IMG/VR virus record: IMGVR_UViG_3300017917_001123
Span: 1 to 64,000 of that record
Strand: one strand, 5' to 3'
DNA: 64,000 nt
Part shown: one piece after another, positions 1 through 64,000 of the stretch
Layout of the letters: the number at the start of each line of letters is the position of its first letter
Position numbering within the stretch: the stretch's first letter is position 1
Notes under the pieces: generated by a model
Databases searched by the model: none
Seen by the model: only the letters and a program-made list of their open reading frames with translations
What the model was told of the DNA's origin: nothing
Program-made: the position numbers and the translations under genes

Positions 1-212
1 AATCTCAGTGTACACCTGGGAAATGCACAGTCAATGGGTCCTCTGTCTAGCTAGCACGGCCAATACTGTTGATGTCAGGAGGTTATGGGTCATGCCTGTG
101 ACTTCCGTAACGAAAGTAGAATAAGCTGTGGCCACAGCCTCTATATAAGTTGACACGTTAAAAGCAAACGGCAATAGGGTTATTGTTGTCCATAACGAAA
201 CGATACAACTAA
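1..212 (+). ncRNA. ORF-free structured RNA upstream of tRNA-Gly (5' end probably cut by window edge)
   Basis: Hairpins with G-U pairs: GGAGGTTATGGGT/GCCTGTGACTTCC, GCTGTGGCCACAGC, ACGGCAATA/TATTGTTGT; no credible ORF. Confidence 0.5.
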
Positions 213-220
213 AAGAATAT

Positions 221-294
221 GCGGGGTTCGTATAGTGGTAATACCTCAGCCTTCCAAGCTGATGCGGAGAGTTCGATTCTCTTACCCCGCTCCA
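221..294 (+). tRNA. tRNA-Gly (TCC)
   Basis: Cloverleaf; anticodon arm TCAGC-CT-TCC-AA-GCTGA; T loop TTCGATT; encoded CCA. Confidence 0.96.
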
Positions 295-384
295 GAGCAT
301 TCTCGGGCAGGCTAGTCCTGTGGGAATCAAGGCCGGCCAGGGGGCGCGGCGCCAAGCACGAAAAAGGCCTTGGCCAACATGCTC
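295..384 (+). ncRNA. GC-rich ~90-nt structured RNA between tRNAs
   Basis: Terminal stem GAGCAT/ATGCTC, hairpin GCAGG/CCTGT, stem CAAGGCC/GGCCTTG. Confidence 0.55.
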
Positions 385-396
385 CCTACGATTTAT

Positions 397-473
397 TGGC
401 TAGTAGCTCAGTTGGTAGTAGCATTTGACTGTTAATCAAAGGGTCGCTGGTTCGAGCCCAGCCTAGCCAGCCA
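397..473 (+). tRNA. tRNA-Asn (GTT)
   Basis: Acceptor TGGCTAG/CTAGCCA; anticodon TTTGA-CT-GTT-AA-TCAAA; T loop TTCGAGC; CCA. Confidence 0.96.
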
Positions 474-505
474 ATTTCAACAATTTTTTAAGTGGGTAGA
501 TAAAT

Positions 506-964
506 ATGAGTATGCTAAAGTTTATCACAGATATTACTGATCCACTGTTGAAATTCATTAAGGATGATCCAGTGCGTCCTGAAATTCCTGTAGACTTTAG
601 AGTTAGCCCTAACCGCTTTGTTAGCGGCCTAATCGAAGGTGAAGATCCGCAAGCTATGGTATGTGTTAGCTTGTGCGACAATGTCCCAAGTTCAGTAACA
701 GAGCTTGCTCAAGAAGCAATGGCTCCTACTACTGCTATTTTTTACACTATCTGGAGTTATGCTCCTGGCGCAGGCCGCGAGCTTCTAGAAGAAACTGTAA
801 AAGAAATCCAGGCAAAGTTTCCTAACGTAACTCGTTTTGTTACACTCAGTCCTAAAACTGAAATGGCACGCCGCTTTCATTTGAAGAACGGTGCTGTTGT
901 TTTCCGTGAAAATGACGAAAGTGTGAACTACGAATACGAAGTATTAAAGACTGACGCCGCTTAA
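506..964 (+). CDS. GNAT-fold protein resembling malonyl-CoA decarboxylase C-terminal domain
   Basis: TAIFYTIWS...GAGRELL...FVTLSP resembles MCD motifs; TAAATA directly before ATG. Confidence 0.55.
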   Translation: MSMLKFITDITDPLLKFIKDDPVRPEIPVDFRVSPNRFVSGLIEGEDPQAMVCVSLCDNVPSSVTELAQEAMAPTTAIFYTIWSYAPGAGRELLEETVKEIQAKFPNVTRFVTLSPKTEMARRFHLKNGAVVFRENDESVNYEYEVLKTDAA

Positions 965-1582
965 ACTTTCCTTGTGCCCAATAAATCCACGTAGCATTAC
1001 GTTAAAACTCAGTGAGACTCGATTGTTTTCACTCTTGTTTTCACGGACTTCGTGACTCATAGGACTTAGCCACATCATAAGTTCCGAAGGGCCAGGATTA
1101 ACAAATACGGAGTTACGACTAATCATACCCATCGGGTGTTGCTTAGAATCGTCGGTGTTAGGAACAAATTGGAACTCGTAGGGATTATGAAAAACAATCG
1201 GGCTCTTCTCTGTTCCAAAAGGATAGTAGGTGCCCGATATGATTGAGTTTCGATGACTATGAATATGGTGGATCATTCCGGGAGGAGTTACATTGATCCA
1301 ACTTTGTAGCAACTCGCATTCTACATCAACATAGCAAAGAACTTCTTTAGCATAGTAATTGATATTTTCAAGTAACTGCTTTTTAAGATCTGCTAGTTCA
1401 GGACGTTCTAGAATTTCAATAGAGTTATGAATCAAGTTACCTTGGTTTGTTCTCAGTGGTTCTGTTTCAACAATTTTTAAGATAGCCTGATTAGACTGGT
1501 CGGTGTTATCTAGTTTGTGGCGGAATAATGGCCAAGCAAACAACGGAAAAATTCCAATATCTTGTGTATTCATAGTAGACAT
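944..1582 (-). CDS. 2OG-Fe(II) oxygenase-like protein
   Basis: SWIN..HxH..S.ISG.YY, later H and R.SLSFN motifs. Confidence 0.8.
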   Translation of the reverse strand: MSTMNTQDIGIFPLFAWPLFRHKLDNTDQSNQAILKIVETEPLRTNQGNLIHNSIEILERPELADLKKQLLENINYYAKEVLCYVDVECELLQSWINVTPPGMIHHIHSHRNSIISGTYYPFGTEKSPIVFHNPYEFQFVPNTDDSKQHPMGMISRNSVFVNPGPSELMMWLSPMSHEVRENKSENNRVSLSFNVMLRGFIGHKESLSGVSL

Positions 1583-1626
1583 ATTTAAGTATGTATGTTA
1601 TACTAGATAAAAAATTAGGAGAGCAG

Positions 1627-2511
1627 ATGATTATTGTAACAGGCGCAGGCGGTTTTATTGGTAGTGTCATGGTTGGTTATCTCAACAGCATTGGCATTAC
1701 TGATATTATTGCCGTTGACGATATGCCACATCCGGAACAATATAAGAACTTAGTTGGAAAGAAGTTTCAACTAATTTCTACAAGCGAAATGGAATCGTTG
1801 CTGTCGTACCAACCTGGAAAGATCCAAGGAGTAATCCATCTGGGAGCCAACAGTAATACATTAGCTAATGATTGGGCCAGTGTGTATAAGACTAATGTTC
1901 TAAGTACTCGACAGTGGGCAAACTTGGCAAGACGTGACCATATTCCTTTTGTGTTTGCAAGTTCTGCGGCTATCTACGGAAATGGAAACGGGCCTCTGAA
2001 TCAGTATGCGTTTAGTAAACAAGTAAGCGAAAGCGAACTAGATTGGGGTGTTGTAAATCTACGCTTCTTCAACGTATATGGTCCTAACGAATATCATAAA
2101 GGTCGAATGGCAAGTACTATCTATAACTGGCATAGCCAAATATTAGAAACAGGTAGTATTAAGATCTTTAAAGACAGTGACCAATACTATAGAGATTTTA
2201 TCTACGTTGAAGATGTGTGTCGTGCTTGCTGGCATTTCATTGAAAACTTCCAGCCCGGTACATACGATTTAGGCACAGGACGAAGTGAAAGTTTTGAGCG
2301 TGTTGCTCGTGAGTTGGTAAAACACTATGACGAAGAAGTCTACTTTGACTATATTCCAATGCCGGGAGATTTAGCCAAACAGTATCAAACAGATACAAAA
2401 GCAGACATAAAAGCATTGACAAAAGCAGGCTTTGACACTACAATATGTAGAACAGTTAGCGAAGGAATAGAAGATTACGTTCCCTTCCTAAAAGAAGGAC
2501 GGCGTCTTTGA
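1627..2511 (+). CDS. gmhD: ADP-L-glycero-D-manno-heptose 6-epimerase-like NAD-dependent epimerase
   Basis: MIIVTGAGGFIGS, ASSAAIYG, YAFSK, LRFFNVYGPNEYHKGRMAS; AGGAG RBS before ATG 1627. Confidence 0.88.
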   Translation: MIIVTGAGGFIGSVMVGYLNSIGITDIIAVDDMPHPEQYKNLVGKKFQLISTSEMESLLSYQPGKIQGVIHLGANSNTLANDWASVYKTNVLSTRQWANLARRDHIPFVFASSAAIYGNGNGPLNQYAFSKQVSESELDWGVVNLRFFNVYGPNEYHKGRMASTIYNWHSQILETGSIKIFKDSDQYYRDFIYVEDVCRACWHFIENFQPGTYDLGTGRSESFERVARELVKHYDEEVYFDYIPMPGDLAKQYQTDTKADIKALTKAGFDTTICRTVSEGIEDYVPFLKEGRRL

Positions 2512-2716
2512 ACAACCCGGGATCCCATACCCGTTAGGAAATGGGGGTGTAGGCGGCTACCAAAATCCGCCGGGTACGCTAGGACTCGACCTTCATTCCC
2601 TGTTGGGGGAGCGTGAAAACAGCCTAGGGTGAGGAACACTACCTTTCCAGAAGAATAAATGTGTGGACGGAGTAACTGCCCAGTCTAGGGCTTCTGTGGT
2701 GGAAGTAGCTAGACAC
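2512..2716 (+). ncRNA. Structured RNA module A (multi-hairpin, possible kissing loop)
   Basis: ACCCGG/CCGGGT, CTAGG/CCTAG, GTCTAG/CTAGAC stems; loop CACTA complementary to loop TGGTG. Confidence 0.55.
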
Positions 2717-2717
2717 T

Positions 2718-2824
2718 TTTAACGAGCAGATTGACGAGATTTTAACGCCACGGCAAGGGCAACATTATCAAGTCGGTTTGCCGACCGAGGGGCTCTATAA
2801 TTTCCCTTCAGTCTGCTCATTAAA
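2718..2824 (+). ncRNA. Structured RNA module B (~105-nt closed rod)
   Basis: GAGCAGATTGA(2724-34)/TCAGTCTGCTC(2808-18), internal GTCGG-TTTG-CCGAC. Confidence 0.6.
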
Positions 2825-2940
2825 GGTCTTTGAAGTTTGACTACACTGGAGAACGCGAGTTAGGTACTAAGTCGACTAACTACCGAAAGCGCCAGGAAGA
2901 TACGGAGTCAGACAGTTTGGTTCGAGTCCAACTAAGACCC
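2825..2940 (+). ncRNA. tRNA-mimic RNA (acceptor stem + T arm, no D arm, large insert)
   Basis: GGTCTT/AAGACC termini; TTGG-TTCGAGT-CCAA T arm; GTTTGACT/AGTCAGAC helix. Confidence 0.65.
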
Positions 2941-2948
2941 TCGATTTT

Positions 2949-2972
2949 GAAAACTTGTTTCGGCAAGTTTTC
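2949..2972 (+). other. 10-bp UUCG tetraloop hairpin separating RNA modules
   Basis: GAAAACTTGT-TTCG-GCAAGTTTTC. Confidence 0.75.
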
Positions 2973-3214
2973 CGGTAGGGTAGCGGAGATGAGGAATAGC
3001 ACACAAGTAATCGTCTTGAAAACGAATACTTGACTAAATGGCTTGATTAGCCTCCGTAACTCAGTGCTCCGGGACTATTAGCATAATAGCGTGTTCATTG
3101 TTCCCCGGCAATATTGAGTTCTCTGTTTGTTGTAGGTTGTAAGCAAAAGTTTAATCGCTGGAGCACTTGTATCTTGCATTTTGTCCAGCTATTCGCTTGC
3201 TGTCTATCTTACCG
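2973..3214 (+). ncRNA. Structured RNA module D (~240 nt, ends paired)
   Basis: CGGTAGGGTAG/CTATCTTACCG and GAATAGC/GCTATTC closing stems followed by TTTTT. Confidence 0.6.
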
Positions 3215-3273
3215 TTTTTATTTGAAATATAGGCAAAAGACTGTATAATTGTTTTTGAAAAGGAAAAGGCAAA

Positions 3274-3843
3274 ATGAAAGTAACTCTCCGCAAAGCATCC
3301 GCTCTCCAGAACGCAATCCAGGAAGCAATCCGCAACATTGAAGTTAAGCTGGCAATTCAGCTTAACGAATTCGAAGACCCTGCTGTGGTCCTCGACAAAG
3401 CAACCTCAGAGGCTGTCATCAACGACCAACGTCGTGCTAGCTTGACTGCTTGCTTGTACGACATCCGTAGTTTGGTCGGAACTGCCAATGCCGCAAGTGG
3501 CATTAACGACCGCTTGGCAAAGGCCGCTTACATCGATAAGCGTTTGGGACAATTGGCCGGAATGGTCAAGGACGAAGTTCTCCGTGAGAACGTTTCCGTC
3601 ATCCAAGGCAAGCTAGAAAAGCTTCGTACCGCAGAGCCAAAGACTCGCATCTACGGATACGGCGACACAGTAGCTTCCGGCGTTCTTGTTGCCGAGCATG
3701 TTGCCAAGTATAAGGCAGATGTGCTTGAACTTAAGAAGGCCAAGCAAAAGCTCAACGACGAGATTCTTGAGCTTAACGTTCGGACAGAAATCGATCTCCC
3801 AACAGAGGTTGAAATGGTCCTGAACCAAGAAGGCCTAGTGTAA
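3274..3843 (+). CDS. Hypothetical alpha-helical/coiled-coil protein
   Basis: 189-aa ORF, AAGG RBS, TATAAT at 3244. Confidence 0.8.
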   Translation: MKVTLRKASALQNAIQEAIRNIEVKLAIQLNEFEDPAVVLDKATSEAVINDQRRASLTACLYDIRSLVGTANAASGINDRLAKAAYIDKRLGQLAGMVKDEVLRENVSVIQGKLEKLRTAEPKTRIYGYGDTVASGVLVAEHVAKYKADVLELKKAKQKLNDEILELNVRTEIDLPTEVEMVLNQEGLV

Positions 3844-3857
3844 AAACTAGGGCATTT

Positions 3858-3891
3858 AAATACAAGGGAGCATCAGGCTCCCTTTATTTTT
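3858..3891 (+). terminator. Intrinsic terminator-like hairpin
   Basis: AAGGGAGC-ATCAG-GCTCCCTT + T-rich tail. Confidence 0.6.
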
Positions 3892-4488
3892 ATGTTAGAC
3901 AAAATATACGTTATCGACGATGTAATATCCAAAGGTTATCAAGACATGCTAGAGCATGAACTTCTTAACCAAAATGCTCCTTGGCATTTCCAGCGTGACA
4001 TTGCTTTAGATGTCAACGATCCAAAAGCTCAAAAGAATATTAACGGAATGACTCCGGGCTTTAGCCATATCTTTTTTGATGTTGATAGCGGAGGTATTCG
4101 TAGTCCACTGTACTACCTAACTCTGCCTCTGATGTTTGAAGCGTTTGGAAAAATTGGTGTTACTCCTAAAATGATTGTACAAGGACGCAGTTTTATGCAT
4201 GTTCCTTTAGCAAACAAAAAAGAGTACGATAACATCCACGTAGACTACGGGCGAGATCATTTAGTATGCCTGTACTATGTAAACGACACAGACGGTGACA
4301 CTTTTATATTTGACAAGACATTCCGAGATGTCCGCCCGGACGCAGACTTTAGTAAAGTTCAGTGGAATGTTAAACAACGTATTAGTCCTAAGAAGGGCCG
4401 TGTTGTTTTATTCAATGGTAATCAATACCATTCAAGTTCTGGTCCAACTAAAGACATACGTTGTATTATTAACTACGATGTGTTATGA
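3892..4488 (+). CDS. 2OG-Fe(II) oxygenase
   Basis: HVD...LYYVNDTDGDT...PKKGRVVLF.G..YHSS...R.IIN. Confidence 0.85.
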   Translation: MLDKIYVIDDVISKGYQDMLEHELLNQNAPWHFQRDIALDVNDPKAQKNINGMTPGFSHIFFDVDSGGIRSPLYYLTLPLMFEAFGKIGVTPKMIVQGRSFMHVPLANKKEYDNIHVDYGRDHLVCLYYVNDTDGDTFIFDKTFRDVRPDADFSKVQWNVKQRISPKKGRVVLFNGNQYHSSSGPTKDIRCIINYDVL

Positions 4489-4658
4489 CAGAACAGAAAA
4501 AATCTAAAAACCCTTTTATCAATGCCGCATTGGCCGCAAAGGCCGCCGCAAGTGCTGGAGTGCCAAATTCTAGGACAGCACCGGTACAGCAGGCAAAATT
4601 TAAGAATCAAGTAAGCGGAAATAAGCCAGCCCAGAGATCAGCTGGCCGCGGACGTTAA
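4485..4658 (+). CDS. Small basic protein (57 aa, ends AGRGR)
   Basis: ATG overlaps upstream stop; hand-translated MTEQKKSKNPFINAALAAK... Confidence 0.6.
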   Translation: MTEQKKSKNPFINAALAAKAAASAGVPNSRTAPVQQAKFKNQVSGNKPAQRSAGRGR

Positions 4659-4659
4659 T

Positions 4660-4733
4660 GCTCCTGTAGTATAAAGGCAGTACACTTCCTTGGTAAGGAT
4701 GAGACGCTGGATCGTTACCAGCCTGGAGCACCA
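4660..4733 (+). tRNA. tRNA-Thr (GGT)
   Basis: Acceptor GCTCCTG/CTGGAGC, anticodon loop TT-GGT-AA, atypical T loop ATCGTTA, ACCA. Confidence 0.88.
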
Positions 4734-5354
4734 TTATAGCTTTTTAATAGCGATTATAATATCGTCTTCTCTACCTTCAGCAATCCGCTTGCCGTAATAG
4801 GTATCGATCTCAAATTTCTCACCAAGCCCGTGTAAATGATTTTCTAAATGCGGAATGAAGTTCTCGGCTGTTTGAGTATTCACTACGTCTTCAATAAAGT
4901 AGACGCCACCCCTGGCTAAACGTGGCCAGTAGTTTTGAAAGGTCTGCCATTGGCTATTTGCCCTATGGTCGCCATCGTCAATAATGAAGTCCATTGTTTC
5001 TTCGCCAAACTGTGCTGCCAATGCTGGATCAAAAGCACTACAATTCCAATATAAACTAATTCGCTGGTCTTGCTCAATTTCCTCTTGGAAAGGTCTTCTC
5101 ACGGCGTAACCTCCAGCAATATCAAAACTGTAGTAATCAAAATCAGTAAAGTACTTGCTCCAAAGATATGCGCTACCGCCAATGCTAATTCCAATTTCTA
5201 ACATACGAATTTCTTCTGTACGCTTTGGTTCGAAATATTTTTCATAGAATGGCAAATAGCTGTGTCCAGAATCTGCGCTCTTGTCGGTAAAATCTAAACT
5301 GGTTTCACCGTATTGTGCTTTAAGTTCTTCGTTGATTTCGTGTAATGTCTTCAT
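4734..5354 (-). CDS. Class I SAM-dependent methyltransferase
   Basis: LEIGISIGGS, DFIIDDGDH, GGVYFIED; start moved to ATG 5354 (TAAATA upstream; longer ORF overlaps a tRNA). Confidence 0.85.
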   Translation of the reverse strand: MKTLHEINEELKAQYGETSLDFTDKSADSGHSYLPFYEKYFEPKRTEEIRMLEIGISIGGSAYLWSKYFTDFDYYSFDIAGGYAVRRPFQEEIEQDQRISLYWNCSAFDPALAAQFGEETMDFIIDDGDHRANSQWQTFQNYWPRLARGGVYFIEDVVNTQTAENFIPHLENHLHGLGEKFEIDTYYGKRIAEGREDDIIIAIKKL

Positions 5355-5381
5355 GCGAATATTTACTGGAGAGTCTAATAC

Positions 5382-5410
5382 TTGATCTTTTTCTTGAGTT
5401 TTCGTATAAT
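5382..5410 (+). promoter_or_regulatory. sigma70-type promoter for aberrant tRNA
   Basis: TTGATC-17-TATAAT, 7 nt before tRNA. Confidence 0.65.
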
Positions 5411-5417
5411 TAACTAT

Positions 5418-5518
5418 GCGGCTGTGAGCAAATAGGCAAAGCTCTCCACCCTTTGGGTCGAGGTCGGACACTGACTTAGTCAACGTCTTTGGAGGTTCAA
5501 GCCCTCCCAGCCGTACCA
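5418..5518 (+). tRNA. Non-canonical type II (Leu-like body) tRNA, collapsed TTT anticodon loop
   Basis: GCGGCTG/CAGCCGT-A-CCA; Leu-like D loop; T arm GGAGG-TTCAAGC-CCTCC; loop CC-TTT-GG; ~30-nt variable arm. Confidence 0.75.
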
Positions 5519-5561
5519 AATTCTTGATTTATAGATTTTTATATCTGTAAATATCCGAGAC

Positions 5562-5637
5562 GCCCTAGTAGCTCAGTTGGTAGAGCAACTGATTTGTAAT
5601 CAGTAGGTCCGCGGTTCGAGTCCGTGCTGGGGCACCA
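5562..5637 (+). tRNA. tRNA-Thr (TGT)
   Basis: Canonical cloverleaf, ACTGA-TT-TGT-AA-TCAGT, ACCA. Confidence 0.96.
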
Positions 5638-5651
5638 AATTACGAGGTTAC

Positions 5652-6224
5652 ATGTTTAATTCTATTGAACAGGTTCGAGCCCATGTCGAACATCTAAAAA
5701 TAGCACCACCGTGGGAAATTAATGAACACCTAGCAACACTAGCAAGACTAGCCGGCGAATGCGAAACAATCTGCGAGTTTGGAGTAGCAACTGGTACTAG
5801 CACATGGGCATTTATGTCTACAGAACCTAAGTGGATGCGAAGCTATGATATTGCTCAATACCCAGAACTTCAGCTACTGATCGATACCGCAAAGAATCTA
5901 AACTGGGATTGGTCACTAACAATTCAAGATACTACGGACCCCGACTTTTATATTCCAGAATGTGACTTACTTTTTATTGATGCTATGCACAATGCCGACG
6001 CAGTTGGTAAAGAGCTTAAAAACGCACCGCGGGTTAAAAAGTACATTGTCTTCCATGATACTGAAAAGTACGGCGAACACGGCGGCGACGAAATGGCCGA
6101 AGTTCGTGAGCACATTCCTGGTATTATGGTAGCCATTCGTGCGTTCTTAGCAGAAAACACAAACTGGCGAATTAAAGAACAATACCAAAACAATCACGGT
6201 TTACTAGTAATTGAAAGATGCTAA
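5652..6224 (+). CDS. Class I SAM-dependent methyltransferase
   Basis: EFGVATGTST, DLLFIDAMH, YIVFHD. Confidence 0.82.
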   Translation: MFNSIEQVRAHVEHLKIAPPWEINEHLATLARLAGECETICEFGVATGTSTWAFMSTEPKWMRSYDIAQYPELQLLIDTAKNLNWDWSLTIQDTTDPDFYIPECDLLFIDAMHNADAVGKELKNAPRVKKYIVFHDTEKYGEHGGDEMAEVREHIPGIMVAIRAFLAENTNWRIKEQYQNNHGLLVIERC

Positions 6225-7075
6225 AAGATCTAACTATTGTAATCATTGATTCTCTAAATTACAATGCTACAAAGATTGCGCTAGATCAGACTCGTAAGAT
6301 ATTTCCTGATGCCAAGGTTTTAGTTATTAGCGATCAAAAGTTCTGCGACTGCGATACATTTGTTCAAGTAGAAAAATTTAACTCAATTGAGCACAGCAGA
6401 ATATGTCTACAAGAAGTTGCTAAACACGTAGATACTAATTGGACCTTGTTTGTTCAGTACGACGGTTTCCCAACTAATCCAGAACTATGGACTGACGAGT
6501 TTTTAGAATACGATTATATTGGATCACCTTTTAGAAAGCACGATAAATGGGTAGTAGGTAACGGCGGATTTAGTTTTAGAAGCAAACGCTTGTTAGAACT
6601 AACACACGACTGCCCGCAAATCGATGACGGTGATGTAGGAATGCTAGAAGACCAAGTTATCTCTTTTAGCAGTAGAGAATGGCTAGAATCGCAGGGAATA
6701 AAGTACGCACCGGTTGAATTAGCTAGAAGATTTTCTACTGGAGAAGAACTAGACGCTATTCCTTCTTTTGGGTTCCATGGTCATCACTTAGTTCCAAAAT
6801 ATCTGGGCAAAGATCTTACATACCAATGGATTGATTATGTTGATCTAGACTACTTGCTTTACTACAAAAACATCTACACATTTCCTTACTACATTTGGAA
6901 ATGGGGCGATGAAGTTAAACTTAGAGAATGGTTTATCCATGCTCACAAAGTAAACTACGGTTGGAATAAAAAATGCTTCAGCGAATGTACTTGGAGAATT
7001 CCGTTGCTGTTTCCGGAGCAGGACCTCTACGAGCTACAGAAAATGATTACAATTTACGGCTACACCGGGAATTAA
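6218..7075 (+). CDS. Glycosyltransferase-like protein (DUF5672-like)
   Basis: QYDG..YDYIG.P..VGNGGFSFRS..ED..FGFHG. Confidence 0.75.
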   Translation: MLKDLTIVIIDSLNYNATKIALDQTRKIFPDAKVLVISDQKFCDCDTFVQVEKFNSIEHSRICLQEVAKHVDTNWTLFVQYDGFPTNPELWTDEFLEYDYIGSPFRKHDKWVVGNGGFSFRSKRLLELTHDCPQIDDGDVGMLEDQVISFSSREWLESQGIKYAPVELARRFSTGEELDAIPSFGFHGHHLVPKYLGKDLTYQWIDYVDLDYLLYYKNIYTFPYYIWKWGDEVKLREWFIHAHKVNYGWNKKCFSECTWRIPLLFPEQDLYELQKMITIYGYTGN

Positions 7076-7149
7076 TCTTGTAATACAATACGCAAGGATT
7101 TATAATATATAAATACATTGTTAATGGTGCCAACAGGGCTGTTAACAAA

Positions 7150-7166
7150 CTTGCTTAATAAGGAGA
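7150..7166 (+). promoter_or_regulatory. ROSE-like RNA thermometer hairpin over dnaK SD
   Basis: CTTGCTT-AAT-AAGGAG, bulged G opposite SD. Confidence 0.55.
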
Positions 7167-7171
7167 AAAAT

Positions 7172-9082
7172 ATGTCAAAAATTATAGGTATTGACCTAGG
7201 TACAACAAACTCTTGCGTGGCTATCATCGATGGCCCAAATGCTAAAGTTATCGAAAACTCAGAAGGCGCAAGAACAACCCCTTCAATTATTGCTTACACT
7301 AACGAAGAAGTGCTCGTTGGCGCAACTGCCAAACGACAAGCAGTAACAAATCCAAAAAATACATTGTACGCCGTTAAGCGTCTTATTGGACGTAAGTTCA
7401 GTGAGAAAGAAGTACAAAAAGACATCGACTTGATGCCTTACAAAATTATTCAAGCAGACAACGGTGATGCTTGGGTAGAAGCAAACGGTCAAAAACTTGC
7501 TCCGCCACAAATTAGTGCTGAGGTTCTTCGCAAGATGAAAAAGACCGCAGAGGATTTTTTAGGTGAAGAAGTTACAAAAGCAGTTATTACAGTTCCAGCA
7601 TACTTTAACGACTCACAAAGACAGGCTACAAAGGACGCTGGTAAGATCGCCGGCTTGGAAGTACTCCGTATTATTAACGAGCCTACTGCGGCAGCTCTTG
7701 CTTATGGTGTTGATAAAGCTGATGGTAAAGACAGGAAAGTTGCTGTTTACGATCTTGGTGGTGGTACATTCGACATTAGCATCATTGAAATCGCGAATGT
7801 CGACGGTGATAAGCAGATTGAAGTTCTAAGCACCAACGGTGACACGTTCTTAGGCGGTGAAGACTTTGACCAACGCATCATGGACTATCTAGTAGCAGAG
7901 TTCAAAAAGGACAACGGCGTTGACCTAAAGAGTGATGTTCTTGCTCTTCAGCGTCTAAAAGAAGCCGCAGAAAAGGCAAAGATCGAATTGTCTAGCTCTG
8001 CTAGCACAGATGTTAACTTGCCTTACATTACTGCCGACGCAAGTGGTCCTAAGCACATGAACGTTAAGATCACTCGTGCTAAGTTTGAAAGTTTAGTTGA
8101 GGATCTAGTAGAACGCAGTCTAGAGCCATGCCGCATTGCACTAAAAGACGCAGGTCTAAGTGCCAGCGACATCGACGAAGTTATCCTAGTCGGTGGCCAG
8201 ACTCGTATGCCTAAGGTACAAGAAGCAGTTGAGAAGTTGTTTGGCAAGGCACCACGTAAGGATGTTAACCCAGACGAAGCAGTTGCTGTCGGCGCCGCAG
8301 TTCAAGGGCAAGTGTTAGGCGGTGGACGCACTGACGTTCTATTGCTTGACGTTACTCCATTGAGTCTTGGTATCGAGACGCAAGGTGGTGTTATGACTAA
8401 GATGATTAAGAAGAATACTACTATTCCGACTAAGCATAGTCAAACATACAGTACTGCCGAAGACAATCAGCCAGCAGTTACAATTAAAGTCTATCAAGGT
8501 GAACGTGACCTAGTTGCTTATAATAAACTATTGGGCGAGTTTAACTTAGAAGGCATTGATCCTGCTCCACGCGGTATGCCTCAAATTGAAGTTACATTCG
8601 ATATCGACGCAAACGGCATTCTTGACGTCCATGCTAAGGATAAGAAAACTGGCAAGGAAAAGAAAATTACTATCAAAGCAAGTTCTGGTCTAAGTGACGC
8701 AGAAATTGAAAAGATGGTACAGGAAGCCGAAGCCAATGCCGAAGCAGATAAAGAGGCAGTTGCCCTAATTAATCTTCGAAACGAAACCGACGTTCTAATC
8801 CACATGACTGAAAAGTTAATGAAGGAATTGGGCGAAAGCGGTGTTTCGCTAGACGAAGAAGATCAGGCAAAAGAGTCAATCGAAAAAGCCAAAGAAGCTC
8901 TAAAAGGCAACAACAAGTCAACTATTGAAAAAGCTCAAGACGAAGTTAAGGAATGGCACAAGAAGTTCCTACAAAAGTCTCAAGAGCAAAATGAGGCCAA
9001 CAAGCAAGAGTCCGAAATTGACAAGGGACAAAAGCCGGGCTACGAAAATGTAGTTGATGCCGAGTTTACGGAGAAATCTTGA
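7172..9082 (+). CDS. dnaK: Hsp70 chaperone DnaK
   Basis: [26 protein letters not shown]-terminal VDAEF; AAGGAG RBS. Confidence 0.97.
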
Positions 9083-9507
9083 AACAAAAGCTAGTCGAGG
9101 CTTATATGGACACGGCTGAGAGATTTGCCGAGCTCAGCCATGCCCGCAGACTACATGTTGGTGCGATCGTCGTAAAAGATGATCGCATCATCTCAATCGG
9201 TTACAACGGTATGCCTGCCGGTTGGGACAACAACTGTGAATTTCCAATTCAACATTCTGACGATACGGTAGAACTAAAAACACGGCCCGAAGTTTTACAT
9301 GCCGAAACTAATGCCATTTCTAAATTAGCAAAAAGCACAGAGTCTGGAAATGGTGCTACTATGTTTGTAACACATAGCCCGTGCTTAGATTGTGCCAAGC
9401 TGATTTACCAATCTGGTATCAATACAGTATATTATCGAAATTCTTACCGAAGCGAAGACGGTATAAAATTTCTGGAAAAATCTGGTGTAACAGTAGAAAA
9501 GGTTTAA
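9079..9507 (+). CDS. dCMP deaminase
   Basis: GYNG, HAE.NA, PCxxC. Confidence 0.92.
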
Positions 9508-9511
9508 CCTA

Positions 9512-9670
9512 ATGCGTAAGGCTTGGCGGTTATGGGCAAAGGCAATTGGGGAAAAGTCCGGTAGGACTGTACAAGAAGCCGATACTGTTGCTATAATTAG
9601 AACAGTAATTTTGCTCACGTACCTAATTACTAATGGTTTTATTATAGCGGGTGTTATTCGACATTGGTAG
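9512..9670 (+). CDS. Small membrane protein (52 aa)
   Basis: Hand-translated MRKAWRLWAKAIGEK...IIAGVIRHW; hydrophobic C-terminus. Confidence 0.6.
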   Translation: MRKAWRLWAKAIGEKSGRTVQEADTVAIIRTVILLTYLITNGFIIAGVIRHW

Positions 9671-9741
9671 CCATTATGTAGGTACATAATGATATTTTGC
9701 GTACTTGAGTAAATACATAAGCAAACGCCGTGGAGACTAAC

Positions 9742-10470
9742 GTGGCAAACGCAAAAGAAATCAACTGGTCGGAACTAACAAGAGAAAACCTCTATTCTTA
9801 TTTTAACTCACTAGGCAAAGACGTAGTGGGCCAAAGCCTGACTGCTGATCAAATACAAAAGAAGATCAGCAAGCACATTAAAAAATCCATTCCAATTAGA
9901 ATTGCTAAAGCAGTAGACCCTAGCATCAAACAAACTTTCATATACATCGGCGGATGGTATTATAGTGGACGTGATAAAGAAGGTAAATCTGCTATTACTA
10001 TCGAATTCAGTTATCACCCGTTTGACGAAAAATATAAAATAACACCCTATCGTTGGAGACGCATGGCTCTAACTTTTTCCGATGTTTTACTTCACGAAAT
10101 TGTACACATGAGACAATTCCGTGCTAGAAACTTTAAATCAATTCCCGGATATCAAAGTACAGCTGAACGAGCCAAAGATCGTAAAAACCAAGAGTACTAC
10201 GGTGACCGAGATGAAATGGGTGCGTATGCTTTTAACATTGCCTGTGAAATGATTGATCGTTTTAGCTACGATCCAAAATTGATCAAGGAATATTTAGATA
10301 GCGACAACGCAAGACGCCATAAGAATAGTTCTTGGTTTAGATATCTTAAAGCATTTAACTTCGACCACAATCATGCTATCATCCGTAGAATGAAGAAAAA
10401 AGTTCTACATCAACTAGATAACGCCTATTATGGCAAGCCTTTTAAAACACCAGATTGGTTAACTTACTAA
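9742..10470 (+). CDS. HExxH zincin-like metalloprotein
   Basis: LLHEIVHMRQ and downstream E..AY; GGAG before GTG 9742. Confidence 0.6.
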   Translation: MANAKEINWSELTRENLYSYFNSLGKDVVGQSLTADQIQKKISKHIKKSIPIRIAKAVDPSIKQTFIYIGGWYYSGRDKEGKSAITIEFSYHPFDEKYKITPYRWRRMALTFSDVLLHEIVHMRQFRARNFKSIPGYQSTAERAKDRKNQEYYGDRDEMGAYAFNIACEMIDRFSYDPKLIKEYLDSDNARRHKNSSWFRYLKAFNFDHNHAIIRRMKKKVLHQLDNAYYGKPFKTPDWLTY

Positions 10471-10480
10471 TCATTAAGGC

Positions 10481-10509
10481 TTGACCTTACCCAAATTCCA
10501 TAGTATAAT
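10481..10509 (+). promoter_or_regulatory. sigma70 promoter (leaderless mRNA)
   Basis: TTGACC-17-TATAAT-6-ATG. Confidence 0.7.
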
Positions 10510-10515
10510 AGAACT

Positions 10516-10752
10516 ATGGATATCTTTATAAACACTCATAAAAGCCAAGTCCGTAAGGTAAAACCTGGAGATAAACATTTCCGGATTAATGACGGAATAA
10601 TGATGGCTGATCGAGCATATATCGAAATCACAAATCAGTGTCCAACAAATATTGCTAACCTTATTTTGGAAGCGTATAGTTGTGGTTGGATTAAACCGGT
10701 CGCAAACATGACCGAAAGAGAAATGATGTTTTTAGGCCTTACTCAAGAATGA
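10516..10752 (+). CDS. Hypothetical protein
   Basis: ORF directly after promoter. Confidence 0.7.
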   Translation: MDIFINTHKSQVRKVKPGDKHFRINDGIMMADRAYIEITNQCPTNIANLILEAYSCGWIKPVANMTEREMMFLGLTQE

Positions 10753-10988
10753 AAAGAATTATACTTCTAGCCCTGTTGATTACTCTAACTGCTTGCTCAG
10801 AAAATACCCGCAAGCCTTTATATCCTACAACTGGTGTTTCTGTAAAAACTCTCAGTGGATACTTTGATGGTAAGATTTCTGTTCTATGTATCGACGGTAT
10901 AAAATATATTGCTACTGAACAGGGCGGTATTACTGTTAAATTCCAATCGTGGAGTGATACAGACCCGACAGTAGAGGAATGCGAATGA
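10749..10988 (+). CDS. Small lipoprotein
   Basis: Signal peptide with lipobox LTAC. Confidence 0.7.
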   Translation: MKRIILLALLITLTACSENTRKPLYPTTGVSVKTLSGYFDGKISVLCIDGIKYIATEQGGITVKFQSWSDTDPTVEECE

Positions 10989-11123
10989 ACACAGGCACAC
11001 AACGCTCTAACTTGCCGTTTGAAGATATTTTTTCTGATAATTACACTACAGACGGCCCTACACTCCTGAGCCGACAACAGTCCAAAAAGACAAGCGAACA
11101 ATTACTACGTAAAAAGGTAAAGA

Positions 11124-11867
11124 ATGAAAAAGAAACTAAACATTAATGTCAAGCCACAAGTTCCACAGCAACCGGCTCCTCAAGTACAAAAGCAAGCGGC
11201 GGCTCCTGCTCCGCAAGCTCAAGCACAATCAGGTGAGAAAAAGAATCCATCAGTTATGATTCTAGTTCCAGCAATGGAAATGGTTAACGCAGAATTTGCC
11301 CAGCACTTGGCTATGGCTTCGGCTAATATGGTTGCTCACGGTATTAAAATTAACTGTGCGTTCAACATTGGATCGGTCATTACTATTGCTCGACGCAATC
11401 TAACTGACATTTTCTTAAAGAGCGATTTTGACTATGCCTGGTGGATCGATAGCGACATGAAGTTTCCAATCGACGCACCTATTAAATTATTGAAGCGTGG
11501 TGTTCCACTTGTTGGGGCGAACTATCGCAGACGTCGTTTCCCAAATCCAGGATTTACTGGCATGATGGGAACTGCTGGAAAGTATTCCGAACTTGTTACA
11601 GACGACAACAGTCCAGCAATGCAGAAAGTCGATGTTCTACCGCATGGATGCGTTATGGTACATCGCTCAGTATATGAGAAGATTCCCCAGCCGCACTATC
11701 TACAAGATTACATTCCAGAAATTAATTTGGAAATTGGCGAGGACATTTATTTCTGCGACAAAGCAAAACAAGCAGGATTTGATGTGTGGTGTGATCACGA
11801 ATTGAGCAGAGAAATTTCTCATATCGGTATCTTCCACTTTAACTACAACTTATCAGTACCGCAATAA
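11124..11867 (+). CDS. GT-A fold glycosyltransferase-like protein
   Basis: ARR..., WIDSDM, GEDIYFC...DHELS. Confidence 0.75.
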   Translation: MKKKLNINVKPQVPQQPAPQVQKQAAAPAPQAQAQSGEKKNPSVMILVPAMEMVNAEFAQHLAMASANMVAHGIKINCAFNIGSVITIARRNLTDIFLKSDFDYAWWIDSDMKFPIDAPIKLLKRGVPLVGANYRRRRFPNPGFTGMMGTAGKYSELVTDDNSPAMQKVDVLPHGCVMVHRSVYEKIPQPHYLQDYIPEINLEIGEDIYFCDKAKQAGFDVWCDHELSREISHIGIFHFNYNLSVPQ

Positions 11868-11885
11868 CACAGAGAAGGAGGTCCT

Positions 11886-12047
11886 ATGGACTTTGAAGCA
11901 ATCGAGCTACGAAAAGTAAAAAACGGTGTAATTGTTCTAATTAGAACAGACGAAGAAGATGCTGAATATATCTTCGATACTAATCGTAAAGCTCTAAAAT
12001 TTGTCAAGGACCTATTAGAAGGTAAAGGCCAAGTAAATGCTGAATGA
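11886..12047 (+). CDS. Small hypothetical protein (53 aa)
   Basis: Strong AAGGAGG RBS; hand-translated MDFEAIELRKVKNG... Confidence 0.7.
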   Translation: MDFEAIELRKVKNGVIVLIRTDEEDAEYIFDTNRKALKFVKDLLEGKGQVNAE

Positions 12048-12414
12048 AGTTTTTCTTTTTCTCATCCTACTTCAAATTAAACATTGGTATATTGATTTTG
12101 TAAACCAAAGTGAAGCTGAAGTAGTAGGTAAAGGAATTTACGGAAACCAGGAGGGAATTAATCATTCTCTCAAGCAGGCATTAGGAACGTTTCTTGCTGT
12201 TCTTATTATCACAGGGTTTCCTTATATTGTTTGGGCGGGTATTTTAGCGTTTATTGATTTCTTTCTTCATTACCATATCGATTGGGCTAAAATCAATATC
12301 AACAAAAAATACAACTATACGGTCAAAGACAAACAGTTTTGGGCGTGGCTTGGTGCTGACCAACTAGCTCACCAACTTACATACATTGGCCTAGCTTGGA
12401 TGATGTTTGGATGA
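12037..12414 (+). CDS. DUF3307-like membrane protein
   Basis: KH..DF..Q, H..H, HYHIDW, DQLAH. Confidence 0.75.
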   Translation: MLNEVFLFLILLQIKHWYIDFVNQSEAEVVGKGIYGNQEGINHSLKQALGTFLAVLIITGFPYIVWAGILAFIDFFLHYHIDWAKININKKYNYTVKDKQFWAWLGADQLAHQLTYIGLAWMMFG

Positions 12415-12764
12415 AAAAGGTAAAGAAAGAATATAAGGTCGGTGACGATGCCTGGGTTTACGGTGTAAGCTCAGGCGCCGGCTTTAATAAACCTGTCAAA
12501 GGTAAAGTAGTACACACAATGGAAATTGATGGTTTTTCGGGTGTACACTATGTAATTGCCATTGACACAGAAATCGAAGCTCTTTTAGAAGTAAGGACTT
12601 GGGAAACTATTAGTCAAGACTCTAAAGGGCCAATTGGTAGTTTTAGAGAAGCACTTACAAAGTATTCCCCAGCAAGAAAACTTCTGTCACGTACAGGGTT
12701 AATTTTGCCGGTTGACGATATCTATGACGAAGAACCAAATGAAGATAACAATCCGGAATCCTGA
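12411..12764 (+). CDS. Hypothetical protein
   Basis: Translationally coupled ORF. Confidence 0.65.
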   Translation: MKKVKKEYKVGDDAWVYGVSSGAGFNKPVKGKVVHTMEIDGFSGVHYVIAIDTEIEALLEVRTWETISQDSKGPIGSFREALTKYSPARKLLSRTGLILPVDDIYDEEPNEDNNPES

Positions 12765-12927
12765 AATAGCTAGTCTTGCCGGCGACTGGTGTAATCAACA
12801 GTTTGGGGAAGAGGGCTGGGATCTTTGGACTCAAGATATTTTCTCAAAAAGCCCAACATATAAATTTGAGTTCTTTAAAGAAAAAGATTTAGTCCTGTTT
12901 AGTTTAAGATGGAGCGAATACGTATAA
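12739..12927 (+). CDS. Small hypothetical protein (F.LRWS family)
   Basis: Ends LFSLRWSEYV. Confidence 0.6.
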   Translation: MKITIRNPEIASLAGDWCNQQFGEEGWDLWTQDIFSKSPTYKFEFFKEKDLVLFSLRWSEYV

Positions 12928-13208
12928 ACTTTCATGATCATGGACAAGGGACTGAGATTTACAACAATCTTCAGCAAGCTCACATGAAAGAATTCGGACA
13001 ACCAGCAGATTTCTATTCAGGATATTATGAGAAGAAAACAGAATGGCGATCACAACTTACGGAATGGATTTCCAAACAAGGGTACCCTTGCCAAGCATGG
13101 TGTCAGAGGACGAAGCCCAATGGAGAACAAATTTTGGAAAAATACTTGCCAGTGGGCATAGAACTCGAAAGCCCTGGCAGTACCTTGTTCTTGATGAGGT
13201 GGTCGTGA
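12909..13208 (+). CDS. Small hypothetical protein (F.LRWS family)
   Basis: Ends LFLMRWS. Confidence 0.6.
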   Translation: MERIRINFHDHGQGTEIYNNLQQAHMKEFGQPADFYSGYYEKKTEWRSQLTEWISKQGYPCQAWCQRTKPNGEQILEKYLPVGIELESPGSTLFLMRWS

Positions 13209-13474
13209 CTACTAAAGAAATTGTTGTTCATACATTTCAAATGGGTGATGTAGATGATCCAGATTTGTATGCGGCAGAGCCACTATACCAGTGGCAACAG
13301 AGCGATCAAGGTAAGTGGGTTATGGAACGTGCTATTGAGGTGCCGGTGTGGCACAGAATGGCAGACCCCGCAAACTTTGGTCACAAGTACTTGATAACAG
13401 CAACGTTTCAAGAAAAACATATTACAGAATTTTATTTGAGGTTTGGAAATGCCTATAAGGGAATATCAATGTGA
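13205..13474 (+). CDS. Small hypothetical protein (F.LRWS family)
   Basis: GTG after GAGG; GDVDDPDLYAA...EFYLRFG. Confidence 0.6.
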   Translation: MTTKEIVVHTFQMGDVDDPDLYAAEPLYQWQQSDQGKWVMERAIEVPVWHRMADPANFGHKYLITATFQEKHITEFYLRFGNAYKGISM

Positions 13475-13622
13475 AGAATGTGGTTCAGAGTGGGAAGAAC
13501 TTCGCCGTGATCAAACGGACCCAGAAGAATGTCCTAATTGTGGAGAGAAGGATTGCGTCCATCGAAAACTCGCCGCAGGATCCTTCCAATTTAAAACAAA
13601 AGGGTTCTCTGGTACAACTTAA
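13449..13622 (+). CDS. FmdB-like zinc-ribbon protein (57 aa)
   Basis: Hand-translated MPIREYQCEECG...CPNCG...FQFKTKGF. Confidence 0.75.
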   Translation: MPIREYQCEECGSEWEELRRDQTDPEECPNCGEKDCVHRKLAAGSFQFKTKGFSGTT

Positions 13623-13650
13623 ACCAAAGAAATGATGTTATAATAGTCGT

Positions 13651-14592
13651 ATGACATTAAAGCCCGTTAACGCACACTTAGACGCTGTAACAATTACAGA
13701 CATCGAAAATCACAAGCAGATTACAACTGCTGAACTCTGTCGCGATCTAGATAACCTGAACAAGTTTGAAGCATTGGAAAATGCTAATAACTTTTCTGGA
13801 AATCCTTTTCTATATCACTTTCAATTTAAGAACTTGCTAAAATGTCGCAGACAAGATGGTAAGACTATCTACGACATTTGGAATGACAAGGCAGAGTGGG
13901 ATAAGTTAATCGAAAACACAAAGGTACGTAACAGAGGCGGCCGTACTGCCGCAGGTAACATATTTGAATGTTTTAGAATCAACTTAGGTAGTGTTGTTAT
14001 GTTTAAGGCAACAACTGCCAAATATCTTTATAAAAAGTACAAAGCAAAAAGCGTACTAGATCCCACAGCAGGGTGGGGAGGTCGTATGTTAGGTGCTTGG
14101 TCGTTAGGAATTAACTATACCGGTATTGACACTAACGTAGAAATGATTCCTGCGTATAACGACATGATAGCATTTTTAGATGCCCAGACTGGATTCGATA
14201 ATAGCCTATTCGAAGTAGAAAAAGACTTTAATCTTAAAATGATTTGGCAAAGTTGTTTAGATGTAGACTTTAGCCAGATTGACTACGATTTTGTCTTAAC
14301 TAGTCCGCCATATATTAATTTGGAAATATATGAACACATGGAACTGTGGGACTCTGATACAGCGTTTTATAAAGAGTTCTTTATTCCACTTTGGCAAAAG
14401 TGTGTCGACAATATCAAACCAGGCGGGCATGTATGCTTTAACATTAGTCCAAAAATGTATGAAGACGCAGTTAAAAATGGATTACCCGTTTGTCACGCAG
14501 AAGAAGACTTAAAACAACAAATGGGTCAAAAACATGACTCGCTCAAAAAAGGTAAAAAGAAACAGGACAAAATATACATTTGGAACTGTTGA
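13651..14592 (+). CDS. DNA amino-methyltransferase (m6A/m4C)
   Basis: Motif I DPTAGWGGR and motif IV TSPPY. Confidence 0.82.
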   Translation: MTLKPVNAHLDAVTITDIENHKQITTAELCRDLDNLNKFEALENANNFSGNPFLYHFQFKNLLKCRRQDGKTIYDIWNDKAEWDKLIENTKVRNRGGRTAAGNIFECFRINLGSVVMFKATTAKYLYKKYKAKSVLDPTAGWGGRMLGAWSLGINYTGIDTNVEMIPAYNDMIAFLDAQTGFDNSLFEVEKDFNLKMIWQSCLDVDFSQIDYDFVLTSPPYINLEIYEHMELWDSDTAFYKEFFIPLWQKCVDNIKPGGHVCFNISPKMYEDAVKNGLPVCHAEEDLKQQMGQKHDSLKKGKKKQDKIYIWNC

Positions 14593-14623
14593 CAAAACCT
14601 ACGAGCGATGTTATACTATTAGT

Positions 14624-15160
14624 ATGAAATTAACATGTCTTGATCTTGAATTTAATCAGCCTTCTGGAAAAATAGTCCAAATTGGCGCTGTTGTGGGCGA
14701 CACAAATAACGGCGAAGTTACACATCGTCTGCGTATCTACGTAGATCCAGGTGAGCCCATTGCTCCTTATATTACCGAACTTTGCGGTATTAGTCAGGAT
14801 CAAATTGATAAGCAAGGTGTACCTCTTAAGGACGCTTATCTAGAACTTAAAGACTTCCACAGAAAGTATTCAACTTTTATCAATCCGATTACCTGGGGAG
14901 GTGGCGATAGTCAGGCTGTGTTTGACAAGCTCGACGAAGACACTAGGGCAGATTGGTGTTTTGGACGTCGATGGATTGATGCCAAAACTCTACATGTAAG
15001 CAAAATGATTTCTGAAGGCCGAGTACTCTCAGGAGGACTAAGTACGAGCATGAAGCATTACGGTTTGAAGTTCCAAGGACGCAAACACGATGCTCTCGAC
15101 GATGCTGAAAACACTTTCAGGATCTATTATGAAATGTTAGTAAGGATGAGGAATAGGTAA
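14624..15160 (+). CDS. DEDDh 3'-5' exonuclease
   Basis: DLE, QIGAV, HDALDDA; TTGACA-17-TATACT-6-ATG. Confidence 0.88.
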   Translation: MKLTCLDLEFNQPSGKIVQIGAVVGDTNNGEVTHRLRIYVDPGEPIAPYITELCGISQDQIDKQGVPLKDAYLELKDFHRKYSTFINPITWGGGDSQAVFDKLDEDTRADWCFGRRWIDAKTLHVSKMISEGRVLSGGLSTSMKHYGLKFQGRKHDALDDAENTFRIYYEMLVRMRNR

Positions 15161-15468
15161 TGGGAGCCGCAAGAGAACCAGATCAGGCAGATTTTGATTT
15201 GGAAAGATTTGTTGACTTGTTTGACGAATGTATGACATCAACCAATCCTTCTGTACAAAAGGCATTTAAGAACTTACTATTAGTAGCAAGTATCGCAAAC
15301 AGTGATACAAGAAATGTTCCAGTAACAAAAGGGCCACTACGCAGGCTAGTGGATGATGTTTATAACTTAAATCGGCGATTAAGCAGATTAGAAGATGAAT
15401 TAAGGACTGAGCAAGGTTCTACAAAATTTGTGCCTACACTAGGACACACATTGTCAAATTTAAAATAA
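15160..15468 (+). CDS. Hypothetical protein
   Basis: Coupled ORF. Confidence 0.7.
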   Translation: MGAAREPDQADFDLERFVDLFDECMTSTNPSVQKAFKNLLLVASIANSDTRNVPVTKGPLRRLVDDVYNLNRRLSRLEDELRTEQGSTKFVPTLGHTLSNLK

Positions 15469-15477
15469 AGGAAAAAC

Positions 15478-15849
15478 ATGACAAACCCGTTTCGCGATCA
15501 AGAGAAATTTATGCGAGCCTGCGACCAATCTGTGGGCGAATACAATGAAGCACAATACAAACTCTATCTTGACCTAATGGAAGAAGAATGGAAAGAACTT
15601 CGAGTAGCGTTGGATAGTGGTGATCGTGTTGAACAACTGGATGCGCTGTTGGACTTTATTGTTGTTACAACAGGTGCTATCCATTCAGCAGGCTTTAACG
15701 GCGAAGGTGGATGGAAAGAAGTTATGAGTACAAACTTTGCCAAGATTGATAAAGAAACTGGCAAGGTGCGTAAGCGTGAAGATGGCAAGGTGCTAAAACC
15801 CGTAGGTTGGGTCGCACCTGATTTGAAACCTTTTATTACTAAGGAGTAA
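15478..15849 (+). CDS. MazG-like NTP pyrophosphatase
   Basis: EE.KEL, E.LDALLD, N.AK...REDGKVLKP. Confidence 0.85.
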   Translation: MTNPFRDQEKFMRACDQSVGEYNEAQYKLYLDLMEEEWKELRVALDSGDRVEQLDALLDFIVVTTGAIHSAGFNGEGGWKEVMSTNFAKIDKETGKVRKREDGKVLKPVGWVAPDLKPFITKE

Positions 15850-15851
15850 GT

Positions 15852-16523
15852 ATGTACACAAGTGTTTATCGTTCAGCAGGCGAGATTAATACTGCTATGG
15901 CACGTGTCTATGGACACATGGGACTGGCAGTTATTACTTCAATGATTGTTAGTTTCTTTGTTGGCAATAGTGCCGCATTGATGGAGTTTTTCTTTTCTGG
16001 GGCAATGAAGTGGGTAGTTATTTTTGCTCCGCTGGTCGCAATCCTAGGTGTTAGTGTTGCTATGGAAAAAATGAGCAAAAGTGCTCTAACAATTTTCCTA
16101 CACGGTTTTGCCGCATTGATGGGCTTGAGTTTTGCTACAATTTTTGTAGTCTATAACCTAGGTAGCATTGTATCGGCATTCATGGCCGCCGCAGTATTGT
16201 TTGGCACTATGAGCTTCTATGGTTACTTTACTAAAAAGAATCTAGACTCAATTGGCTCATTCTTGCTTGTTGGTCTAATTGCGATCATCATTGCTAGTAT
16301 TATCAACATTTTTATTGGTAGCACAGTATTCCAAATGGTTATTAGTGCGATTGCTGTACTTGTGTTCTTGGGGCTAACTGCCTATGACACACAAAAAATT
16401 CGTGAGTTGGTCAGTGTCGACAGCGACGGTAAAGCAGAGATTATGGGTGCTCTTAGCCTATACCTAGACTTTATTAACTTGTTCTTGTCACTGCTTCAAC
16501 TGTTTGGTGGACGTAAGGATTAA
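15852..16523 (+). CDS. Bax inhibitor-1/YccA family membrane protein
   Basis: 7 TM; AYDTQKI, ALSLYLDFINLF. Confidence 0.92.
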   Translation: MYTSVYRSAGEINTAMARVYGHMGLAVITSMIVSFFVGNSAALMEFFFSGAMKWVVIFAPLVAILGVSVAMEKMSKSALTIFLHGFAALMGLSFATIFVVYNLGSIVSAFMAAAVLFGTMSFYGYFTKKNLDSIGSFLLVGLIAIIIASIINIFIGSTVFQMVISAIAVLVFLGLTAYDTQKIRELVSVDSDGKAEIMGALSLYLDFINLFLSLLQLFGGRKD

Positions 16524-16525
16524 TA

Positions 16526-17356
16526 ATGCGTAACTATTGGACATGTACAAAATTTGCCGACTGGCTTCGTGGTACTACAAAAGGTGGTGCTAAGACAGCC
16601 GAAGGTTGGGATGAATGGGAGGCCCGTGCTAAGGCCGCTTACCCTATTCGTTGGTGGCTGGCCGAAGAAGGGCTAGACTACATCCAGCGGTTTGTTATGT
16701 ACATTCCTGACAAAATTTACGCCGTTAAGTATTACATCAACAATCGTTTCATTACCAAAACACATGCCCTAACCGCACATCCTCGTGATATTAAACCAGG
16801 TCAGTGGCATGATGTTGGTAATCGTTTTCTCCCTTGTTTGTTTAACGAGCTTGTTGATTTTGTCGAAGTAGAACTAGCATGGTGGCATCTTGCCTGGAAC
16901 GGCGAAGAAAGAGCCAAGTACAAAGCACCATGGTGGAGATTTGGATGGTGGAACATTAGACTCTGGCGCTGTCCACAAGCAGGACTAGATAATCTTGAAT
17001 GGCAACGTAACCTTCGTTGGACTGAAGATGAAGTAGGTCCAGACTCACCAAATCTCGGCAAACTCACACCGCAAGCAGTCAAAGCACAAGAAATCCTAGA
17101 CTTGTACAAGTGGTGGACTGAAGTATATCACAACAGACCAGACCCACATGAAGCAAGTGGGTGGAGTGCTTACTGTGAAGCAAGTCGTTTAGCTAACGGT
17201 GGCAAACTAAGTTGGAGCAGTGACAAGAGTCCTGAACTTAAAAAGATGAGCACCAAGGCGCATAAACTACTACGCAAGATTGAAGCAGACTATGAGAAAG
17301 AAGACGAACAAATGATGATTCGTTTAATCAAAGTTCGCCACGGACTATGGACATGA
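16526..17356 (+). CDS. Hypothetical Trp-rich phage protein
   Basis: 276-aa ORF in operon. Confidence 0.75.
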   Translation: MRNYWTCTKFADWLRGTTKGGAKTAEGWDEWEARAKAAYPIRWWLAEEGLDYIQRFVMYIPDKIYAVKYYINNRFITKTHALTAHPRDIKPGQWHDVGNRFLPCLFNELVDFVEVELAWWHLAWNGEERAKYKAPWWRFGWWNIRLWRCPQAGLDNLEWQRNLRWTEDEVGPDSPNLGKLTPQAVKAQEILDLYKWWTEVYHNRPDPHEASGWSAYCEASRLANGGKLSWSSDKSPELKKMSTKAHKLLRKIEADYEKEDEQMMIRLIKVRHGLWT

Positions 17357-18129
17357 ATGATACATTAAAAATTGGTTGGACACCATTTGTCCACAACGAA
17401 GGAAAACCTAGTGATAGTTTTGGATACTTTTCAGAATGGCAACACGTTGCTATTCAGCCCCCAGAAGTAGCCTATAAGAGCATTGCCGCAGATCGTCCGG
17501 GCAGTGATATTTTGCCCTGTCCGGGAATTACTGGGTACTTCAAAAACACCTTTCTTGTTCGTAGTCCAATTGATTTAACTATTACCGTCAAGCCAGATGT
17601 TAAAACTGTTAGCATTGAAGGGTTTGATCAAAAGTTCTACAACGAGTGGGTCATTCGCAGACCGAACGATTTTATTAATCCAGAAAAGCCAATTGTAACA
17701 CTAGGACCTAAATTAGTATTTGTAGCAGACGAAGATGTCATGCTTGAATCACTACCTGCGATGATGCACGATAGCCCTGCGCTTCGTAAGATTCGTGTAA
17801 TTCCAGGAACTTACAATATTCATCGATGGGTTCGCCCGGTAGATTTTACATTTGAAGTCCTTGACTCTAGTGAACCGATTGTGTTTAAAAGAGGCGATCC
17901 GTTATTTTATCTACGCTTTATTGATCCACAGGATCGTAAAGTTGAGTTGGAAAGAATTCCCCAAAATGACGAACTTCTTAAAACAATGTACGGAATGGTA
18001 GTTTTAAAGAACTACGTAAAGAATGTAAAATTAAATAAGTTATACGACATGGCACACGACTGGATTAAAGATAAGAAGTGGTTGCCAGGGTCAAAGAAAA
18101 AACGTTGTCCTTTTCATTGGGGAAAATAA
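17347..18129 (+). CDS. Hypothetical protein (possible dUTPase-like beta fold)
   Basis: CPG...F.V.SP.D...PG......W.RP...KRGDPL; C-terminal CPFH. Confidence 0.6.
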   Translation: MDMNDTLKIGWTPFVHNEGKPSDSFGYFSEWQHVAIQPPEVAYKSIAADRPGSDILPCPGITGYFKNTFLVRSPIDLTITVKPDVKTVSIEGFDQKFYNEWVIRRPNDFINPEKPIVTLGPKLVFVADEDVMLESLPAMMHDSPALRKIRVIPGTYNIHRWVRPVDFTFEVLDSSEPIVFKRGDPLFYLRFIDPQDRKVELERIPQNDELLKTMYGMVVLKNYVKNVKLNKLYDMAHDWIKDKKWLPGSKKKRCPFHWGK

Positions 18130-18486
18130 ATGATTGATATTCTTATTTGGGCTTTTATTTTTTGGGGTATGCTCCAATTGTTCAGAGCGATCATTGGTAC
18201 AATGGCTCTAAAAGAAGTTCAAGTTAAAGTCAAAGAGCACCTTGACAAAATTATCCACGAAGTTAAAGTGGAAAAACACCACGACACAGAGTACTGGTTC
18301 GATAAAGAAACTGATCAATTTTTGGGCCAGGGTAAAACTATAGAAGAAATAACAGCACACATCAAGTCCAGATTTCCAGACCACATTTTTGTACTACCAC
18401 CAAAAGGCGTACTATGTGCTCCAAAATGGCAGTTTGTAGATCGACTTGACGCTACAGAAAGAGCCGAACACTATGCCAATAAGTGA
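18130..18486 (+). CDS. Hypothetical membrane-anchored protein
   Basis: N-terminal TM; FLGQG motif. Confidence 0.7.
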   Translation: MIDILIWAFIFWGMLQLFRAIIGTMALKEVQVKVKEHLDKIIHEVKVEKHHDTEYWFDKETDQFLGQGKTIEEITAHIKSRFPDHIFVLPPKGVLCAPKWQFVDRLDATERAEHYANK

Positions 18487-18670
18487 AAAAGAAATGTTTC
18501 AACGTTTAGAGATTGCGTTGAAAGTATATTATGATGAATTTAAATTAGATCAGGGTAGCCAAATACAGCTTGACCTTTTTATCAACTGGCTGTATAATCA
18601 ATACGGACTAGTTAGAAAAGGGGTTGGTAATGAAAAGCAATTGGACACCGTTCCGAAAGTGGGTTCATGA
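18473..18670 (+). CDS. Hypothetical protein
   Basis: Coupled ORF. Confidence 0.55.
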   Translation: MPISEKEMFQRLEIALKVYYDEFKLDQGSQIQLDLFINWLYNQYGLVRKGVGNEKQLDTVPKVGS

Positions 18671-18806
18671 TCTTTGGTTAGAAAACTGCGAGGAGCATCG
18701 CCAATACGGCGAAAACCTCTTTCTAGAAAAAGAATATTTCCAGCGTTACAAATTTTGGCTCAAGCGTGAATACAAGCATCAAATGAAGGCACAACATGGC
18801 AACTAA
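18630..18806 (+). CDS. Hypothetical protein
   Basis: Coupled ORF. Confidence 0.55.
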   Translation: MKSNWTPFRKWVHDLWLENCEEHRQYGENLFLEKEYFQRYKFWLKREYKHQMKAQHGN

Positions 18807-19059
18807 AAAGAAACTTGAAGATCTGACTTCCGAAGAAGTTAAAGAACTCAAAATCGAGTTCGCCCCTGGTTGCTTCGACAACTTCGAAGGAAGTCAAGAA
18901 GAACTCGACGAACTGATCGGCGAAATCACTCGTATGATTCAATCCGGTGAGTTCATGGAAAAGTCTAAGCCACTTGATCCAGACGACCTTAGCGACGAAG
19001 AATTGGAAATTTTGGCTCGTGCCTTTGACGCAGAAACTAAGCCACGGAATCTACAATGA
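18796..19059 (+). CDS. Small acidic protein
   Basis: 87 aa, D/E-rich. Confidence 0.7.
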   Translation: MATKKKLEDLTSEEVKELKIEFAPGCFDNFEGSQEELDELIGEITRMIQSGEFMEKSKPLDPDDLSDEELEILARAFDAETKPRNLQ

Positions 19060-19484
19060 AAGCAGAAAAGCCCGCAGAAGGAATTTTGAAAACCCACGAT
19101 TGGGGACACTCAAAGTGGTATCATGTTATCTGCGGCTGTGGTCAGCCCGATCATAGTCTTACAGTTGAAGTAGAAGCAGAGGATACAGGTGTTAACATCA
19201 ATACCTACGCAACTATTAAGACTGACTACTGGACTGAAACAGTTAAGCCAAATGTTGGCATGGATAACGAATGGCTAGAAGAATTTGATTGGGCATGGAA
19301 ATCTATCTTTAATAGCATCATTCGTAAAGTTAAATTAACTTGGCAACTGTGGACCAAAGGTTATATCCAGGCCGAAACAACTATCGCAATGAGCGAGCAA
19401 CAAGCTCTTAATTTTGCTGAAACTTTAAAGTCTGCTATTAAAGATGCCAACCAACTCCGAGAAGAACGTATCAAAAAGCCCTGA
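19056..19484 (+). CDS. Hypothetical protein
   Basis: Coupled ORF with CxC..H motif. Confidence 0.7.
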   Translation: MKAEKPAEGILKTHDWGHSKWYHVICGCGQPDHSLTVEVEAEDTGVNINTYATIKTDYWTETVKPNVGMDNEWLEEFDWAWKSIFNSIIRKVKLTWQLWTKGYIQAETTIAMSEQQALNFAETLKSAIKDANQLREERIKKP

Positions 19485-20013
19485 GCGACACACTTTCCAA
19501 AGAGAAGGTTACGTAAAACGCCAGGCAGAAAAGGGCGAACCTGTCAATGAGGCATACGTCGACATGTTCGATAAAATCCTTGAACAGGAAGAACACAAGT
19601 TCGACGAACCAGAATCACGCAAAGACAACCTAGAATGGGATTTGCGTTCTACTGAATGGATCCTTGAAAAGGCTCGTGCTAAAGAGTCGTATGCCCAAAA
19701 TATCTATGCGGCATTGTGTAATACCGAATGGCAACGTTTGGATGTTATGCCCATTTTAAAGGACCAACGTTGGTCTTGCTCCTGGCGCTATGCTGGAGGT
19801 ATTGTGGCAGATATGCGACAAGAGGGCGACTACATTGATTGGTACTGCTCTGGAATGGGCGGGCTCAACATGGAATACGACGGCAAAGAAACTAACGAGC
19901 AATGGCAAAAGCGAACTGGCTACGTTCCAGAAAGCGTAGTTACTGACGAAATTCGGGCAGATTTCCAAAAGCTAGGTTGGATTTTGGTTGAATCCGACGA
20001 CGATTCTGCTTGA
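19444..20013 (+). CDS. Hypothetical phage protein
   Basis: YAQNIYAALCN...WSCSWR...YIDWYCSG. Confidence 0.75.
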   Translation: MPTNSEKNVSKSPERHTFQREGYVKRQAEKGEPVNEAYVDMFDKILEQEEHKFDEPESRKDNLEWDLRSTEWILEKARAKESYAQNIYAALCNTEWQRLDVMPILKDQRWSCSWRYAGGIVADMRQEGDYIDWYCSGMGGLNMEYDGKETNEQWQKRTGYVPESVVTDEIRADFQKLGWILVESDDDSA

Positions 20014-20038
20014 CAAATACCAAAACATCTCTTATAAT
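20010..20038 (+). promoter_or_regulatory. sigma70 promoter
   Basis: TTGACA-17-TATAAT. Confidence 0.8.
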
Positions 20039-20090
20039 ATAATTGTTAGCTTGATTAAGCGACCCGAGAAATCGGTTTTTTAACTTTGAA

Positions 20091-21110
20091 ATGGAGATGT
20101 CCAAAATGGCTAAAACTGCCGCTAGCACTACCTTGAACCCTTACGTGACTTCTAAGTCCGCTGTGGTCCCACTAGTTTCTGTAGCAACCACGCTCGCAAA
20201 GAAACTAAAATTTAATCCCCAAAAATTTGAGAAAAATAAATTCAACAAGTTTGCTTGGGTTGATCCTAACCTTATCGATGTGAATTTTGGTTCTCAGCGT
20301 TGGCCCGACGAACCCCATATCGGAAAACTTGTAAAGAAGTTTAATCCTTACAAATGTACTCCCCTAGTTTGTGTTTACAGAACTGACCTTGGTCGTTATC
20401 GAGTTTGTGATGGTCTTCAACACGGATCTGGCATGATTGTCACATTCTTTGGTTGCCTTAACAACGGGCTCGAAGTTCCAATCTGGTACGTCGAAGCCGA
20501 CGACGAGTTTGTTGAACACGATATCTTCCTTGCTCTTAACCGCGATAACTTGCCTATGGCCAAGTACTTTATCCATGACCAAGAAGTTAAGATGAAGGTT
20601 CCTAAGGCTGTAGAAATTGAACGTCTTGTTAAACGAGCAGGCGCATTTACTGCCTATAATAGTCGCAAGCCCGGTGCTATTACTCACATTAGCGACTTGT
20701 ACACTGGTCATAAAGTTTTGGGCAAGGACTGCCTACAAAAAGCTATCGAATGCCTGCGTGACTATTTCCCGGACGACAAAATTCATACTGCGTCGATGCT
20801 AGGTATTGGTAAGGTCTTCCTTCTTCTTAAAGAGCAAGGTTTGCTTACTGACGAAATTATTAGCGAAGTTGGTGGCGCATTGTTTGCTAATTTTGAAGAC
20901 AGTGATCGACTTCACCTTGATATCAAAGACGAATTCCAAAAAACTTATCCGTCAAACTACAAAGGTATGAACGCAATGGAGAAAGTTGCGTCCGGTGTGA
21001 TTGATGTCTACGAGCAGTATTACGGCAAACCGATTGGTATTGACAAGCCTTTTGACATTACTATGCCTATTTTGGCTACTGTTAAAGATGAGGATTTAGT
21101 AAATGCCTAA
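20091..21110 (+). CDS. ParB/Srx-like domain protein
   Basis: SQR...Y.VCDGLQH...F..LN pattern. Confidence 0.6.
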   Translation: MEMSKMAKTAASTTLNPYVTSKSAVVPLVSVATTLAKKLKFNPQKFEKNKFNKFAWVDPNLIDVNFGSQRWPDEPHIGKLVKKFNPYKCTPLVCVYRTDLGRYRVCDGLQHGSGMIVTFFGCLNNGLEVPIWYVEADDEFVEHDIFLALNRDNLPMAKYFIHDQEVKMKVPKAVEIERLVKRAGAFTAYNSRKPGAITHISDLYTGHKVLGKDCLQKAIECLRDYFPDDKIHTASMLGIGKVFLLLKEQGLLTDEIISEVGGALFANFEDSDRLHLDIKDEFQKTYPSNYKGMNAMEKVASGVIDVYEQYYGKPIGIDKPFDITMPILATVKDEDLVNA

Positions 21111-21522
21111 CTTGTATCCTAAGTACGATCCTGCTACTTACGTTACAAGAGACTTATTCCGCAAGGTTGTAGAAACTAAAGATCTTCGCTACGTCTGGGC
21201 ATATAAAAATGCCCAGAAGTGGGGAGTAGATTACGAACAGTTTCGCAATCTTTGCGGAACTCACTGTGCGTGTTGCGGCAGTGAGTTAGACTACGGTCTT
21301 GGAAAAAATAACGTAAACAAGTCAGATATAAACACACCGAGTACTGATCATAAAATTCCTCGCAGTTTGGACGAATCTAAAACTAACGATATTAGTAATC
21401 TTTGGATTATTTGTAACAGATGTAATACTTTAAAATCATCTGCTACTCAAGACGACATCCATAGATACAAAAAAATTGTCGAAGCCTTAGAGTCTTTCAG
21501 TATTGACAAAACCAAAACATGA
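21103..21522 (+). CDS. HNH endonuclease
   Basis: CACC...STDHKIPRS...NLWIICNRCN.LK. Confidence 0.85.
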   Translation: MPNLYPKYDPATYVTRDLFRKVVETKDLRYVWAYKNAQKWGVDYEQFRNLCGTHCACCGSELDYGLGKNNVNKSDINTPSTDHKIPRSLDESKTNDISNLWIICNRCNTLKSSATQDDIHRYKKIVEALESFSIDKTKT

Positions 21523-21531
21523 TGCTACAAT
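21503..21531 (+). promoter_or_regulatory. sigma70 promoter (leaderless mRNA)
   Basis: TTGACA-17-TACAAT-6-ATG. Confidence 0.7.
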
Positions 21532-21537
21532 TATATC

Positions 21538-21966
21538 ATGACTAAGAAACTTGACCGCAAAACTGTAGAAATTGGTAAGAAGCGTATTCCGCTTCGCAAG
21601 CTTCTACATGGCAAAGAAATCCGCGAAGCCGCAAAAGCTCTCGAAGATTTCCGTTTAGGACTAAATGAGCAAGAGCTCCTTTATGGAGCCAAGCTCACTG
21701 TTAAAATGGACAGTTACGGAGAAGCGGTATTGTATGCTCATCGTTTGGAGACAGACAAAGAGTATGCTGATCGGATTGAAAAGGCTCGAATTGCGGCCGA
21801 ACAAAAAGCCGAACGTGAACGTAAACGTAAGCTAATGGAGGTAGAACGAGCTGAACGAGCTAAGGAAATTCAAAAGCAAAAAGCTCTTGAAAGCATCCTA
21901 TCTATCGCAAAAGCAAACGGTTTGGGCAATGAAGAATTGGAAAAATTGCTCAAAGCATCCAATTGA
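21538..21966 (+). CDS. Hypothetical coiled-coil protein
   Basis: 142-aa ORF. Confidence 0.75.
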   Translation: MTKKLDRKTVEIGKKRIPLRKLLHGKEIREAAKALEDFRLGLNEQELLYGAKLTVKMDSYGEAVLYAHRLETDKEYADRIEKARIAAEQKAERERKRKLMEVERAERAKEIQKQKALESILSIAKANGLGNEELEKLLKASN

Positions 21967-21991
21967 CAAAGTGGTAAAAAGGTTGTATAAT
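21963..21991 (+). promoter_or_regulatory. sigma70 promoter
   Basis: TTGACA-17-TATAAT. Confidence 0.8.
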
Positions 21992-22025
21992 ATATACATA
22001 CAGTTAAACAACGGAGTAAACAAAT

Positions 22026-23234
22026 ATGGCAACTAAAGCACCAGCAGTTAAAAAGACTCGAGTTACTAAGGCTCAAGTTCAGGCACATCGTGCTAACGCA
22101 AAACGAGATATGAGCCCAAAATGGGATGATGTAGAGAATCTTTCTGCTGATGATTTTGCCCGAAAGTTCCGGCAAGCAATGGATTGGTATCGTTTGGAAA
22201 CTACTGCCAAAGATCTCAAGCCTAATGTTATTAACTGGATGAGCCGTAACGATTATTCTAAGGCAGATATCCAAGCATTTAAAAAGACCAAAGACAACCG
22301 CTGTTCCGGTACTATGGGTGCCATTGCTTCTTGTTTGCTCAAAGGTATGCCAGCACAACGCAAGGACTTTAACGAAGGCCGAGATACTGCTGAATGGCTT
22401 AAGGATGCTATTGCTAAGGTTATTTCGGAAGGCAAAGACGATATTGATGAGGACGAGGACGCACCTAAGGTCGAAAAGCCTGTAGTCTATGTTCCTAGCA
22501 TCCAAGAACGTCTGCGTGATGCGGCCGGTCAAATGAGCGAAGAAATTGACTATGCCATTGACGAGTGGGTTGTTGATCCTGATAAGTTTGATCCAAAGGC
22601 ATTTAAGATTGTTAGCCTGCTCCGCGGTAAAGGTGTCAAGGCCGCACATGCTCGTATTATTAAAAGTTTTTACGAGCGTAGCCTTGCCGATTTCGAAGAA
22701 CTTCAGCAAAAAGGTTGTGATGAGCAACTAGTAGAAGCATACGAACACGTTAGCAAGAAGAACATTAAAAAGATGTACGAGTTCTTGCTCGGTGTTATGT
22801 CGGCTTGCGATCAAATTGTAGGCGAAGCTAAGTTGAACAAGAAGCCTCGTGCTAAGAAAGTTAAGCCCGCAGAAGAACTGGTTAAGAAGCTCAAGTTCAA
22901 AGCAACTGACGACAAGCTAGGTGTTACTTCTGTTCCGCCTGCTCAGCTAGTTGGTGCTCAGGGTGCCGTTGTGTATAACACCAAGACTCGAAAGCTGGGT
23001 ATCTACATTTCAATGAATAGCTCAGGACTTGAAGTTAAGGGAACTAGCATCGGTAACTTTACTGCTAAGTCTACTCAAAAGACTTTGCGTAAGCCCGAGC
23101 TACAACTTCGAGAGTTCAAAGACCAAAATACTCAGAAGCGTGTAACCGATTGGTTTGCTAAGATCAAGGCTACTGAAATTGCTCTCAATGGTCGCCTTAA
23201 CGCAGAAACTATGATCCTAAAGGTGTTTAAATGA
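22026..23234 (+). CDS. Hypothetical phage protein (402 aa, Lys-rich)
   Basis: GGAG RBS, long ORF. Confidence 0.85.
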   Translation: MATKAPAVKKTRVTKAQVQAHRANAKRDMSPKWDDVENLSADDFARKFRQAMDWYRLETTAKDLKPNVINWMSRNDYSKADIQAFKKTKDNRCSGTMGAIASCLLKGMPAQRKDFNEGRDTAEWLKDAIAKVISEGKDDIDEDEDAPKVEKPVVYVPSIQERLRDAAGQMSEEIDYAIDEWVVDPDKFDPKAFKIVSLLRGKGVKAAHARIIKSFYERSLADFEELQQKGCDEQLVEAYEHVSKKNIKKMYEFLLGVMSACDQIVGEAKLNKKPRAKKVKPAEELVKKLKFKATDDKLGVTSVPPAQLVGAQGAVVYNTKTRKLGIYISMNSSGLEVKGTSIGNFTAKSTQKTLRKPELQLREFKDQNTQKRVTDWFAKIKATEIALNGRLNAETMILKVFK

Positions 23235-23398
23235 AAGCATTGATGGTATTTGTATTCCTAGCTATCGGTAACATTGTGTATCAGTTCTTTTATCCTGAAC
23301 CAAATTTTGCTGTAGCATTTGAACGTACATATTTTCAAGGAAGTGCCTTATTGACGTACTATCTTCTAGATAAGTTCGTTTGGAGAAGTACAGTATGA
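23231..23398 (+). CDS. Small membrane protein (55 aa)
   Basis: Hand-translated MKALMVFVFLAIGNIVYQFF... Confidence 0.55.
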   Translation: MKALMVFVFLAIGNIVYQFFYPEPNFAVAFERTYFQGSALLTYYLLDKFVWRSTV

Positions 23399-23688
23399 TT
23401 AACCTGCGATTTAGTATTACCAATCCTTGGTGGGACAGGTTTGAAAACATTAAGTGTTGGGCCGGTGGAACACCTTTCAAGCATAAGTTCTGGGAAGTAC
23501 AGATTATGAAGAGTGACGACATTGTTGCTTTTGATTTGCGTACTACTACACAAACAGATCACGCAGGCATTGACTTGTGGGTAGGCCTGTTAGGTTATTC
23601 TATTAACGCACAGCTCTACGACAATCGACATTGGAACTTTAAAGAAAATCGCTGGATGGTTTATACAGAAGACGAGGGATACCATTGA
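23395..23688 (+). CDS. Hypothetical protein
   Basis: GGAG before ATG 23395. Confidence 0.65.
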   Translation: MINLRFSITNPWWDRFENIKCWAGGTPFKHKFWEVQIMKSDDIVAFDLRTTTQTDHAGIDLWVGLLGYSINAQLYDNRHWNFKENRWMVYTEDEGYH

Positions 23689-23888
23689 AATTTATTCAGA
23701 TCGGATTACTTGTACTGTTTGCCTTATTCCTTTGGAGTGTTATGTTTGGCTTGATTTACTTAGGTAATACTATTGCTGGAAACGCAGGTAAAGTGTATAA
23801 TTGTAGTATTGCGGAAATCAGTCCGGACTTTACACCAAAGATGCGACAGGAATGTCGTCGTCTTAACTCACAGACTTACAACAAATGA
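23685..23888 (+). CDS. Small membrane protein
   Basis: N-terminal TM; YNCSIAEISPD...CR. Confidence 0.65.
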   Translation: MKFIQIGLLVLFALFLWSVMFGLIYLGNTIAGNAGKVYNCSIAEISPDFTPKMRQECRRLNSQTYNK

Positions 23889-24352
23889 AGAAATTGTTTT
23901 ACATTAAAGAAGGTCGAAAGTATGTACCCGTTAGCGAGTACGACAGCGACTTGATAGATGCTTTTACTAAAGGAACGCATCTAGTTATGGTCTATCCAGG
24001 TGGCTCAAGTCGCAAGTATAATGTCGACCCTAACTATGCCGCAATGATTGCCGCAGGGCGTGTGGCCGAAGATGCTATCAGCAAGACCATTATGGAAAAG
24101 AGTGCCCTGCGTGTTCCGGAAAAATATCATCCGCTTACAGAAGAGCAATTGGCAGCGTGGAAGCATCTTGCCGAGACATTTGGACAAGAACGTTTTGCTC
24201 TTGAATGGTGTTCATATCGCGAAGCCGCAGAAGCAGGCGTCAAGGCAATGATGGCAGAAGCAGAGAAGCTTATGGAGCACGAAAGTGTTCGTAAGGCATA
24301 TGAGCATTTTATGTTGGTATGTAAATTGGTGAAAGAAAATGACGCTACCTGA
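23885..24352 (+). CDS. Hypothetical phage protein
   Basis: Coupled ORF. Confidence 0.75.
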   Translation: MKKLFYIKEGRKYVPVSEYDSDLIDAFTKGTHLVMVYPGGSSRKYNVDPNYAAMIAAGRVAEDAISKTIMEKSALRVPEKYHPLTEEQLAAWKHLAETFGQERFALEWCSYREAAEAGVKAMMAEAEKLMEHESVRKAYEHFMLVCKLVKENDAT

Positions 24353-24599
24353 CGAACGCTATCGTGCTATTAAATGGGCAGAACAGCTTTGTCGAGATCT
24401 CATGGATCCTAGCAAAACTCCTAGAGTGCCGAAAACTATTCGGCAACGGGCTTACAGCGTTCTGCGGCATTTTCCCGAAGAATACTATTTGGCAATGTTA
24501 GCAGAAGCAAGGCCAGATATTATAGAACGAAGAGGTAAACCATTTGATCCTCTGTACAAAATGGTTAAAGATTACGAATTTAAAAAGGAAGAAAAATGA
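24339..24599 (+). CDS. Hypothetical phage protein
   Basis: [10 protein letters not shown]...LRHFP. Confidence 0.75.
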
Positions 24600-25216
24600 A
24601 CCTAGTACCAATGGTAGTTGAAAAGACCAGTCAAGGCGAACGTGCTTATGACATTTACAGCCGCTTACTCAAAGAGCGCATTGTTTTCCTAAACGGCCCT
24701 GTAGATGATCACAGCGCAAACTTGATCGTAGCACAGATGCTGTTCTTGGAAAGCGAAGATCCTACTAAGGACATTAACTTCTACATTAATAGCCCAGGTG
24801 GACTGGTTACTGCTGGTTTGAGCATTTATGACGTTATGCAGTTCGTTAAATGCGATGTAGCAACCTATGTTATGGGTCAAGCGTGTTCAATGGGTTCGTT
24901 CCTGGCACAGGCAGGTGCCAAAGGCAAGCGTTATGTGTTGCCCGAATCACGCACAATGATTCACCGTGTTAGCTCAGGTACTCCAGGTACCAAAGGTAGT
25001 GTTCACGTTCAAGAACTACAATTTGAAGACGCTAAACGCACTTTTGAAGAAAGCCAGCGCATTAATAAGCGTCTAACTGAACTGTATGTGCGCCACAATA
25101 CCGCAGGTAAGACCTACGAAGAAATGTTCGAAGCGATGAAATTTGATACATTTTTGGGCTCCGAAGAAGCGGTTGCTTGGGGTCTAGCAGACCACGTTAT
25201 CAGCAAGCACGAATAA
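24596..25216 (+). CDS. clpP: ATP-dependent Clp protease proteolytic subunit
   Basis: [19 protein letters not shown], catalytic SMG and MIH. Confidence 0.95.
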
Positions 25217-25221
25217 ACTAC

Positions 25222-25283
25222 AGCGTATTCCGCTAAATAGTAGGTATAGCCCAAACGGGCCTTATCTACTATTGGAATACGCT
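25222..25283 (+). promoter_or_regulatory. Long hairpin containing TAAATA late-promoter motif and masking translation start region
   Basis: AGCGTATTCC/GGAATACGCT and AATAGTAGGTA/TATCTACTATT; TAAATA at 25234. Confidence 0.65.
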
Positions 25284-25284
25284 A

Positions 25285-26190
25285 ATGTCTATAAATGATG
25301 TTTTAACCCTAGAAAACGGCAAATTAGTCGCACGTAGCGACCTAAATATCTACGGTGTTTTGACCGCAAATAAGGTCGTAACACACGAGCTTGTAGCACA
25401 CCAACGCTATGATGCTACATACTTTGAATTTTCAAAGAACACTGAATCCGGCACAAACGCAGGCCGCGGATTCCTATGGCCAAATAACGATTACAATCGT
25501 ATGCTTATTTGGCGTGATGATCCTAGTCGTTTTTGGTTATCTGACAGCGTTGACTTAGCACCAGACCGTTCTTATCACGTTAACGGTACTCAAGTACTCA
25601 GCCTAAATACTCTAGGCGGTAGTGTAGTAAATTCCAATTTACAAAAGGTAGGTAACTTAAAAGACCTAACAGTAGTAGGTAATGTAAACTTTGCTGATCA
25701 ACTTTTCTTTAACGCAACTAGTGGTCGTTTAAGTGTTGGCGGAGAAGGTGGATCAGGTATTCTAACAGTCTACGATCGTAACAACGATGTTGAAGTTGTA
25801 ATCACAGGCGGTGAAGACGGTCGTGCTAAAATTGGTGCTATCCAAACTCGTTCAGTAGACATTATTACAGATAGTCAAACAAGACTAAGCGTAGAATACA
25901 ACGGCGATTTCACAGTAGGTCATGAAACTAATCGCGAAACAGTTAGCAGAATTTACGGCAAAGTAGGCATAAACGTAAAGACTCCTAAAGAAGATTTAGA
26001 AGTTGCTGGTAATATTCGTTTCGCCAACAAGTTAATGGCAGCAGGTGCCGGAGCCCCGTCTGTAGGATATCACAATAAAGGTGATATGATTTGGAACAGC
26101 AATCCAAAAGAAAACGACTACATTGGGTGGATCTGTATTCAATCAGGCACCCCAGGCGAATGGCGTCCATTTGGTTTAATCGGCAATTAA
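25285..26190 (+). CDS. Putative virion/tail fibre-like beta protein
   Basis: SNLQKVGNLKDLTV, KVGIN...LEVAGNI, KGD..WN..P...GW.C..SGTPGEW. Confidence 0.6.
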   Translation: MSINDVLTLENGKLVARSDLNIYGVLTANKVVTHELVAHQRYDATYFEFSKNTESGTNAGRGFLWPNNDYNRMLIWRDDPSRFWLSDSVDLAPDRSYHVNGTQVLSLNTLGGSVVNSNLQKVGNLKDLTVVGNVNFADQLFFNATSGRLSVGGEGGSGILTVYDRNNDVEVVITGGEDGRAKIGAIQTRSVDIITDSQTRLSVEYNGDFTVGHETNRETVSRIYGKVGINVKTPKEDLEVAGNIRFANKLMAAGAGAPSVGYHNKGDMIWNSNPKENDYIGWICIQSGTPGEWRPFGLIGN

Positions 26191-26289
26191 AAACTGCTGA
26201 CAAAATCCCAGTAGAAACACTGATAAGTACTAGAGTCATAACAATGACTTTAGGCAAATCAGCATAGGCAAACTATAGGGAGAAAAATT

Positions 26290-26610
26290 ATGGACGCAAG
26301 GCTTAAAAAACATTTAGATAAACTTCACGCATTTGACAACGAACGAAAGGGTTGGTTAATCCTTAGCTCATTCGTTGTGGCAACAGTCCTTGGAATTATT
26401 TTTGAATGGGATCATATTGTTGCTAGTAGGTACCTTTGGCTAATCGGTAGCGCAGGACTAGTGTTATCAGTCTGTTGGTGGTACTGGGCAATGAGATTAG
26501 TCCGACATCTTTTAGAATCCAAAAACGACGAATACCAATTACTAAGCGACATTGTCGATATGGTAAAAGCGGTAAAGCACGACGTTAAAAAATTAGACGA
26601 CAAGTCTTGA
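26290..26610 (+). CDS. Two-TM membrane protein
   Basis: Two hydrophobic segments; GGAG RBS. Confidence 0.7.
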   Translation: MDARLKKHLDKLHAFDNERKGWLILSSFVVATVLGIIFEWDHIVASRYLWLIGSAGLVLSVCWWYWAMRLVRHLLESKNDEYQLLSDIVDMVKAVKHDVKKLDDKS

Positions 26611-26680
26611 CCTATTAAATAAGACCGTATATAATTACATTATGCGGTCTCAGGCATTCATCCCGCAATATAAATTCTGC
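26607..26680 (+). promoter_or_regulatory. sigma70 promoter followed by preQ1-I-like leader
   Basis: TTGACC-17-TATAAT; TGCGG/CCGCA stem + A-rich tail. Confidence 0.55.
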
Positions 26681-26711
26681 GTGTCATCAAACTTACTGAA
26701 AAGGGCAAGAG

Positions 26712-27263
26712 ATGACTTGGATCATTGATAAAACATTTGAATTCTGCTATGGTCACAGAGTTCACACACAAACATTAAACGGCGAATATGCCGCTGACCT
26801 AAAATGCGCTTGTCGCCATCTTCATGGACACGAAGGCAAGATGCAGGTATTCCTTACAGCACCGCAACTAGATAAAACTGGTATGGTTACTGACTTTAGA
26901 CACCTAGAATGGCTAAAGAAATGGATCAATACATATATTGATCATCAGTTTGTTATTGATAGGAACGATCCACTTTATGATAAAATTATTGGCAATCGTG
27001 GGCTTGTGCCTGTACATATTCCTGATACTGATCATGTCGCCGGATGGCATTTGGACCTCACTGGATTGGAGTCAAACTCTCCGGAGTATGAATATTACGA
27101 AGGGTTCATGGTAGTAGACTTTGTTCCAACTTCCGAAAAGCTCAGTGCTTGGATGGCTGAACTTGTAGAAGCCAAAATGAAGAAGCTCGGAGTAACTGTA
27201 CATCACATCGATTGGTGGGAAACTCCAAAATCTCGCTCTGTATTTTACCGAGACGGCTTGTAA
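26712..27263 (+). CDS. queD: 6-carboxytetrahydropterin synthase QueD-like
   Basis: GHR...CRHLHGH, GMVTDF, DH, PTSE, WET. Confidence 0.9.
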   Translation: MTWIIDKTFEFCYGHRVHTQTLNGEYAADLKCACRHLHGHEGKMQVFLTAPQLDKTGMVTDFRHLEWLKKWINTYIDHQFVIDRNDPLYDKIIGNRGLVPVHIPDTDHVAGWHLDLTGLESNSPEYEYYEGFMVVDFVPTSEKLSAWMAELVEAKMKKLGVTVHHIDWWETPKSRSVFYRDGL

Positions 27264-27292
27264 TGTTCCAGAAATCGTGTTATAATAGTAAC

Positions 27293-27466
27293 ATGATTTC
27301 ATATACTGTAACACTCGAAGAAGACCCCGCAACTGGCGAATTAATCATGCCATTTCCTCCCGACCTGCTTAACCAAATGGGTTGGGATTTTGGAGACACA
27401 ATTATTTGGCATGATAACCAGGACGGGTCTTTTTCTTTGACTAAGAAAGAGCAAGATGACAACTAA
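27293..27466 (+). CDS. AbrB/MazE-like small DNA-binding protein
   Basis: LIMPFPPDLL.QMGW..GD.I.W; leaderless after TATAAT. Confidence 0.65.
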   Translation: MISYTVTLEEDPATGELIMPFPPDLLNQMGWDFGDTIIWHDNQDGSFSLTKKEQDDN

Positions 27467-28487
27467 GCGAATTGGCTTTGCCTGTAAGTGGATCGACCAT
27501 GCCGGGCAAGTTGATGGCATCAAGCCCAAAGACGAATGTAAGATCTATAACACAGGAAGCACTACTGTGGCTTGGCTCAATCGTCAAACTAAGTCTGCGG
27601 CCGAAGAAAAGCTGTGGGATTTGATGAAAGGTAACATCGAATCTATTCGTAAACTAGTAACCAAAGTAGGAGAACAAGATGAGCACCTTAGAATGGTTCG
27701 CATTTCAAGCGATATTTTGCCTGTCTACACTGAGTCTAGTTGGCGGTATTTTTGGCAGTTACCTGACGTTCGACAATATGCGGAACGGCATTTTGCCGAA
27801 GTCGGTCGCATCGCACGTGATCGCAATGTGCGCCTTAGTTTCCATCCTGGGCAGTTTACCGTTCTTGCTAGCGATAATCCTGATATCGTAGAACGCAGTA
27901 TTGAAGAATTTGAGTATCACGTTGATATGGCTCGTTGGATGGGCTATGGACAAAAGTTTCAGGACATGAAAATCAACGTACATATCGCCGGTCGACAAGG
28001 TCCAGACGGCATCCGAAAAGTGTTAGGTCGACTAACACCCGAAGCACGTAACACACTGACAATCGAAAATGAAGAAATTACACACAATCTTGACACCTGC
28101 TTGGAACTTGCGGACGTGGTTCCAATCGTTCTTGACATCCACCACCATTGGATCAACTCTGGTGAATATATTCAACCTACTGATGACCGTGTTAAAAAGG
28201 TGGTTGATTCTTGGCGCGGCGTTCGCCCTACTTTACATTATTCTGTATCACGGGAAGAGCATCTTACTGACCATCCCGCAACCGTATCACCCTGTCTTAG
28301 TACGCTGATCGAAAGCGGGCACAAAAAAGCAAAGCTCAGAGCACATTCTAATTTCTACTGGAATACAGCAGTTAATGAATGGGCACTGAGCTTCTTGGAA
28401 ACGCACGATATCATGTGCGAATCTAAGGCTAAGAACCTTGCTAGCTTTGCGTTAGCCAGCGAGGCTGTTAAACTTAAACTGATTTAG
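27456..28487 (+). CDS. uvsE: UV-damage endonuclease (UvsE/UvdE)
   Basis: RISS, RLSFHPGQF, IEN, DIHHH, HYS, RAHS, E.KAK. Confidence 0.92.
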   Translation: MTTKRIGFACKWIDHAGQVDGIKPKDECKIYNTGSTTVAWLNRQTKSAAEEKLWDLMKGNIESIRKLVTKVGEQDEHLRMVRISSDILPVYTESSWRYFWQLPDVRQYAERHFAEVGRIARDRNVRLSFHPGQFTVLASDNPDIVERSIEEFEYHVDMARWMGYGQKFQDMKINVHIAGRQGPDGIRKVLGRLTPEARNTLTIENEEITHNLDTCLELADVVPIVLDIHHHWINSGEYIQPTDDRVKKVVDSWRGVRPTLHYSVSREEHLTDHPATVSPCLSTLIESGHKKAKLRAHSNFYWNTAVNEWALSFLETHDIMCESKAKNLASFALASEAVKLKLI

Positions 28488-28752
28488 TAGTTTTTTTGCT
28501 ACGTGTAGTTTTTGCCTTAACAGCAGGTTTCTTAGCTTCTGCTTTAGGTTTACGGCCAGCTGTCTTTTTAGCGGCTGGCTTTTTCTTTGGCTCTGCCGCA
28601 GGTGCTGGTTCAGCAACAGGTGCTGGTTCAGCAACAGGTGTTTCAACCTTGTATGGTGCTGGAGCTTCAGCAGGTGTTTCTACTTTCTTCGCAGGACGGA
28701 AAAGTAGATAACCAGCAATAACAACAACAACAAGAATAACAATAATTTCCAT
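28474..28752 (-). CDS. Membrane-anchored Pro/Ala/Lys-rich protein
   Basis: N-terminal TM, PVAEPA tandem repeat, basic tail. Confidence 0.7.
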   Translation of the reverse strand: MEIIVILVVVVIAGYLLFRPAKKVETPAEAPAPYKVETPVAEPAPVAEPAPAAEPKKKPAAKKTAGRKPKAEAKKPAVKAKTTRSKKTTKSV

Positions 28753-28867
28753 AATAGGGGTTTCCTTTAAAAAGTATGTGTTTTATTTACACCTATAAAT
28801 ATCAGAGAAGAAGAAAAATCTGATGCGTGACTTGCTTTGCTAACTAATAACATAGTATAATAACAGT

Positions 28868-29602
28868 ATGCTGAAAATAAAAAATCTAACCGCAGTAGCA
28901 CACGAACAACAAGTACTAACTGACATCAACTTACAAGTCGAAGAAGACGAAGTCCATGCGATCATTGGCCCAGAAAAAGCTGGAAAAACAGCCCTAATGT
29001 ACGCACTTGTTGGGTTACCTTATATAGAGGTAGCTGAAGGAACTATACACTATAAACGTAAAAAAATAAACGCTATGCCTATGCATGAGCGTAGTTTGAG
29101 CGGCATTGTTGGTGTATTTCAAGAAATGATCGAAGTGCCTAATTTAACAAATTGGGAGCTCTTAGAAGCTGTTTTAAAATATCGCAAAGATCCAAGAAAC
29201 ATAGACGATCTAAAAGAACTATATGTAACTCATTGCTTAATGCTAGGGCTAGATCCAATCCACGGTGATTTAGAAGCATCAAGCGACACAATGGACTATG
29301 AGCAAGCAGTTAAAAACGAACTGCTGATAATGTTCATGCTAAACCCTAAACTAGCACTAATTGATAACTTTGATGAAAAGTTAGACGAAGAAAATAAAAA
29401 GTTGCTAGCCGAAAGCATTGCTGATATGGCACACGCCGGTGGCCGAGCAACTATTGTATTTTCAAAAAACAAAGCAGTATTAGAAACAATCAATCCTACT
29501 CATGTACACGTTATGGTTGATGGAAAGCTAGTACTATCTGGTGGAAAAGAATTATTACAAAGGATAGAAGAAGATGGGTATTCAGAGCTTTCTGCAAGCT
29601 GA
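28868..29602 (+). CDS. SufC-like ABC ATPase (degenerate motifs)
   Basis: EVHAIIGPEKAGKT, PTHVHVMVDGKLVLSGG.EL...E..GY; Walker B DN, no signature or His. Confidence 0.75.
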   Translation: MLKIKNLTAVAHEQQVLTDINLQVEEDEVHAIIGPEKAGKTALMYALVGLPYIEVAEGTIHYKRKKINAMPMHERSLSGIVGVFQEMIEVPNLTNWELLEAVLKYRKDPRNIDDLKELYVTHCLMLGLDPIHGDLEASSDTMDYEQAVKNELLIMFMLNPKLALIDNFDEKLDEENKKLLAESIADMAHAGGRATIVFSKNKAVLETINPTHVHVMVDGKLVLSGGKELLQRIEEDGYSELSAS

Positions 29603-30404
29603 AAAGGGTGATCCGGATTGGCTGTTTAGTCCAGATGAATATTTTGGAAAACAATTTAAACTATCGGACGCAAATACTATAGAGCTAAAGGACGGAAGGA
29701 CCGATAGCATTACTCTACGCCTAAGTCCTAACGAATCAGGAATGCTAGCCAAGCATCTTCGTATTGATGTTAGGGAAGAAGCAACTCTCGACTTAATTGT
29801 TATTAACGAATCTAGTCCCAAAACACAGCAGGTCTTTATCTACGATATTAAAATTCGTGAAGGCGGCCTTTTAAACCTAGGGATCTTTGCCAAGGGCGGA
29901 AAGTTTAACAAACATATATTTCAAGTAAGCATTGAAGACGGTGGAAATTTTGCCAGCTATGGTTACATTAGCAACAACGACGGCGGCGATACTGAGGTCA
30001 TTACCAAAGTCTTTCAACAGGGCGTACATTCATTGTGTACGCAGTTAATTGGAGCCCAGGCCGGAAAAGACAGTCAAACAGTCTATCAAGGAATGGTTCG
30101 AATTGACGGTGAAGCAGAACTTGCTGAAGCTGGCTTAGAAAGCGTTAACATTGTTACAGGAGATAACGGTCGTTGCTGGAGTAGACCAGAAGTGTTGAGC
30201 GAAACAATTACAGCAAAGACCCGATACGGAAGCCAGACAACTTGTTTAGATAGCAACATTACCTATTATCTAGCAAGTAAGGGGTTGCCACCAGAAGTAT
30301 CTCAAAAGGTTGTACTTAACAGCTTTCAAACTCCAATCTTTAACCTTGTTAAACAGGAAGATATTCGAGAAGAAGTAGAACAGTTATTCAATACGCAAGA
30401 ATAA
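29574..30404 (+). CDS. SufD/SufB-like beta-helix protein
   Basis: YQG.VRI..A..A, SRPE, YYLASKGL. Confidence 0.7.
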   Translation: MGIQSFLQAEKGDPDWLFSPDEYFGKQFKLSDANTIELKDGRTDSITLRLSPNESGMLAKHLRIDVREEATLDLIVINESSPKTQQVFIYDIKIREGGLLNLGIFAKGGKFNKHIFQVSIEDGGNFASYGYISNNDGGDTEVITKVFQQGVHSLCTQLIGAQAGKDSQTVYQGMVRIDGEAELAEAGLESVNIVTGDNGRCWSRPEVLSETITAKTRYGSQTTCLDSNITYYLASKGLPPEVSQKVVLNSFQTPIFNLVKQEDIREEVEQLFNTQE

Positions 30405-30482
30405 CTAAATACCCTATAATACGATAAACCTCGAGTTTGGGGCTGTTGCGGCCCCAATAAATATAGTATCGTAGGGGATAAA

Positions 30483-33400
30483 ATGGCAACTACTTCATCA
30501 AATAGACTAATAATTAACCTTGGTTCGCAAGCAAACGATGGTACAGGTGACGCAATTAGAGCGGCATTTGACAAGGTTAATCAAAACTTTGAGACAATTT
30601 TCAACGTAGCAGGTATCGGTTCGGGCCTGTTATTCACTAAACTAGCAGATGCTCCAAGATTGCTGTCGGCCAACAAAATGTTGGTTACAGACGCAACAGG
30701 TTTAACTGTAACACAAATGTCTATAGTTGGTGCCCAGGGCATCCAAGTAACTGTAGACCAAGGCCAAAAGCGTGTTTTAATTGACGCAACAGTAACAAAC
30801 TTAGTTAACGATCCTAACCCAGTTCTTTCTAATAACTTGAGCGGCGGTGTTGTTAATCGCGGTATAAATTTTGCTGATCCAGTTGATGATCAAGACATCG
30901 CAACAAAGAAATGGATCTACGATAACTTCCTAAATCGCGATTCTAACTACCAATACATTTCAAGTACAAACCCAATCACAGGTGCCAATGTTACATCTAC
31001 GATCGTAGAAGGTAGCACACTACGCCACAATATCCAAATTCAGCCTACAGGTGTAAACACAGCATCTAACGCAGGAAAGGTTATTACACTATTTGACAGC
31101 GACGGTGTTAGCCTAAAAGACTTTGATGTGTCAGTAGGTGCTTGGAGACCAAGCCACGTAACTCGTAAAGATTATGTTGATACAAAGATTTCTTTACAGG
31201 GTATCGACACCATTGATCCAGAGACAGGACAAATTAATCCTAGCTTTGGTCAGATGACCGGACCTCTATACCTATCGAGAGATCCGCGAGAACAAGACCC
31301 AGGCAACGTAGCCGCAACAAAGGCCTATGTCGACTCTGTAGGTTTTCCAAGCCGTCAAAACTTTTATGTAAGTTTGAATGGTAGTGATGCTCGTTATGAT
31401 ATTCCAGCATACAAGCGAGGACGTTCTTTTGCTTGGGCTTTCCGTACAGTTAACAAAGCCGCTCAGGCCGCATTACAGTATTCCAAAGCATCTGAAATTA
31501 AGCTAGGTGTTTACCAGCGTGTTATTACTTCTAACAACTACAAAACTCCTGTTGAGATTTTAAGTATTGGTCCAGGAACAATTTCTGGAACATATAAAAT
31601 TAGTGTAACCTACACAGGCGGAAACGGTACTGATCCTTTCATTGAAAGAAGTATTCGTCCAGGACAGTTCTTACAAGGTATTAGTACAAACGCAATTGGT
31701 GAAATTCTAAACGTTGCTTTAGAGCCAGCAAGTAACGTCGAAGAATACTATGAAGTCCGTTTAGTCGACTACGCAGATACATTCGAATCACCTATTACTC
31801 CTAGCGACCTAGCAGGTGAAGTAACATTTACTCTGTTTGAGCCAAACTTAATTGAGATTCCAGATTTCTGGATCGGTTATAAGTTTGTAGTCGATAGTGT
31901 AGCAGGCGGCGGTGTCGGTGAAATTATTGGATTCGATTTATACTACCACCCTAACGGTAACATTTATAACCAAGTTATTGTTAGAATGAGCGAGCCATTA
32001 AGTAGCACAAACATTATTAGTGGTGACAACTGGCACGTTTATTCTGGTTACTTCAGCGTTGGCGAATCTTTACGCTACGGTCAAAAGTATAACAAACTAG
32101 AAATTTCTATTCTTGTTGAGTCTGGCGAATTTAACGAACAGCTACCGATTAGAATTGGCGACAACATTTCTGTTAAAGGTGATGAATTCCGTCGTACAAT
32201 GATCAAGCCAGCCTACGTTAGAGGTACAGCACGTTGCGGTATTTCTACAAGTAAGTGGGCTAACATTTGGTTCCGCAGAGACACGCAGATTGACGGTATT
32301 ATTGTTACACAATTAAACACATCAACTGATTATGCGGCTCTAACTACAGCAACTCCAGATGGTGTAACAAACGATGCTTCAACAGAAGTAATCACATTTA
32401 CACTAGGCTCAGGTACTGCTGATCCAGACTGGATTAAGAAAGTCTTTATTGGAGCAGGTGGCCGAGGTGAAATTAAAGCAGTTCTAGGTAATACATTCAC
32501 GGTTGACATTGCTGAAAACGACAACGGTATTAGAAGAATCGATAGTGCGGCACCTATTGCCGCAGGTGATTGGAGCATTTATGAACCATACAACTTTGGT
32601 TACCATTACCTAAGAGATGCTAGCCGTCCATTAAACTTCTTAGCAGGTCCTAACCCAGGTGGTTACAACTTCGCTTCAAAGATTCTATTAGACAACATCG
32701 AGTTTATTAAGTCCGAAGTAATTGGTTGGATCGACCAAACATACAGTGGCGGATTTACATATAACGTAGCTGACTTCCAACGCAACACTGGATTGTTAGT
32801 CGATGCGGTTGCTCAAGATTTATTATTCAGCGGAACAAGCCAAGCAACATTTGCGGGCTTGTTAAATTGGAATCGAAACGGCGTACAATCTGCCTTTGCT
32901 GGCGGTGTAACTATTGCTTCAAATGCTGTAACATACATTAAAGAATTAGCACAGAAAGTTGTCCAGAAAGATTTAACAGGTACAAGATACCAAAGTGCTG
33001 TAACTCAAACAACATCTGGCATTGGAGCGGCAACTCCAGCAGAAGCATCTACAATCGCTGCCGACATAGATGTTATTCTAAATATTTTCTTGAACGGAAC
33101 AGCTGATGTTCAAGATACAATTATTCCAAACGGATTAACTAAGAGTTCAGATCCTGATGTACAGAATGCTCACGATTTGTTACAAGCAAACAAGCTCTAC
33201 ATCCAAGCAGAAGCTATTGCCTTTGTTGAAGCAACCAAAGCTAATGGATTTACATACGATCAAAACAAATACACTCAAAATTTTGGATTTATTGTTGACG
33301 CAGTAAGTACAGACCTTCTATACGGTGGTAATAAACAATCTGTCCAACTTGGAACATATTACTGGAACTTTGATGGCAGTTCATCAGCAATTGCAAACGA

Positions 33401-36400
33401 ACTTTCACAAACAGTTGCGGCTTATAACTACATCAAATCAATTCTGCCAGATATCATCCAAGGTACCGCTCTAGCAGTAACACAACAAAATACTGTTCCT
33501 CAAGTTATTATTGGCTACGGTCCAGGAGATGCTTCTGCTGTAACACAAGCACAGGCTAAGATTGATGTTGTTACTAACATTACTTCTAACGGTCCAAGTG
33601 TGGCTAGTGCTCAAAGCACATTACCGTTAACAAGAAGCACTGATCCAGATATTATCAACGGAGCAATTTTACTATCAGCAAACAGAACATTTATTATTGC
33701 TGAAACTATTGCGTTTGTTAATAATTCTTTCTTAACAGGATTTGTTTACGATAGAGAAACTTGCCGTAGAGACATTGGCTTAATTGTCGATGCGTTAGCA
33801 TTTGACTTAAAGAACGGTGATATTAACTCATCAATTAACGCGGCTGATAGCTATTACGCAGGCAATGTTCAACAAGTTCTTCAAAACGAACTAGCACAAA
33901 CTGTGGGCGCAATCGGTTATATTAATACTCTAGCGCAACAACTATTTGATCAAACTCCTATTACAACACTATACGGTTTTGTTCCACAGAGAATAGACAC
34001 TATTATTGGTGAAGTAGGGGCAAAGGCTCAAGTTACCAACCTAACTACAGCAATGCAGGGTATCTTAAACAACGATCCTGCGTTCAACCCACCTAAGTAT
34101 AACGACGAAATGGACATCTTCTTAATGAACGATGCGACCATGTTACGTTACTTAGGCGGTAACGGTCACGGTGGCTTTATGAAGGTACTTGACCCAGAAG
34201 GACAAATTAAATCTAAGTCACCATATACTCAGACATGTTCATCATTCTCACAGAGTATTGGCCGACACAGATTTGCTGGTGGTTTCTTTGTTGACGGATT
34301 CTGCGGTAACTTGCCATTAGTTACAGCAGCCGGTACAGCAAGTCCAGATACAAACGGTAACTTAATTTACATTCCAGTAACTGGCGTGAGACGTTTACCT
34401 GTATTCCCAACTTACTTTATTCACGAAGGTGTTAAGTACGAAGCGGACTACATGCAGAATTATGACCCAGTTAACCAAACTGGTACTCTTGTTCTAAACC
34501 CAAACAACCCAGGTGGTATTAGTTCCGTAAGTGTTAACAGCGGAAATACACAAAACGAATTTAAACCGAACGTTGCTCAACTACCAGTAACATTTAGTTC
34601 TCCAGGCACACCTGGTGGTGCTACTGCTCGTGGTTATGCTGTAACTAACGCATCTGGTAATATACAAACCATTGTTATCACATTCCCAGGTGTAGGATAT
34701 GTAACAGAACCAAGTGTTAGCCTAGGCGGTGCTACGTTTAACTTTATTATCGACGGCGGTGCTATTACATCAATGTCTGTCAACTACGGCGGTATTGGTT
34801 ATACAACAGGTACACAAATTAATATTGCAAGTCCAGGCGGTGCCGGGTTAACTGCTACCGCAACAATTACAGGTGTTGACGGACTTGGCGCAATTACTTC
34901 TATCAATTTAGTATCAGGCGGTACAGGATACACTAGTGTTCCAACTGTTACATTTGGTCGTCAAGTATTCAGCGCAAACTTAGTAAACGGCTTTATTGGC
35001 AATTTACCATCAAAACTAGAACTAATTACTGCTGGTAACCGTTCTATGTTAGCCAACGACTTTACACAGTTAAACGATTTAGGCTATGGTATTTTTGCTA
35101 CCAACGGTGGATTCATCGAAAACGTTTCGATGTTCACTTACTACTGCTATACCTCATACTACGCACTGAACGGTGCTATTCTAAGAACTATTACAGGTTC
35201 TACAGCTTACGGTACTTACGGTCTAGTCGCAGAAGGTTCAAACCCATTAGAGGTACCAACTGCGGTTACAATGTCAGACGAATTAACACAGATTGCTACT
35301 GTTTATAATCAGGCTCCGTACATTAACGCCAAAGGCGGTGCTGACATTTATGTAACACTAGACAGCACCTACGGTTACCCTCCATACTCTAATGGGGAAA
35401 TTGAGATCAATCACAACGGTATTAGAAAGACATATTCTCTAAGATCTGCTAAACAGATTTCTGGAAACTTATATGCTCTATCAATTGATTCAACCGGTGG
35501 TGGATTATACGCTATTGTTCCGAACGGCGAGCCGTTGACAATTCGTGTTAAGTTTATTTGGAGACTAGGCGGCTTAAATGCTAAGACATTAACTCGTCCA
35601 AGTACAGTTTTAACACTGGCGGAAAACTCAATTTACAACTACCGTATTCTAGAGTACACAGACTTAGGTAGTGACTATGCGTTAGCTGAAGCTGATCAGT
35701 CATATGACTACATTCAACTAACTCCATACAGTCAGAGTAACCTATATCGCCAAGGTGTTGGTCGCCCAACTATCAGCGTTGCTGGTAGTGGTTACACTTC
35801 GACAACTACACAGTATGGTGTAACATTTGACAGTCCTCCATCAAAGACTGCGGTAGTTAACGGTGTTCAGGGAACTGTTGATAGTCCAGTAACACAGTTA
35901 TCGATCGCAAGTTCTAGCGGAGCAATTCACCCTGGTATGAGAATTACTGGTGCTGGCGCTATTGCTAACCAGTACGTAACTTGGGTGAGCTTGGATAGAT
36001 CTATTATTCAAACAAGCCAGGCACAGGTTTGGTCGACTGCAAGTGCTACACTAACATTTGTTGGTACTACCGCAACTGGTTATGCCAAGGCCAACGGAAC
36101 AAGCATTACTGGAATCACAATTACTGATCCCGGTACTGGTTACGACACAGCGCCAGGTGTTACAATCGTACCCGGAAGTGGTGTACAAGCTCAGGCAACT
36201 GTTTCCTTAAGCGGTACAAGCGGAACTAACATTGTTAAGGTTCTTCCTTTAAATGGACAAGATACTGCTCGTATTAACATTGGACTAACAAGCCCAACTC
36301 CATACTATTACGTATTTGGTTACGAAGGTCAGACTTATAAGATTACAGATTATAAGACTCCTGTTCAAACAGGTCAAGCATGGGGCGAAATTCAAATTTC

Positions 36401-38849
36401 TGGTTACAATAACGCATTGGCTACTCTAACAAGAGAAATGATGCTAGATCCATTGTATGCCGGTGTAACTAAAAACACTCCAGGATCTGTTACTGTTCAA
36501 ATTTCAACATTACGTGCTACAGCTCACGATATGATTGACGTCGGTACTGGCGGTTACGCAACTTCCAAGATACCGAACGACTTATACGGACCTCCAACAA
36601 TTACTCCAAACCCTGCTCAAGAAGTTCTTGAGAAAGGTAAAGGTCGTGTTTACTATGTAACAACAGACCAGGACGGTAACTTCCGCGTTGGTAAGTATTT
36701 TGCCGTTGACCAAGGCCGCGGTACTGTTACAATTAGTGCTCCAATTAGCTTAACTGGTATTAGTAAGTTGAGTTTCAAGAAGGGCGTCGAAGTTGACGAG
36801 TTCTCTAAAGACGACACCATGGCAACCGGTAGCCTAAGCAAGGTACCTGTAGAAACAGCTATTATCGGTTACATTGATAAACGTCTAGGTATTGATAAAT
36901 CTGGCTCTGTAGCAACTGGTATTATTGGCCCAGCTGTTATGGCGCTAAACGGTGTTAATGCTATGACTGGTTCCTTAAACATGGGTTCCAACAAGATCAT
37001 TAACCTACAAGTTCCGACAAGTTCAAGTGACGGCGCAACTAAAGGTTACGTTGACGGCAAGATAAGCCTAGACGGTATGGATGAAAACACAAATGATGGC
37101 GGTCAAGATGCCGGCATCATGAATGGTCCATTACGTCTAAATGCTGATCCGGGTATAATTACCGCTGTAACAACAGCAACAGTAAACATCGGTAACACAG
37201 TTGTTTACTTAAACTCAACAGCCGGTTTGTATAAAGGCATGCAGTTGAATACTAGCGGTTTTGCTCCTGGCGCATTTATTTCGCAGATTAATAATAGTAC
37301 TGCTATTACCGTGAGCGCGGCCGCAGTAGGTCAGGTATTAAACGGCGTAACTGTTACATTTGATCCAGTTCGCCAGGGCGCAACAAAACGTTATGTCGAT
37401 CGTTCAGCACAAATTACTAAACTACGTGACGTTGTTTTAACAAGTGCGGCAGATACTGACTTATTAATGTTTGGTGGTTTACTAAGTGCTAACAGCAATA
37501 CTTCGACTCCGCTGTACGAAGCAAGTCGTAGCGTTATTAACGTAACAAATAATACTTCGGCAATTACTAATACAGCATCATCAAGTGGCGGTGGTAGTGA
37601 TATTACAGTATCTCGTTCAAACAATCAAGTAACATTCAAGTTAGTCGGTGGACAAGGTGCGGCAAACCCAATTACTAACTATCACGTTAACGACAATGCG
37701 GCAATTGCCCAAAGCAAGTTAAACATGCAGGCCGCAGGTGTAACACCAAGTTCAGCAGGCGTTGTTCAAGCAAGTCGTGGTCTAGCAGTATTTGATCAAT
37801 ATGTGTTTACAGCAACTAACGGTTGGATTAGCTTAGTCGATTCTGCTACTACTACCGACGGTGTTGCTCCAAGCAAACTACGTCAAGTAGGCGCAGGTGG
37901 TGCATTAATTGGTAACACAAACTTAGCCGCAGGCGGAGCAATGAGCTACTTGTCTAGCTCTACTGTCCGTGCTTGGTTAGGTGTTATTGATTCTGCGTCA
38001 GGCGGTACATTTAACGGTGACCTAAACGTTAATAATATATTTGCCAATGCGGCTGGTACATACGACATTGGATCTTCAGGAACTCGATTTAGAGCAATCT
38101 ATGGCGGAACTGGTAGCTTTAGCGGCAACGTAACTGATAACGGTAACCGTGTACTAACAAGCGTAACATTAAGCGCAGGTGACAACATTGGTGTAGCAAG
38201 TTCTAAGACTGGCGCAGACTATGCTCTATCTGTAACTAACTTAGGTGTACGTACTATTGCTGGTACTGCTAACCAAGTGTTTGTTGGTGGTGGATCGGCA
38301 ACTGCCGCAACAACTGGTACTGTAACACTAAGTTTACCACAAAACATTCATACTGCGGCAGATGTTCAGTTTAACAAGGCAAGCCTAAAATACCTAACAG
38401 CGGTAGATGCTGGTAGTGGTTGGGCCGTTGTTCAAGGAACATGGAAACTAGACACAAATGCTAGCTTCCAAGCAACATACGCTGACTTGGCAGAACGTTA
38501 CACCAGCGATGTTCAATACGAGCCAGGAACAGTTCTAGTGTTCGGCGGTGAAAAAGAAGTTACAATCAGTTCTGTTGCTAACGATCGTCGAGTAGCAGGT
38601 GTTGTTTCTACAAATCCTGCTTACAACATGAACACATCAATTGAAGGTGTTGATATTGCTCTACAAGGCCGTGTACCATGTAAAGTAGTAGGATACATTA
38701 AGAAAGGTGACCTAATGGTAACTAGTTCGATTCCAGGCGTTGCGACAAGCAATGATGATCCTAAGACAGGTACTATTATTGGTAAGGCATTGGAAGATTA
38801 TAACAGCAATGATGTTGGCATAATCGAAGTAGCAGTAGGAAGACTATAA
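30483..38849 (+). CDS. Giant tail fibre/baseplate structural protein with C-terminal intramolecular-chaperone-like domain
   Basis: ANDGTGDAIRAAFDKVN N-terminus, ATK.YVD repeats, G.GYT..P repeats, YADLAERY...ALQGRVPCKV...IIGKALE. Confidence 0.85.
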   Translation: MATTSSNRLIINLGSQANDGTGDAIRAAFDKVNQNFETIFNVAGIGSGLLFTKLADAPRLLSANKMLVTDATGLTVTQMSIVGAQGIQVTVDQGQKRVLIDATVTNLVNDPNPVLSNNLSGGVVNRGINFADPVDDQDIATKKWIYDNFLNRDSNYQYISSTNPITGANVTSTIVEGSTLRHNIQIQPTGVNTASNAGKVITLFDSDGVSLKDFDVSVGAWRPSHVTRKDYVDTKISLQGIDTIDPETGQINPSFGQMTGPLYLSRDPREQDPGNVAATKAYVDSVGFPSRQNFYVSLNGSDARYDIPAYKRGRSFAWAFRTVNKAAQAALQYSKASEIKLGVYQRVITSNNYKTPVEILSIGPGTISGTYKISVTYTGGNGTDPFIERSIRPGQFLQGISTNAIGEILNVALEPASNVEEYYEVRLVDYADTFESPITPSDLAGEVTFTLFEPNLIEIPDFWIGYKFVVDSVAGGGVGEIIGFDLYYHPNGNIYNQVIVRMSEPLSSTNIISGDNWHVYSGYFSVGESLRYGQKYNKLEISILVESGEFNEQLPIRIGDNISVKGDEFRRTMIKPAYVRGTARCGISTSKWANIWFRRDTQIDGIIVTQLNTSTDYAALTTATPDGVTNDASTEVITFTLGSGTADPDWIKKVFIGAGGRGEIKAVLGNTFTVDIAENDNGIRRIDSAAPIAAGDWSIYEPYNFGYHYLRDASRPLNFLAGPNPGGYNFASKILLDNIEFIKSEVIGWIDQTYSGGFTYNVADFQRNTGLLVDAVAQDLLFSGTSQATFAGLLNWNRNGVQSAFAGGVTIASNAVTYIKELAQKVVQKDLTGTRYQSAVTQTTSGIGAATPAEASTIAADIDVILNIFLNGTADVQDTIIPNGLTKSSDPDVQNAHDLLQANKLYIQAEAIAFVEATKANGFTYDQNKYTQNFGFIVDAVSTDLLYGGNKQSVQLGTYYWNFDGSSSAIANELSQTVAAYNYIKSILPDIIQGTALAVTQQNTVPQVIIGYGPGDASAVTQAQAKIDVVTNITSNGPSVASAQSTLPLTRSTDPDIINGAILLSANRTFIIAETIAFVNNSFLTGFVYDRETCRRDIGLIVDALAFDLKNGDINSSINAADSYYAGNVQQVLQNELAQTVGAIGYINTLAQQLFDQTPITTLYGFVPQRIDTIIGEVGAKAQVTNLTTAMQGILNNDPAFNPPKYNDEMDIFLMNDATMLRYLGGNGHGGFMKVLDPEGQIKSKSPYTQTCSSFSQSIGRHRFAGGFFVDGFCGNLPLVTAAGTASPDTNGNLIYIPVTGVRRLPVFPTYFIHEGVKYEADYMQNYDPVNQTGTLVLNPNNPGGISSVSVNSGNTQNEFKPNVAQLPVTFSSPGTPGGATARGYAVTNASGNIQTIVITFPGVGYVTEPSVSLGGATFNFIIDGGAITSMSVNYGGIGYTTGTQINIASPGGAGLTATATITGVDGLGAITSINLVSGGTGYTSVPTVTFGRQVFSANLVNGFIGNLPSKLELITAGNRSMLANDFTQLNDLGYGIFATNGGFIENVSMFTYYCYTSYYALNGAILRTITGSTAYGTYGLVAEGSNPLEVPTAVTMSDELTQIATVYNQAPYINAKGGADIYVTLDSTYGYPPYSNGEIEINHNGIRKTYSLRSAKQISGNLYALSIDSTGGGLYAIVPNGEPLTIRVKFIWRLGGLNAKTLTRPSTVLTLAENSIYNYRILEYTDLGSDYALAEADQSYDYIQLTPYSQSNLYRQGVGRPTISVAGSGYTSTTTQYGVTFDSPPSKTAVVNGVQGTVDSPVTQLSIASSSGAIHPGMRITGAGAIANQYVTWVSLDRSIIQTSQAQVWSTASATLTFVGTTATGYAKANGTSITGITITDPGTGYDTAPGVTIVPGSGVQAQATVSLSGTSGTNIVKVLPLNGQDTARINIGLTSPTPYYYVFGYEGQTYKITDYKTPVQTGQAWGEIQISGYNNALATLTREMMLDPLYAGVTKNTPGSVTVQISTLRATAHDMIDVGTGGYATSKIPNDLYGPPTITPNPAQEVLEKGKGRVYYVTTDQDGNFRVGKYFAVDQGRGTVTISAPISLTGISKLSFKKGVEVDEFSKDDTMATGSLSKVPVETAIIGYIDKRLGIDKSGSVATGIIGPAVMALNGVNAMTGSLNMGSNKIINLQVPTSSSDGATKGYVDGKISLDGMDENTNDGGQDAGIMNGPLRLNADPGIITAVTTATVNIGNTVVYLNSTAGLYKGMQLNTSGFAPGAFISQINNSTAITVSAAAVGQVLNGVTVTFDPVRQGATKRYVDRSAQITKLRDVVLTSAADTDLLMFGGLLSANSNTSTPLYEASRSVINVTNNTSAITNTASSSGGGSDITVSRSNNQVTFKLVGGQGAANPITNYHVNDNAAIAQSKLNMQAAGVTPSSAGVVQASRGLAVFDQYVFTATNGWISLVDSATTTDGVAPSKLRQVGAGGALIGNTNLAAGGAMSYLSSSTVRAWLGVIDSASGGTFNGDLNVNNIFANAAGTYDIGSSGTRFRAIYGGTGSFSGNVTDNGNRVLTSVTLSAGDNIGVASSKTGADYALSVTNLGVRTIAGTANQVFVGGGSATAATTGTVTLSLPQNIHTAADVQFNKASLKYLTAVDAGSGWAVVQGTWKLDTNASFQATYADLAERYTSDVQYEPGTVLVFGGEKEVTISSVANDRRVAGVVSTNPAYNMNTSIEGVDIALQGRVPCKVVGYIKKGDLMVTSSIPGVATSNDDPKTGTIIGKALEDYNSNDVGIIEVAVGRL

Positions 38850-41560
38850 TGACAGCACCAGTATGGGTAACACCAGCAGGTGATTTAGGAACCATTGAGC
38901 AAGTCAGGGCTTGTAACATAAGTTTACAAGCCTCTGGTTCCAACATCACATATTCGTTAATCAGCGGAGAAATTCCTAAAGGTCTACAGATAAACACAAC
39001 AACTGGAAGCCTTTACGGAACACCATTTTACGTTGGTAATAATATTGACTACGAATTTGTTATCCGTGCTAAAAATTCTAGTGGTGCTTCGGATAGAACA
39101 TTTACACTAACTGTGGCCGGTCCAGTGGATCCATTATGGGATACGCCAGCTGGTTACTTACAAGTCGGTCCTAACTTAGAACCTTATGCCTTAAACAAAA
39201 ATCGTGTTGACTTTAGATTACAGGCAACCGTAGCAGGCTTGCCTCAAGGCCAAAGCCTAAGATACTATATTGCCGAAAATGACGGCCAGCTTCCTCCCGG
39301 ACTATCTCTAAACGAATCTACAGGATTAATCAACGGGTATGTTAATGATCAGCTGACTATTGATTATCTTGCTAGTAAGAGTGGCGGATACGATGCTGAG
39401 TACTACGACGTATATCCATATGATCATGCGTTAATTATTAATAACGTTGTAGAAGGTAAGCTAGTAAGTATCACAAAAATTTATCAGTTTTACATAACAG
39501 TAACTGACGGTGTTAGTGCGTCTAGAAGAAAATTCCAAATTAGAATCGAAGACCCTAATACTTTTAGAGCAGATACAACACAGATCACTGATGATACAAC
39601 CAACTACCTAGCAAACATTGGATATCTAATTCCTCCAATTTGGTTAGGTACCGATAATAGCATTTTACCTAACCCAAGTAATTTAGGTACACTCCGTGCT
39701 AACAATAATCAGGTAATAGATTTAAACGCATACGATCCATATCCTTTTGTAGGTCCTATTAGTTTTGATTGGGAAACTATTCAAGTTAATCCCGAAATTA
39801 GAATGTTGTCCAACTCAGAGACAAACATTACAGGTGCGCCAACTTCAAACTTAGCAGGACAAAGTTTTTTAATTGTTAGTAAGGCAGTCGGTGTTCCGAC
39901 TGCTGGAATGTACTTACAGTTATTCACTTACCTTCCGAACGCAACACAAACAATTTACAGAATTAATTCAGTAGAAAAATACGGTAGTGATGGCTATAAA
40001 CTAGGTATTGGTATTGTAACAAAGTATAAGGGGGAAATTAACACAGTTAACAATTTCCCTTTATCAAATACCGCGGGGGATATGTACAAGGTACTGGCTG
40101 ATAATCGGTATTACGTGTGTACTGGAGTTCCGTCTACATTTATTGATGTAGGAGCAAATGCGCCTGGGTACATTGATTATTACTTAGAAAATACAATTAC
40201 AGATCTTACCACAGTATTTGTTGGAAGTTTAAGTAAGCAACCGCCAGGCTTGGAATTAGATATTGAATCTGGATTACTATACGGACGTATTCCTTATCAA
40301 CCTGCTTACAGTCAAAACTACAGATTTACTGTAAGAATTACAAAAACTGATCAAGAAAATGGCCAGTCAGTTTCCGATAATCATATCTTTAATCTAACAC
40401 TTAAAGGCGATATCGAAACTACTATTGCCTTTACCAGCGGAACAGTTCTAGGCGACCTAAGACCAGGACATGTTAGCGAGTTATCAGTTGAAGCAATTCA
40501 TACTGCCGCAAATTTAGATATCACTTATAGCTTAACTGGAGGTAAGCTACCACCGGGATTAACTTTAACACCGACTGGAAATATTACAGGTGTAATCCCT
40601 ACAAATATTCAAACTAACTTTGATGTTGGAGCAACTGGGTTTAACACAACAACCTTTGACGGCGGAACTACAACATTCGACAGAACATATACATTTAATA
40701 TCACTGCTAGAGATAGTTACTTGTTCTCAGCCGTAAGTAAAGATTTTACAATTAACATTGTCGAAAACACAGTCACACCTTACACAAATATCTACGTTAA
40801 ACCATTATTAAAGAAAGAACAACGAGCATACATTAGAAGTCTTGTAGAAGATCTCAATATTTTTGATCCAAAGCTAATGTACAGACTCGACGACCCAAAC
40901 TTCGGTGTTCAACGAGAAGTTAAGATGACACTCGAATACGGTGTTCAAAAAATTGACCTAGACAAGTATGTCCCGGCCCTCACAACTTACTTTAAAAGAA
41001 GAAGATATTTCTTTGGCGATTTGAAAACAGCCATTGCTGTTGATAGCAAGGGCAACCATTTATATGACGTAGTCTACTTAGATATTGTCGATGACCAGAT
41101 GCTTGGAAATACCATCAGTGTAGCAAAGAGCTTTACTCAGGAAGTTAACGGACAAATAGTCACATACTATCCCGACAGCGTTTTAAACGAGCAATTTGCC
41201 ATAAGTTCAATTACCATTGATGCGAACCATCCAATATCTATTAACGATGAGTATAGACCTAGATTTATGCAGACTCTACAAGCCGATACTGGCGTTCCAT
41301 TGGGGTTTGTTAAGGCACACGTCTTATGCTACACGTTACCTAACGAAAGCAGTAAAATTGTAAGCAGTATTAAAAGATCTGGTTTTGATTTTAAATTAAT
41401 CGACTTCGATATTGATAGAATTGTCATCGAAGATACACTAGATTTTGAAGGTAAAAAATATCTAGTGTTTGGAGCAAGCAGTACAGATACTGGCTTCTAT
41501 CTAAGCACCGAAGACGATGAGGATATCTTAACTGAGGATGAGGTAGCTTTATCAATATAA
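38849..41560 (+). CDS. Virion structural protein with Ig-like repeats
   Basis: Repeated LPPGL.L....G.I.G.P..Y.F motifs. Confidence 0.75.
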   Translation: MTAPVWVTPAGDLGTIEQVRACNISLQASGSNITYSLISGEIPKGLQINTTTGSLYGTPFYVGNNIDYEFVIRAKNSSGASDRTFTLTVAGPVDPLWDTPAGYLQVGPNLEPYALNKNRVDFRLQATVAGLPQGQSLRYYIAENDGQLPPGLSLNESTGLINGYVNDQLTIDYLASKSGGYDAEYYDVYPYDHALIINNVVEGKLVSITKIYQFYITVTDGVSASRRKFQIRIEDPNTFRADTTQITDDTTNYLANIGYLIPPIWLGTDNSILPNPSNLGTLRANNNQVIDLNAYDPYPFVGPISFDWETIQVNPEIRMLSNSETNITGAPTSNLAGQSFLIVSKAVGVPTAGMYLQLFTYLPNATQTIYRINSVEKYGSDGYKLGIGIVTKYKGEINTVNNFPLSNTAGDMYKVLADNRYYVCTGVPSTFIDVGANAPGYIDYYLENTITDLTTVFVGSLSKQPPGLELDIESGLLYGRIPYQPAYSQNYRFTVRITKTDQENGQSVSDNHIFNLTLKGDIETTIAFTSGTVLGDLRPGHVSELSVEAIHTAANLDITYSLTGGKLPPGLTLTPTGNITGVIPTNIQTNFDVGATGFNTTTFDGGTTTFDRTYTFNITARDSYLFSAVSKDFTINIVENTVTPYTNIYVKPLLKKEQRAYIRSLVEDLNIFDPKLMYRLDDPNFGVQREVKMTLEYGVQKIDLDKYVPALTTYFKRRRYFFGDLKTAIAVDSKGNHLYDVVYLDIVDDQMLGNTISVAKSFTQEVNGQIVTYYPDSVLNEQFAISSITIDANHPISINDEYRPRFMQTLQADTGVPLGFVKAHVLCYTLPNESSKIVSSIKRSGFDFKLIDFDIDRIVIEDTLDFEGKKYLVFGASSTDTGFYLSTEDDEDILTEDEVALSI

Positions 41561-41584
41561 ATATAGAACAAATGAGGACTTAAC

Positions 41585-42196
41585 ATGGCTAGTACAGCAA
41601 CTACATACATTTCAGCAGTTAATACAGCATTTCCTGTAGCAGGTGTTGACAACGATACACAAGGTTTTAGAGATAATTATGCTAACATTAAAAACGGCAT
41701 GACTTCTCTAGCCAATGAAATTAGCGCAATTCAATCAGAAGGTGTGTTTACTACACAAACTAATGATTTTCAACAAGCTATTGTTCAAAACGCACAACTC
41801 CAATCAACAGGTTATGTAGTTGCCCAAAAGAAAGTTGGCGAAATTGGCGGTAATCAGACTTTAGATTATTCCGAAGCAAACTACCAAATTTGGAAAATTA
41901 CTAGCGCAACCAATTTTAGCTTTGCTAACTTTCCAGACAATGTTAATACATACAGTCCTTTACAGCTCGAGCTTTACAGAGATCCAGCAACAACATCAAC
42001 TGTAGCAGTTACATTTGTTGGCGCATCACCAGAGGATATTTTGTTAGACTACAATCCAAATGCTCAAACATCAAATCCTATTTCTCTAACTACTTCTAGT
42101 TCTGTTTTATACGAAATTGCTAGAACATTTAATTCGTCAAGTACTGCGTTTACTGCCTATAGAATTAGATTCCTCGGCGGTCCTTTTAAGCCTTAA
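41585..42196 (+). CDS. Putative virion structural protein
   Basis: FPVAGVDNDTQGFRDN; TATAAATA upstream. Confidence 0.65.
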   Translation: MASTATTYISAVNTAFPVAGVDNDTQGFRDNYANIKNGMTSLANEISAIQSEGVFTTQTNDFQQAIVQNAQLQSTGYVVAQKKVGEIGGNQTLDYSEANYQIWKITSATNFSFANFPDNVNTYSPLQLELYRDPATTSTVAVTFVGASPEDILLDYNPNAQTSNPISLTTSSSVLYEIARTFNSSSTAFTAYRIRFLGGPFKP

Positions 42197-42199
42197 TCT

Positions 42200-42436
42200 A
42201 TGTTTAATCCCCTGATGCCTGATCTTAGAGAAGTTAAAGATCAGGAACTTGAAAACAAATTACACGAGTTAACCAAAAAATATTGGATAGCGGCTCGTGG
42301 CGGTAACGGCGGACTTGCTCAACAAATTCTAGTTGCTTTAGAAAGCTACAAAGATGAAATGCGTAGAAGGCAAGTTGAGCAACAGCGTTCATTAATGGAA
42401 AAACAAAACAAGGATCTTGACGATCTTATCAAATAA
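42200..42436 (+). CDS. Hypothetical protein
   Basis: 78-aa ORF. Confidence 0.7.
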   Translation: MFNPLMPDLREVKDQELENKLHELTKKYWIAARGGNGGLAQQILVALESYKDEMRRRQVEQQRSLMEKQNKDLDDLIK

Positions 42437-42471
42437 TTGACATAGTACAAATAACGTGCTATAATGTCAAT

Positions 42472-43005
42472 ATGAAAATCAACGAATTCGGACAAGTAAT
42501 TTTAAACGGACAAGAAGTCTTTGACGGCTTGTATTCCGGTAAAATTACCGATCTTAAGGAGTTGAATATTGACGACAATAAGACTGTTGAGCAATTCAAC
42601 AAAGCACGTCAAGAAAACGCAGATCCTTTTCCATTAATACAAGTATTTGAACAAACCGTAGACAATATCAAAGAGTTTGACCATAAAAACCAAGATAATT
42701 GGTTTATGGGAGACTATTACAAAGAAATGGATATTGCTAAATGGTTAGTAGAACGCTGTACCACCCAAGAAGAACTAGATCGAGTAGGACAAGAACTTAT
42801 CCTATTTGTCCAACATGACATGCTAGACGTTCTTAAATATCTTAAATACTTGGTTGATACTATGCGCTACCACAATGTTTTATGGGGCGTAGGTAGAGGA
42901 TCTAGTGTAGCCAGTTATTGCTTATTCTTAATTGGGGTACATAAGATAAACAGTATCAAGTACAACCTTGATATTAATGAATTCCTAAAAGGAGAGGTAC
43001 AATGA
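42472..43005 (+). CDS. DNA polymerase III alpha (DnaE)-like stand-alone fragment
   Basis: R..QEL...YL..LVD.MR...WGVGRGSSVASY.LFLIG; TTGACA-17-TATAAT-6-ATG. Confidence 0.8.
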   Translation: MKINEFGQVILNGQEVFDGLYSGKITDLKELNIDDNKTVEQFNKARQENADPFPLIQVFEQTVDNIKEFDHKNQDNWFMGDYYKEMDIAKWLVERCTTQEELDRVGQELILFVQHDMLDVLKYLKYLVDTMRYHNVLWGVGRGSSVASYCLFLIGVHKINSIKYNLDINEFLKGEVQ

Positions 43006-43205
43006 CAAGACGTGTTTACAGAACAATGCAGGGTAAAGAAGTTGATATGGATCAGTTGCTACAGCGCAACGAAACCATTCCAGCAGTAGGGAACGTTCGA
43101 ATGAATGCTCGCGGTGACGAGTTAGGACAAGGTGGTAAAGTTGTTCGCACTCGCGAAGAAATTGTTAGTCAGTATTACAAGGACAAACAAGAAGGCGAGG
43201 AATAA
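43002..43205 (+). CDS. Hypothetical phage protein
   Basis: AVGN.RMNARGDELG; GGAG RBS. Confidence 0.75.
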   Translation: MTRRVYRTMQGKEVDMDQLLQRNETIPAVGNVRMNARGDELGQGGKVVRTREEIVSQYYKDKQEGEE

Positions 43206-43586
43206 ATGGCTGTCACAGGCAAAATTACACCACTTAAAGACAAAGTAATCATTTCCGATATGAACTTTGGCGAGGACTTTACACAGTCCGGAATCGTTTT
43301 ACCAAGCGACAACGCAAAAGGTAGCGGAGTACGCCCACGCTGGGCAAGAGTTTGGGCAGTAGGTCCAGAACAGATAGATGTCAAAGTAGGTGAATGGGTA
43401 CTAATGGAACACGGACGTTGGAGCCGTGCTATTAAGTACACTGAAGAAGACGGTACTGAAAGAGAAATCTTCTTAGCAGACATAAAAGGAATGATGTTAA
43501 CTGCGGATGAAAAGCCTAGCGATGTGATGAGGAACATTACACACGGAGCAGGTTCAAACGTGAACTTTAACATCCCAGGAGCATAA
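43206..43586 (+). CDS. GroES-like co-chaperonin
   Basis: PLKDKVII, T.SGIVLP, V.AVGP, VKVGE.V. Confidence 0.85.
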   Translation: MAVTGKITPLKDKVIISDMNFGEDFTQSGIVLPSDNAKGSGVRPRWARVWAVGPEQIDVKVGEWVLMEHGRWSRAIKYTEEDGTEREIFLADIKGMMLTADEKPSDVMRNITHGAGSNVNFNIPGA

Positions 43587-43783
43587 TGAAGCAATACCAG
43601 CATCAAGAGTTTAAGTTCGAATCAAAGAACGAAGTTGACCGCATAGCGGTATTAGAAGAACAAGTACAAAAATTAACCAATGAGGTTCGACAACTTAAAC
43701 AAATGAATGATTTCTTGCTACGGCAAGATCAACGTAACCGAAGTAGCTTTGACCAAATATCAAGGCGGACAACTTCAAAATAA
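43586..43783 (+). CDS. Small coiled-coil protein
   Basis: 65-aa heptad-rich ORF. Confidence 0.65.
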   Translation: MKQYQHQEFKFESKNEVDRIAVLEEQVQKLTNEVRQLKQMNDFLLRQDQRNRSSFDQISRRTTSK

Positions 43784-43786
43784 AAC

Positions 43787-43824
43787 TACAGGGCTTGACA
43801 TAGCCCTGTATTTTTTTGTATAAT
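43787..43824 (+). terminator. Intrinsic terminator overlapping sigma70 promoter
   Basis: TACAGGGCT-TGACAT-AGCCCTGTA-T7; TTGACA 43795, TATAAT 43819. Confidence 0.7.
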
Positions 43825-43830
43825 AGCAGT

Positions 43831-44310
43831 ATGATTTTCAATCACGTAAAAGAACTAAAACAACAAGGCAAAAAGATTGGAATAACCTTTTCCACTTTTG
43901 ATATGCTACACGCCGGGCATATCGCAATGCTAGCCGAAGCAAAGAATCACTGCGACTATCTTATCGCAGGACTACAGACTGATCCAACTATAGATCGCCC
44001 AACTGAAAAGAATAGACCAGTTCAAAGTATTGTCGAACGCCAAATTCAACTTGCGGCTTGCCGTTATGTTGACGAAGTGGTAGTATATCAAACAGAGCAA
44101 GATCTAATCGACCTGTTGCTTATTCTGCCCGTCGATGTTAGAATACTAGGTGTCGAGTACGAACAAAAGAATTTCACAGGGCGAAGCGAATGTGCTGAAA
44201 AAGGCATCGAACTAGTGTTTAACAGTCGAGACCATTCTTTTAGCTCTAGCAGTTTGCGTAAGCGAGTAGCACAAGCAGAAACTAATAAAATTTTAAAGGA
44301 AGAACAATGA
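43831..44310 (+). CDS. Cytidylyltransferase (TagD/RfaE-like)
   Basis: TFDMLHAGH, R.H.FSSS.LR. Confidence 0.88.
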   Translation: MIFNHVKELKQQGKKIGITFSTFDMLHAGHIAMLAEAKNHCDYLIAGLQTDPTIDRPTEKNRPVQSIVERQIQLAACRYVDEVVVYQTEQDLIDLLLILPVDVRILGVEYEQKNFTGRSECAEKGIELVFNSRDHSFSSSSLRKRVAQAETNKILKEEQ

Positions 44311-45227
44311 AAGAATTGTGGGTAGAAAAATATCGTCCTAAACGTATTGCTCAATATGTGTTTAGAGATGACCATCAGCGTAAGCAAGTTGAGTCATGGG
44401 TTAAGGAAGGATCAATTCCACATCTTTTGTTAAGCGGATCTGCTGGTATTGGTAAAACTACCCTTGCTAAAGTTCTATGTCACGAGTTAGGGATTGAAGA
44501 ATACGACATTCTAGAAATCAACGCTTCACGTGATAACAACGTTGAAACTGTTCGTGATAAAATTATCAACTTTGTACAAATGATTCCTTTCGGTCCGTTT
44601 AAGGTCGTGCTACTTGACGAGGCTGATTATCTAACTCCAAACGCACAGGCTATCTTACGTGGTGTTATGGAAACATACTCAAGCACAAGTCGATTCATTC
44701 TAACTTGTAACTATCCTAATCGTATTATTCCTGCGATCCATAGTCGCTGTCAAGGCTTCCATGTTGAGAAAACTGATCAGACAGAATTTACTGCTCGTGT
44801 AGCAACTATTTTAGTCGAAGAAAATGTTGAGTTCGACTTAGACACACTTGACACGTATGTTAAGGTAACTTATCCAGACTTGCGTAAGTGTATTAACATG
44901 GTACAGCAACATGTTAATGATAACAAGTTGGCAATGCCAGATCGTGGAGATGAAGGCGAAGCAGACTACAAGTTTGAAATGGTTGAATTGTTTAAGAAAG
45001 GGCAAATCCAAGCCGCACGTAAATTAGTTTGTGCTAGTGCTCGTCCGGAAGAAATGGAAGATGTATATCGCTGGATGTACGATAACTTGGATTTATTTGG
45101 CAAGGACGAAGAAACAAAAGATGCGGCTTTGTTGATTATTAAACAAGGTCTAGTAGATCATACAATTATTGCCGATCCAGAAATTAATCTTGCCGCAACG
45201 CTTGTTAAGTTAGCAAGACTTCAATAA
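44307..45227 (+). CDS. Clamp loader ATPase subunit (RFC/gp44-like)
   Basis: WVEKYRP, GSAGIGKTT, LDEAD, SRC. Confidence 0.93.
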   Translation: MKELWVEKYRPKRIAQYVFRDDHQRKQVESWVKEGSIPHLLLSGSAGIGKTTLAKVLCHELGIEEYDILEINASRDNNVETVRDKIINFVQMIPFGPFKVVLLDEADYLTPNAQAILRGVMETYSSTSRFILTCNYPNRIIPAIHSRCQGFHVEKTDQTEFTARVATILVEENVEFDLDTLDTYVKVTYPDLRKCINMVQQHVNDNKLAMPDRGDEGEADYKFEMVELFKKGQIQAARKLVCASARPEEMEDVYRWMYDNLDLFGKDEETKDAALLIIKQGLVDHTIIADPEINLAATLVKLARLQ

Positions 45228-45228
45228 C

Positions 45229-45283
45229 AAAAAACCGCGTAATCCAAACTGTGCAGGTCTTTAGGATTTACGCGGTTTCTTTT
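45229..45283. terminator. Bidirectional terminator between convergent genes
   Basis: AAACCGCGTAA.../...TTACGCGGTTT with A/T tracts on both sides. Confidence 0.75.
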
Positions 45284-45302
45284 GAATACTTTCAGGGGTT
45301 AT

Positions 45303-46055
45303 TTAATCATCCAGCTCCTTGTAGATTGACAGGACTTCACGCACAACAGGGTGACGTTCAATGTCCTTAGTTTCAAATTTAGCAACGGCTACCATTCTGT
45401 GCTCGCTCACCTCCTCATATCTCTCTAAAAAGTCGAGTAAGCCGTTTTCCTTTGGTCTATCTGCTTGTTGTAAGTCGCCAGTTACTACCATACGACTTCC
45501 TTCGCCTAAGCGAGTTAAAAGCATCTTCATCTGACTCTGTGTAGCATTTTGCATTTCATCCGCTACAATAAACGCATTTTTAAATGTGCGTCCACGCATA
45601 TAAGCGAGCGGACTAATTTCAATGGTACCTTCCTCTAGCATATCTGCTATCTGACGAGTATGATAATACTCCTGGAATACATCCATAATTGGCTTTGTCC
45701 AAGGTTCCATTTTTTGATTTAGCGTTCCTGGTAGGAATCCGTGTTCCTCATCAACGCTAACAGCGGGTCTAGTTACGACGATTTTATCAATCACCCCCTC
45801 TTTTAATTGTTTGATAGCCCACTGTACCCCAAGCATAGTCTTACCGGTGCCCGCAGGCCCGATGGCAAAAACTATATACTTTTTGGGATTTTTAAGCAGT
45901 TCTAAATACGATTCCTGGCTCGTATTGCGAGGAATGATCTGAACCTGCTGTTTCTTTTTGAAATACTGCTGTATTTCTATAGTGTTTTGAAAATCATTAG
46001 GACGCACATTGCGAGGATCGCTTTGTGTACGTCGTTTAGCACTATTTCTTGACAA
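45303..46055 (-). CDS. phoH: PhoH-like ATPase
   Basis: GPAGTGKT, GFLPG, YMRGRTF, DEMQN, GD..Q.D, RHP.V; probable TTG start after GGAGG. Confidence 0.93.
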   Translation of the reverse strand: MSRNSAKRRTQSDPRNVRPNDFQNTIEIQQYFKKKQQVQIIPRNTSQESYLELLKNPKKYIVFAIGPAGTGKTMLGVQWAIKQLKEGVIDKIVVTRPAVSVDEEHGFLPGTLNQKMEPWTKPIMDVFQEYYHTRQIADMLEEGTIEISPLAYMRGRTFKNAFIVADEMQNATQSQMKMLLTRLGEGSRMVVTGDLQQADRPKENGLLDFLERYEEVSEHRMVAVAKFETKDIERHPVVREVLSIYKELDD

Positions 46056-46169
46056 ATTATGTCCCTCCATTCAGGAGACCTGCAGAGATATTTACATAGG
46101 ACTTCAAAAAACTATATCAAATGGGGTTATTTTAAAAACGCTAAATATTATCGTTATCAGGGAACCCTT

Positions 46170-46724
46170 ATGCACGATATCGTAGACGTTATTAAAAATA
46201 TTCAAACATTGGCCGCAGATGATAGCGCATTTAGAATTCTAAAGGATTTTGAGCGTGTGCTAGACGAGTTAGATCTATATGTATTTGACAACTGGGAGGA
46301 CGGCGAGTTGCTTGCTGGCCCAGAAGTTAGCAGATACTTCGTAAGCTGTAAATTTATGTGGCCTAGAGATGAGATGCCCGACCCAAGAGGCGGAGAGCGT
46401 CTATTAGACTACGGTTGTAAAGTTAGCTATCAAAAGACTAACATTTTAGTTCCTCGCAAAGTTTATAAGCCTAGCGATTTCCGCCCAGGCACAAAGAAGG
46501 GCAAAATTGACCCACATCCAATTTGGATTGTAGAAATTCAAATGCCTAAAAAATTAATGCATGATATCTTTACAGGCAAAGAACTTAAAGACAACATGAA
46601 GTACGCAGACAGTATGCGTAGAAATACAACAGACAATCTTACTTCAACAGGTGAAGCTGAAATGGAAGGCGCACCACTAGAGCAAGAACCAACAACTGAG
46701 ACATCAAGCAATGCCACAATCTAA
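46170..46724 (+). CDS. Conserved-looking hypothetical phage protein
   Basis: DFERVLDELDLYVF.NW..GEL..GP; TAAATA upstream. Confidence 0.75.
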   Translation: MHDIVDVIKNIQTLAADDSAFRILKDFERVLDELDLYVFDNWEDGELLAGPEVSRYFVSCKFMWPRDEMPDPRGGERLLDYGCKVSYQKTNILVPRKVYKPSDFRPGTKKGKIDPHPIWIVEIQMPKKLMHDIFTGKELKDNMKYADSMRRNTTDNLTSTGEAEMEGAPLEQEPTTETSSNATI

Positions 46725-47457
46725 ACTATTCGAAGGCCTTCGCAAAGGCGATCTTGTAAACTGTGTCGAGCATGTGTTTACAGTTGACCAATTTACTAGC
46801 AAAATGGGCAACGATCGAGACGTTGCTGTTTTACGTTTTAGAGTTAAAGATAAATTCCCAGCAATTGATATGATGGAATTTATTGAAAAAGGTTACCCAT
46901 TTGTCCTTGATGCTGATATTAGCTCAGGCGAAGAGAAAGACGGAAAGTACAGCGTGTTTGTTGAGTTAGAAAGAACAAAGCAATTACCTCAACACATTAA
47001 TAGTATTATTGAAGGACTTTCTTCATTGACAAACATTTCAGACTGGCGTTTCCGTTTTTACAAAGATGTTACTAGTCAAGACTACTCAACAGAATCAATT
47101 ACAGAAAATGTTCCGTTAACTCCTGCTGATTATGACGTAAGTTTAAATGAAGCAAGAAAAACAGAAGTATCAGAATTCTTTGACCAAGGAACTGCTGATA
47201 TTGAAATTGATGAAAGTCTAAATGTAACATTTAAGAAAGCATTCTGGGAAAGCATAACATTAAAACTAGTTTGCTTAGGTGATTACAATCAAGTTAAAGA
47301 TAGTGTACAAGGAGCAGTACGAGTCGACGAAGCTTCCGCTAGCCAAACATTATTTTTAAACAAGTATCTAGGCAATTACGAAATTCACAAAATTGGAGAA
47401 CAATTTTTAATTCGTAATGGCAATAAGGCTGCGGTAGTAGAATTTAACAAAGGATAA
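46711..47457 (+). CDS. Hypothetical phage protein
   Basis: 248-aa coupled ORF. Confidence 0.75.
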   Translation: MPQSKLFEGLRKGDLVNCVEHVFTVDQFTSKMGNDRDVAVLRFRVKDKFPAIDMMEFIEKGYPFVLDADISSGEEKDGKYSVFVELERTKQLPQHINSIIEGLSSLTNISDWRFRFYKDVTSQDYSTESITENVPLTPADYDVSLNEARKTEVSEFFDQGTADIEIDESLNVTFKKAFWESITLKLVCLGDYNQVKDSVQGAVRVDEASASQTLFLNKYLGNYEIHKIGEQFLIRNGNKAAVVEFNKG

Positions 47458-47461
47458 AAAT

Positions 47462-48097
47462 ATGAGTAACGGATTTGATTTTGAGTTTACATTAGCAAAA
47501 TTTAAAGAGTGTGTTGGTAATCCTCCACATGCCGAACATTGGTTCGAAGCAATCTGTCAAATTTTGCCAGACTACGATATTAATACCCCAAGTCGTTTAG
47601 CGGCTTTCCTAGCACAGACAGCACATGAATCGGGCGGCTATCGTGCTATCAAAGAGAACCTAAACTACAGAGCAGTGACATTACGTAAAGTATTCCCAAA
47701 GTATTTTCCAACAGACGAGTTAGCCGCACAGTACGCTAACAAGCCCGAGAAGATTGCTAATCGTGTCTATGGCGGACGTATGGGCAATGGTCCAGAAGAA
47801 TCTGGCGATGGATATCGTTATTGCGGTCGTGGTCTTATTCAGTTAACTGGTAAGGACAACTATACACGCTACGCACAGAGTCTTGAGATTAGTGTAGAAG
47901 AAGCACAAGAACACTTAACAACTTTCGAAGGTTGCGTACAATCAGCCGCATGGTTCTGGGAAGCTAATAACTTGAACCAATGGGCAGATAAAGGCGACAT
48001 CCTAACATTGACCAAACGTATCAACGGTGGTACCATTGGACTAGAGGATCGTATCAAGCATTACAATCACGCACTACACGTATTAGGAGCACACTAA
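47462..48097 (+). CDS. GH19 endolysin
   Basis: AAFLAQTAHESG, ENLNY, GRGLIQLTG..NY, TKRINGG..GL.DR. Confidence 0.92.
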   Translation: MSNGFDFEFTLAKFKECVGNPPHAEHWFEAICQILPDYDINTPSRLAAFLAQTAHESGGYRAIKENLNYRAVTLRKVFPKYFPTDELAAQYANKPEKIANRVYGGRMGNGPEESGDGYRYCGRGLIQLTGKDNYTRYAQSLEISVEEAQEHLTTFEGCVQSAAWFWEANNLNQWADKGDILTLTKRINGGTIGLEDRIKHYNHALHVLGAH

Positions 48098-48098
48098 T

Positions 48099-48560
48099 AT
48101 GTGGATGCTTTGGTGGGTGCCCGATAGTTTGTTACAATGGATAGTTCATGGTATCCTAGTAGCAGGTGCTATCGGTACATTCTTAAGTTTCTTTTTACTT
48201 CATAGAATTGTACGTTGGTTTCCTGCCTTAGCACCGTGGCATTTACTAATTCAAATTGTTAGTATTGTTTTATTAGTAGGCGGTGTTTATTTTAAAGGCG
48301 GTGTTGATACTGAAACTGCCTGGAGAGCAAAAGTTGAGGAAGCAAAGGCCAAAGTTGCTGAAGCAGAAAAGGCTAGCGATGAACTGAACAAGAAGCTCGA
48401 AGAAGAAAAGAAAAAGAAAGAAAAGGTTCGTGTTGAATACTACGCAACAGTAAAAACACAAATCAAAGAAGTTGAAAAACAAATTAACGCAGATTGTAAA
48501 TTAGATCCTAAAGTAAATGAACTAATTAACAAAGCCGCTAAAAATCCGGAGGCAAAATAA
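48099..48560 (+). CDS. Putative inner-membrane spanin (Rz-like)
   Basis: TM segments then coiled coil with Cys, after endolysin. Confidence 0.7.
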   Translation: MWMLWWVPDSLLQWIVHGILVAGAIGTFLSFFLLHRIVRWFPALAPWHLLIQIVSIVLLVGGVYFKGGVDTETAWRAKVEEAKAKVAEAEKASDELNKKLEEEKKKKEKVRVEYYATVKTQIKEVEKQINADCKLDPKVNELINKAAKNPEAK

Positions 48561-48829
48561 TGAAACGTTTAGCATTATTACTTCCAGCGTTTTTATTAAC
48601 CGGATGTTTAGCAACTGCTCCAGTAGTACCTAAATGGCCAGAGGTACCTGCTGAATTGTTAGTAGCATGTCCTGACTTAAAACAAGTGGACCCTAGTAAC
48701 ACACAACTAAGCACAGTAATCGAAGTTGTAACAGACAACTACAAAGAGTACTACGATTGTAAAGCAAAAGTCGATGACTGGATTACTTGGTACAAAGGCC
48801 AACAAAAAATCTGGGAAACATTAAAATGA
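48560..48829 (+). CDS. Putative outer-membrane spanin lipoprotein (Rz1-like)
   Basis: Lipobox LTGC, Pro-rich, CP.L...NY..Y..C. Confidence 0.75.
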   Translation: MKRLALLLPAFLLTGCLATAPVVPKWPEVPAELLVACPDLKQVDPSNTQLSTVIEVVTDNYKEYYDCKAKVDDWITWYKGQQKIWETLK

Positions 48830-49227
48830 AACGCATCGTACTAGTAAGCATGTTAACATTACTAAGCGGATGTACATTGTTAGATGCTTACCTAATGAAG
48901 TACGATCCCAACGAATATCAAATGATTGCCGATATTCGCACTACAGCAAATATTTCTAAAACACAATGCGATAATCCATTACTAAGTGTCAGTAACGCAA
49001 CTGTAATGGCAAACAAAACTCTAGCATTTGTACAGTTCGCACAATACGTACCGCGCAACGACAAAGTTAAAGCCGCAAGCATTGAATTAGATAAAATTGC
49101 TCAAGGTTTAAAAGACCAATACGAAAAAAGCAGTAAAGTAAGCCCTGTATTTTGTAAACTTAAATTTAGCAGTATTGAAAGTTCTGCTGAAACTATTCAA
49201 CGAGTCGTAGGAGATAAACCAAGATGA
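48826..49227 (+). CDS. Lipoprotein in lysis module
   Basis: Lipobox LSGC. Confidence 0.7.
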   Translation: MKRIVLVSMLTLLSGCTLLDAYLMKYDPNEYQMIADIRTTANISKTQCDNPLLSVSNATVMANKTLAFVQFAQYVPRNDKVKAASIELDKIAQGLKDQYEKSSKVSPVFCKLKFSSIESSAETIQRVVGDKPR

Positions 49228-49478
49228 GCATCGAATACAATCAAAGTCTACTGGCTAGTATCAGCAGTTCAAATCCAAATATTAGTGCCGCCGCACAACA
49301 AGTTAACGAGTTAACTGAAATGTGTAAACGCGGAGAAATAAGTCAAGAAGAATACGCTGAATTAATTTTAGACGTACAACGCCAAGTAAACATTGAAGCA
49401 AACATGGCCGAATTAGAAGCTATGGAAAGGTTAAATACTGCTATCAATGGACTTGTCAGTATAGCCAAGTTAGTCTAA
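49224..49478 (+). CDS. Hypothetical protein
   Basis: GEISQEEY SHOCT-like segment. Confidence 0.65.
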   Translation: MSIEYNQSLLASISSSNPNISAAAQQVNELTEMCKRGEISQEEYAELILDVQRQVNIEANMAELEAMERLNTAINGLVSIAKLV

Positions 49479-49495
49479 CACTTTAAGGAGCGTCA

Positions 49496-49777
49496 ATGGA
49501 AGACAAAAAGTTACTCAAGTGGCTGTTAATACTATTAATTGCGCCGCTTGCTGGAGCCTATTTTAGCGACGGGGAGCGTTTCCGCTACCCTTGCCAAAAC
49601 CCAGATAACTGGGACAAAGCAATATGTAAGATGCCAGCATGTGATGTTACTCGTACATGCCCTGAGCACATTTTTAAGGGCCAGCGTGACCCAAGACTAG
49701 GACCGCCAACAGAAAGCACACCTGCTAAACCTGTTGCAGCATCAACACCAACACCACAAGGAGCAATTTGTAAATGA
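49496..49777 (+). CDS. Exported Cys-rich small protein
   Basis: Signal/TM then RYPCQ.P.NW....C..P.C....CP. Confidence 0.7.
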   Translation: MEDKKLLKWLLILLIAPLAGAYFSDGERFRYPCQNPDNWDKAICKMPACDVTRTCPEHIFKGQRDPRLGPPTESTPAKPVAASTPTPQGAICK

Positions 49778-50355
49778 GCTGGATAAAAGATTATTTTGAA
49801 GCAAAGGCCAACGCACAGGCCAACAAACCGGAGACTATTGTTTATACAGAAGAGCAGTTAATGGCTCGTTTGAAGTTCTTCATTGGTATTTGCTTATCAC
49901 TAACACTATTTGGTATTGTGTTTGTTGTTCTATATTCGTTAATCTTCGTAACACAACCACTAAACGCAATTAGCCCTATCGATCAAAAGTTCTTTGAACT
50001 TATTATTCCTATTGCTACATTCTTAACAGGTACACTATCTGGAATTATGTTAGCAAGCCCGGGAGATAAAGAAGCACAGAAGCAGGCATTAACTGCCGCA
50101 AACAAAGGTTGGGATCGACCACCTACACCTGTAGCACCTGCTCCATCAACACCACCATCTAGTGGTTTTGGCGGCGGGTTTGGTTCAGCATCAGTAGCTC
50201 CAGCAGTGGGCGGATTTGGCGCACCAGCAGGAGGCGGTTTTAGTGCTCCAGCAGTAAGTAGTTTCGGAGCCCCGGCAGCAACATTTGGCGGACCAATTGC
50301 TACAACAGCAAGCGGTAAAAAGATTGTTCCTGAAGAACCACAACCAGAACTATAA
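49774..50355 (+). CDS. Two-TM membrane protein with FG-rich tail
   Basis: Two TM helices, GGFG repeats, ends PQPEL. Confidence 0.75.
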   Translation: MSWIKDYFEAKANAQANKPETIVYTEEQLMARLKFFIGICLSLTLFGIVFVVLYSLIFVTQPLNAISPIDQKFFELIIPIATFLTGTLSGIMLASPGDKEAQKQALTAANKGWDRPPTPVAPAPSTPPSSGFGGGFGSASVAPAVGGFGAPAGGGFSAPAVSSFGAPAATFGGPIATTASGKKIVPEEPQPEL

Positions 50356-50367
50356 TCGGAAAAAGCA

Positions 50368-50820
50368 ATGAGCGAGCTTCTAGCATCTGAAAAGAAAAAA
50401 GAAGATTGGATGAACAGTAAATGGCGTCCAATGATGGGCTGGATGTACATGGTTGTATGTATGGCAGACTTTGTTGTATTTCCGATTCTATGGAGTATTA
50501 TACAAGTTGTCGGCGACGGTAAAGTTGAAACACAATGGTCGCCGATTACACTACAAGGCGCAGGATTGTTCCATATGGCAATGGGAGCAGTACTTGGTGT
50601 AGCCGCATTTGGCCGCACACAAGAAAAATTAGCAGGAGCAAACGTTGGCGGATTATCTACACCACCAAGCGGGGTTACAACATCTGGCGTATCTACGTCA
50701 AACGGATTCGGTTCGACGACCCCCGCAAGTAGCTTTGGCGGAGGCGGGTTTGGAGGCTCACTTACAACAACAGCGAGCGGAAAACCAATTGTCCCAGTCG
50801 GACCACAACCAGAACTTTAA
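50368..50820 (+). CDS. Holin-like membrane protein
   Basis: W...WRP.MGW.Y, GAVLG.AAFGRT.EK; ends PQPEL. Confidence 0.7.
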   Translation: MSELLASEKKKEDWMNSKWRPMMGWMYMVVCMADFVVFPILWSIIQVVGDGKVETQWSPITLQGAGLFHMAMGAVLGVAAFGRTQEKLAGANVGGLSTPPSGVTTSGVSTSNGFGSTTPASSFGGGGFGGSLTTTASGKPIVPVGPQPEL

Positions 50821-50831
50821 AGGAAAATAAA

Positions 50832-51032
50832 ATGAAAAAGGTATTAGCATTATTAGCAATCGCATTTGCCAGTACAGCATTTGCCGGCGGCGAAATGAAA
50901 GAAGTTTGCGAAGTCCAAAAGGACAAAGCAGGTAAAGTAGTTAAGAACAAAGATGGTTCTGACAAGCAAGTTTGTAAGAAAATCAAGGTTCATAAGAAAG
51001 TTGAAGGTACAAAAGTTCCAGAAAAGAAATAA
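50832..51032 (+). CDS. Small secreted basic protein
   Basis: Signal peptide (AFA cleavage), two Cys. Confidence 0.7.
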   Translation: MKKVLALLAIAFASTAFAGGEMKEVCEVQKDKAGKVVKNKDGSDKQVCKKIKVHKKVEGTKVPEKK

Positions 51033-51041
51033 TTCTGGTTT

Positions 51042-51090
51042 TTGACATAGCAAGGCTATGAGTGTATAATTACACTTATACCTTGCTTTT
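51042..51090 (+). terminator. Terminator hairpin overlapping sigma70 promoter
   Basis: AGCAAGG..TATGAGTGTA/TACACTTATA..CCTTGCT-TTTT; TTGACA 51042, TATAAT 51065. Confidence 0.7.
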
Positions 51091-51105
51091 TATTTGGCGG
51101 AAAAT

Positions 51106-51912
51106 ATGGATTACTATGAAACATTAGGCGTGCCTAAAGGGGCGTCAGAAGAAGAAATTAAAAAAGCCTATCGCAAATTGGCTATGAAGCATCATCCCGA
51201 CCGAGGTGGGGATGCTTCTAAATTTAAAGAAATTGAAGAAGCGTACAGAATACTAGGCGACCCAAATGCTAGAGCAGAGTACGATCAACCAAAACAATAC
51301 TCGTCTAGAGCAGACGGATTCGGAGTCCCTCCAGGCTTTGAAGGATTCTTCCATCACTTTGGAGGAAACTTTAGCGACTTGTTTCGTCCACAACGACCCC
51401 GAAATAGAGATTTAAATTTCCACACTCGTATTACACTAGAAGATGCGTTCTACGGTAAAGAGCTTGTGGTTAATTTCTTTAAAGCAAACGGTCAAGAAAA
51501 AATCCTTAATGTAAAAATTCCACAGGGCATTCAAAACGGAATGACTCTGCGCTTACAAGGTGTAGGCGATGATAGTTTACCGCAAGCACAGGTTGGAGAT
51601 GTACTAATTACGGTCGAAGTAGTACAAAATAGAGAATTCAAACGTCAAGGGGATGATTTAATCAAAGAGGTTGAAATTAACTGTATCGATGCTATGCTTG
51701 GTAAAGAGATACTAATTACAACTATTGATGGAAAAACACTAACAGGTCGTGTTCCTCCGGGATCGCAACCAGATAGTATCCTAAACATTCCCGGACAAGG
51801 AATGCCCAACATGAATAACCCAAACAGTCGTGGTAGATTGTTGCTACACATAAGAATGACTGTTCCGCAGTTAACTGAAGATCAAAAAGAACAACTTAAG
51901 AAGATATTTTAA
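51106..51912 (+). CDS. dnaJ: DnaJ-class co-chaperone (no zinc finger)
   Basis: [13 protein letters not shown]-terminal GDLI..I..AMLG domain. Confidence 0.9.
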
Positions 51913-52422
51913 ATGCTAGATATAGTTAAATTCCCAAATCCAATTTTAAGACAGAAGATGCCGGACTTCGACTTTTCAAATCCAGTTATGGACCCAAAAG
52001 AACTGGAGAAAGAAATGATCGAAACAATGTTAAAGAACTACGGAATGGGTCTGGCCGCCAATCAAGTAGGAATAGCTACACGGGTGTTTACTATGGGACA
52101 CCCAACAATGCCAGAAAATGCCAAAGCGTTTTTTAATCCAGAAATTGTAGCAAACACAGAATCTGTCAAAGATTTGGAAGAAGGATGCTTGAGTTTTCCC
52201 GGAATTTATGTTAATATTAAACGTCCTACAGCCATAAAGGCTCGTTGGCAAAATAGTTCCGGTGAATGGGAGGAGGGAGAGTTTGAAGGATACGAATGTA
52301 AATGCTTCTTACATGAATTCGATCATTTGGAAGGAATTGTTTTTTCAGATCGAGTCAGTCAGTTAAAATGGGCTATGGCAATTAAAAAACTTAAATCTAA
52401 TAAGAGGAAACACAATGCTTGA
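51913..52422 (+). CDS. def: Peptide deformylase
   Basis: GMGLAANQVG, EGCLS, HEFDH. Confidence 0.95.
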   Translation: MLDIVKFPNPILRQKMPDFDFSNPVMDPKELEKEMIETMLKNYGMGLAANQVGIATRVFTMGHPTMPENAKAFFNPEIVANTESVKDLEEGCLSFPGIYVNIKRPTAIKARWQNSSGEWEEGEFEGYECKCFLHEFDHLEGIVFSDRVSQLKWAMAIKKLKSNKRKHNA

Positions 52423-54691
52423 ACCAAGCCAAGACCTAGAGAAAATTTTTGAACGTGCTATTAAGCTCGCAATGAGCCATAAGCACGAATACATTACACT
52501 AGAGCATTTCTTATACGGTCTTCTCATAGATCCTAAGTTTGAAAAAACTCTTACAAACTTTGGAACAAATGTTTCCGACCTAGTAAAAGATATCGAGCTA
52601 TATGTAAGCTCAGAGCTTAACGATATCAAAATTGAAGAGGAAATTAAACCAAAGAAAACACACAGCATGGAACGTATGCTGAATCGTGCTTTCACGCAAG
52701 TATTGTTCAGCGGTCGCTCTACTATTGAGCCCGTTGATTGTTTTATTAGTTTGTTCAGCGAAAAGAAATCATTTGCTGTCTATAGCCTACGCAAGGCAAA
52801 GATCGATAAAGACAAGTTTATTGAATATATTAATCAAGAAGCGATCGAAGAAGAAGCAACAGAAGGCGAAGGTACTCCAAGCCCGCAACTCGAACGTCTG
52901 CTTGTTCAGTATTGCCAGAACCTTACTAAGAAGGCAAAAGAGAAAAAGATCGATCCAGTTATTGGCCGCGAAAAAGAAATTGAGGAAATGCAACTTATCC
53001 TTGCTCGCCGTACTAAGTCTAATGTTATGCTTATCGGTGATCCAGGCGTAGGTAAGACTGCTATCGCAGAAGGCCTTGCTAAGAAGATTGTCGAAGGCAA
53101 TGTTCCTAAGTACATTCAAGATCACACAGTTTACAACCTAGACATTAGCTCTATGCTTGCGGGCAGTAAGTATCGCGGTGATTTTGAAGAACGTCTCAAG
53201 ATGGTCATCACTGCCCTTGAGAAGAAAAAGAAATGTATTCTGTTTATTGACGAGGCACACATGATGAGTGGTGCTGGCGCAGTAAGCGGTGGTTCAAACG
53301 ACATGGCTAATATGCTCAAGCCAGCACTTGGCAAGGGCACTATTAAAGTTATCGCAAGCACAACGTGGGAAGAATTCCGCAAGCACTTTGAAAAGGATCG
53401 TGCGCTGATGCGTCGATTCCAGCGTGTTGTTGTAGACGAGCCTAATGAAGCAACTGCTATTAAGATCCTTAAAGGTCTTAAGAAGTATTACGAAAAGCAC
53501 CACAACGTTAAAATTACTAATCAAGCAATTATCGATGCTGTTAAGTATAGCGTCAAGTATATTAGTGATCGTCATTTGCCCGATAAAGCAATTGACTTGA
53601 TTGATTGTGCCTGTGCTCGCTTTAAGGTCAAAGACGAAGAAGGCGGTATTGTTGACCATGACGAGATTGTGTTCGAAGTGGCTAAGATTGCTAACTTGCC
53701 GTTAGATCAAATTGCCGCTAAGGAAAACAAGAACCTTAAGGACATGGATAAAAACATGCGAGGTAAGGTGTTTGGTCAAGAAAAAGCAATCGATGCTCTA
53801 CTTGACAAGATTTATATCGCACAAGCAGGTTTGAAATCTATTAACAAACCAGTTGGTAACTTCTTATTCGTTGGACCTACGGGTTGCGGTAAGACTGAAA
53901 CTGCTAAAGTATTAGCAGAGTCTATGGGTGTTCAATTGGTTCGCTTTGATATGAGCGAATTCCAAGAACAACATTCTGTAGCAAAGTTCATTGGTGCGCC
54001 TCCGGGATATGTTGGATTTGAGGACAATGCCGGCCAACTTATTACTAAACTACAAGAACATCCTAACTGTATTCTATTGCTTGACGAAATCGAAAAAGCA
54101 CACCCAAGCGTAAGCCAAGTACTGCTAGGATTGATGGATAACGGATTTGTAACTGGTTCTAATGGTAAGAAGGCAGATGGTCGTAACGCAATCATCATTC
54201 TTACTTCTAACCTAGGCGCATCAGATGCTGAAAAGAACGCTGTTGGTTTCGGTAAGATGGAACGTGATTACGATAACAAAGATGCTGTTAATCGTTTCTT
54301 TGCTCCAGAATTCCGCAATCGTTTAGACGGCATTATCCAGTTCAACAAACTCGGTCAAGATACAATGATTAAGATTGTTAAGAAGTTTATCGACGAACTT
54401 AATGCTCTTATTAAAGATAAGAATATTCATGTTAAACCAGACATGGCAGCTCTTGAGTATCTTGTTAAGAAAGGCTTTAATCCTAAAATGGGTGCTCGTC
54501 CGTTGGCTCGGGTTATCGATGAAGAAATTAAAAAGCCTCTATCACGAGAAATCCTGTTTGGCAAATTGTCAAACGGTGGAGTCGTAAACTTGACGTTTAA
54601 AGACGACAAGTTTGTGTTTGAGCTAGTTGAAGTATTGTCAATCGACAAAGCAGTAACGTCAGAAGAGGCAGATGAAGAAACTGTTGACTAA
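52415..54691 (+). CDS. clpA: ClpA-type AAA+ unfoldase
   Basis: HEYITLEH N-domain, two Walker A motifs, VGF ClpP-docking loop, no M domain. Confidence 0.92.
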   Translation: MLEPSQDLEKIFERAIKLAMSHKHEYITLEHFLYGLLIDPKFEKTLTNFGTNVSDLVKDIELYVSSELNDIKIEEEIKPKKTHSMERMLNRAFTQVLFSGRSTIEPVDCFISLFSEKKSFAVYSLRKAKIDKDKFIEYINQEAIEEEATEGEGTPSPQLERLLVQYCQNLTKKAKEKKIDPVIGREKEIEEMQLILARRTKSNVMLIGDPGVGKTAIAEGLAKKIVEGNVPKYIQDHTVYNLDISSMLAGSKYRGDFEERLKMVITALEKKKKCILFIDEAHMMSGAGAVSGGSNDMANMLKPALGKGTIKVIASTTWEEFRKHFEKDRALMRRFQRVVVDEPNEATAIKILKGLKKYYEKHHNVKITNQAIIDAVKYSVKYISDRHLPDKAIDLIDCACARFKVKDEEGGIVDHDEIVFEVAKIANLPLDQIAAKENKNLKDMDKNMRGKVFGQEKAIDALLDKIYIAQAGLKSINKPVGNFLFVGPTGCGKTETAKVLAESMGVQLVRFDMSEFQEQHSVAKFIGAPPGYVGFEDNAGQLITKLQEHPNCILLLDEIEKAHPSVSQVLLGLMDNGFVTGSNGKKADGRNAIIILTSNLGASDAEKNAVGFGKMERDYDNKDAVNRFFAPEFRNRLDGIIQFNKLGQDTMIKIVKKFIDELNALIKDKNIHVKPDMAALEYLVKKGFNPKMGARPLARVIDEEIKKPLSREILFGKLSNGGVVNLTFKDDKFVFELVEVLSIDKAVTSEEADEETVD

Positions 54692-55352
54692 AAAACTGTT
54701 CTATAGAAAGTACCCTTACAAAGTAGAATTAAAATGTGAGGGTGCTAACTATATTAGATACAGAGGCATCGATGCCGTTATCAGAGGGTGCGAAAAGGAC
54801 GAAAAGTTTGAAGGTCGCACCTACTGGGGACGTTTGACTAAAGAAGTTGATACTGTTAAACTCCATAAATTTGCTAAGATTATTAAGCCGTTTTTATCCA
54901 AAGGCTTAAAAGTCAGAAGCGAAGGCAGTCGCTATAATTTCTTTTTAGAAGATAAAGCTACTACAGATTTCCTTGTTAAAAAGTTTGAGGAATTTGTAGT
55001 TTCTGTTTCCGAGCCTGCTAGTGAAGAAGAGCTCGAGTTTTTAACTGATAATAATCGAAAGGTTATTGTTGACGAGCTCCCTTACGGTAAGTTTAAACAT
55101 AAAATTGTCTTTAAGAATAACTGGTCTATAGTAAAGGGTCAGAACTTTCTAAACTGGATAAAAAAGTACCCAGAAGAAGACTACAAAATCTCTAGATCAA
55201 GTTACGAGTACTTGTCGGCCCAATCTAGATACTGTCAAGACCCGTTTATGTACATTACAGAAGCTAAAATGCTTACAATGTTACAGCTTTTTGCTGGAGA
55301 TAACATCAAATATGTGGAAGAATTTGTGCCACGGTCTACCTTACTCCTGTAA
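54672..55352 (+). CDS. Hypothetical phage protein
   Basis: 226-aa coupled ORF. Confidence 0.75.
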   Translation: MKKLLTKKLFYRKYPYKVELKCEGANYIRYRGIDAVIRGCEKDEKFEGRTYWGRLTKEVDTVKLHKFAKIIKPFLSKGLKVRSEGSRYNFFLEDKATTDFLVKKFEEFVVSVSEPASEEELEFLTDNNRKVIVDELPYGKFKHKIVFKNNWSIVKGQNFLNWIKKYPEEDYKISRSSYEYLSAQSRYCQDPFMYITEAKMLTMLQLFAGDNIKYVEEFVPRSTLLL

Positions 55353-55377
55353 TAAATACAGGGCGTAAGGAAAAAAC

Positions 55378-55821
55378 ATGCCGGCACTGAGTAAAACACT
55401 AAACTTCTATACAGATATCTATACAACAGGCACTACTGTAGTAATGACTACTACTAGTCAACTCAGCATGCCTGCTTATTACAAAACCCATAGCACCAGC
55501 AATCCTCCCTGGAATAAGCTAACATTTGCTAGCAATCCAGAAAAAGGCACAGGCTACTATGGTCTTTCTGGCGGATTACATACTGTAACATATTCAGTAA
55601 GTAACACCTTTGCCGGAACTGTTACAATGCAAGCTACTTTAGCCGCAACACCAGCGGAATCTGACTGGTTTGACGTAGACGGCACTAAGATGACTAGAGT
55701 TTATCAAAACACAAACTCAACATCTACAGTAGCAACAACATTCACAGGGAACTTTACTTGGGTTAGAGCCGTTGCCGAACTAGGGCAAGGTACGCTATTA
55801 AACATCAAGTACAATTACTAA
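55378..55821 (+). CDS. Putative virion protein (Thr-rich beta)
   Basis: TAAATA upstream; G.GYYG..GLHTV...FTGNF.WVRA. Confidence 0.6.
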   Translation: MPALSKTLNFYTDIYTTGTTVVMTTTSQLSMPAYYKTHSTSNPPWNKLTFASNPEKGTGYYGLSGGLHTVTYSVSNTFAGTVTMQATLAATPAESDWFDVDGTKMTRVYQNTNSTSTVATTFTGNFTWVRAVAELGQGTLLNIKYNY

Positions 55822-55822
55822 T

Positions 55823-56206
55823 ATGAAACTATACGAATTTTTTGGAACATGGCAAGCGAAGAACCCAATGGATGTTGATAATCCAATGGATAAGAACGGC
55901 GACGGTAATGTTACCCGAGAAGAAAAAGAACAATTCAAAAACGATCTTTTCTTTTATATTTTAGACAACGACGATATTCACAAGAAACAGTTCTACGAAG
56001 TAACAGAACAAATTTACGCAGACAAGAAGGTAGGCGAAAATGTTTGGATGCCGATGGTTAACAGAGGCTGTATGGAATATTACAAAGAACGCCACCTTCA
56101 AGACGATCCATCAGATTTGTTTACAAAGGAATTTAGAGAAGACCTTTGTAAAATGTTAGATGACCACTTCCGCAAAGACGTCTTAAAAGGCGAATACAAG
56201 TATTAA
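55823..56206 (+). CDS. Hypothetical protein with EF-hand-like loop
   Basis: DKNGDGNVTREE; N-terminus MKLYEFF. Confidence 0.65.
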   Translation: MKLYEFFGTWQAKNPMDVDNPMDKNGDGNVTREEKEQFKNDLFFYILDNDDIHKKQFYEVTEQIYADKKVGENVWMPMVNRGCMEYYKERHLQDDPSDLFTKEFREDLCKMLDDHFRKDVLKGEYKY

Positions 56207-56214
56207 GGACTGAA

Positions 56215-59091
56215 ATGCTTTTAACTGAATTTTTTAAGATTGTCAATGAAGGCGGAAACCTTGCTGTAGGTGGGCAAGAGGCTGAACAAATTAATTTAAA
56301 GGTTACTAACAGAAGTTATATTGTTCCTATCCTAAACGACCTTCTTTCAGGCATCAATAGTGCGTTCAATAAAAAATACAAGAAGCCCCTATGGAATCCT
56401 GAACTAATTCAAAATCAAAGATTCCTAAGCGGAAGTTCTCTACACTTTTTTAACGTAAGAGGAATTCCGGACGAGGTATTTGTACAAAAGAAACCAAAGG
56501 TTGGCGACATTGACACAATGGTTCCTAGAGAACTAGAAGCAGAACTAGAACAGTTCTTAGCAAGTATTCAAGGAAAGCAAATCGGTAGCGCAAAGTTTAT
56601 TGGCTTCCAGCGTGGTAACGAACAGTTCAGCAGTCTTTGGGAATTACAAGAACCTCCTATTAAAATTCAAATTGATTTAGAGTTTGTTGAATACCAGCAA
56701 GGTAATCCAACAGACTGGGCAAGATTTAGTCACAGCTCAAGCTGGGACGATATGAGCGAAGGTGTTAAGGGCGTTTTCCACAAGTGGATGATTAACGCAT
56801 TAACAAGTCTAACATCTCAAGACTTCTTACTTCGAAAGATGGTAGGCCGAGGCAACGCAAGAGCAGAACAGAATGTTCCTACAACAGACAACATGATTTC
56901 TTTTGCTGTTAGTAGTAAAGAGGGCGGTGGCCTACGTGCCAAGTACGAGCCAGTCCTAGATGCCAGCGGTCAGCCGCTAGTAGTAGACGGGTTGCCTGTT
57001 ATGAAGAGATTACCTACAACAGGCTACGAACAAGATCTAGGAAAGATATTTCAAGCAATATTAGGCCATAGAGTAAATGAAAAAGGTCTACAACAAGCGT
57101 TACCAAAAACTTGGTCATTTGTCGGATTGCTAGACTTAGCCAATTCTATCTTTACACAAGAAGAAAAACAAAATCTTGTTCAAAGTATGATCAACAAATG
57201 CTACGGACAAGGCGCACAGGGTTTATATAAAAACGATCCTGAAAGAGATTCTGCTGAAAAAGATGCGGCACTTAATTTAATGTTCAAGAAATTAGGAGTT
57301 CAACCTCCGGCAGACTTTAAGCAGATAAAAGCAGACTACGTAGCAAACTATCGTCGTGTAAGCGAAAGCCGTTTATTTGAAGAAGAGCCACAGGTAAAGG
57401 CACAGTTCCGCAAAGGCATGCCGCACTTACGCAACCTTAAGCCTGCGGACTTAATTGACTTCTTGGAAGAACTACACGAAAAGAACGGTGCTTTCAAATT
57501 AGCAAACATTCCGCTAAATGTTAAAGTTGACGGCTTTGGCGGACGGTTTGGAAAGAACAGCGAAGGTAAGCCTTTTATGGCAACTAGCAGAACAGAGCCT
57601 CGCTACGAAGCAGGCTTTGTTAAGTATCATCAACAAAAAGGCACAACAGATCCAGAGATCCTACAACGTGCTGGATTATTTGATCAGCTATTCAACGAAA
57701 TGATGAAGGCTGTTAAACTTGTCGACAGCAAGTTAGGACCAGACTTCTTAGTAAACAAACAAGTTACTTGTGAAGTTTTATTCTTGCCATTTGCTACACG
57801 TACAGAAAGCGGTCGACTAAAGTTTGTAGGAATAGAATACGACGAACTACCCAAGGGTGTTGACCTAGCCCTAGTCCCATTCCGTGTAACTGATGCCACA
57901 ACAGGAGATGATCTTCCAGATGGAGATCAGATTGTTGAAAAATTAACCACCTTAGGACAACAAGGTAGTGTTATGTTTATTAACAATAGTCTAACACAGG
58001 ACGAGGCATTAGATGTTACTGCTATTGTTCCGCCTATGGAGAACCTACAACAGTTCAAGGCTATGTTAGCAAGTCGTAAGCGTGATCAAGTTGCCGCAGT
58101 AAAGGCCGCAATGGAACCAGTTGGACTTGCTTTAGAGAAAGCAATCGGTGAGGATCCTAATATTGTAGGCAAAGACATCCTCGGTAAAGATTACGAAGGC
58201 ATTGTTATTAACACACGCATGGGTCCTGTTAAAGTAACTAGCCCAGAACAAAAACAAATTATTGCTAACAAGCAGGCCGCAAAAGCAACTGCTCGTCAAG
58301 AACAACCCCGAGACAATCAAAAGAAGGTAGCTGTAGTTGCTATCGGTAGTGCTATTGGGCACATGGGGCATCAACAACTATTTGATTTTGCTGTTAAGAA
58401 AGCAGATGAAACCGGTGGGGATCCGTATTTCTTTATCGGTAATGCTGAAGGTAAGGATGATCCTATTCCTGTACCCGATAAAGTTAAAACGTGGCATCTA
58501 CTCTATCCGCAGTATGCTAAGAACATTAGTGCAGTTACTATGGAGGGAGGGTCATTACTCCAAAAAGTTAAACACGAGCTAATTAATCCGTTGCCCAACA
58601 AACTTCCTAGATATACTACTATCTATATAGTTGTAGGTAAGGACAGAGAAATGATGGCAAATCAAATGGCTAGTGCTTTAATGAAAGCAGTTAATAAGTT
58701 TCCAGGATACGAAAACGTTAAAGCGATTCCATATGTAACAAGCAGAAGCGAAGACGAAGGCGGAACAGGAGTGAGTGGTACTGCCCTGCGCACAGCCATT
58801 AAAACAAAAACTCCGGAAGAAGCATTTGCAATATGGGACAAAGCATTTAATGGTGGTAACTTTGGTGCTGAAAAAATTCCGGCCGAATGGATTAAGCATT
58901 TAATGAGTGTAGCAAAACAGAATATGAATATTCAAAAGCCTGCTCCTGCTCAATTACCTAAGCAGGCAAAGCCACAGGTAAAACTACCACAACAACCTGC
59001 TCCACAACCAAAACGAGGCCAAGTTAATGTCGGCGAAGCGTGGGAAGTAGAAATTGCCAAAGCTATTTCTTTACTAGAAGGTAAGAAATGA
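56215..59091 (+). CDS. Multidomain nucleotidyltransferase (Pol-beta NTase + ligase-like KxDG + HxGH domain)
   Basis: GSS...GDID...QID; VKVDG...EGIVI...VKV; GHMGH...VGKDR...SGTALR. Confidence 0.7.
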   Translation: MLLTEFFKIVNEGGNLAVGGQEAEQINLKVTNRSYIVPILNDLLSGINSAFNKKYKKPLWNPELIQNQRFLSGSSLHFFNVRGIPDEVFVQKKPKVGDIDTMVPRELEAELEQFLASIQGKQIGSAKFIGFQRGNEQFSSLWELQEPPIKIQIDLEFVEYQQGNPTDWARFSHSSSWDDMSEGVKGVFHKWMINALTSLTSQDFLLRKMVGRGNARAEQNVPTTDNMISFAVSSKEGGGLRAKYEPVLDASGQPLVVDGLPVMKRLPTTGYEQDLGKIFQAILGHRVNEKGLQQALPKTWSFVGLLDLANSIFTQEEKQNLVQSMINKCYGQGAQGLYKNDPERDSAEKDAALNLMFKKLGVQPPADFKQIKADYVANYRRVSESRLFEEEPQVKAQFRKGMPHLRNLKPADLIDFLEELHEKNGAFKLANIPLNVKVDGFGGRFGKNSEGKPFMATSRTEPRYEAGFVKYHQQKGTTDPEILQRAGLFDQLFNEMMKAVKLVDSKLGPDFLVNKQVTCEVLFLPFATRTESGRLKFVGIEYDELPKGVDLALVPFRVTDATTGDDLPDGDQIVEKLTTLGQQGSVMFINNSLTQDEALDVTAIVPPMENLQQFKAMLASRKRDQVAAVKAAMEPVGLALEKAIGEDPNIVGKDILGKDYEGIVINTRMGPVKVTSPEQKQIIANKQAAKATARQEQPRDNQKKVAVVAIGSAIGHMGHQQLFDFAVKKADETGGDPYFFIGNAEGKDDPIPVPDKVKTWHLLYPQYAKNISAVTMEGGSLLQKVKHELINPLPNKLPRYTTIYIVVGKDREMMANQMASALMKAVNKFPGYENVKAIPYVTSRSEDEGGTGVSGTALRTAIKTKTPEEAFAIWDKAFNGGNFGAEKIPAEWIKHLMSVAKQNMNIQKPAPAQLPKQAKPQVKLPQQPAPQPKRGQVNVGEAWEVEIAKAISLLEGKK

Positions 59092-59381
59092 AACAGTATA
59101 AAATAACCAGCGAACATTTAAATACTGACAGTCCAGATGATTGCCAGCTAGATCCAAACGATCCAATTCACGAGCTAAAGGTTGTTCAATATTTGGCAGG
59201 GCTAGGTGCCCAACAACGTTTAGCAGAGTACAGAAATAGTTTAAATCAAGGTAGCAATATTACATTGACAGCCGCAGAAAATGCACGTATAATGCGTGAA
59301 CAAAACATTAAACCAGGAACACCAGAATGGTTTAAGTTATGGTTCAGCTTACCGTACTTTACAGGCGAGAAGAAAACATGA
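59088..59381 (+). CDS. Hypothetical phage protein
   Basis: IKPGTPEWFKLWF. Confidence 0.7.
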   Translation: MKQYKITSEHLNTDSPDDCQLDPNDPIHELKVVQYLAGLGAQQRLAEYRNSLNQGSNITLTAAENARIMREQNIKPGTPEWFKLWFSLPYFTGEKKT

Positions 59382-59686
59382 GAGCTGAACAATTTTTAAA
59401 CAAACAATGGTTGACTGAGGATTGGCAAAAGGTCAACAAGAAAGACAAAACAGACGGAATGAGCGACAAGGCTGTTAAAGCATATCGTCGTGAAAATCCA
59501 GGTAGCAAATTAAAAACTGCTGTAACCAAAGACCCAAGTAAAATTAAAAAGGGATCTAGTGATGACAAGCGCCGTTCGAGCTTCTGTGCTAGAATGAGCG
59601 GAATGAAGAAGGCACATGCCTCAGCAAAAACAAAACGAGATCCCGATAGCCCAATTAACAAAGCACTAAGACGTTGGAACTGTTAA
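59378..59686 (+). CDS. Small basic phage protein
   Basis: RRSSFCARM.GMK...INKALRRWNC. Confidence 0.75.
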   Translation: MRAEQFLNKQWLTEDWQKVNKKDKTDGMSDKAVKAYRRENPGSKLKTAVTKDPSKIKKGSSDDKRRSSFCARMSGMKKAHASAKTKRDPDSPINKALRRWNC

Positions 59687-59687
59687 C

Positions 59688-60521
59688 ATGAAGAAACCAG
59701 AAGTGTATCTAGATATGGACGGAGTATTGGCGGACTTCTTTACGGAGTACGCTAAACTTGCCGGAATTAAAAGCGGAAACTATAGAGACATTCCGCCTGC
59801 TAAGACTGATCCTACATTACAAAAAATGGTAGGTACAGATTTTTTTGCTCGTTTGCCTAAGTTTCCATCAGCAGACGACTTAGTGTCTATGGTTGTAAAG
59901 ATGTATGGACATTATCATATTTGCTCGAGCCCTTTGCGTGGAGATCACGAAAACTCAGAAGCACAAAAGAAAGTGTGGATTGAAAAACATCTAAATCCAC
60001 AACCTGTTGATATTGTTATTACTCCGAATAAAGCAAAATGGGCAGTTCAAAAAGACGGTACTCCTAACATTCTTATTGATGACAGAGGTAGCAATATTTC
60101 TGCTTGGGAGGCCGCAGGCGGTATTGGTATCAAATATCAAGCCGACGAGGACAGTTTACAAACCGTTGTTCAAGGATTAAGTCGTGCTAATAAAATCCTA
60201 AAAGGAGAAGAAAAGCACGAGCCACAAAAATTAGTAAGCAAAGATCGCAGTTTGCCAGTAGCAACACACGACAAACCAAATAGCGCATCAGATTTAACAA
60301 CTGTTAAAGAATACGTAAGTTCTTCAGCAGTAACCGGAGTAGCGGCAGTGGGCGGATCAAGTGCCAGCGTTGGTCATCAACTACAACGTAGAGCATTTAA
60401 TAAGTCTTATACAGGAAGCCCTACTACAGGAACAGGTAAAAAATCACCTAAACAACCAAAGCCTAAAATGCAAAAGCCAGGCACAAACGCATTAGATAGC
60501 AAAGGACCATTAGTAACATGA
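59688..60521 (+). CDS. HAD 5'(3')-deoxyribonucleotidase (NT5C-like) with basic tail
   Basis: YLDMDGVLADF, K..W, ILIDD. Confidence 0.85.
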   Translation: MKKPEVYLDMDGVLADFFTEYAKLAGIKSGNYRDIPPAKTDPTLQKMVGTDFFARLPKFPSADDLVSMVVKMYGHYHICSSPLRGDHENSEAQKKVWIEKHLNPQPVDIVITPNKAKWAVQKDGTPNILIDDRGSNISAWEAAGGIGIKYQADEDSLQTVVQGLSRANKILKGEEKHEPQKLVSKDRSLPVATHDKPNSASDLTTVKEYVSSSAVTGVAAVGGSSASVGHQLQRRAFNKSYTGSPTTGTGKKSPKQPKPKMQKPGTNALDSKGPLVT

Positions 60522-62002
60522 ACGAGAATAAAAAAGGCGTAAGAGCCAAAAAACATAAAGTAGCTCATATCGAGCCAAGCAAGCCTCGCAACTTTGTTGC
60601 TAAGAATGCTATTCAGGGCGGAGCAGGTGCTCACAAGGATAAAAAGAAAGCAATGAAGCAAGGTGATACTAAGCACAAGAAAAGTTATGCCGAACATCTT
60701 GACGTTATGTTAAAAAATGCGTTAACAGAAACTAGACAACTTAACGAAACAGGCCTAGACCCAATTCGCCGAATGAAGGCTATTCAATTCATTTGTAACA
60801 AGACAGGTTGGGAAAAGAATTACTTAGAACTAGCCAGCGACGAAGAATTAATGGATCTATACGTAAAAATTAAAAAAGGCGAACCAGTAGGCGAAGGTGG
60901 CGGAATCAGTAAAGATAAAGAAACCAAATTCCATGCTAAGTTAGACAAACTAGTTCACAACACATTTGGTAAAAGAAAAGACGAAAGCGTAAATCCAGAA
61001 TACGACGACGAAGCCGGTATGGCCGACAATAACTTAGAAACACTAGAACGTGCTGTTCAAGGTATTGACGACTTAATCAACAAAGGCGACAATTTGCCCG
61101 AGTGGTGCCAAGAAAAGATTGCTGTTGCTAAATCAATGTTAGTTACAGTTTGGGACTACATGAAGTCTGAAGAAGAAAAAGGCGTATCAGAAGGCGATGA
61201 CCAAAATGTATATAATGTCGACTGGATTGAAAAAGTTCGAGCTGAAGTGGAATCCGGAAGAGATTTAGACGATGCGTTAGATGATCTTCGATACGAATTA
61301 GAAAACGAATATGATGCTGACGAAAATACCGTAGCAAATATTTTAGCTAAAGTTGAGATTAACCTTTCAGACTTACGCTACGGCCTGGGAGAGCAACTAC
61401 AAAAAGTTTCAGAAGGTTCTAAAGTCGACCGCCAAGCAATGCACATTACTAAAAGCATGATGAAACGTCATGGTATGAGCCGCGACGAAGCCGAGGCTGC
61501 GGCCTGGGCACATATCAAGCATCCTAAAAAGAAAAAAGCTCGCAAGGAAAGCGTAGCGGAAGGCGCAATGGATGAACTTTACGCAGATTTATCTGATGCG
61601 TATAATAAACTTGCTCCAAGTATTGAAAAATACAAAGACAAAAAGGGTGCTGAAAATCTATATCAGACTTTAGCGGCAATCGCTAAACAATACGGTGCTG
61701 TTTCAGAATTTAAACGAATGTTAAATGGTGCTCAAAATCGTGCCCATTTAGATTACGATACTAACCCGGGCGGGTTTGAAAACTGGTTCTGGTACTTACC
61801 GTTTGCTGACGATCAAGTAGATGAAGCTTGCTGGAAAAATTACAAACAAATTGGTATGAAAAAGAAAGGTGGACGTACAGTTCCTAATTGCGTACCTAAA
61901 GAAGGTTGGACACACGACAGCTTGGCCGCACAATTATTTGAGCAAGAGTTAACCTACGAAGACAAGCTAAATAACATGTTAGCAAAGAAGATTCAAAAAT
62001 GA
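60518..62002 (+). CDS. Modular polyprotein-like head protein
   Basis: Short modules separated by [LVI]xE motifs; CWKNY..GMKKK...VPNCV module. Confidence 0.65.
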   Translation: MNENKKGVRAKKHKVAHIEPSKPRNFVAKNAIQGGAGAHKDKKKAMKQGDTKHKKSYAEHLDVMLKNALTETRQLNETGLDPIRRMKAIQFICNKTGWEKNYLELASDEELMDLYVKIKKGEPVGEGGGISKDKETKFHAKLDKLVHNTFGKRKDESVNPEYDDEAGMADNNLETLERAVQGIDDLINKGDNLPEWCQEKIAVAKSMLVTVWDYMKSEEEKGVSEGDDQNVYNVDWIEKVRAEVESGRDLDDALDDLRYELENEYDADENTVANILAKVEINLSDLRYGLGEQLQKVSEGSKVDRQAMHITKSMMKRHGMSRDEAEAAAWAHIKHPKKKKARKESVAEGAMDELYADLSDAYNKLAPSIEKYKDKKGAENLYQTLAAIAKQYGAVSEFKRMLNGAQNRAHLDYDTNPGGFENWFWYLPFADDQVDEACWKNYKQIGMKKKGGRTVPNCVPKEGWTHDSLAAQLFEQELTYEDKLNNMLAKKIQK

Positions 62003-62433
62003 GTGATTTAACTAAAGCCGCAAAAATAGCATTCGCAAGTGAATTTGCTTTTTACTTAAAAGCACAGAACTTCCATTGGAACGTCGAAGGTCCATTGTTC
62101 CTTCAGTTCCACGATTTATTTGGTAAAATTTACGGCGAAGTTTATGATAGTATCGACGCATTCGCTGAGCAAATTCGTGCCTTAGGTTCTTATGCTCCTG
62201 CGGCATTTAGCAAGCTCAGTATGCTAAGTCAAATAGACGATGAAGCAGATGTTTTGCCAGCAGACCAAATGCTTCAAGAACTTCTTGCTGATAATGAAAA
62301 AATGATTAAAATCCTAAAAATGGTTTTTGATCTTTCTGAACAACAAGGTACAAACGGTTTTAGTGATTTCATCGCCGGACGCATGGATGCTCATGCTAAA
62401 CACGGCTGGATGTTACGTTCTTCACTAAAATGA
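61999..62433 (+). CDS. dps: Dps/ferritin-like DNA protection protein
   Basis: FHWNVEG..F..FH..F, D..AE.IR, H.KH.WML. Confidence 0.93.
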   Translation: MSDLTKAAKIAFASEFAFYLKAQNFHWNVEGPLFLQFHDLFGKIYGEVYDSIDAFAEQIRALGSYAPAAFSKLSMLSQIDDEADVLPADQMLQELLADNEKMIKILKMVFDLSEQQGTNGFSDFIAGRMDAHAKHGWMLRSSLK

Positions 62434-62624
62434 AAATCAACCAACTACTAGAAAATTTCGCCGATGGTAAAAAGCCAGGCCGCAAAGGCTTGGCAAAACG
62501 TTCTGGAGTAAACTGTAAAGCATCAGTTTCAACTCTACGCAAGGTAGCTAAAAATAGCTCAGGCGAAAAACAACGTATGGCACACTGGTGTGCTAATATG
62601 AAATCTGGTAAATCTAAAAAATAA
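62430..62624 (+). CDS. Small basic protein
   Basis: MKINQLLENFADGK...HW..NMK. Confidence 0.7.
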   Translation: MKINQLLENFADGKKPGRKGLAKRSGVNCKASVSTLRKVAKNSSGEKQRMAHWCANMKSGKSKK

Positions 62625-62731
62625 GTGCGACCCCAATTTGCCCTGACGAATGCCAATTCGTTGATGCCGTACGAAGAAAAGTGGAAAATTCGTACATCTA
62701 GGATCCTCGGAAGCCACTTTAACAGTCGCAC
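62625..62731 (+). ncRNA. Structured ~107-nt RNA with pseudoknot
   Basis: GTGCGAC/GTCGCAC closing stem, two hairpins, AAAGTGG/CCACTTT. Confidence 0.55.
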
Positions 62732-62751
62732 AAAATATTTAACATCAAGAC

Positions 62752-62781
62752 TTGACTTTTATCTTAGCAGTAAAGTATAAT
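62752..62781 (+). promoter_or_regulatory. sigma70 promoter
   Basis: TTGACT-18-TATAAT. Confidence 0.65.
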
Positions 62782-62805
62782 TAAACACATAGGAGAACAA
62801 CACAC

Positions 62806-63108
62806 ATGAGCAAAATTTTTGGCGCACCAGAACAAGCAAAAATTAAACAACTAATTTCAGAAGGCGTTACTGTACTTCAAGAGATCGAGGATCTTAATGA
62901 AGGTCTCAACGATACTATTAAAGCAGTCGCAGAAGAGCTAGAAGTAAAACCGAGCATTATTAAAAAAGCAATTAAAATCGCACAAAAGGGCGACTGGGAA
63001 CGTGTATTCAATGAGTTCGATGATCTAGAAACTATTGTCGACATCAGCGGTCATGCTATTCGTCAAGACGACTACGATGCCCAAAACCCAAACCGTAGCG
63101 AGGACTAA
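62806..63108 (+). CDS. T4 DsbA-like dsDNA-binding protein
   Basis: I.E......I......D.IKAVAEELEV.P..IKK pattern; AGGAG RBS. Confidence 0.65.
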   Translation: MSKIFGAPEQAKIKQLISEGVTVLQEIEDLNEGLNDTIKAVAEELEVKPSIIKKAIKIAQKGDWERVFNEFDDLETIVDISGHAIRQDDYDAQNPNRSED

Positions 63109-63407
63109 TGGATCATATTAGTAATGTCATTGTTGACATTTATAAGTGGGCGGAGAGGGACTATCGCGAATGGCCTTTTAGGTTTGTTATCGAAGTCCTT
63201 GCCTGGGCTATTAGCATTGGCTGTAGTATTACTATGGCCTTTACTGTGCCTACTCCTCCTCTACTTATTCTATATCCCATCTGGATCTTAGGATGTGCGA
63301 TGTACGGTTGGGCCGCGTGGACTCGCGGTAGTTTTGGAATGGTAGCTAACTATATTCTGCTAACCACAATAGATACTATTGGGTTAGTGAACATGTTAGT
63401 TAAATAA
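63108..63407 (+). CDS. Three-TM membrane protein
   Basis: Hydrophobic segments. Confidence 0.7.
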   Translation: MDHISNVIVDIYKWAERDYREWPFRFVIEVLAWAISIGCSITMAFTVPTPPLLILYPIWILGCAMYGWAAWTRGSFGMVANYILLTTIDTIGLVNMLVK

Positions 63408-63415
63408 TAACGAGA

Positions 63416-63469
63416 AAGGTTTAGCGAGCCATAAGTCGCTGTTTAGAAGGTTAGCCGGCCATAAGCGGT
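63416..63469 (+). promoter_or_regulatory. Tandem hairpin operator upstream of DNA polymerase
   Basis: Two units AAGGTT(T)A + stem + GCCATAAG loop. Confidence 0.65.
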
Positions 63470-63479
63470 AGGAGAAAAA

Positions 63480-64000
63480 ATGAGTTACATCGATGCCATC
63501 TGGGATCGTGACAACGACGTTGTACGTGTCGCTGAACGTGATCCTAAAAAGGGTAGAATCTTCGTAGATTATCCAGCCCGTTATCAATTTTATTACCCCG
63601 ACAATAAAGGAAAGTACAAATCCATTTACGGGGAAAGTCTATCAAAAGTCACTTGTAAAACATTCAAAGACTTTATCAAAGAACAAAAAATCCACTCAAG
63701 TCACAAGCTATACGAAAGCGACATTAACGCTGTGTTTCGTGTGCTTGAAGAAAACTATCTAGGAAAAGATGCTCCGAAACTAAATGTAGCATTTTTCGAT
63801 ATTGAGGTGGACTTCGATCCAGAACGCGGTTACGCATCTCCAGACGATGCGTTCATGCCAATTACTGCGATTGCTGTTCACCTACAATGGTTAGATACAC
63901 TGGTCTGTCTTGCTATTCCTCCAAAGACACTTACAATGGAGCAGGCACAAGAGTTAGTTAAAGATTTTCCTAACACACATCTCTTTGAAAGCGAAGCAGA
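63480..64000 (+). CDS. Family B DNA polymerase, N-terminal/3'-5' exonuclease part (truncated by window)
   Basis: Open frame to edge: MSYIDA...YESD....R.L...AFFDIEVDFD...PITAI; AGGAG RBS. Confidence 0.85.
   Translation, partial: MSYIDAIWDRDNDVVRVAERDPKKGRIFVDYPARYQFYYPDNKGKYKSIYGESLSKVTCKTFKDFIKEQKIHSSHKLYESDINAVFRVLEENYLGKDAPKLNVAFFDIEVDFDPERGYASPDDAFMPITAIAVHLQWLDTLVCLAIPPKTLTMEQAQELVKDFPNTHLFESEA

What the first reader, a model, noticed from the sequence alone, without database searches (positions are those of the whole stretch)
20010..21531. ParB-like + HNH two-gene cassette bracketed by near-identical promoters
Seen: TTGACAAATACCAAAACAT (20010) and TTGACAAAACCAAAACAT (21503) flank overlapping ParB/Srx-like and HNH genes. 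Known: ParB-like NTPase plus HNH is the architecture of GmrSD/SspE-type modification-dependent nucleases. Inference: a phage-borne anti-competitor or host-DNA-targeting system, inserted by recombination between promoter repeats; the genome also encodes a DNA MTase and QueD that could mark self.
Basis: partly seen in the sequence, partly recalled or inferred. Interest (0 to 1): 0.6.

Follow-up and report, generated by a model that had tools for sequence, protein, structure and literature searches.

The report
Mobile ParB-like plus HNH nuclease cassette
A giant freshwater phage carries a conserved two-gene nuclease module, a ParB-like nucleotide-switch protein plus an HNH DNA cutter, which in some phages are one fused protein and which moves between phage genomes at strong early promoters; what it cuts is unknown.

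Summary
Consensus sigma-70 promoters lie at 20010-20038 and 21503-21531, with a third at 21963-21991. The first two flank two overlapping genes.

- The 339-aa protein has no direct Pfam hit. Its model has a ParB/Srx fold, and its family profile matches Pfam DUF6551 (hhalign 99.9%). It keeps the QR and FxxxN motifs, but DGQHR reads DG(L/Q)QH.
- The 139-aa protein is an intact zinc-finger HNH.
- The two genes are neighbours in all 40 or so relatives with enough sequence. At least nine relatives encode them as one fused protein.
- The family appears only in viral and metagenomic contigs. Both genes are under strong purifying selection.
- Relatives with 50-78% identical flanking genes have an empty site holding a single promoter. 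That promoter's -35 half matches the window's first two promoters and its -10 half matches the third.
- Phages that share no other gene with this genome carry 78-81% identical copies of the cassette.

This fits promoter-mediated (PeSL-like) module shuffling. The architecture resembles GmrSD/SspE, but the membership tests fail. I found no evidence for self-marking of the phage DNA: QueD is present but no TGT/DpdA. The likeliest role is an early, nucleotide-gated nuclease aimed at non-self DNA. This is untested.

The parts
19444..20013 (+). Upstream flanking gene (189 aa, unknown function). Its stop codon overlaps the -35 hexamer of P1.
   Evidence: Homologues at 47-78% identity lie directly next to the 402-aa gene in relatives L044, L046, L047, L051 and L052.
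20010..20038 (+). Promoter P1, TTGACA-17-TATAAT. Its -35 hexamer and spacer resemble the single promoter found at the empty site in relatives.
20049..20081 (+). Conserved 5' leader: hairpin GCTT-GATT-AAGC (20049-20060), a GAAA-tetraloop hairpin (20064-75) and a T-run (20076-81).
   Evidence: The leader is conserved in L077, L070 and L074, although their flanks are unrelated. The second stem changes by paired substitutions (CCGA/TCGG, CCTC/GAGG, CCTGC/GCAGG). Only 4 sequences were compared, and the folding z-score of the whole leader is not significant.
20091..21110 (+). Gene for the ParB/Srx-fold protein of the DUF6551/DGQHR type (339 aa, or 334 aa from the likely start at 20106). Motifs: Q69-R70, D107-G-L-Q-H111, F146..N150. 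It also has a C-terminal helical domain.
21103..21522 (+). HNH endonuclease gene (139 aa), overlapping the previous gene by 8 bases. C55, C58, D82-H83, N99, C104, C107 and N108 are invariant. Its last codons (IDKT) are also the -35 region of P2.
21503..21531 (+). Promoter P2, TTGACA-17-TACAAT, which drives the next gene.
21538..21966 (+). Third inserted gene (142 aa, charged and helical, function unknown). Found only here and in L077; two 151-base contigs of run X2 match it exactly.
21963..21991 (+). Promoter P3, TTGACA-17-TATAAT. Its -10 hexamer and leader match the single promoter of the empty site in relatives. Its spacer belongs to another promoter sub-family (TGGTAAA).
22026..23234 (+). 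Downstream flanking gene (402 aa, phrog_11903, unknown function). It is conserved in T4-like and PA5oct-like phages.

Best explanation
The two genes encode one enzyme: a two-subunit DNA endonuclease that in some phages is a single chain.

- The larger part is a ParB/Srx-fold protein of the DUF6551/DGQHR type. By analogy it is a nucleotide-binding switch that also contacts DNA.
- The smaller part is a zinc-finger HNH nuclease that does the cutting.
- The operon is read by the host RNA polymerase from a consensus sigma-70 promoter, so the enzyme is probably made right after infection.

I think it most likely acts on DNA that is not the phage's own: the host chromosome, or co-infecting phages and other mobile elements. 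In that model the ParB-like subunit decides when and where the HNH cuts.

The module is an accessory unit that moves between large freshwater phages. In this genome it entered, together with a third small gene, by recombination within conserved early-promoter sequences. This is the PeSL-type module shuffling known from T4-type phages.

Shown here: the folds and motifs, the obligate pairing and fusions, the restriction to phages, purifying selection, the empty sites and promoter junctions, and transfer between otherwise unrelated genomes.

Inferred: nucleotide binding, physical complex formation in the split form, early timing, and above all the target and biological role.
For: Fold and family
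- The AF2 model has mean pLDDT 86.8.
- The top eight VIA matches to residues 53-169 are all ParB/Srx proteins, from pNOB8 ParB-N (Z 8.0), PadC (7.7), KorB (7.5) and Srx (6.1) down to SbnI (4.9). The Foldseek top hits are Noc, KorB and ParB.
- hhalign of the family profile against 20 DUF6551 proteins gives 99.9% probability, E 2e-34, over 246 columns.
- Phage proteins with the ParB-CTPase fold joined to DUF6551 bind CTP or ATP (PMC12704722).

HNH
- PF01844 scores above its cut-off.
- The catalytic and zinc-binding residues are invariant in 23 homologues.

One functional unit
- The two genes are adjacent in every locus with enough sequence.
- Eight database proteins of 458-520 aa, and L017, are in-frame fusions of both whole proteins.
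- The model of the L017 fusion has pLDDT 93.3 and pTM 0.86.

Selection
- dN/dS is 0.057 for the ParB-like gene and 0.10 for the HNH gene, at dS above 1.4.

Phage-only distribution
- 42 IMG/VR loci carry the family.
- The nearest Atlas clusters are viral.
- No relative was found in 185,579 prokaryote genomes, and there is no PADLOC hit.

Mobility
- L044, L046, L047, L051 and L052 have empty sites with a single promoter.
- L070 and L074 carry copies 78-81% identical but share no other gene with this genome.
- Homology between copies starts right after the -10 hexamer and ends at the HNH tail, which doubles as a -35 hexamer.
- The PeSL mechanism is described in PMC2839356 and PMC4122927.

Sign of conflict
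- The ParB-like subunit has a stem branch of 2.0 substitutions per site in the window's clade. Its HNH partner has no such branch.
Against: - No biochemical or expression data exist.
- The Arg of the DGQ(H/Q)R motif, which contacts the nucleotide in relatives, is an invariant His here, so nucleotide binding is not assured.
- No self-protection mechanism was found. There is no TGT/DpdA, and QueC gives only a weak match.
- The module is present in all three near-complete genomes examined, which would also fit a housekeeping role.
- Some natural fusions have lost HNH catalytic residues, so cutting may not always be the point.
- The complex prediction could not be run.
- The direction of the event, insertion here or deletion elsewhere, rests on parsimony.
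Confidence: 0.5

Rival explanations
1. A selfish two-gene homing cassette. The HNH cuts cassette-less alleles in co-infecting relatives, with the ParB-like protein supplying DNA recognition. Repair then copies the cassette in, as with the free-standing Seg and Mob endonucleases of T-even phages. Any advantage to the phage is secondary (marker exclusion).
For: - The cassette is present or absent between the same conserved genes in different relatives.
- L045 has a distantly related ParB-like plus HNH pair at exactly the same site, also bracketed by two promoter copies.
- Near-identical cassettes lie in otherwise unrelated genomes.
- The HNH protein is small and has no DNA-binding domain of its own.
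Against: - At least six different genomic contexts were seen, rather than one target site.
- Purifying selection is strong and catalytic residues are invariant over deep divergence. The cassette is present in all three near-complete genomes, not sporadic or decaying.
- The junctions lie at generic promoter sequences, which points to homologous exchange rather than cleavage of a specific target.
Confidence: 0.2
2. A housekeeping DNA-processing enzyme of the phage itself. It would resolve or trim replication and recombination intermediates, as an endonuclease VII-like enzyme does, or would act in repair, with the ParB-like protein loading it on DNA.
For: - The best PHROG match of the HNH is a family annotated endonuclease VII (8.7e-13). 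T4 endonuclease VII appears among the structural matches (Z 4.3).
- The module is conserved in all three near-complete genomes.
- Fused copies lie among replication and nucleotide-metabolism genes.
- Only two HNH genes occur in this genome.
Against: - The module is absent from the 101-141 kb fragments of relatives that cover this region (fragments, so weak evidence).
- It sits in a variable early region behind a sigma-70 promoter, not in a conserved replication or late module.
- It has been transferred between unrelated phages.
- The burst of change in the ParB-like subunit is not expected for a housekeeping loader.
- PF02945 was not detected, although the control for that search also failed.
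Confidence: 0.15
3. The ParB-like protein is mainly a DNA-binding regulator or clamp, like KorB, DndB or Noc. It would control transcription or DNA organisation, and the HNH would be an unrelated neighbour.
For: - The closest solved folds include the repressor KorB and Noc.
- Cassette promoters in several relatives carry a conserved palindrome between the -35 and -10 hexamers that could be an operator.
- Some fusions have a degenerate HNH.
Against: - Repeated in-frame fusions with the whole HNH protein, and invariable adjacency, argue for one functional unit.
- The HNH catalytic residues are invariant in the split forms.
Confidence: 0.07

Closest known systems
GmrSD / BrxU / SspE (Type IV, modification-sensing nucleases: DUF262 ParB-like NTPase plus DUF1524 His-Me finger)
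   Same: - An N-terminal ParB/Srx-fold domain with QR and FxxxN motifs and a DGQxx motif, followed by a helical region, then a beta-beta-alpha-Me nuclease.
- It exists both as two genes and as a fusion, as described for GmrS/GmrD (PMC4619093).
   Different: - No PF03235 or DUF1524 match.
- The Arg of DGQQR is His.
- The nuclease is a CxxC zinc-finger HNH (PF01844).
- There is no global structural match. BrxU matches only at Z 3.5-4.2, over the helical part.
- It is encoded by lytic-type large phages, not by bacterial defence islands.
Pfam DUF6551 (PF20188), the DGQHR-type ParB-CTPase-fold proteins of phages and bacteria
   Same: Full-length profile-profile homology (99.9%). Members of this group from phages were shown to bind CTP or ATP (PMC12704722).
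   Different: - The window protein does not reach the Pfam model on its own.
- DGQHR is replaced by DG(L/Q)QH.
- This sub-family has an obligate HNH partner. The two canonical DUF6551 loci examined have none nearby.
PeSL regulatory cassettes of T4-type phages (promoter-early plus stem-loop)
   Same: - Strong sigma-70 consensus promoters with attached stem-loops bracket accessory genes in a variable early region.
- Indels between relatives begin and end in these motifs.
- Relatives show stem-loops between the -35 and -10 hexamers (PMC2839356, PMC4122927).
   Different: - Seen here in a 331-kb freshwater phage that is only distantly linked to T4-type phages.
- In the window the stem-loops lie in the transcribed leader.
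- Promoter and terminator activity and mini-circles were not tested.
Free-standing HNH homing endonucleases of T-even phages (Mob family)
   Same: A small HNH gene with its own promoter, inserted between conserved genes and absent from close relatives.
   Different: - It always comes with, or is fused to, a ParB-like partner.
- It has many insertion contexts.
- It has been under long-term purifying selection.

Membership tests
GmrSD / SspE (Type IV restriction) | N-terminal DUF262 / GmrSD_N domain (PF03235) | tested here: not met
   None of the 23 family members hits PF03235 even at E up to 10. Only sub-threshold PF03235 hits appear, in more distant DUF6551 relatives.
GmrSD / SspE (Type IV restriction) | QR, (I/V)DGQQR and FxxxN motifs (PMC4619093) | tested here: inconclusive
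   QR (Q69, R70) is invariant and FxxxN is present (F146..N150). DGQQR reads DGLQH in the window and DGQQH in the family, with Arg replaced by an invariant His.
GmrSD / SspE (Type IV restriction) | C-terminal DUF1524-type His-Me finger nuclease | tested here: not met
   The nuclease matches PF01844 (HNH) and has two CxxC zinc pairs. No DUF1524 match was found.
GmrSD / SspE (Type IV restriction) | ParB/Srx fold of the N-terminal domain, coupled to a nuclease as one unit, split or fused | tested here: met
   Fold. Adjacency in about 40 loci and nine in-frame fusions.
GmrSD / SspE (Type IV restriction) | Cleavage that depends on DNA modification or phosphorothioate, and NTP hydrolysis | not testable with these tools
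   Needs purified protein and defined substrates.
GmrSD / SspE (Type IV restriction) | Encoded in bacterial or archaeal genomes as anti-phage defence | tested here: not met
   Only viral and metagenomic contigs carry it. No relative was found in 185,579 prokaryote genomes by signature peptides. No PADLOC model matches.
DUF6551 (PF20188) | Match to the Pfam model above the gathering score | tested here: not met
   The window protein has no hit. One family member reaches E 0.0031, below the cut-off.
DUF6551 (PF20188) | Homology over the whole domain to bona fide members | tested here: met
   hhalign of A1 against A2, in which all 20 members hit PF20188 at E 0.001 or better: 99.9%, E 2e-34, 246 columns. 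The HMM search reaches these members at E 1e-10 to 1e-15.
HNH endonuclease (PF01844) | Pfam match above the cut-off, and an intact D-H...N...N catalytic core with zinc ligands | tested here: met
   26.9 bits against a cut-off of 21.4. C55, C58, D82, H83, N99, C104, C107 and N108 are invariant. Structural matches to Gme HNH (Z 5.7) and McrA (Z 5.6) in the fusion model.
PeSL-type mobile regulatory cassette | Consensus sigma-70 promoter with an associated stem-loop, upstream of accessory genes in a variable region | tested here: met
   P1, P2 and P3. Leader hairpins. Palindromic spacers in the promoters of L002, L004, L008 and L011.
PeSL-type mobile regulatory cassette | Indels between related genomes bounded by the motifs | tested here: met
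   The single promoter of the empty site in L044, L046 and L047 equals the -35 half of P1 and P2 plus the -10 and leader half of P3. L045 has another insert between two copies of the promoter.
PeSL-type mobile regulatory cassette | Measured promoter and terminator activity; excised mini-circles | not testable with these tools
   Only contigs were available for the sequencing runs. No circle junction was seen, and none could be expected from contigs.
Free-standing homing endonuclease | One defined target or insertion site shared by carriers | tested here: not met
   At least six different neighbourhoods were seen: next to ClpP, near the 402-aa gene, and the contexts of L070 and L074, among others.
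Free-standing homing endonuclease | Cuts the cassette-less allele and is over-inherited in crosses | not testable with these tools
   Needs enzyme assays and a cultured phage-host pair.

The most novel reading that the evidence does not exclude
Large lytic phages carry their own 'offensive restriction' enzyme: a split or fused ParB-switch plus HNH nuclease, related in design to GmrSD/SspE but evolved independently. Its sensor subunit diversifies in bursts to retarget rival phages, satellites or host DNA. The module hops between unrelated phage genomes on promoter cassettes.
Probability: 0.25. Interest if true: 0.7.

Novelty: new variant of a known kind. Interest (0 to 1): 0.5.

Why it matters
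- **Function for an unknown family.** DUF6551 has no known function. This work ties a phage-only branch of it to a nuclease partner by gene fusion, the strongest kind of genomic evidence for joint function. That gives a concrete, testable role, a nucleotide-gated nuclease, for a ParB-fold family that was recently shown to bind CTP or ATP.
- **Reach of promoter-mediated shuffling.** Promoter-plus-stem-loop module shuffling, described for T4-type coliphages and vibriophages, also seems to operate in uncultured 300-kb freshwater phages. Here it moves a whole enzyme system between genomes.
- **If the enzyme discriminates DNA.** A phage weapon that tells self from non-self DNA would be a counterpart, on the phage side, of bacterial Type IV restriction.

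Tried and rejected
- **Direct family searches.** Pfam, PHROGs, PADLOC and NCBIfam gave nothing for the 339-aa protein. A profile search of PDB sequences gave only noise.
- **Cultured phages.** blastn and tblastn against 50,697 phage records found no relative of the cassette.
- **RNA.** Rfam has no match in 19800-22200. The leader's folding energy is not better than that of shuffled sequence (z -0.26).
- **Complex prediction.** Binding of the split proteins therefore rests on the fusions only.
- **Cassette elsewhere in relatives.** A search of five relatives that lack it at this site found nothing. Those records are only 12-39% complete, so this shows little.
- **Self-marking by 7-deazaguanine.** QueD is present, no TGT/DpdA was found, and QueC is only weak. 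Phage DpdA can be very divergent, so its absence is not proven.
- **Endonuclease VII.** The PF02945 search was uninformative because its control also failed.
- **Sequencing runs.** Only contigs were available, and no RNA run. Two joints that would fit cassette-less relatives in the source pond have short sides of 22-27 bases, so I treat them as weak evidence.
- **Global GmrSD-like fold.** Not found for either model.
- **Rejected idea.** I considered that the P1-P2 identity is a recent target-site duplication. I rejected it because the closest relative with the same arrangement (L077) is at dS above 1.4 and has different spacers, while the motif TTGACAAAACCAA recurs at orthologous promoters in other relatives.
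Full report
**Context.** The window is the first 64 kb of a 331,570-bp viral record that CheckV estimates to be 93% complete. It is a large phage of freshwater or pond origin. Around the finding it encodes Hsp70, ClpP, a Bax-inhibitor-1-like protein, UvdE, SufC/SufBD-like proteins, QueD, a DNA methylase and a 2788-aa protein. Almost all genes in this region lie on the + strand in a dense run of small ORFs.

**The observation.** Both quoted sequences are at the stated places.
- P1 at 20010-20038 is a perfect TTGACA-17-TATAAT.
- P2 at 21503-21531 is TTGACA-17-TACAAT.
- They share 18 bases with a one-base indel. The spacer 10-mer they share occurs nowhere else in the genome.
- The window holds 8 strict + strand promoters of this kind against 0.3 expected. 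The whole genome holds 23 (both strands), which fall into spacer sub-families.
- The two genes, 20091-21110 and 21103-21522, overlap by 8 bases.
- The first gene probably starts at 20106.

**What the proteins are.** The 139-aa protein is an HNH nuclease. PF01844 scores above its cut-off. In 23 homologues the two CxxC pairs, D82-H83, N99 and N108 never vary.

The 339-aa protein hits no curated family directly. Three lines of evidence place it in the ParB/Srx superfamily.
- Its AF2 model (pLDDT 86.8) has a domain at residues 53-169 whose eight best VIA matches are all ParB/Srx proteins, from pNOB8 ParB-N (Z 8.0), PadC (7.7), KorB (7.5) and sulfiredoxin (6.1) to SerK, Atu1540 and SbnI. The best Foldseek matches are Noc, KorB and ParB.
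- An exhaustive profile search finds 779 relatives. The more distant ones carry Pfam DUF6551, with weak secondary hits to GmrSD_N, ParB_N and DndB.
- Profile-profile comparison with 20 DUF6551 proteins gives 99.9% probability and E 2e-34 over nearly the whole length.

The protein keeps the QR pair and the FxxxN motif that define DGQHR/GmrS-type domains (PMC4619093). The pentapeptide, however, is DGQQH in the family and DGLQH in the window's clade, with His in place of the usual Arg in all 23 sequences. The C-terminal helical half has no convincing structural match.

**They are one unit.**
- In about 40 loci from IMG/VR and metagenomes, every copy with enough downstream sequence is followed by the HNH gene. 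The two genes usually overlap or lie within 70 bases.
- In L003 and L023 one extra coupled gene lies between them.
- Eight representative proteins of 458-520 aa, and the 455-aa ORF of L017, are in-frame fusions of the whole ParB-like protein with the whole HNH protein. The fusions sit among phage replication and nucleotide-metabolism genes.
- The AF2 model of the L017 fusion is confident as a whole (pLDDT 93.3, pTM 0.86). It shows a ParB/Srx domain, a helical domain and an HNH domain. It has no global match to BrxU or SspE.
- Both genes are under strong purifying selection: dN/dS is 0.057 and 0.10 against L077, with synonymous sites near saturation.

**Where it occurs.** The family is known only from viral and metagenomic contigs. 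None was found in 50,697 phage records or, by its signature peptides, in 185,579 prokaryote genomes. It is present once in each of three near-complete genomes of 300-331 kb that are only 38-43% identical in this protein. This genome has only one other HNH gene.

**How it came to be here.**
- In relatives whose flanking genes are 47-78% identical to the window's (L044, L046, L047, L051, L052), the 189-aa and 402-aa genes are direct neighbours. They are separated by 55-78 bases that hold a single promoter.
- In L044, L046 and L047, the -35 hexamer and early spacer of that promoter (TTGACAAAACCAAA...) match P1 and P2. Its -10 hexamer and leader (TGTATAATATATACATAC...) match P3.
- The window therefore looks like that site with two modules set in: the cassette, and the 142-aa gene. 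Each junction lies inside a promoter.
- The last codons of the HNH gene (I-D-K-T) are themselves the TTGACAAAAC of P2. This tail is also present in copies that lie in unrelated contexts. The cassette thus carries at its 3' end a sequence that matches the resident -35 region.
- At the 5' end, homology among the window, L077, L070 and L074 begins right after the -10 hexamer. It covers a leader with two small hairpins, the second kept by paired changes, then a T-run and the ribosome-binding site.
- L070 and L074 have ParB-like proteins 78-81% identical to the window's, yet none of their other 11-12 genes has any homologue in this genome.
- L045, a close relative by its flanks, has at the very same site a different and very distant version of the same gene pair, again between two promoter copies.
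- In several relatives the cassette's promoter has a palindrome between the -35 and -10 hexamers that is maintained by paired changes.

All of this matches the PeSL elements of T4-type phages. Those are strong sigma-70 promoters with stem-loops, placed before, within or after the promoter, and recombination between them shuffles accessory genes (PMC2839356, PMC4122927).

The event is not recent. L077 has the same arrangement at dS above 1.4, and its two promoters share only TTGACAAAA. The P1-P2 identity in the window therefore reflects a conserved promoter sub-class or later exchange, not a fresh scar. Whether the empty site is ancestral rests on parsimony.

**A sign of conflict.** In the tree of the ParB-like protein, the window's clade (window, L077, L070, L074) is nested inside the family. 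It sits on a stem branch of 2.0 substitutions per site, against 0.05-0.5 elsewhere. The HNH tree has no such branch. Within the clade the ParB-like protein is then very conserved. One subunit was remodelled in a burst while its catalytic partner stayed the same. That is what one expects if the ParB-like part sets specificity.

**Function.** Nothing here measures activity. I commit to a nucleotide-gated, two-part DNA endonuclease made early in infection and directed at non-self DNA, with confidence about 0.5. The grounds are:
- the consensus host-type promoter;
- the intact nuclease;
- the ParB-fold partner, whose relatives bind CTP or ATP (PMC12704722) and, in GmrSD, BrxU and SspE, license a nuclease;
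- the restriction to phages, the mobility, and the burst of change in the sensor subunit.

The main rivals are a selfish homing cassette (0.2) and a housekeeping junction- or repair-type nuclease (0.15). QueD is present in all three large genomes, but no TGT/DpdA was found.

**Comparison with known systems.** The cassette works like GmrSD/SspE in design but fails their membership tests: no DUF262 or DUF1524 match, Arg replaced by His, a different HNH family, and phage rather than bacterial carriage. It is best filed as a divergent, HNH-coupled branch of DUF6551 that is carried on PeSL-like promoter cassettes.

**Limits.**
- Only contigs, and no RNA, were available from sequencing runs.
- The relatives that lack the cassette at this site are genome fragments.

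Noticed in passing
L045:4113-6001: A relative whose flanking genes are up to 78% identical has, at the same site, a very distant version of the same pair. It is a 409-aa protein (hhalign against the family 80%, E 1.4e-5, motif NAQHR) plus an overlapping 173-aa HNH that lacks the first CxxC pair. The insert lies between two copies of the TTGACAAAACCA... promoter.
   Followed up: partly
L003:5031-5600 and L023:7002-7487: In some relatives an extra, translationally coupled gene (189 or 161 aa, no Pfam hit) lies between the ParB-like and HNH genes. L014 also has a gap of about 560 bases there, which I did not examine.
   Followed up: partly
L002, L004, L008, L011: about 80-115 bases upstream of the ParB-like gene: The cassette promoters carry a palindrome between the -35 and -10 hexamers (CAGGAyC-N4-GrTCCTG), kept by paired base changes in four variants. 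It could be a PeSL-type stem-loop or an operator.
   Followed up: no
window 20010, 21503, 21963; genome 219214, 219495, 220546, 222968, 285882: The consensus promoters fall into spacer sub-families: AAACCAA... at 20010, 21503 and 219214, and TGGTAAA at 21963 and four distant sites. This suggests promoter copies that spread or are co-regulated.
   Followed up: partly
P0033, P0038, P0040 (fusion proteins): Some natural ParB-like-HNH fusions have lost the catalytic His and/or zinc cysteines of the HNH domain, yet the reading frame is kept.
   Followed up: no
window 19669-20002: In the source pond run, many contigs of related phages match this conserved part of the 189-aa gene and then diverge near 19847-19964. 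Two weak contig joints (19847 to 22179 and 19964 to 22454) would fit co-occurring relatives without the roughly 2.4-kb insert.
   Followed up: partly
window 7118-9082, 15852-16523, 24596-25216, 28868-30404: The phage encodes a full-length Hsp70 (PF00012, E 6e-258), a Bax-inhibitor-1-family membrane protein, ClpP, and SufC-like plus SufBD-like proteins. This is an unusual set of host-like proteostasis and Fe-S genes.
   Followed up: no
window 30483-41560: A 2788-aa ORF is followed by a 903-aa protein with He_PIG Ig-like domains. I did not examine them.
   Followed up: no
window 221-5637: Five tRNA genes (Gly-TCC, Asn-GTT, Thr-GGT, Pro-GGG with a long 101-base call, Thr-TGT) lie near the start of the record.
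   Followed up: no
window 26712-27263: A QueD/PTPS homologue is conserved in all three large related genomes, without a detectable TGT/DpdA. Its role is unclear: a queuosine precursor or pterin pathway rather than DNA modification?
   Followed up: partly

What the first reader, a model, noticed from the sequence alone, without database searches (positions are those of the whole stretch)
26643..26680. preQ1-I-like pseudoknot at the transcription start of phage queD
Seen: directly after a TTGACC-17-TATAAT promoter come a 5-bp stem TGCGG/CCGCA, a 15-nt loop ending in C, an A-rich tail and CAG/CTG loop-tail pairing. Known: preQ1-I riboswitches are H-type pseudoknots of this layout upstream of que genes. 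Inference: a phage riboswitch variant sensing preQ0/preQ1 and tuning 7-deazaguanine synthesis.
Basis: partly seen in the sequence, partly recalled or inferred. Interest (0 to 1): 0.62.

Follow-up and report, generated by a model that had tools for sequence, protein, structure and literature searches.

The report
Phage-only pseudoknot switch before queD
The short leader in front of this giant phage's queD gene is a real, strongly conserved RNA pseudoknot found in hundreds of uncultured water phages; it resembles the smallest known riboswitch (preQ1-I) but matches no catalogued family and seems wired to switch translation on, not off.

Summary
The promoter, the 5-bp stem and the loop ending in C are at the stated coordinates.

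Leaders of queD homologues in IMG/VR phage contigs gave 267 loci and 175 distinct aptamer sequences. They define a 43-nt H-type pseudoknot (window 26643-26685):
- P1 is TGCGG/CCGCA.
- P2 is GGCAT/GTGTC, extended past a U.C mismatch by CA/TG.
- Both helices covary strongly.
- Invariant unpaired bases include the C just before the P1 3' strand and A.A.A.YUC in the tail.

Every instance precedes a PTPS/QueD-family gene. The element usually starts 4-11 nt after a promoter-like box. It was essentially absent from the bacterial genomes sampled and from the 8 isolate phages whose queD regions were scanned. No Rfam 15 family matches, preQ1-I included.

The P2 3' strand also pairs with the start codon or Shine-Dalgarno sequence in 93 of 97 leaders. 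Pseudoknot formation should therefore free the ribosome site, which makes this an inferred ON switch.

Six near-complete genomes carry folE and queD but no full-length queC and no tgt/dpdA; queE was checked only in the window's genome and none was found. The ligand is therefore open: a 7-deazaguanine or a pterin.

Verdict: a real, apparently undescribed, phage-specific riboswitch candidate related in layout to preQ1-I.

The parts
26607..26635 (+). Sigma-70-type promoter: TTGACC, 17 nt, TATAAT. The predicted start is about 26642, one base before P1.
   Evidence: The promoter scan scores it 11 of 12. In relatives, 78 of 135 distinct upstream regions have a -10-like or T4-late-like box ending 4-11 nt (mode 7) before P1.
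26643..26647 (+). P1 5' strand, TGCGG.
   Evidence: Pairs with 26663-67. Covaries across relatives: AGAGG/CCTCT, AGTGG/CCACT, AGCGG/CCGCT, ACCGG/CCGGT, ATCGG/CCGAT, AGACG/CGTCT.
26648..26652 (+). L1, TCTCA. Its positions 2-3 (C, T) are near-invariant in the family. L1 is 4-7 nt long in relatives.
26653..26660 (+). P2 5' strand: GGCAT (P2a), T26658 (the conserved U.C mismatch with C26680), and C26659-A26660 (P2b).
   Evidence: P2a covaries: GACGC/GTGTC, GGCAT/ATGCC, GACTT/AAGTC, GACAA/TTGTC, GACAG/CTGTC, GGTG/CACC. P2b: A:U in 90 and G:C in 4; C:G in 93 and U:A in 1; no uncompensated change in 94 sequences.
26661..26662 (+). L2, T then C. C26662 is invariant and sits where the preQ1-I specificity cytosine sits.
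   Evidence: Invariant in all parsed aptamers. Position as defined in PMC11625349.
26663..26667 (+). P1 3' strand, CCGCA.
26668..26677 (+). L3 tail, ATATAAATTC. Positions 3, 5 and 7 are A; the last three are Y, T, C; all are conserved.
   Evidence: The invariance was first seen in the set found by protein homology, not by RNA pattern.
26678..26685 (+). P2 3' strand: T26678-G26679 (P2b), C26680 (mismatch partner), GTGTC 26681-85 (P2a).
26683..26716 (+). Sequestor hairpin. GTCATC 26683-88 pairs with GATGAC 26711-16, which holds ATG 26712-14. An inner helix covers the purine-rich Shine-Dalgarno tract, about 26700-26711. The hairpin shares GTC 26683-85 with P2.
   Evidence: It is part of the minimum-energy fold. 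It folds at -8.7 kcal/mol, against -2.2 without the P2 strand. Equivalent helices cover the ATG or SD in 93 of 97 leaders and beat shuffled sequence.
26712..27263 (+). queD-like gene, 183 aa, PTPS family, with a Cys-x3-His-Gly-His motif.
   Evidence: Pfam PF01242, 92.6 bits. The QueD equivalog TIGR03367 gives 55.7 bits, below its cut-off of 89.

Best explanation
Window 26643-26685 is the aptamer-like domain of a cis-regulatory RNA family found so far almost only in uncultured aquatic phages, always in front of a PTPS/QueD-family gene.

Shown:
- It is an H-type pseudoknot with a 5-bp P1.
- Its P2 has 5 pairs plus 2 further pairs across a conserved U.C mismatch.
- Both helices covary.
- Several unpaired bases are invariant, including a C immediately 5' of the P1 3' strand.
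- The P2 3' strand can alternatively pair with the start codon or the Shine-Dalgarno region.

Inferred:
- It is a riboswitch. A small molecule with a guanine-like face pairs with the invariant C and stacks between P1 and P2, as preQ1 does in class I preQ1 riboswitches.
- Candidate ligands are preQ0, preQ1 or another 7-deazaguanine, or a pterin of the FolE/QueD steps such as dihydroneopterin triphosphate or CPH4.
- Without ligand, the stronger sequestor hairpin (26683-88 with 26711-16) hides the ATG.
- With ligand, P2 is locked, the anti-start sequence is captured, and queD is translated. This is an ON switch.
For: Structure:
- P1 and P2 covary, with 0 of 500 shuffles reaching the observed score, and the pairing collapses when partners are slid by 1-3 columns.
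- RNAalifold finds P1 independently.
- The L2/L3 double changes are never uncompensated.

Distribution:
- The motif is found upstream of 37 of 80, 77 of 80 and about 74 of 80 queD loci of three QueD clades. These loci were picked by protein homology only.
- 79 of 80 viral hits to the DNA pattern are real, against 1 of 80 bacterial hits.
- No real match in 151 sampled proteobacterial genomes; the one hit is inside a transporter gene.
- One copy in the window's own genome.
- All 116 downstream genes checked are PTPS family or an operon containing one.
- Promoter-like boxes end 4-11 nt before P1 in 78 of 135 upstream regions.

Switch logic:
- Several different platforms all pair the P2 3' strand with the ATG (61 leaders) or the SD (32 leaders) out of 97, with compensatory changes.
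- Locking that strand raises predicted ribosome-site accessibility in 63 leaders and lowers it in 4.
- These helices beat shuffled sequence.
- In the window the sequestor folds at -8.7 kcal/mol and P2 alone at -3.8.

Resemblance to preQ1-I:
- The family model gives a weak partial hit (9.5 bits, P1 plus the start of L3) on a genuine preQ1-I riboswitch.
Against: - No ligand binding, probing or expression data exist, and no RNA sequencing run holds this locus.
- No Rfam family matches.
- The window's own P2 is weak, with two G.U pairs.
- The ON reading comes from nested-structure thermodynamics that ignore pseudoknot and tertiary energies.
- Invariant single-stranded bases could equally be a protein-binding site.
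- An ON switch answering to an end product such as preQ1 makes little regulatory sense. The ligand guess is therefore weak.
- The sequences are related, so shuffle statistics overstate independence.
- Part of the collection (loci L089-L168) was found with a DNA pattern that fixes the invariant bases by construction.
Confidence: 0.7

Rival explanations
1. It is an ordinary member of the preQ1-I riboswitch class. It binds preQ1 or preQ0 and represses queD as product feedback.
For: - Same overall layout, the same invariant C position, a G-C floor pair, a tail with conserved A's, and a queuosine-pathway gene downstream (PMC11625349).
- Weak cross-recognition of a true preQ1-I by the family model.
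Against: - RF00522 gives no hit at E <= 10 on the leader, nor in the whole phage genome.
- The first L1 base is not a conserved U.
- L3 ends in YUC and is 10 nt long, and two L2 bases pair with L3.
- The P2 3' strand does not contain the SD. It pairs with the SD or ATG as an anti-sequence.
- The phages lack a full-length queC and tgt, and no queE was found in the window's genome.
Confidence: 0.12
2. It is a structured operator for a protein, or a ribosome-loading or stability element, and does not bind a metabolite. The protein could be, for example, QueD itself or a phage translational repressor.
For: - Invariant unpaired bases and a pseudoknot next to the ribosome site are also typical of protein operators.
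- No ligand evidence exists.
- The element occurs in phages with different promoter types, so a shared phage or host factor is conceivable.
Against: - The motif is tied to one enzyme family across unrelated neighbourhoods and across at least three QueD clades.
- Platforms are modular, either anti-ATG or anti-SD, around one constant aptamer.
- The pocket-like layout mirrors a known small-molecule aptamer.
Confidence: 0.15
3. It is a chance stem-loop beside a promoter. Alternatively, the relevant feature is a DNA inverted repeat across the -10 box (26622-31 with 26641-50) acting as a repressor operator.
For: - The single-sequence fold is no better than shuffles.
- A 10-nt inverted repeat with one mismatch does span the -10 box in the window. 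It explains the weak RyeA/SdsR-like Rfam hits.
Against: - 175 distinct aptamer sequences keep both helices through compensatory changes.
- The inverted repeats near the promoters differ in position between relatives and do not cover P1 in most.
Confidence: 0.03

Closest known systems
preQ1-I riboswitch (Rfam RF00522; types I-III)
   Same: - Minimal H-type pseudoknot of about 35-45 nt.
- 5-bp P1 closed by G-C.
- Invariant cytosine immediately 5' of the P1 3' strand. In the window it is preceded by U, as in type I.
- Tail with conserved adenines, suited to the P1 minor groove.
- Lies in front of a queuosine-pathway gene.
   Different: - Not detected by the Rfam model.
- L1 is 4-7 nt with invariant C and U at positions 2-3, not a U directly after P1.
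- P2 is longer: 5 pairs, a U.C mismatch, then 2 pairs that use what would be L2 and the end of L3.
- L3 is 10 nt and ends in YUC instead of A.
- The P2 3' strand is an anti-start or anti-SD sequence, so the predicted response is ON.
- Found in phages and hardly at all in the bacterial genomes sampled.
THF-II (folE motif) and THF-I riboswitches
   Same: They sense a pterin-type ligand with a guanine-like face and control genes adjacent in metabolism (folE, folate genes). In two related phage genomes folE lies directly upstream of this motif.
   Different: From my own knowledge, THF-II is a hairpin with an internal loop and THF-I is a three-way junction. Neither is an H-type pseudoknot. Neither Rfam model scores here.
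Other small H-type pseudoknot riboswitches (SAM-II/V, guanidine-III, fluoride)
   Same: Same fold class. The ligand is held at or near the helix junction, and the pseudoknot strand competes with the expression platform.
   Different: Different conserved bases and different gene associations. No Rfam match.
Phage-borne riboswitches known so far (glutamine riboswitch in cyanophages and pelagiphage-like phages; c-di-GMP-I in prophages)
   Same: A cis-regulatory aptamer carried by a phage to control a phage gene (PMC5473149, PMC9004378).
   Different: Those are copies of bacterial classes and are rare in phages. This family was found almost only in phage contigs and is abundant there.

Membership tests
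preQ1-I riboswitch (RF00522) | H-type pseudoknot: short P1 hairpin whose loop pairs with the 3' tail | tested here: met
   Both helices are supported by covariation.
preQ1-I riboswitch (RF00522) | Strictly conserved specificity cytosine directly before the P1 3' strand, preceded by U (type I) or A (types II and III) (PMC11625349) | tested here: met
   The C is invariant. The preceding base is U, A or C. In the window these are U26661 and C26662.
preQ1-I riboswitch (RF00522) | Conserved G-C closing pair of P1 as the pocket floor | tested here: met
   G5-C is invariant in 99 of 99 sequences.
preQ1-I riboswitch (RF00522) | Conserved U at the first L1 position, reading the ligand's N9 | tested here: not met
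   The first L1 base is A, U or C (41, 32 and 24 sequences). The conserved bases are C and U at positions 2-3.
preQ1-I riboswitch (RF00522) | A-rich L3 whose last adenine reads the ligand's edge and is followed at once by the P2 3' strand | tested here: not met
   L3 keeps A at positions 3, 5 and 7 but ends in Y-U-C. The next two bases pair with L2.
preQ1-I riboswitch (RF00522) | Reaches the Rfam gathering score (39 bits) | tested here: not met
   No hit at E <= 10 on the leader. None in 12 related loci at gathering threshold. The best hits in the whole phage genome score 9.6 bits and lie elsewhere.
preQ1-I riboswitch (RF00522) | Ligand-bound fold hides the SD or forms a terminator (OFF) | tested here: not met
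   The P2 3' strand pairs with the SD or ATG as an anti-sequence, so locking it raises predicted accessibility. This rests on prediction only.
preQ1-I riboswitch (RF00522) | Binds preQ1 or preQ0 | not testable with these tools
   Needs in-line probing, ITC or a reporter assay.
Riboswitch (general definition) | Conserved aptamer with covarying helices and invariant junction bases, in the 5' leader of a metabolically coherent gene set | tested here: met
   175 distinct aptamer sequences. All 116 downstream genes checked are PTPS/QueD family or an operon containing one. Promoter-like boxes lie just upstream.
Riboswitch (general definition) | Variable expression platforms that compete with part of the aptamer | tested here: met
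   There are anti-ATG and anti-SD variants, each overlapping the P2 3' strand.
Riboswitch (general definition) | Direct, selective binding of a small molecule that changes expression | not testable with these tools
   No RNA or biochemical data are available.
preQ1-II / preQ1-III riboswitches | Match to the Rfam models | tested here: not met
   No hits. From my own knowledge these are HLout-type pseudoknots of roughly 80-100 nt, much longer than the 43-nt element here.

The most novel reading that the evidence does not exclude
This is a new riboswitch class native to phages, with probably more than a thousand copies in public viromes. It is built on a preQ1-I-like scaffold but has a remodelled pocket. 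That pocket recognises something other than preQ1, for example the QueD substrate dihydroneopterin triphosphate, its product CPH4, or preQ0. It turns queD translation ON. It would be the first abundant phage-specific metabolite sensor and the first ON-type relative of the preQ1 family.
Probability: 0.35. Interest if true: 0.9.

Novelty: new variant of a known kind. Interest (0 to 1): 0.8.

Why it matters
Riboswitches are reported to be rare in phages. The known cases are a few glutamine and c-di-GMP examples borrowed from bacteria (PMC5473149, PMC9004378).

This RNA family was found almost only in phage contigs. It covers most queD genes of three viral QueD clades and sits at the first committed step towards 7-deazaguanines.

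If it binds a metabolite, it would show three things:
- Phages evolve their own small-molecule sensors.
- It would give a 43-nt aptamer with a pocket different from preQ1-I, useful for structural work and as a tool.
- It would help explain why many large aquatic phages carry only folE and queD.

Its apparent ON logic would be new for this fold.

Tried and rejected
- **Rfam.** Searched at gathering threshold on the whole window, and at E <= 10 on the leader and on a relative. Only tRNAs and chance hits came back. RF00522 over the whole phage genome gave nothing at the locus.
- **Single-sequence folding.** Uninformative.
- **MAFFT alignments.** They misplaced the P1 5' strand because L1 varies in length. 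I replaced them with a subset alignment and covariance models.
Both rejected because relatives do not keep them.
- **GenBank phages.** No DNA match to the locus or to the leader. PA5oct, Vibrio phage 2.275.O, ACP17, R5C, X1, BUCT-ZZ01, Motura and Mendera have queD but no motif.
- **Bacterial genomes.** 79 of 80 pattern hits were chance. The single hit among 151 sampled genomes lies inside a transporter gene.
- **que pathway in the window's own genome.**
  - tgt/dpdA is absent.
  - queC gives only a weak partial hit.
  - About 15 radical SAM genes are present, but none is queE-like.
- **Neighbouring genes of the motif.** No common partner.
- **Sequencing runs.** Only DNA runs hold the locus (pond, aquatic, estuary and wastewater metagenomes), so no transcript ends could be read.
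- **Literature.** Eight full-text searches found no description of this motif. Paywalled papers are not covered.

Full report
**What the window is**

The window is the first 64 kb of a 331,570-bp IMG/VR virus record estimated 93% complete. The best DNA holder is a pond metagenome. Weaker partial holders are aquatic, estuary, wastewater and freshwater metagenomes.

The ORF at 26712-27263 is a PTPS/QueD-family protein. It scores 92.6 bits to Pfam PF01242. It scores 55.7 bits to the QueD equivalog TIGR03367, below that model's cut-off. It carries a Cys-x3-His-Gly-His motif.

Its neighbours are unrelated auxiliary genes: ClpP, UvdE, a SufC-like ATPase and SufBD.

**Checking the observation**

The sequence holds:
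- TTGACC at 26607-12, a 17-nt spacer, and TATAAT at 26630-35 (11 of 12 matches).
- TGCGG at 26643-47 and CCGCA at 26663-67.
- A 15-nt loop ending in C26662.
- An A/T-rich tail.

Folded alone, the leader is no more stable than shuffled sequence (z = -0.21). Rfam reports nothing relevant even at E <= 10 on a 201-nt slice. From this one sequence the finding could not be told from chance.

**Comparative evidence**

A protein-guided scan of IMG/VR returned 80 loci encoding close QueD relatives. Thirty-seven of them have an alignable leader.

Parsing 21 distinct leaders gave one common layout:
- P1, 5 bp.
- L1, 4-7 nt, starting N-C-U.
- A 5-nt P2 strand.
- U-C-A-N-C.
- The P1 3' strand.
- A 13-nt tail ending U-C-U-G-C.
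- A 5-nt P2 3' strand.

P1 changes as AGAGG/CCTCT, AGTGG/CCACT, TGCGG/CCGCA and AGACG/CGTCT. P2 changes as GACGC/GTGTC, GGCAT/GTGTC, GACAG/CTGTC and GGTG/CGCC.

Pair counts on this set:
- 96.5% of cells are standard pairs.
- 7 of 10 pairs carry double changes.
- 0 of 500 shuffles reach the observed covariation score.
- Pairing collapses to 28-62% when partners are slid by 1-3 columns.

**A pattern search and a control**

I built a DNA pattern from the invariant bases. A covariance model confirmed 79 of the 80 loci returned, at 21-65 bits.

There, only 1 of 80 loci was a real match, and that one is a 5.5-kb contig of a metagenome bin.

A second model found nothing real in 151 sampled proteobacterial genomes. 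The single hit lies inside a transporter gene. It found one copy in the window's own genome.

**Removing the circularity of the pattern**

The pattern fixes the invariant bases by construction. To avoid that bias I fetched 160 more loci by homology to two other viral QueD clades.

The motif lies directly upstream of queD in 77 of 80 loci of one clade and about 74 of 80 of the other.

These sets added:
- New P1 variants, ACCGG/CCGGT and ATCGG/CCGAT.
- A short variant with a 4-bp P1 and a tail 3 nt shorter.
- Two correlated changes outside the helices already defined.

The correlated changes are these. Whenever the A of U-C-A becomes G, the U of U-C-U-G-C becomes C (4 sequences). When the C of U-C-A becomes U, the G of U-C-U-G-C becomes A (1 sequence). 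There is no uncompensated change in 94 sequences (counted again).

P2 therefore continues past a conserved U.C mismatch by two Watson-Crick pairs. In the window:
- U26658 opposes C26680 (the mismatch).
- C26659 pairs with G26679.
- A26660 pairs with U26678.
- The true L2 is U26661-C26662.
- L3 is 26668-77.

In all, 267 loci and 175 distinct aptamer sequences were collected.

**Gene association and position**

All 116 first downstream ORFs examined belong to one PTPS/QueD cluster, with one exception. In that case a CmoB-like methyltransferase precedes a PTPS gene.

Genes further downstream are diverse and show no common partner: UvdE, DAHP synthase, superoxide dismutase, sugar-nucleotide enzymes.

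In 78 of 135 distinct upstream regions, a sigma-70-like -10 box or a T4-late-like TATAAATA box ends 4-11 nt before P1, most often 7 nt. The element therefore begins at or next to the 5' end of the transcript under different promoter types.

**Expression platform**

In the window, GTCATC (26683-88) pairs with GATGAC (26711-16), which contains the ATG. This hairpin is part of the minimum-energy fold. It shares GTC with the P2 3' strand.

Across 97 distinct leaders I took the best helix between the P2 3' strand (plus a few following bases) and the ribosome-site region:
- It covers the ATG in 61 leaders and the Shine-Dalgarno sequence in 32.
- It overlaps P2 by at least 2 nt in 83.
- It comes in several sequence versions that keep complementarity, for example TGTCATC/GATGACA against TGCCATC/GATGGCA, and also TGCCATTG/CAATGGCA, CCTATG/CATAGG and TGTCTTC/GGAGACA.

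These helices are stronger than shuffles: median empirical p is 0.025, and p <= 0.05 in 75% of leaders. Removing the P2 strand from the folding ensemble raises predicted ribosome-site accessibility in 63 leaders and lowers it in 4.

In the window the sequestor hairpin is worth -8.7 kcal/mol. The P2 duplex alone is worth -3.8. The default state should be closed, and extra stabilisation of P2 would be needed to open it. This is the wiring of a translational ON switch. It is an inference from secondary-structure models, not a measurement.

**Comparison with preQ1-I**

The comparison uses the class definition in PMC11625349.

Shared features:
- The H-type fold.
- A G-C floor pair.
- An invariant cytosine before the P1 3' strand.
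- Conserved adenines in the tail.
- A queuosine-pathway gene downstream.

Differences:
- L1 has no conserved U at its first position.
- The tail ends in Y-U-C, not in A.
- P2 is longer.
- Ligand binding should turn expression ON, not OFF.
- RF00522 fails to score it.

In the other direction, the family model gives only a 9.5-bit partial match, covering P1 and the start of the tail. That match is on a genuine preQ1-I riboswitch from a Lentibacillus genome that RF00522 scores at 50.9 bits.

I therefore do not file it as a preQ1-I member. It works like one in architecture, with a remodelled pocket.

**What the ligand might be**

The window's genome and five other records that are 95-100% complete carry the motif. 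Across these six genomes:
- All six have folE.
- None has tgt/dpdA.
- None has a full-length queC; only partial PP-loop matches were seen.

The window's genome has about 15 radical SAM genes, but none reaches a QueE cut-off.

In at least two genomes folE lies immediately upstream of the motif. These phages thus encode GTP to dihydroneopterin triphosphate to, presumably, CPH4, and nothing further.

An ON switch fits a substrate or precursor signal better than end-product feedback. A pterin is therefore as good a candidate as preQ0 or preQ1. This cannot be settled here.

**Novelty**

- No Rfam 15 family matches.
- No isolate phage examined has the motif.
- Eight full-text searches found no description of it.
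- Reviews state that riboswitches are rarely found in phages (PMC5473149; PMC9004378).
- Subscription-only literature could not be searched.

**Verdict**

- The element is best described as an undescribed, phage-specific riboswitch candidate with a preQ1-I-like scaffold and predicted ON logic.
- My confidence that it is a real conserved structured leader is about 0.97.
- My confidence that it is a metabolite-binding switch working as described is about 0.7.
- My confidence that the ligand is a 7-deazaguanine is about 0.4.

Noticed in passing
window 26622-26650: A 10-nt inverted repeat with one mismatch: AGACCGTATA at 26622-31 and TATGCGGTCT at 26641-50. It spans the -10 box and overlaps the P1 5' strand. 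It explains the weak RyeA/SdsR-like Rfam hits. Relatives also have inverted repeats near their promoters, but at varying positions.
   Followed up: partly
window 221-291, 397-470, 4660-4730, 5562-5634: Four tRNA genes at the start of the phage record.
   Followed up: no
window 28868-30404: A SufC-like ABC ATPase and a SufBD-family protein sit side by side. These are iron-sulphur cluster assembly genes carried by the phage. This may relate to the radical SAM cluster elsewhere in the genome.
   Followed up: no
window 30483-38849: A very long ORF of 2788 aa on the + strand. It was not analysed.
   Followed up: no
window 20010-20038, 21963-21991, 27258-27286: Two perfect-consensus TTGACA-17-TATAAT promoters. 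A third, with an extended TG -10, lies directly after the queD stop codon and in front of the UvdE gene.
   Followed up: no
same phage record outside the window, G000 about 240,000-277,000 (L507, L508): A cluster of about 15 radical SAM genes. Some are twitch-domain radical SAM proteins at 324 and 397 bits; others are B12-binding or SPASM-like. A weakly QueC-like PP-loop ATPase ORF lies among them. This is unusual for a phage and was not explained.
   Followed up: partly
L408:297-322: A truncated second copy of the motif, with only P1 and the loop (model positions 1-26), about 600 nt upstream of the complete copy and in front of another small ORF.
   Followed up: no
L147:10700-11471: A related phage contig carries a tRNA and a permuted, betaproteobacterial-type tmRNA gene. 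This is a possible clue to the host.
   Followed up: no
L483, L460, L477, L484, L486 (about 940-980): A short variant of the motif with a 4-bp P1 and a tail 3 nt shorter. Its P2 3' strand plus ATTAT pairs with ATAATGG at the start codon.
   Followed up: partly

Follow-up and report, generated by a model that had tools for sequence, protein, structure and literature searches.

A pair of overlapping genes in a jumbo-phage genome, sufC′ and sufD′, is best explained as a selectively maintained remnant of a canonical, phage-borne SUF operon at the same locus. Both proteins are under strong purifying selection, although the SufC-derived partner lacks the ABC signature, the catalytic Glu and the switch His. 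To the view that the two form a hydrolysis-independent, ATP-binding complex that still assists Fe-S supply, we give an even chance.

The DNA analysed, here called the window, comprises positions 1 to 64,000 of an IMG/VR virus record of 331,570 bp from a pond metagenome; this record derives from a jumbo phage and has a CheckV completeness of 93%. A preliminary description had placed a degenerate SufC and a SufD-like partner in it, and both ORFs are indeed found there on the + strand:

28868..29602, +, sufC′: 244-aa SufC-derived ABC-type nucleotide-binding protein with degenerate catalytic motifs; 96 homologues
29574..30404, +, sufD′: 276-aa short SufD-type beta-helix protein
29574..29602, +, 29-nt overlap of sufC′ and sufD′ (sufC′ 3′ end EDGYSELSAS, followed by the stop; sufD′ 5′ end MGIQSFLQA)

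The overlap is dual-coding and both encoded peptides are conserved, implying that translation of the two genes is probably coupled.

Motifs, conservation and selection in SufC′

SufC is by far the best-matching family for SufC′ (TIGR01978 sufC; E 1.9e-44, 151.9 bits), despite a score under the equivalog cut-off of 212.8; NF007134 yields 124 bits against a cut-off of 400. E. coli SufC (2d3w/5awf) matches residues 1-241 with E 8e-30 and ~30% identity, and SufC′ is closer to SufC than to SmsC (107 vs 59 bits). The PHROGs matches of the pair are limited to an unspecific 'ABC transporter' and one unknown family. Aligned residue by residue to E. coli SufC, SufC′ shows the following motif states:

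28967..28990, +, Walker A GPEKAGKT (residues 34-41), intact; GPNGSGKS in E. coli SufC
29120..29122, +, Q-loop Gln85, kept
29285..29320, +, remnant of the ABC signature, DTMDYEQAVKNE (residues 140-151); canonical FSGGEKKRNE lost
29351..29368, +, Walker B LALIDN (residues 162-167); Asp166 invariant, catalytic Glu replaced by Asn167
29465..29467, +, switch (H-loop) position Lys200, Lys instead of His

This alignment bore out each of the motif states initially read from the sequence: a preserved Walker A, a Walker B that has changed from ILDE to LIDN and thereby lost the catalytic Glu (Glu171 to Asn167), a signature in which DYE--QAVKN stands opposite FSGGEKKRN, so that DYEQ replaces SGGE, and a switch that reads SK instead of TH (His203 to Lys200). 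With signature, catalytic Glu and switch His all lost, 'catalytically degenerate SufC' was the right name for the protein. Its only cysteine is C123, and the C-terminus has none.

A word search found 96 SufC′ and 149 SufD′ clusters on phage-like contigs, many of which are 100-358 kb long. Over 92 SufC′ cluster representatives, the Walker-A Gly and Lys and the Walker-B Asp are conserved to 100% and the Q-loop Gln to nearly 100%, and the ABC signature is missing in all 92. In the clade of the window (27 representatives) the Walker-B Glu position is hypervariable (N13 G4 D4 S2 T1 E1 C1 A1) and therefore unconstrained, and the switch position is occupied by Lys in 24 and by Arg in 3. The sister group (65 representatives) retains the Glu in 62 and the His in 51, with N, S, R, K and E as replacements of the His among representatives; on the SufC tree, the switch His was lost there on several separate occasions, to N, Q and R. 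Since the nucleotide-binding residues are fixed while the catalytic ones are free to vary, this is the pattern we would expect if nucleotide binding were still needed and hydrolysis were not.

Selection on the two genes was gauged against the closest relative with available DNA (L062; amino-acid identity 89% for SufC′ and 94% for SufD′). At a dS of about 1, dN/dS is 0.04-0.06 for SufC′ and 0.024-0.027 for SufD′, rather than near 1, the value that the preliminary description had named as a sign of decay, and two near-identical contigs differ by synonymous changes only. Both proteins are thus under strong purifying selection.

Degenerate nucleotide-binding sites are familiar from heterodimeric ABC proteins such as TAP1 and CFTR NBD1, in which Walker A is kept, the Walker-B Glu and the switch His are replaced, and ATP is bound but not hydrolysed; the degenerate signature resides on the partner NBD, and one of the sites stays competent. 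SufC′ resembles these proteins in its retained Walker A and in the replacement of Walker-B Glu and switch His, but differs from them in carrying all three defects on one polypeptide, so that no competent site could arise with a copy of itself. Judged by its motifs, SufC′ probably still binds Mg-ATP without hydrolysing it any longer, and would no longer be able to form the ATP-sandwich dimer that depends on the signature.

The SufD′ family and its predicted complex with SufC′

The partner was correctly described as a short SufBD beta-helix. It matches Pfam SUFBD_core (PF01458) with 70.5 bits at a cut-off of 27 and TIGR01981 sufD with 82.7 bits, under the cut-off of 222, while the SufB models give about 20-24 bits. 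Searched as a single sequence against PDB chains, SufD′ found no match, and a family profile was required, which detects E. coli SufD with 3e-17 (65.7 bits) and SufB with 4e-11 (45.8 bits); the same comparison gives 24.7 bits for SmsB. By these scores, SufD′ appears closer to SufD than to SufB or SmsB. In the AF2 model (pLDDT 89.9) a beta-helix is followed by three helices, and a Foldseek search with it returned SufB, SufD and SmsB matches only, with TMq 0.6-0.68 and 5awf, 1vh4 and 2zu0 at the top. The length of SufD′ is very uniform among the matches listed (272-296 aa, mostly 272-276), and an alignment of 50 diverse members contains 40 invariant columns, making SufD′ more conserved than SufC′. 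Two positions stand out in this alignment, alongside the region that is predicted to contact SufC′:

30174..30176, +, SufD′ Cys201, invariant in the 50-sequence family alignment
30225..30227, +, SufD′ Tyr218, at the position of the cluster ligand SufD His360 / SufB His433
30240..30326, +, SufD′ C-terminal helical region (residues 223-251, YYLxSKG motif), predicted SufC′ contact

The canonical ligand positions are not conserved in SufD′, with SufB C405 corresponding to Ser190 and SufD H360 to Tyr218. Cys201 aligns with A416 of SufB and V343 of SufD and therefore occupies no canonical ligand position; its candidacy as the equivalent of SufB C405 was rejected, because the alignment puts that residue at Ser190. 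The states of positions 218 and 201 follow the gene content of the phages. Those that keep sufS, with or without sufB, have His at 218 and Ala at 201 (Cys in one contig), whereas all phages with sufC′D′ only have an invariant Cys at 201 and varying residues at 218 (Tyr in the case of the window); the equivalent of SufD His360 is retained only in relatives that keep a fuller SUF operon. The invariant or near-invariant residues N112, K113, H114, E141, K145, Q168, Q172 and C201 recur about every 29 residues, in step with the pitch of the helix in the model, which suggests that they may line up as one conserved stripe.

Structure prediction joined SufC′ and SufD′ with an ipSAE of 0.80, against 0.00 for the best control. 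Among solved complexes 58 of 80 attain this mark, and among mismatched pairs 2 of 110; the score may here reflect the model's memory of 2zu0 and 5awf. Between prediction runs, at least 95% of contacts coincide, and the partner has a pLDDT of at least 80. On the side of SufC′, the contacts involve the Q-loop and the helical subdomain (residues 48-51, 71-106, 154 and 158); on the side of SufD′, they involve the C-terminal helical region with its invariant Y232, L233 and G237, and together they fall on the known SufC-SufD surface. SufC′ is thus predicted to bind SufD′ via the canonical SufC-SufD interface; as similar complexes have already been solved, this prediction is a matter of likeness, not proof.

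Operon states and Fe-S genes around the locus

Many jumbo-phage contigs share a recurring gene order around the pair, with ClpP further upstream, then PTPS, UvdE, a small reverse ORF, in some cases SOD, sufC′, sufD′, a giant protein and a He_PIG protein. In the window, the anchors of this conserved locus are:

27456..28487, +, UvdE UV-damage endonuclease, upstream anchor
30483..38849, +, giant 2788-aa ORF, downstream anchor, with a He_PIG-domain protein next

At the same locus, four IMG/VR contigs (L042, L046, L047 and L050) carry a complete sufB-C-D′-S-E-T-A operon, with a full-length SufB (474-484 aa), a SufS scoring 393-410 bits to Aminotran_5, a SufT of the FeS_assembly_P family and a canonical SufC (ASGGE[KR]KKNE, ILDEIDSGLD, ITHQP). 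Another six (L037-L041 and L045) have sufC (ASAGE, ILDD), sufD′, sufS and an A-type carrier, without sufB, and in the L041 genome IscU lies between sufS and the A-type carrier. All remaining relatives with the pair have sufC′D′ alone, with the signature lost and, in the clade of the window, also without Glu and His.

Measured against the family profile, the SufD′ of all operon states scores 295-475 bits, and full-length SufDs of the cellular type (430-435 aa), which occur on other IMG/VR contigs, score 42-49 bits, so that the short SufD′ appears to be orthologous across all operon states. Because the full-operon phages' SufD′ (295-318 bits) falls within this family, the full operons are probably not recent captures. 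These phages share with the window the locus between UvdE/SOD and the giant protein and a short SufD′ of one family, whose N-terminal motifs DPDW and NKH are common to both, but they differ from it in keeping sufB, sufS, sufE, sufT, sufA, a canonical SufC (with ASGGEKKKNE as its signature) and the SufD His.

On the SufC tree, which was rooted by midpoint only, the signature-less clade is monophyletic (34 rows, 100/99) and FSGGEKKRNE is absent from every member; within it, a long stem (0.71, 100/100) leads to the clade of the window. The form with sufS but without sufB branches off the full-operon clade and is not a proven ancestor. Given the midpoint root and this branching, the order of operon states is best treated as typological, its polarity resting on the fact that cellular SufC universally has the motifs. 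An attempt to infer the host from the SufB of the relatives failed, as their 63-68% identity to cellular proteins is spread over many Pseudomonadota and other phyla. The Microcystis phage MaAM05 was considered as the same variant and set aside, for it has a canonical sufBCDS-iscU with a full-length SufD. A search of the phage GenBank collection found no close relative of the pair; most other SufC matches in this collection resemble host DNA in phage-labelled records. A search for RNA runs that contain the locus came up empty.

Within the window, SufB and SufS had been reported missing, and a search for other suf genes extends this to the whole 331,570-bp record, which contains one SUFBD match, one SufC-like match and no Aminotran_5 match, hence no cysteine desulfurase by this search, and no SufE either. 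The record does encode other Fe-S proteins: an iscA-iscU-iscA cluster at 282.6-283.7 kb supplies IscU and two A-type carriers, and 14 Radical_SAM matches above cut-off lie between 240 and 271 kb. All ten large ORFs scanned in this island are radical-SAM proteins, some with SPASM or B12-binding domains, and the record holds at least 14 radical-SAM genes. Complete or near-complete relatives with the pair have a single SUFBD gene each. One of them, G002 (99% complete), has 11 radical-SAM matches and neither IscU nor an A-type carrier; a search of this genome for a set of Fe-S biogenesis families that did not include cysteine desulfurase found the pair alone. G003 has IscU, two carriers and 6 radical-SAM matches, and G005 one carrier and one weak radical-SAM match. 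The radical-SAM load does not track the pair, as two pair-carrying relatives have one weak match each.

We also sampled the UvdE-anchored lineage as a whole, taking the best 80 of more than 597 contigs. One of these, L051, carries the pair and had previously been retrieved via SufC′; the other 79 are new loci, and none of them (0/79) has sufC′D′ near UvdE. In most of the 79, UvdE is accompanied by IscU, an A-type carrier or both, usually with SOD, and a 338.5-kb relative (97% complete) has no SUFBD match anywhere. We therefore rejected both a core status of the two genes in this lineage and a link to the giant protein; they are accessory, which fits an auxiliary metabolic cassette. The slot beside UvdE and SOD holds alternative Fe-S cassettes, namely a full SUF operon, sufCD′S-iscU-iscA, sufC′D′ alone or iscU-iscA, and this argues against a structural role tied to the giant gene downstream.

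Possible roles of the pair and their implications

Compared with the SufBC2D and SufC2D2 complexes of the E. coli type (5awf, 2zu0), the phage pair has full-length SufC homology, the SufD beta-helix with its C-terminal helices, adjacent and overlapping genes, and a predicted SufC′-SufD′ interface on the same surfaces; it departs from them in that SufC′ is without signature, catalytic Glu and switch His, SufD′ has 276 aa vs 423 aa, no His360 and a new invariant Cys201, and the phage genome is without SufB, SufS and SufE. Our full-text literature search found no description of a phage SufC/SufD pair or of a signature-less SufC. Phage genomes that pair A-type carrier or IscU genes with many Fe-S client enzymes and ClpP have been described (PMC5332604), and the genome of the window shows the same combination; the Fe-S passages of that paper do not name SufC or SufD and describe no degenerate ATPase.

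Against this background, the complex most likely still serves Fe-S cluster supply, as an accessory that does not depend on hydrolysis. It could do so by docking onto the host SufB-SufC and SufS-SufE machinery, where it would replace the SufD-SufC half of the host, or by holding iron or a cluster at the new Cys201-based site and passing it to the IscU and A-type carriers of the phage. Either route would feed the many radical-SAM enzymes of the phage during infection in oxidising, UV-exposed water. A bolder version, which we regard as unlikely, would make SufC′D′ a new type of Fe-S (or iron) handling module, one that arose in jumbo phages and works without hydrolysis, in which Cys201 and a conserved polar ladder (N112/H114, E141/K145, Q168/Q172) would hold the cluster or iron, with ATP-bound SufC′ acting as a static clamp or as a switch.

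The preliminary description had proposed a pair that poisons or redirects host Fe-S assembly, or has been repurposed. Repurposing is compatible with our data, but poisoning of the host is not favoured by them. As a dominant-negative inhibitor, SufC′D′ would bind host SufB (or SufC) and lock or block the SUF scaffold, either shutting down host Fe-S assembly or diverting sulfur and iron to the phage IscU. The loss of all hydrolysis elements, with the SufD-binding surface and Walker A kept, is indeed typical of a dominant-negative ABC subunit, and a genome with its own IscU and carriers but no desulfurase must tap host sulfur. However, the same phage has genes for IscU and two A-type carriers, besides at least 14 radical-SAM enzymes, which themselves depend on Fe-S clusters; the pair descends from a complete, working and canonical phage operon at the same locus; G002, with its 11 radical-SAM matches, has no Fe-S biogenesis genes besides the pair in the set of families covered there (without cysteine desulfurase), and no IscU or A-type carrier to which flux could be redirected; dN/dS is far from 1 for both genes; and the invariant Cys gained in SufD′ is not needed for simple blocking, all of which makes inhibition decidedly improbable. 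That the genes are decaying pseudogenes left behind by operon loss, as the missing catalytic motifs and the absence of every partner gene might suggest, can practically be dismissed: over 90 SufC′ clusters and over 140 SufD′ clusters have intact reading frames, SufD′ has its 40 invariant columns and exceeds SufC′ in conservation, and the dN/dS of 0.02-0.06 against L062 excludes decay.

A function outside Fe-S biogenesis, be it in sensing or regulation, in the handling of a different metal or cofactor, or in chaperoning the giant protein, deserves to be taken seriously as a minority view. The canonical ligands are gone, scores stay under the SufC and SufD equivalog cut-offs, the pair is always directly upstream of a 1700-2900-aa protein, and some relatives keep it with almost no radical-SAM genes. 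But the adjacency to the giant protein is inherited, as the full SUF operon occupies the same place; the pair is missing from related jumbo phages, including the 97%-complete 338-kb genome, and is no core virion or assembly gene; and at most UvdE-anchored loci a different Fe-S cassette, with IscU, an A-type carrier or both, stands beside UvdE in its stead. The two-gene layout also recalls the minimal SMS system, SmsCB of M. jannaschii (MJ0035/MJ0034), which likewise consists of an ATPase and a short SufB/D-like beta-helix protein, and whose SmsC is an active ATPase that binds a [4Fe-4S] cluster on C-terminal cysteines (PMC12192291). A self-sufficient SufC′2D′2 tetramer with a pair of Cys201 at the SufD′ homodimer interface, comparable to SufB2C2 or SmsC2B2, would agree with this resemblance to smsCB, with the invariance of Cys201 only where SufB is absent and with the existence of SufD homodimers with two SufC (2zu0). 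We nevertheless consider such a scaffold rather improbable, since SufC′ is without the C-terminal cysteines by which SmsC binds its cluster, SMS and SufB2C2 retain active ATPase motifs, the sequence relation of the pair to SmsC and SmsB is weak (59 and 24.7 bits) compared to that with SufC and SufD (107 and 65.7 bits), and the record of the window encodes no sulfur donor.

The function of SufD and of the SufC2D2 sub-complex, and the reason for which ATP is hydrolysed, are still debated. Some jumbo phages carry a complete SUF pathway, and their UvdE/SOD locus swaps Fe-S cassettes in genomes loaded with radical-SAM genes. In sufC′D′, a SufC-SufD module has been held under strong selection while SufB, SufS and the hydrolysis motifs were discarded, amounting to a natural separation-of-function experiment, which suggests a role of this module that is independent of ATP hydrolysis. 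If the pair should indeed be a module built on Cys201, it would show what the SufC-SufD half of the SUF scaffold does on its own, a matter that has long been unclear.

Genomic surroundings of sufC' and sufD'

Upstream of sufC', the gene order ClpP, QueD/PTPS, UvdE is conserved; in many relatives, an Fe/Mn superoxide dismutase, absent from the window's own genome (G000), immediately precedes sufC'. The features flanking sufC'D' in the window are as follows:

24596-25216, ClpP protease, upstream of sufC'
26712-27263, QueD/PTPS-family protein, upstream of sufC'
27456-28487, UvdE UV-damage endonuclease, upstream of sufC'
28474-28752, minus strand, conserved small divergent ORF, 92 aa
28832-28861, candidate promoter (TTGCTT, 18-nt spacer, TATAAT), scored below the threshold of the promoter scan
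30483-38849, giant ORF, 2788 aa

The product of the small ORF combines an N-terminal hydrophobic segment with a repetitive tail rich in Pro, Ala and Lys, and the gene recurs in reverse orientation in many relatives, with a length of 92-96 aa (80 and 124 aa in some). Only 6 nt separate the end of the candidate TATAAT element from the sufC' ATG, before which we saw no clear Shine-Dalgarno sequence; if this promoter is used, the sufC' transcript could be leaderless or carry a very short leader. Downstream, the giant ORF, for which no Pfam match is recorded in the precomputed table, is followed by a gene for a He_PIG-domain protein; the counterparts of the giant ORF in relatives are between 1684 and about 2855 aa long.

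Fe-S genes elsewhere in the phage genome

Two further regions of G000 are relevant here:

G000:C1:240000-277000 (loci L145 and L146, outside the window), dense radical-SAM island, at least 14 radical-SAM genes
G000:C1:282596-283652 (locus L144), iscA-iscU-iscA cluster

All ten large ORFs scanned in the island encode radical-SAM proteins, some of the island's genes with SPASM or B12-binding domains. After the iscU gene (NifU_N, 187 bits) and its two iscA neighbours come genes for a Trp-halogenase-like protein and an ATP-dependent DNA ligase. A cysteine desulfurase was not found across the whole genome.

The orthologous locus in other viruses

In four related jumbo-phage contigs from IMG/VR, the locus orthologous to sufC'D' is occupied by a complete SUF operon, a pathway of which we found no description for these phages in the literature searched:

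L042:2577-7737, L046:2577-7683, also L047 and L050, sufB-C-D'-S-E-T-A

Many 'phage' records among the GenBank matches H2-H40 (Listeria, Enterococcus, Staphylococcus and Salmonella fragments) contain canonical SufC or other ABC ATPases; these look like host DNA filed under phage names. UvdE itself occurs in more than 597 viral contigs, with identities of 71-80% in the best 80, and in most of the loci reached through these best 80 (L148-L226), its neighbours are superoxide dismutase, IscU and an A-type carrier, which replace sufC'D'. Fe-S and oxidative-stress cassettes appear to be exchanged at this UvdE-adjacent slot.
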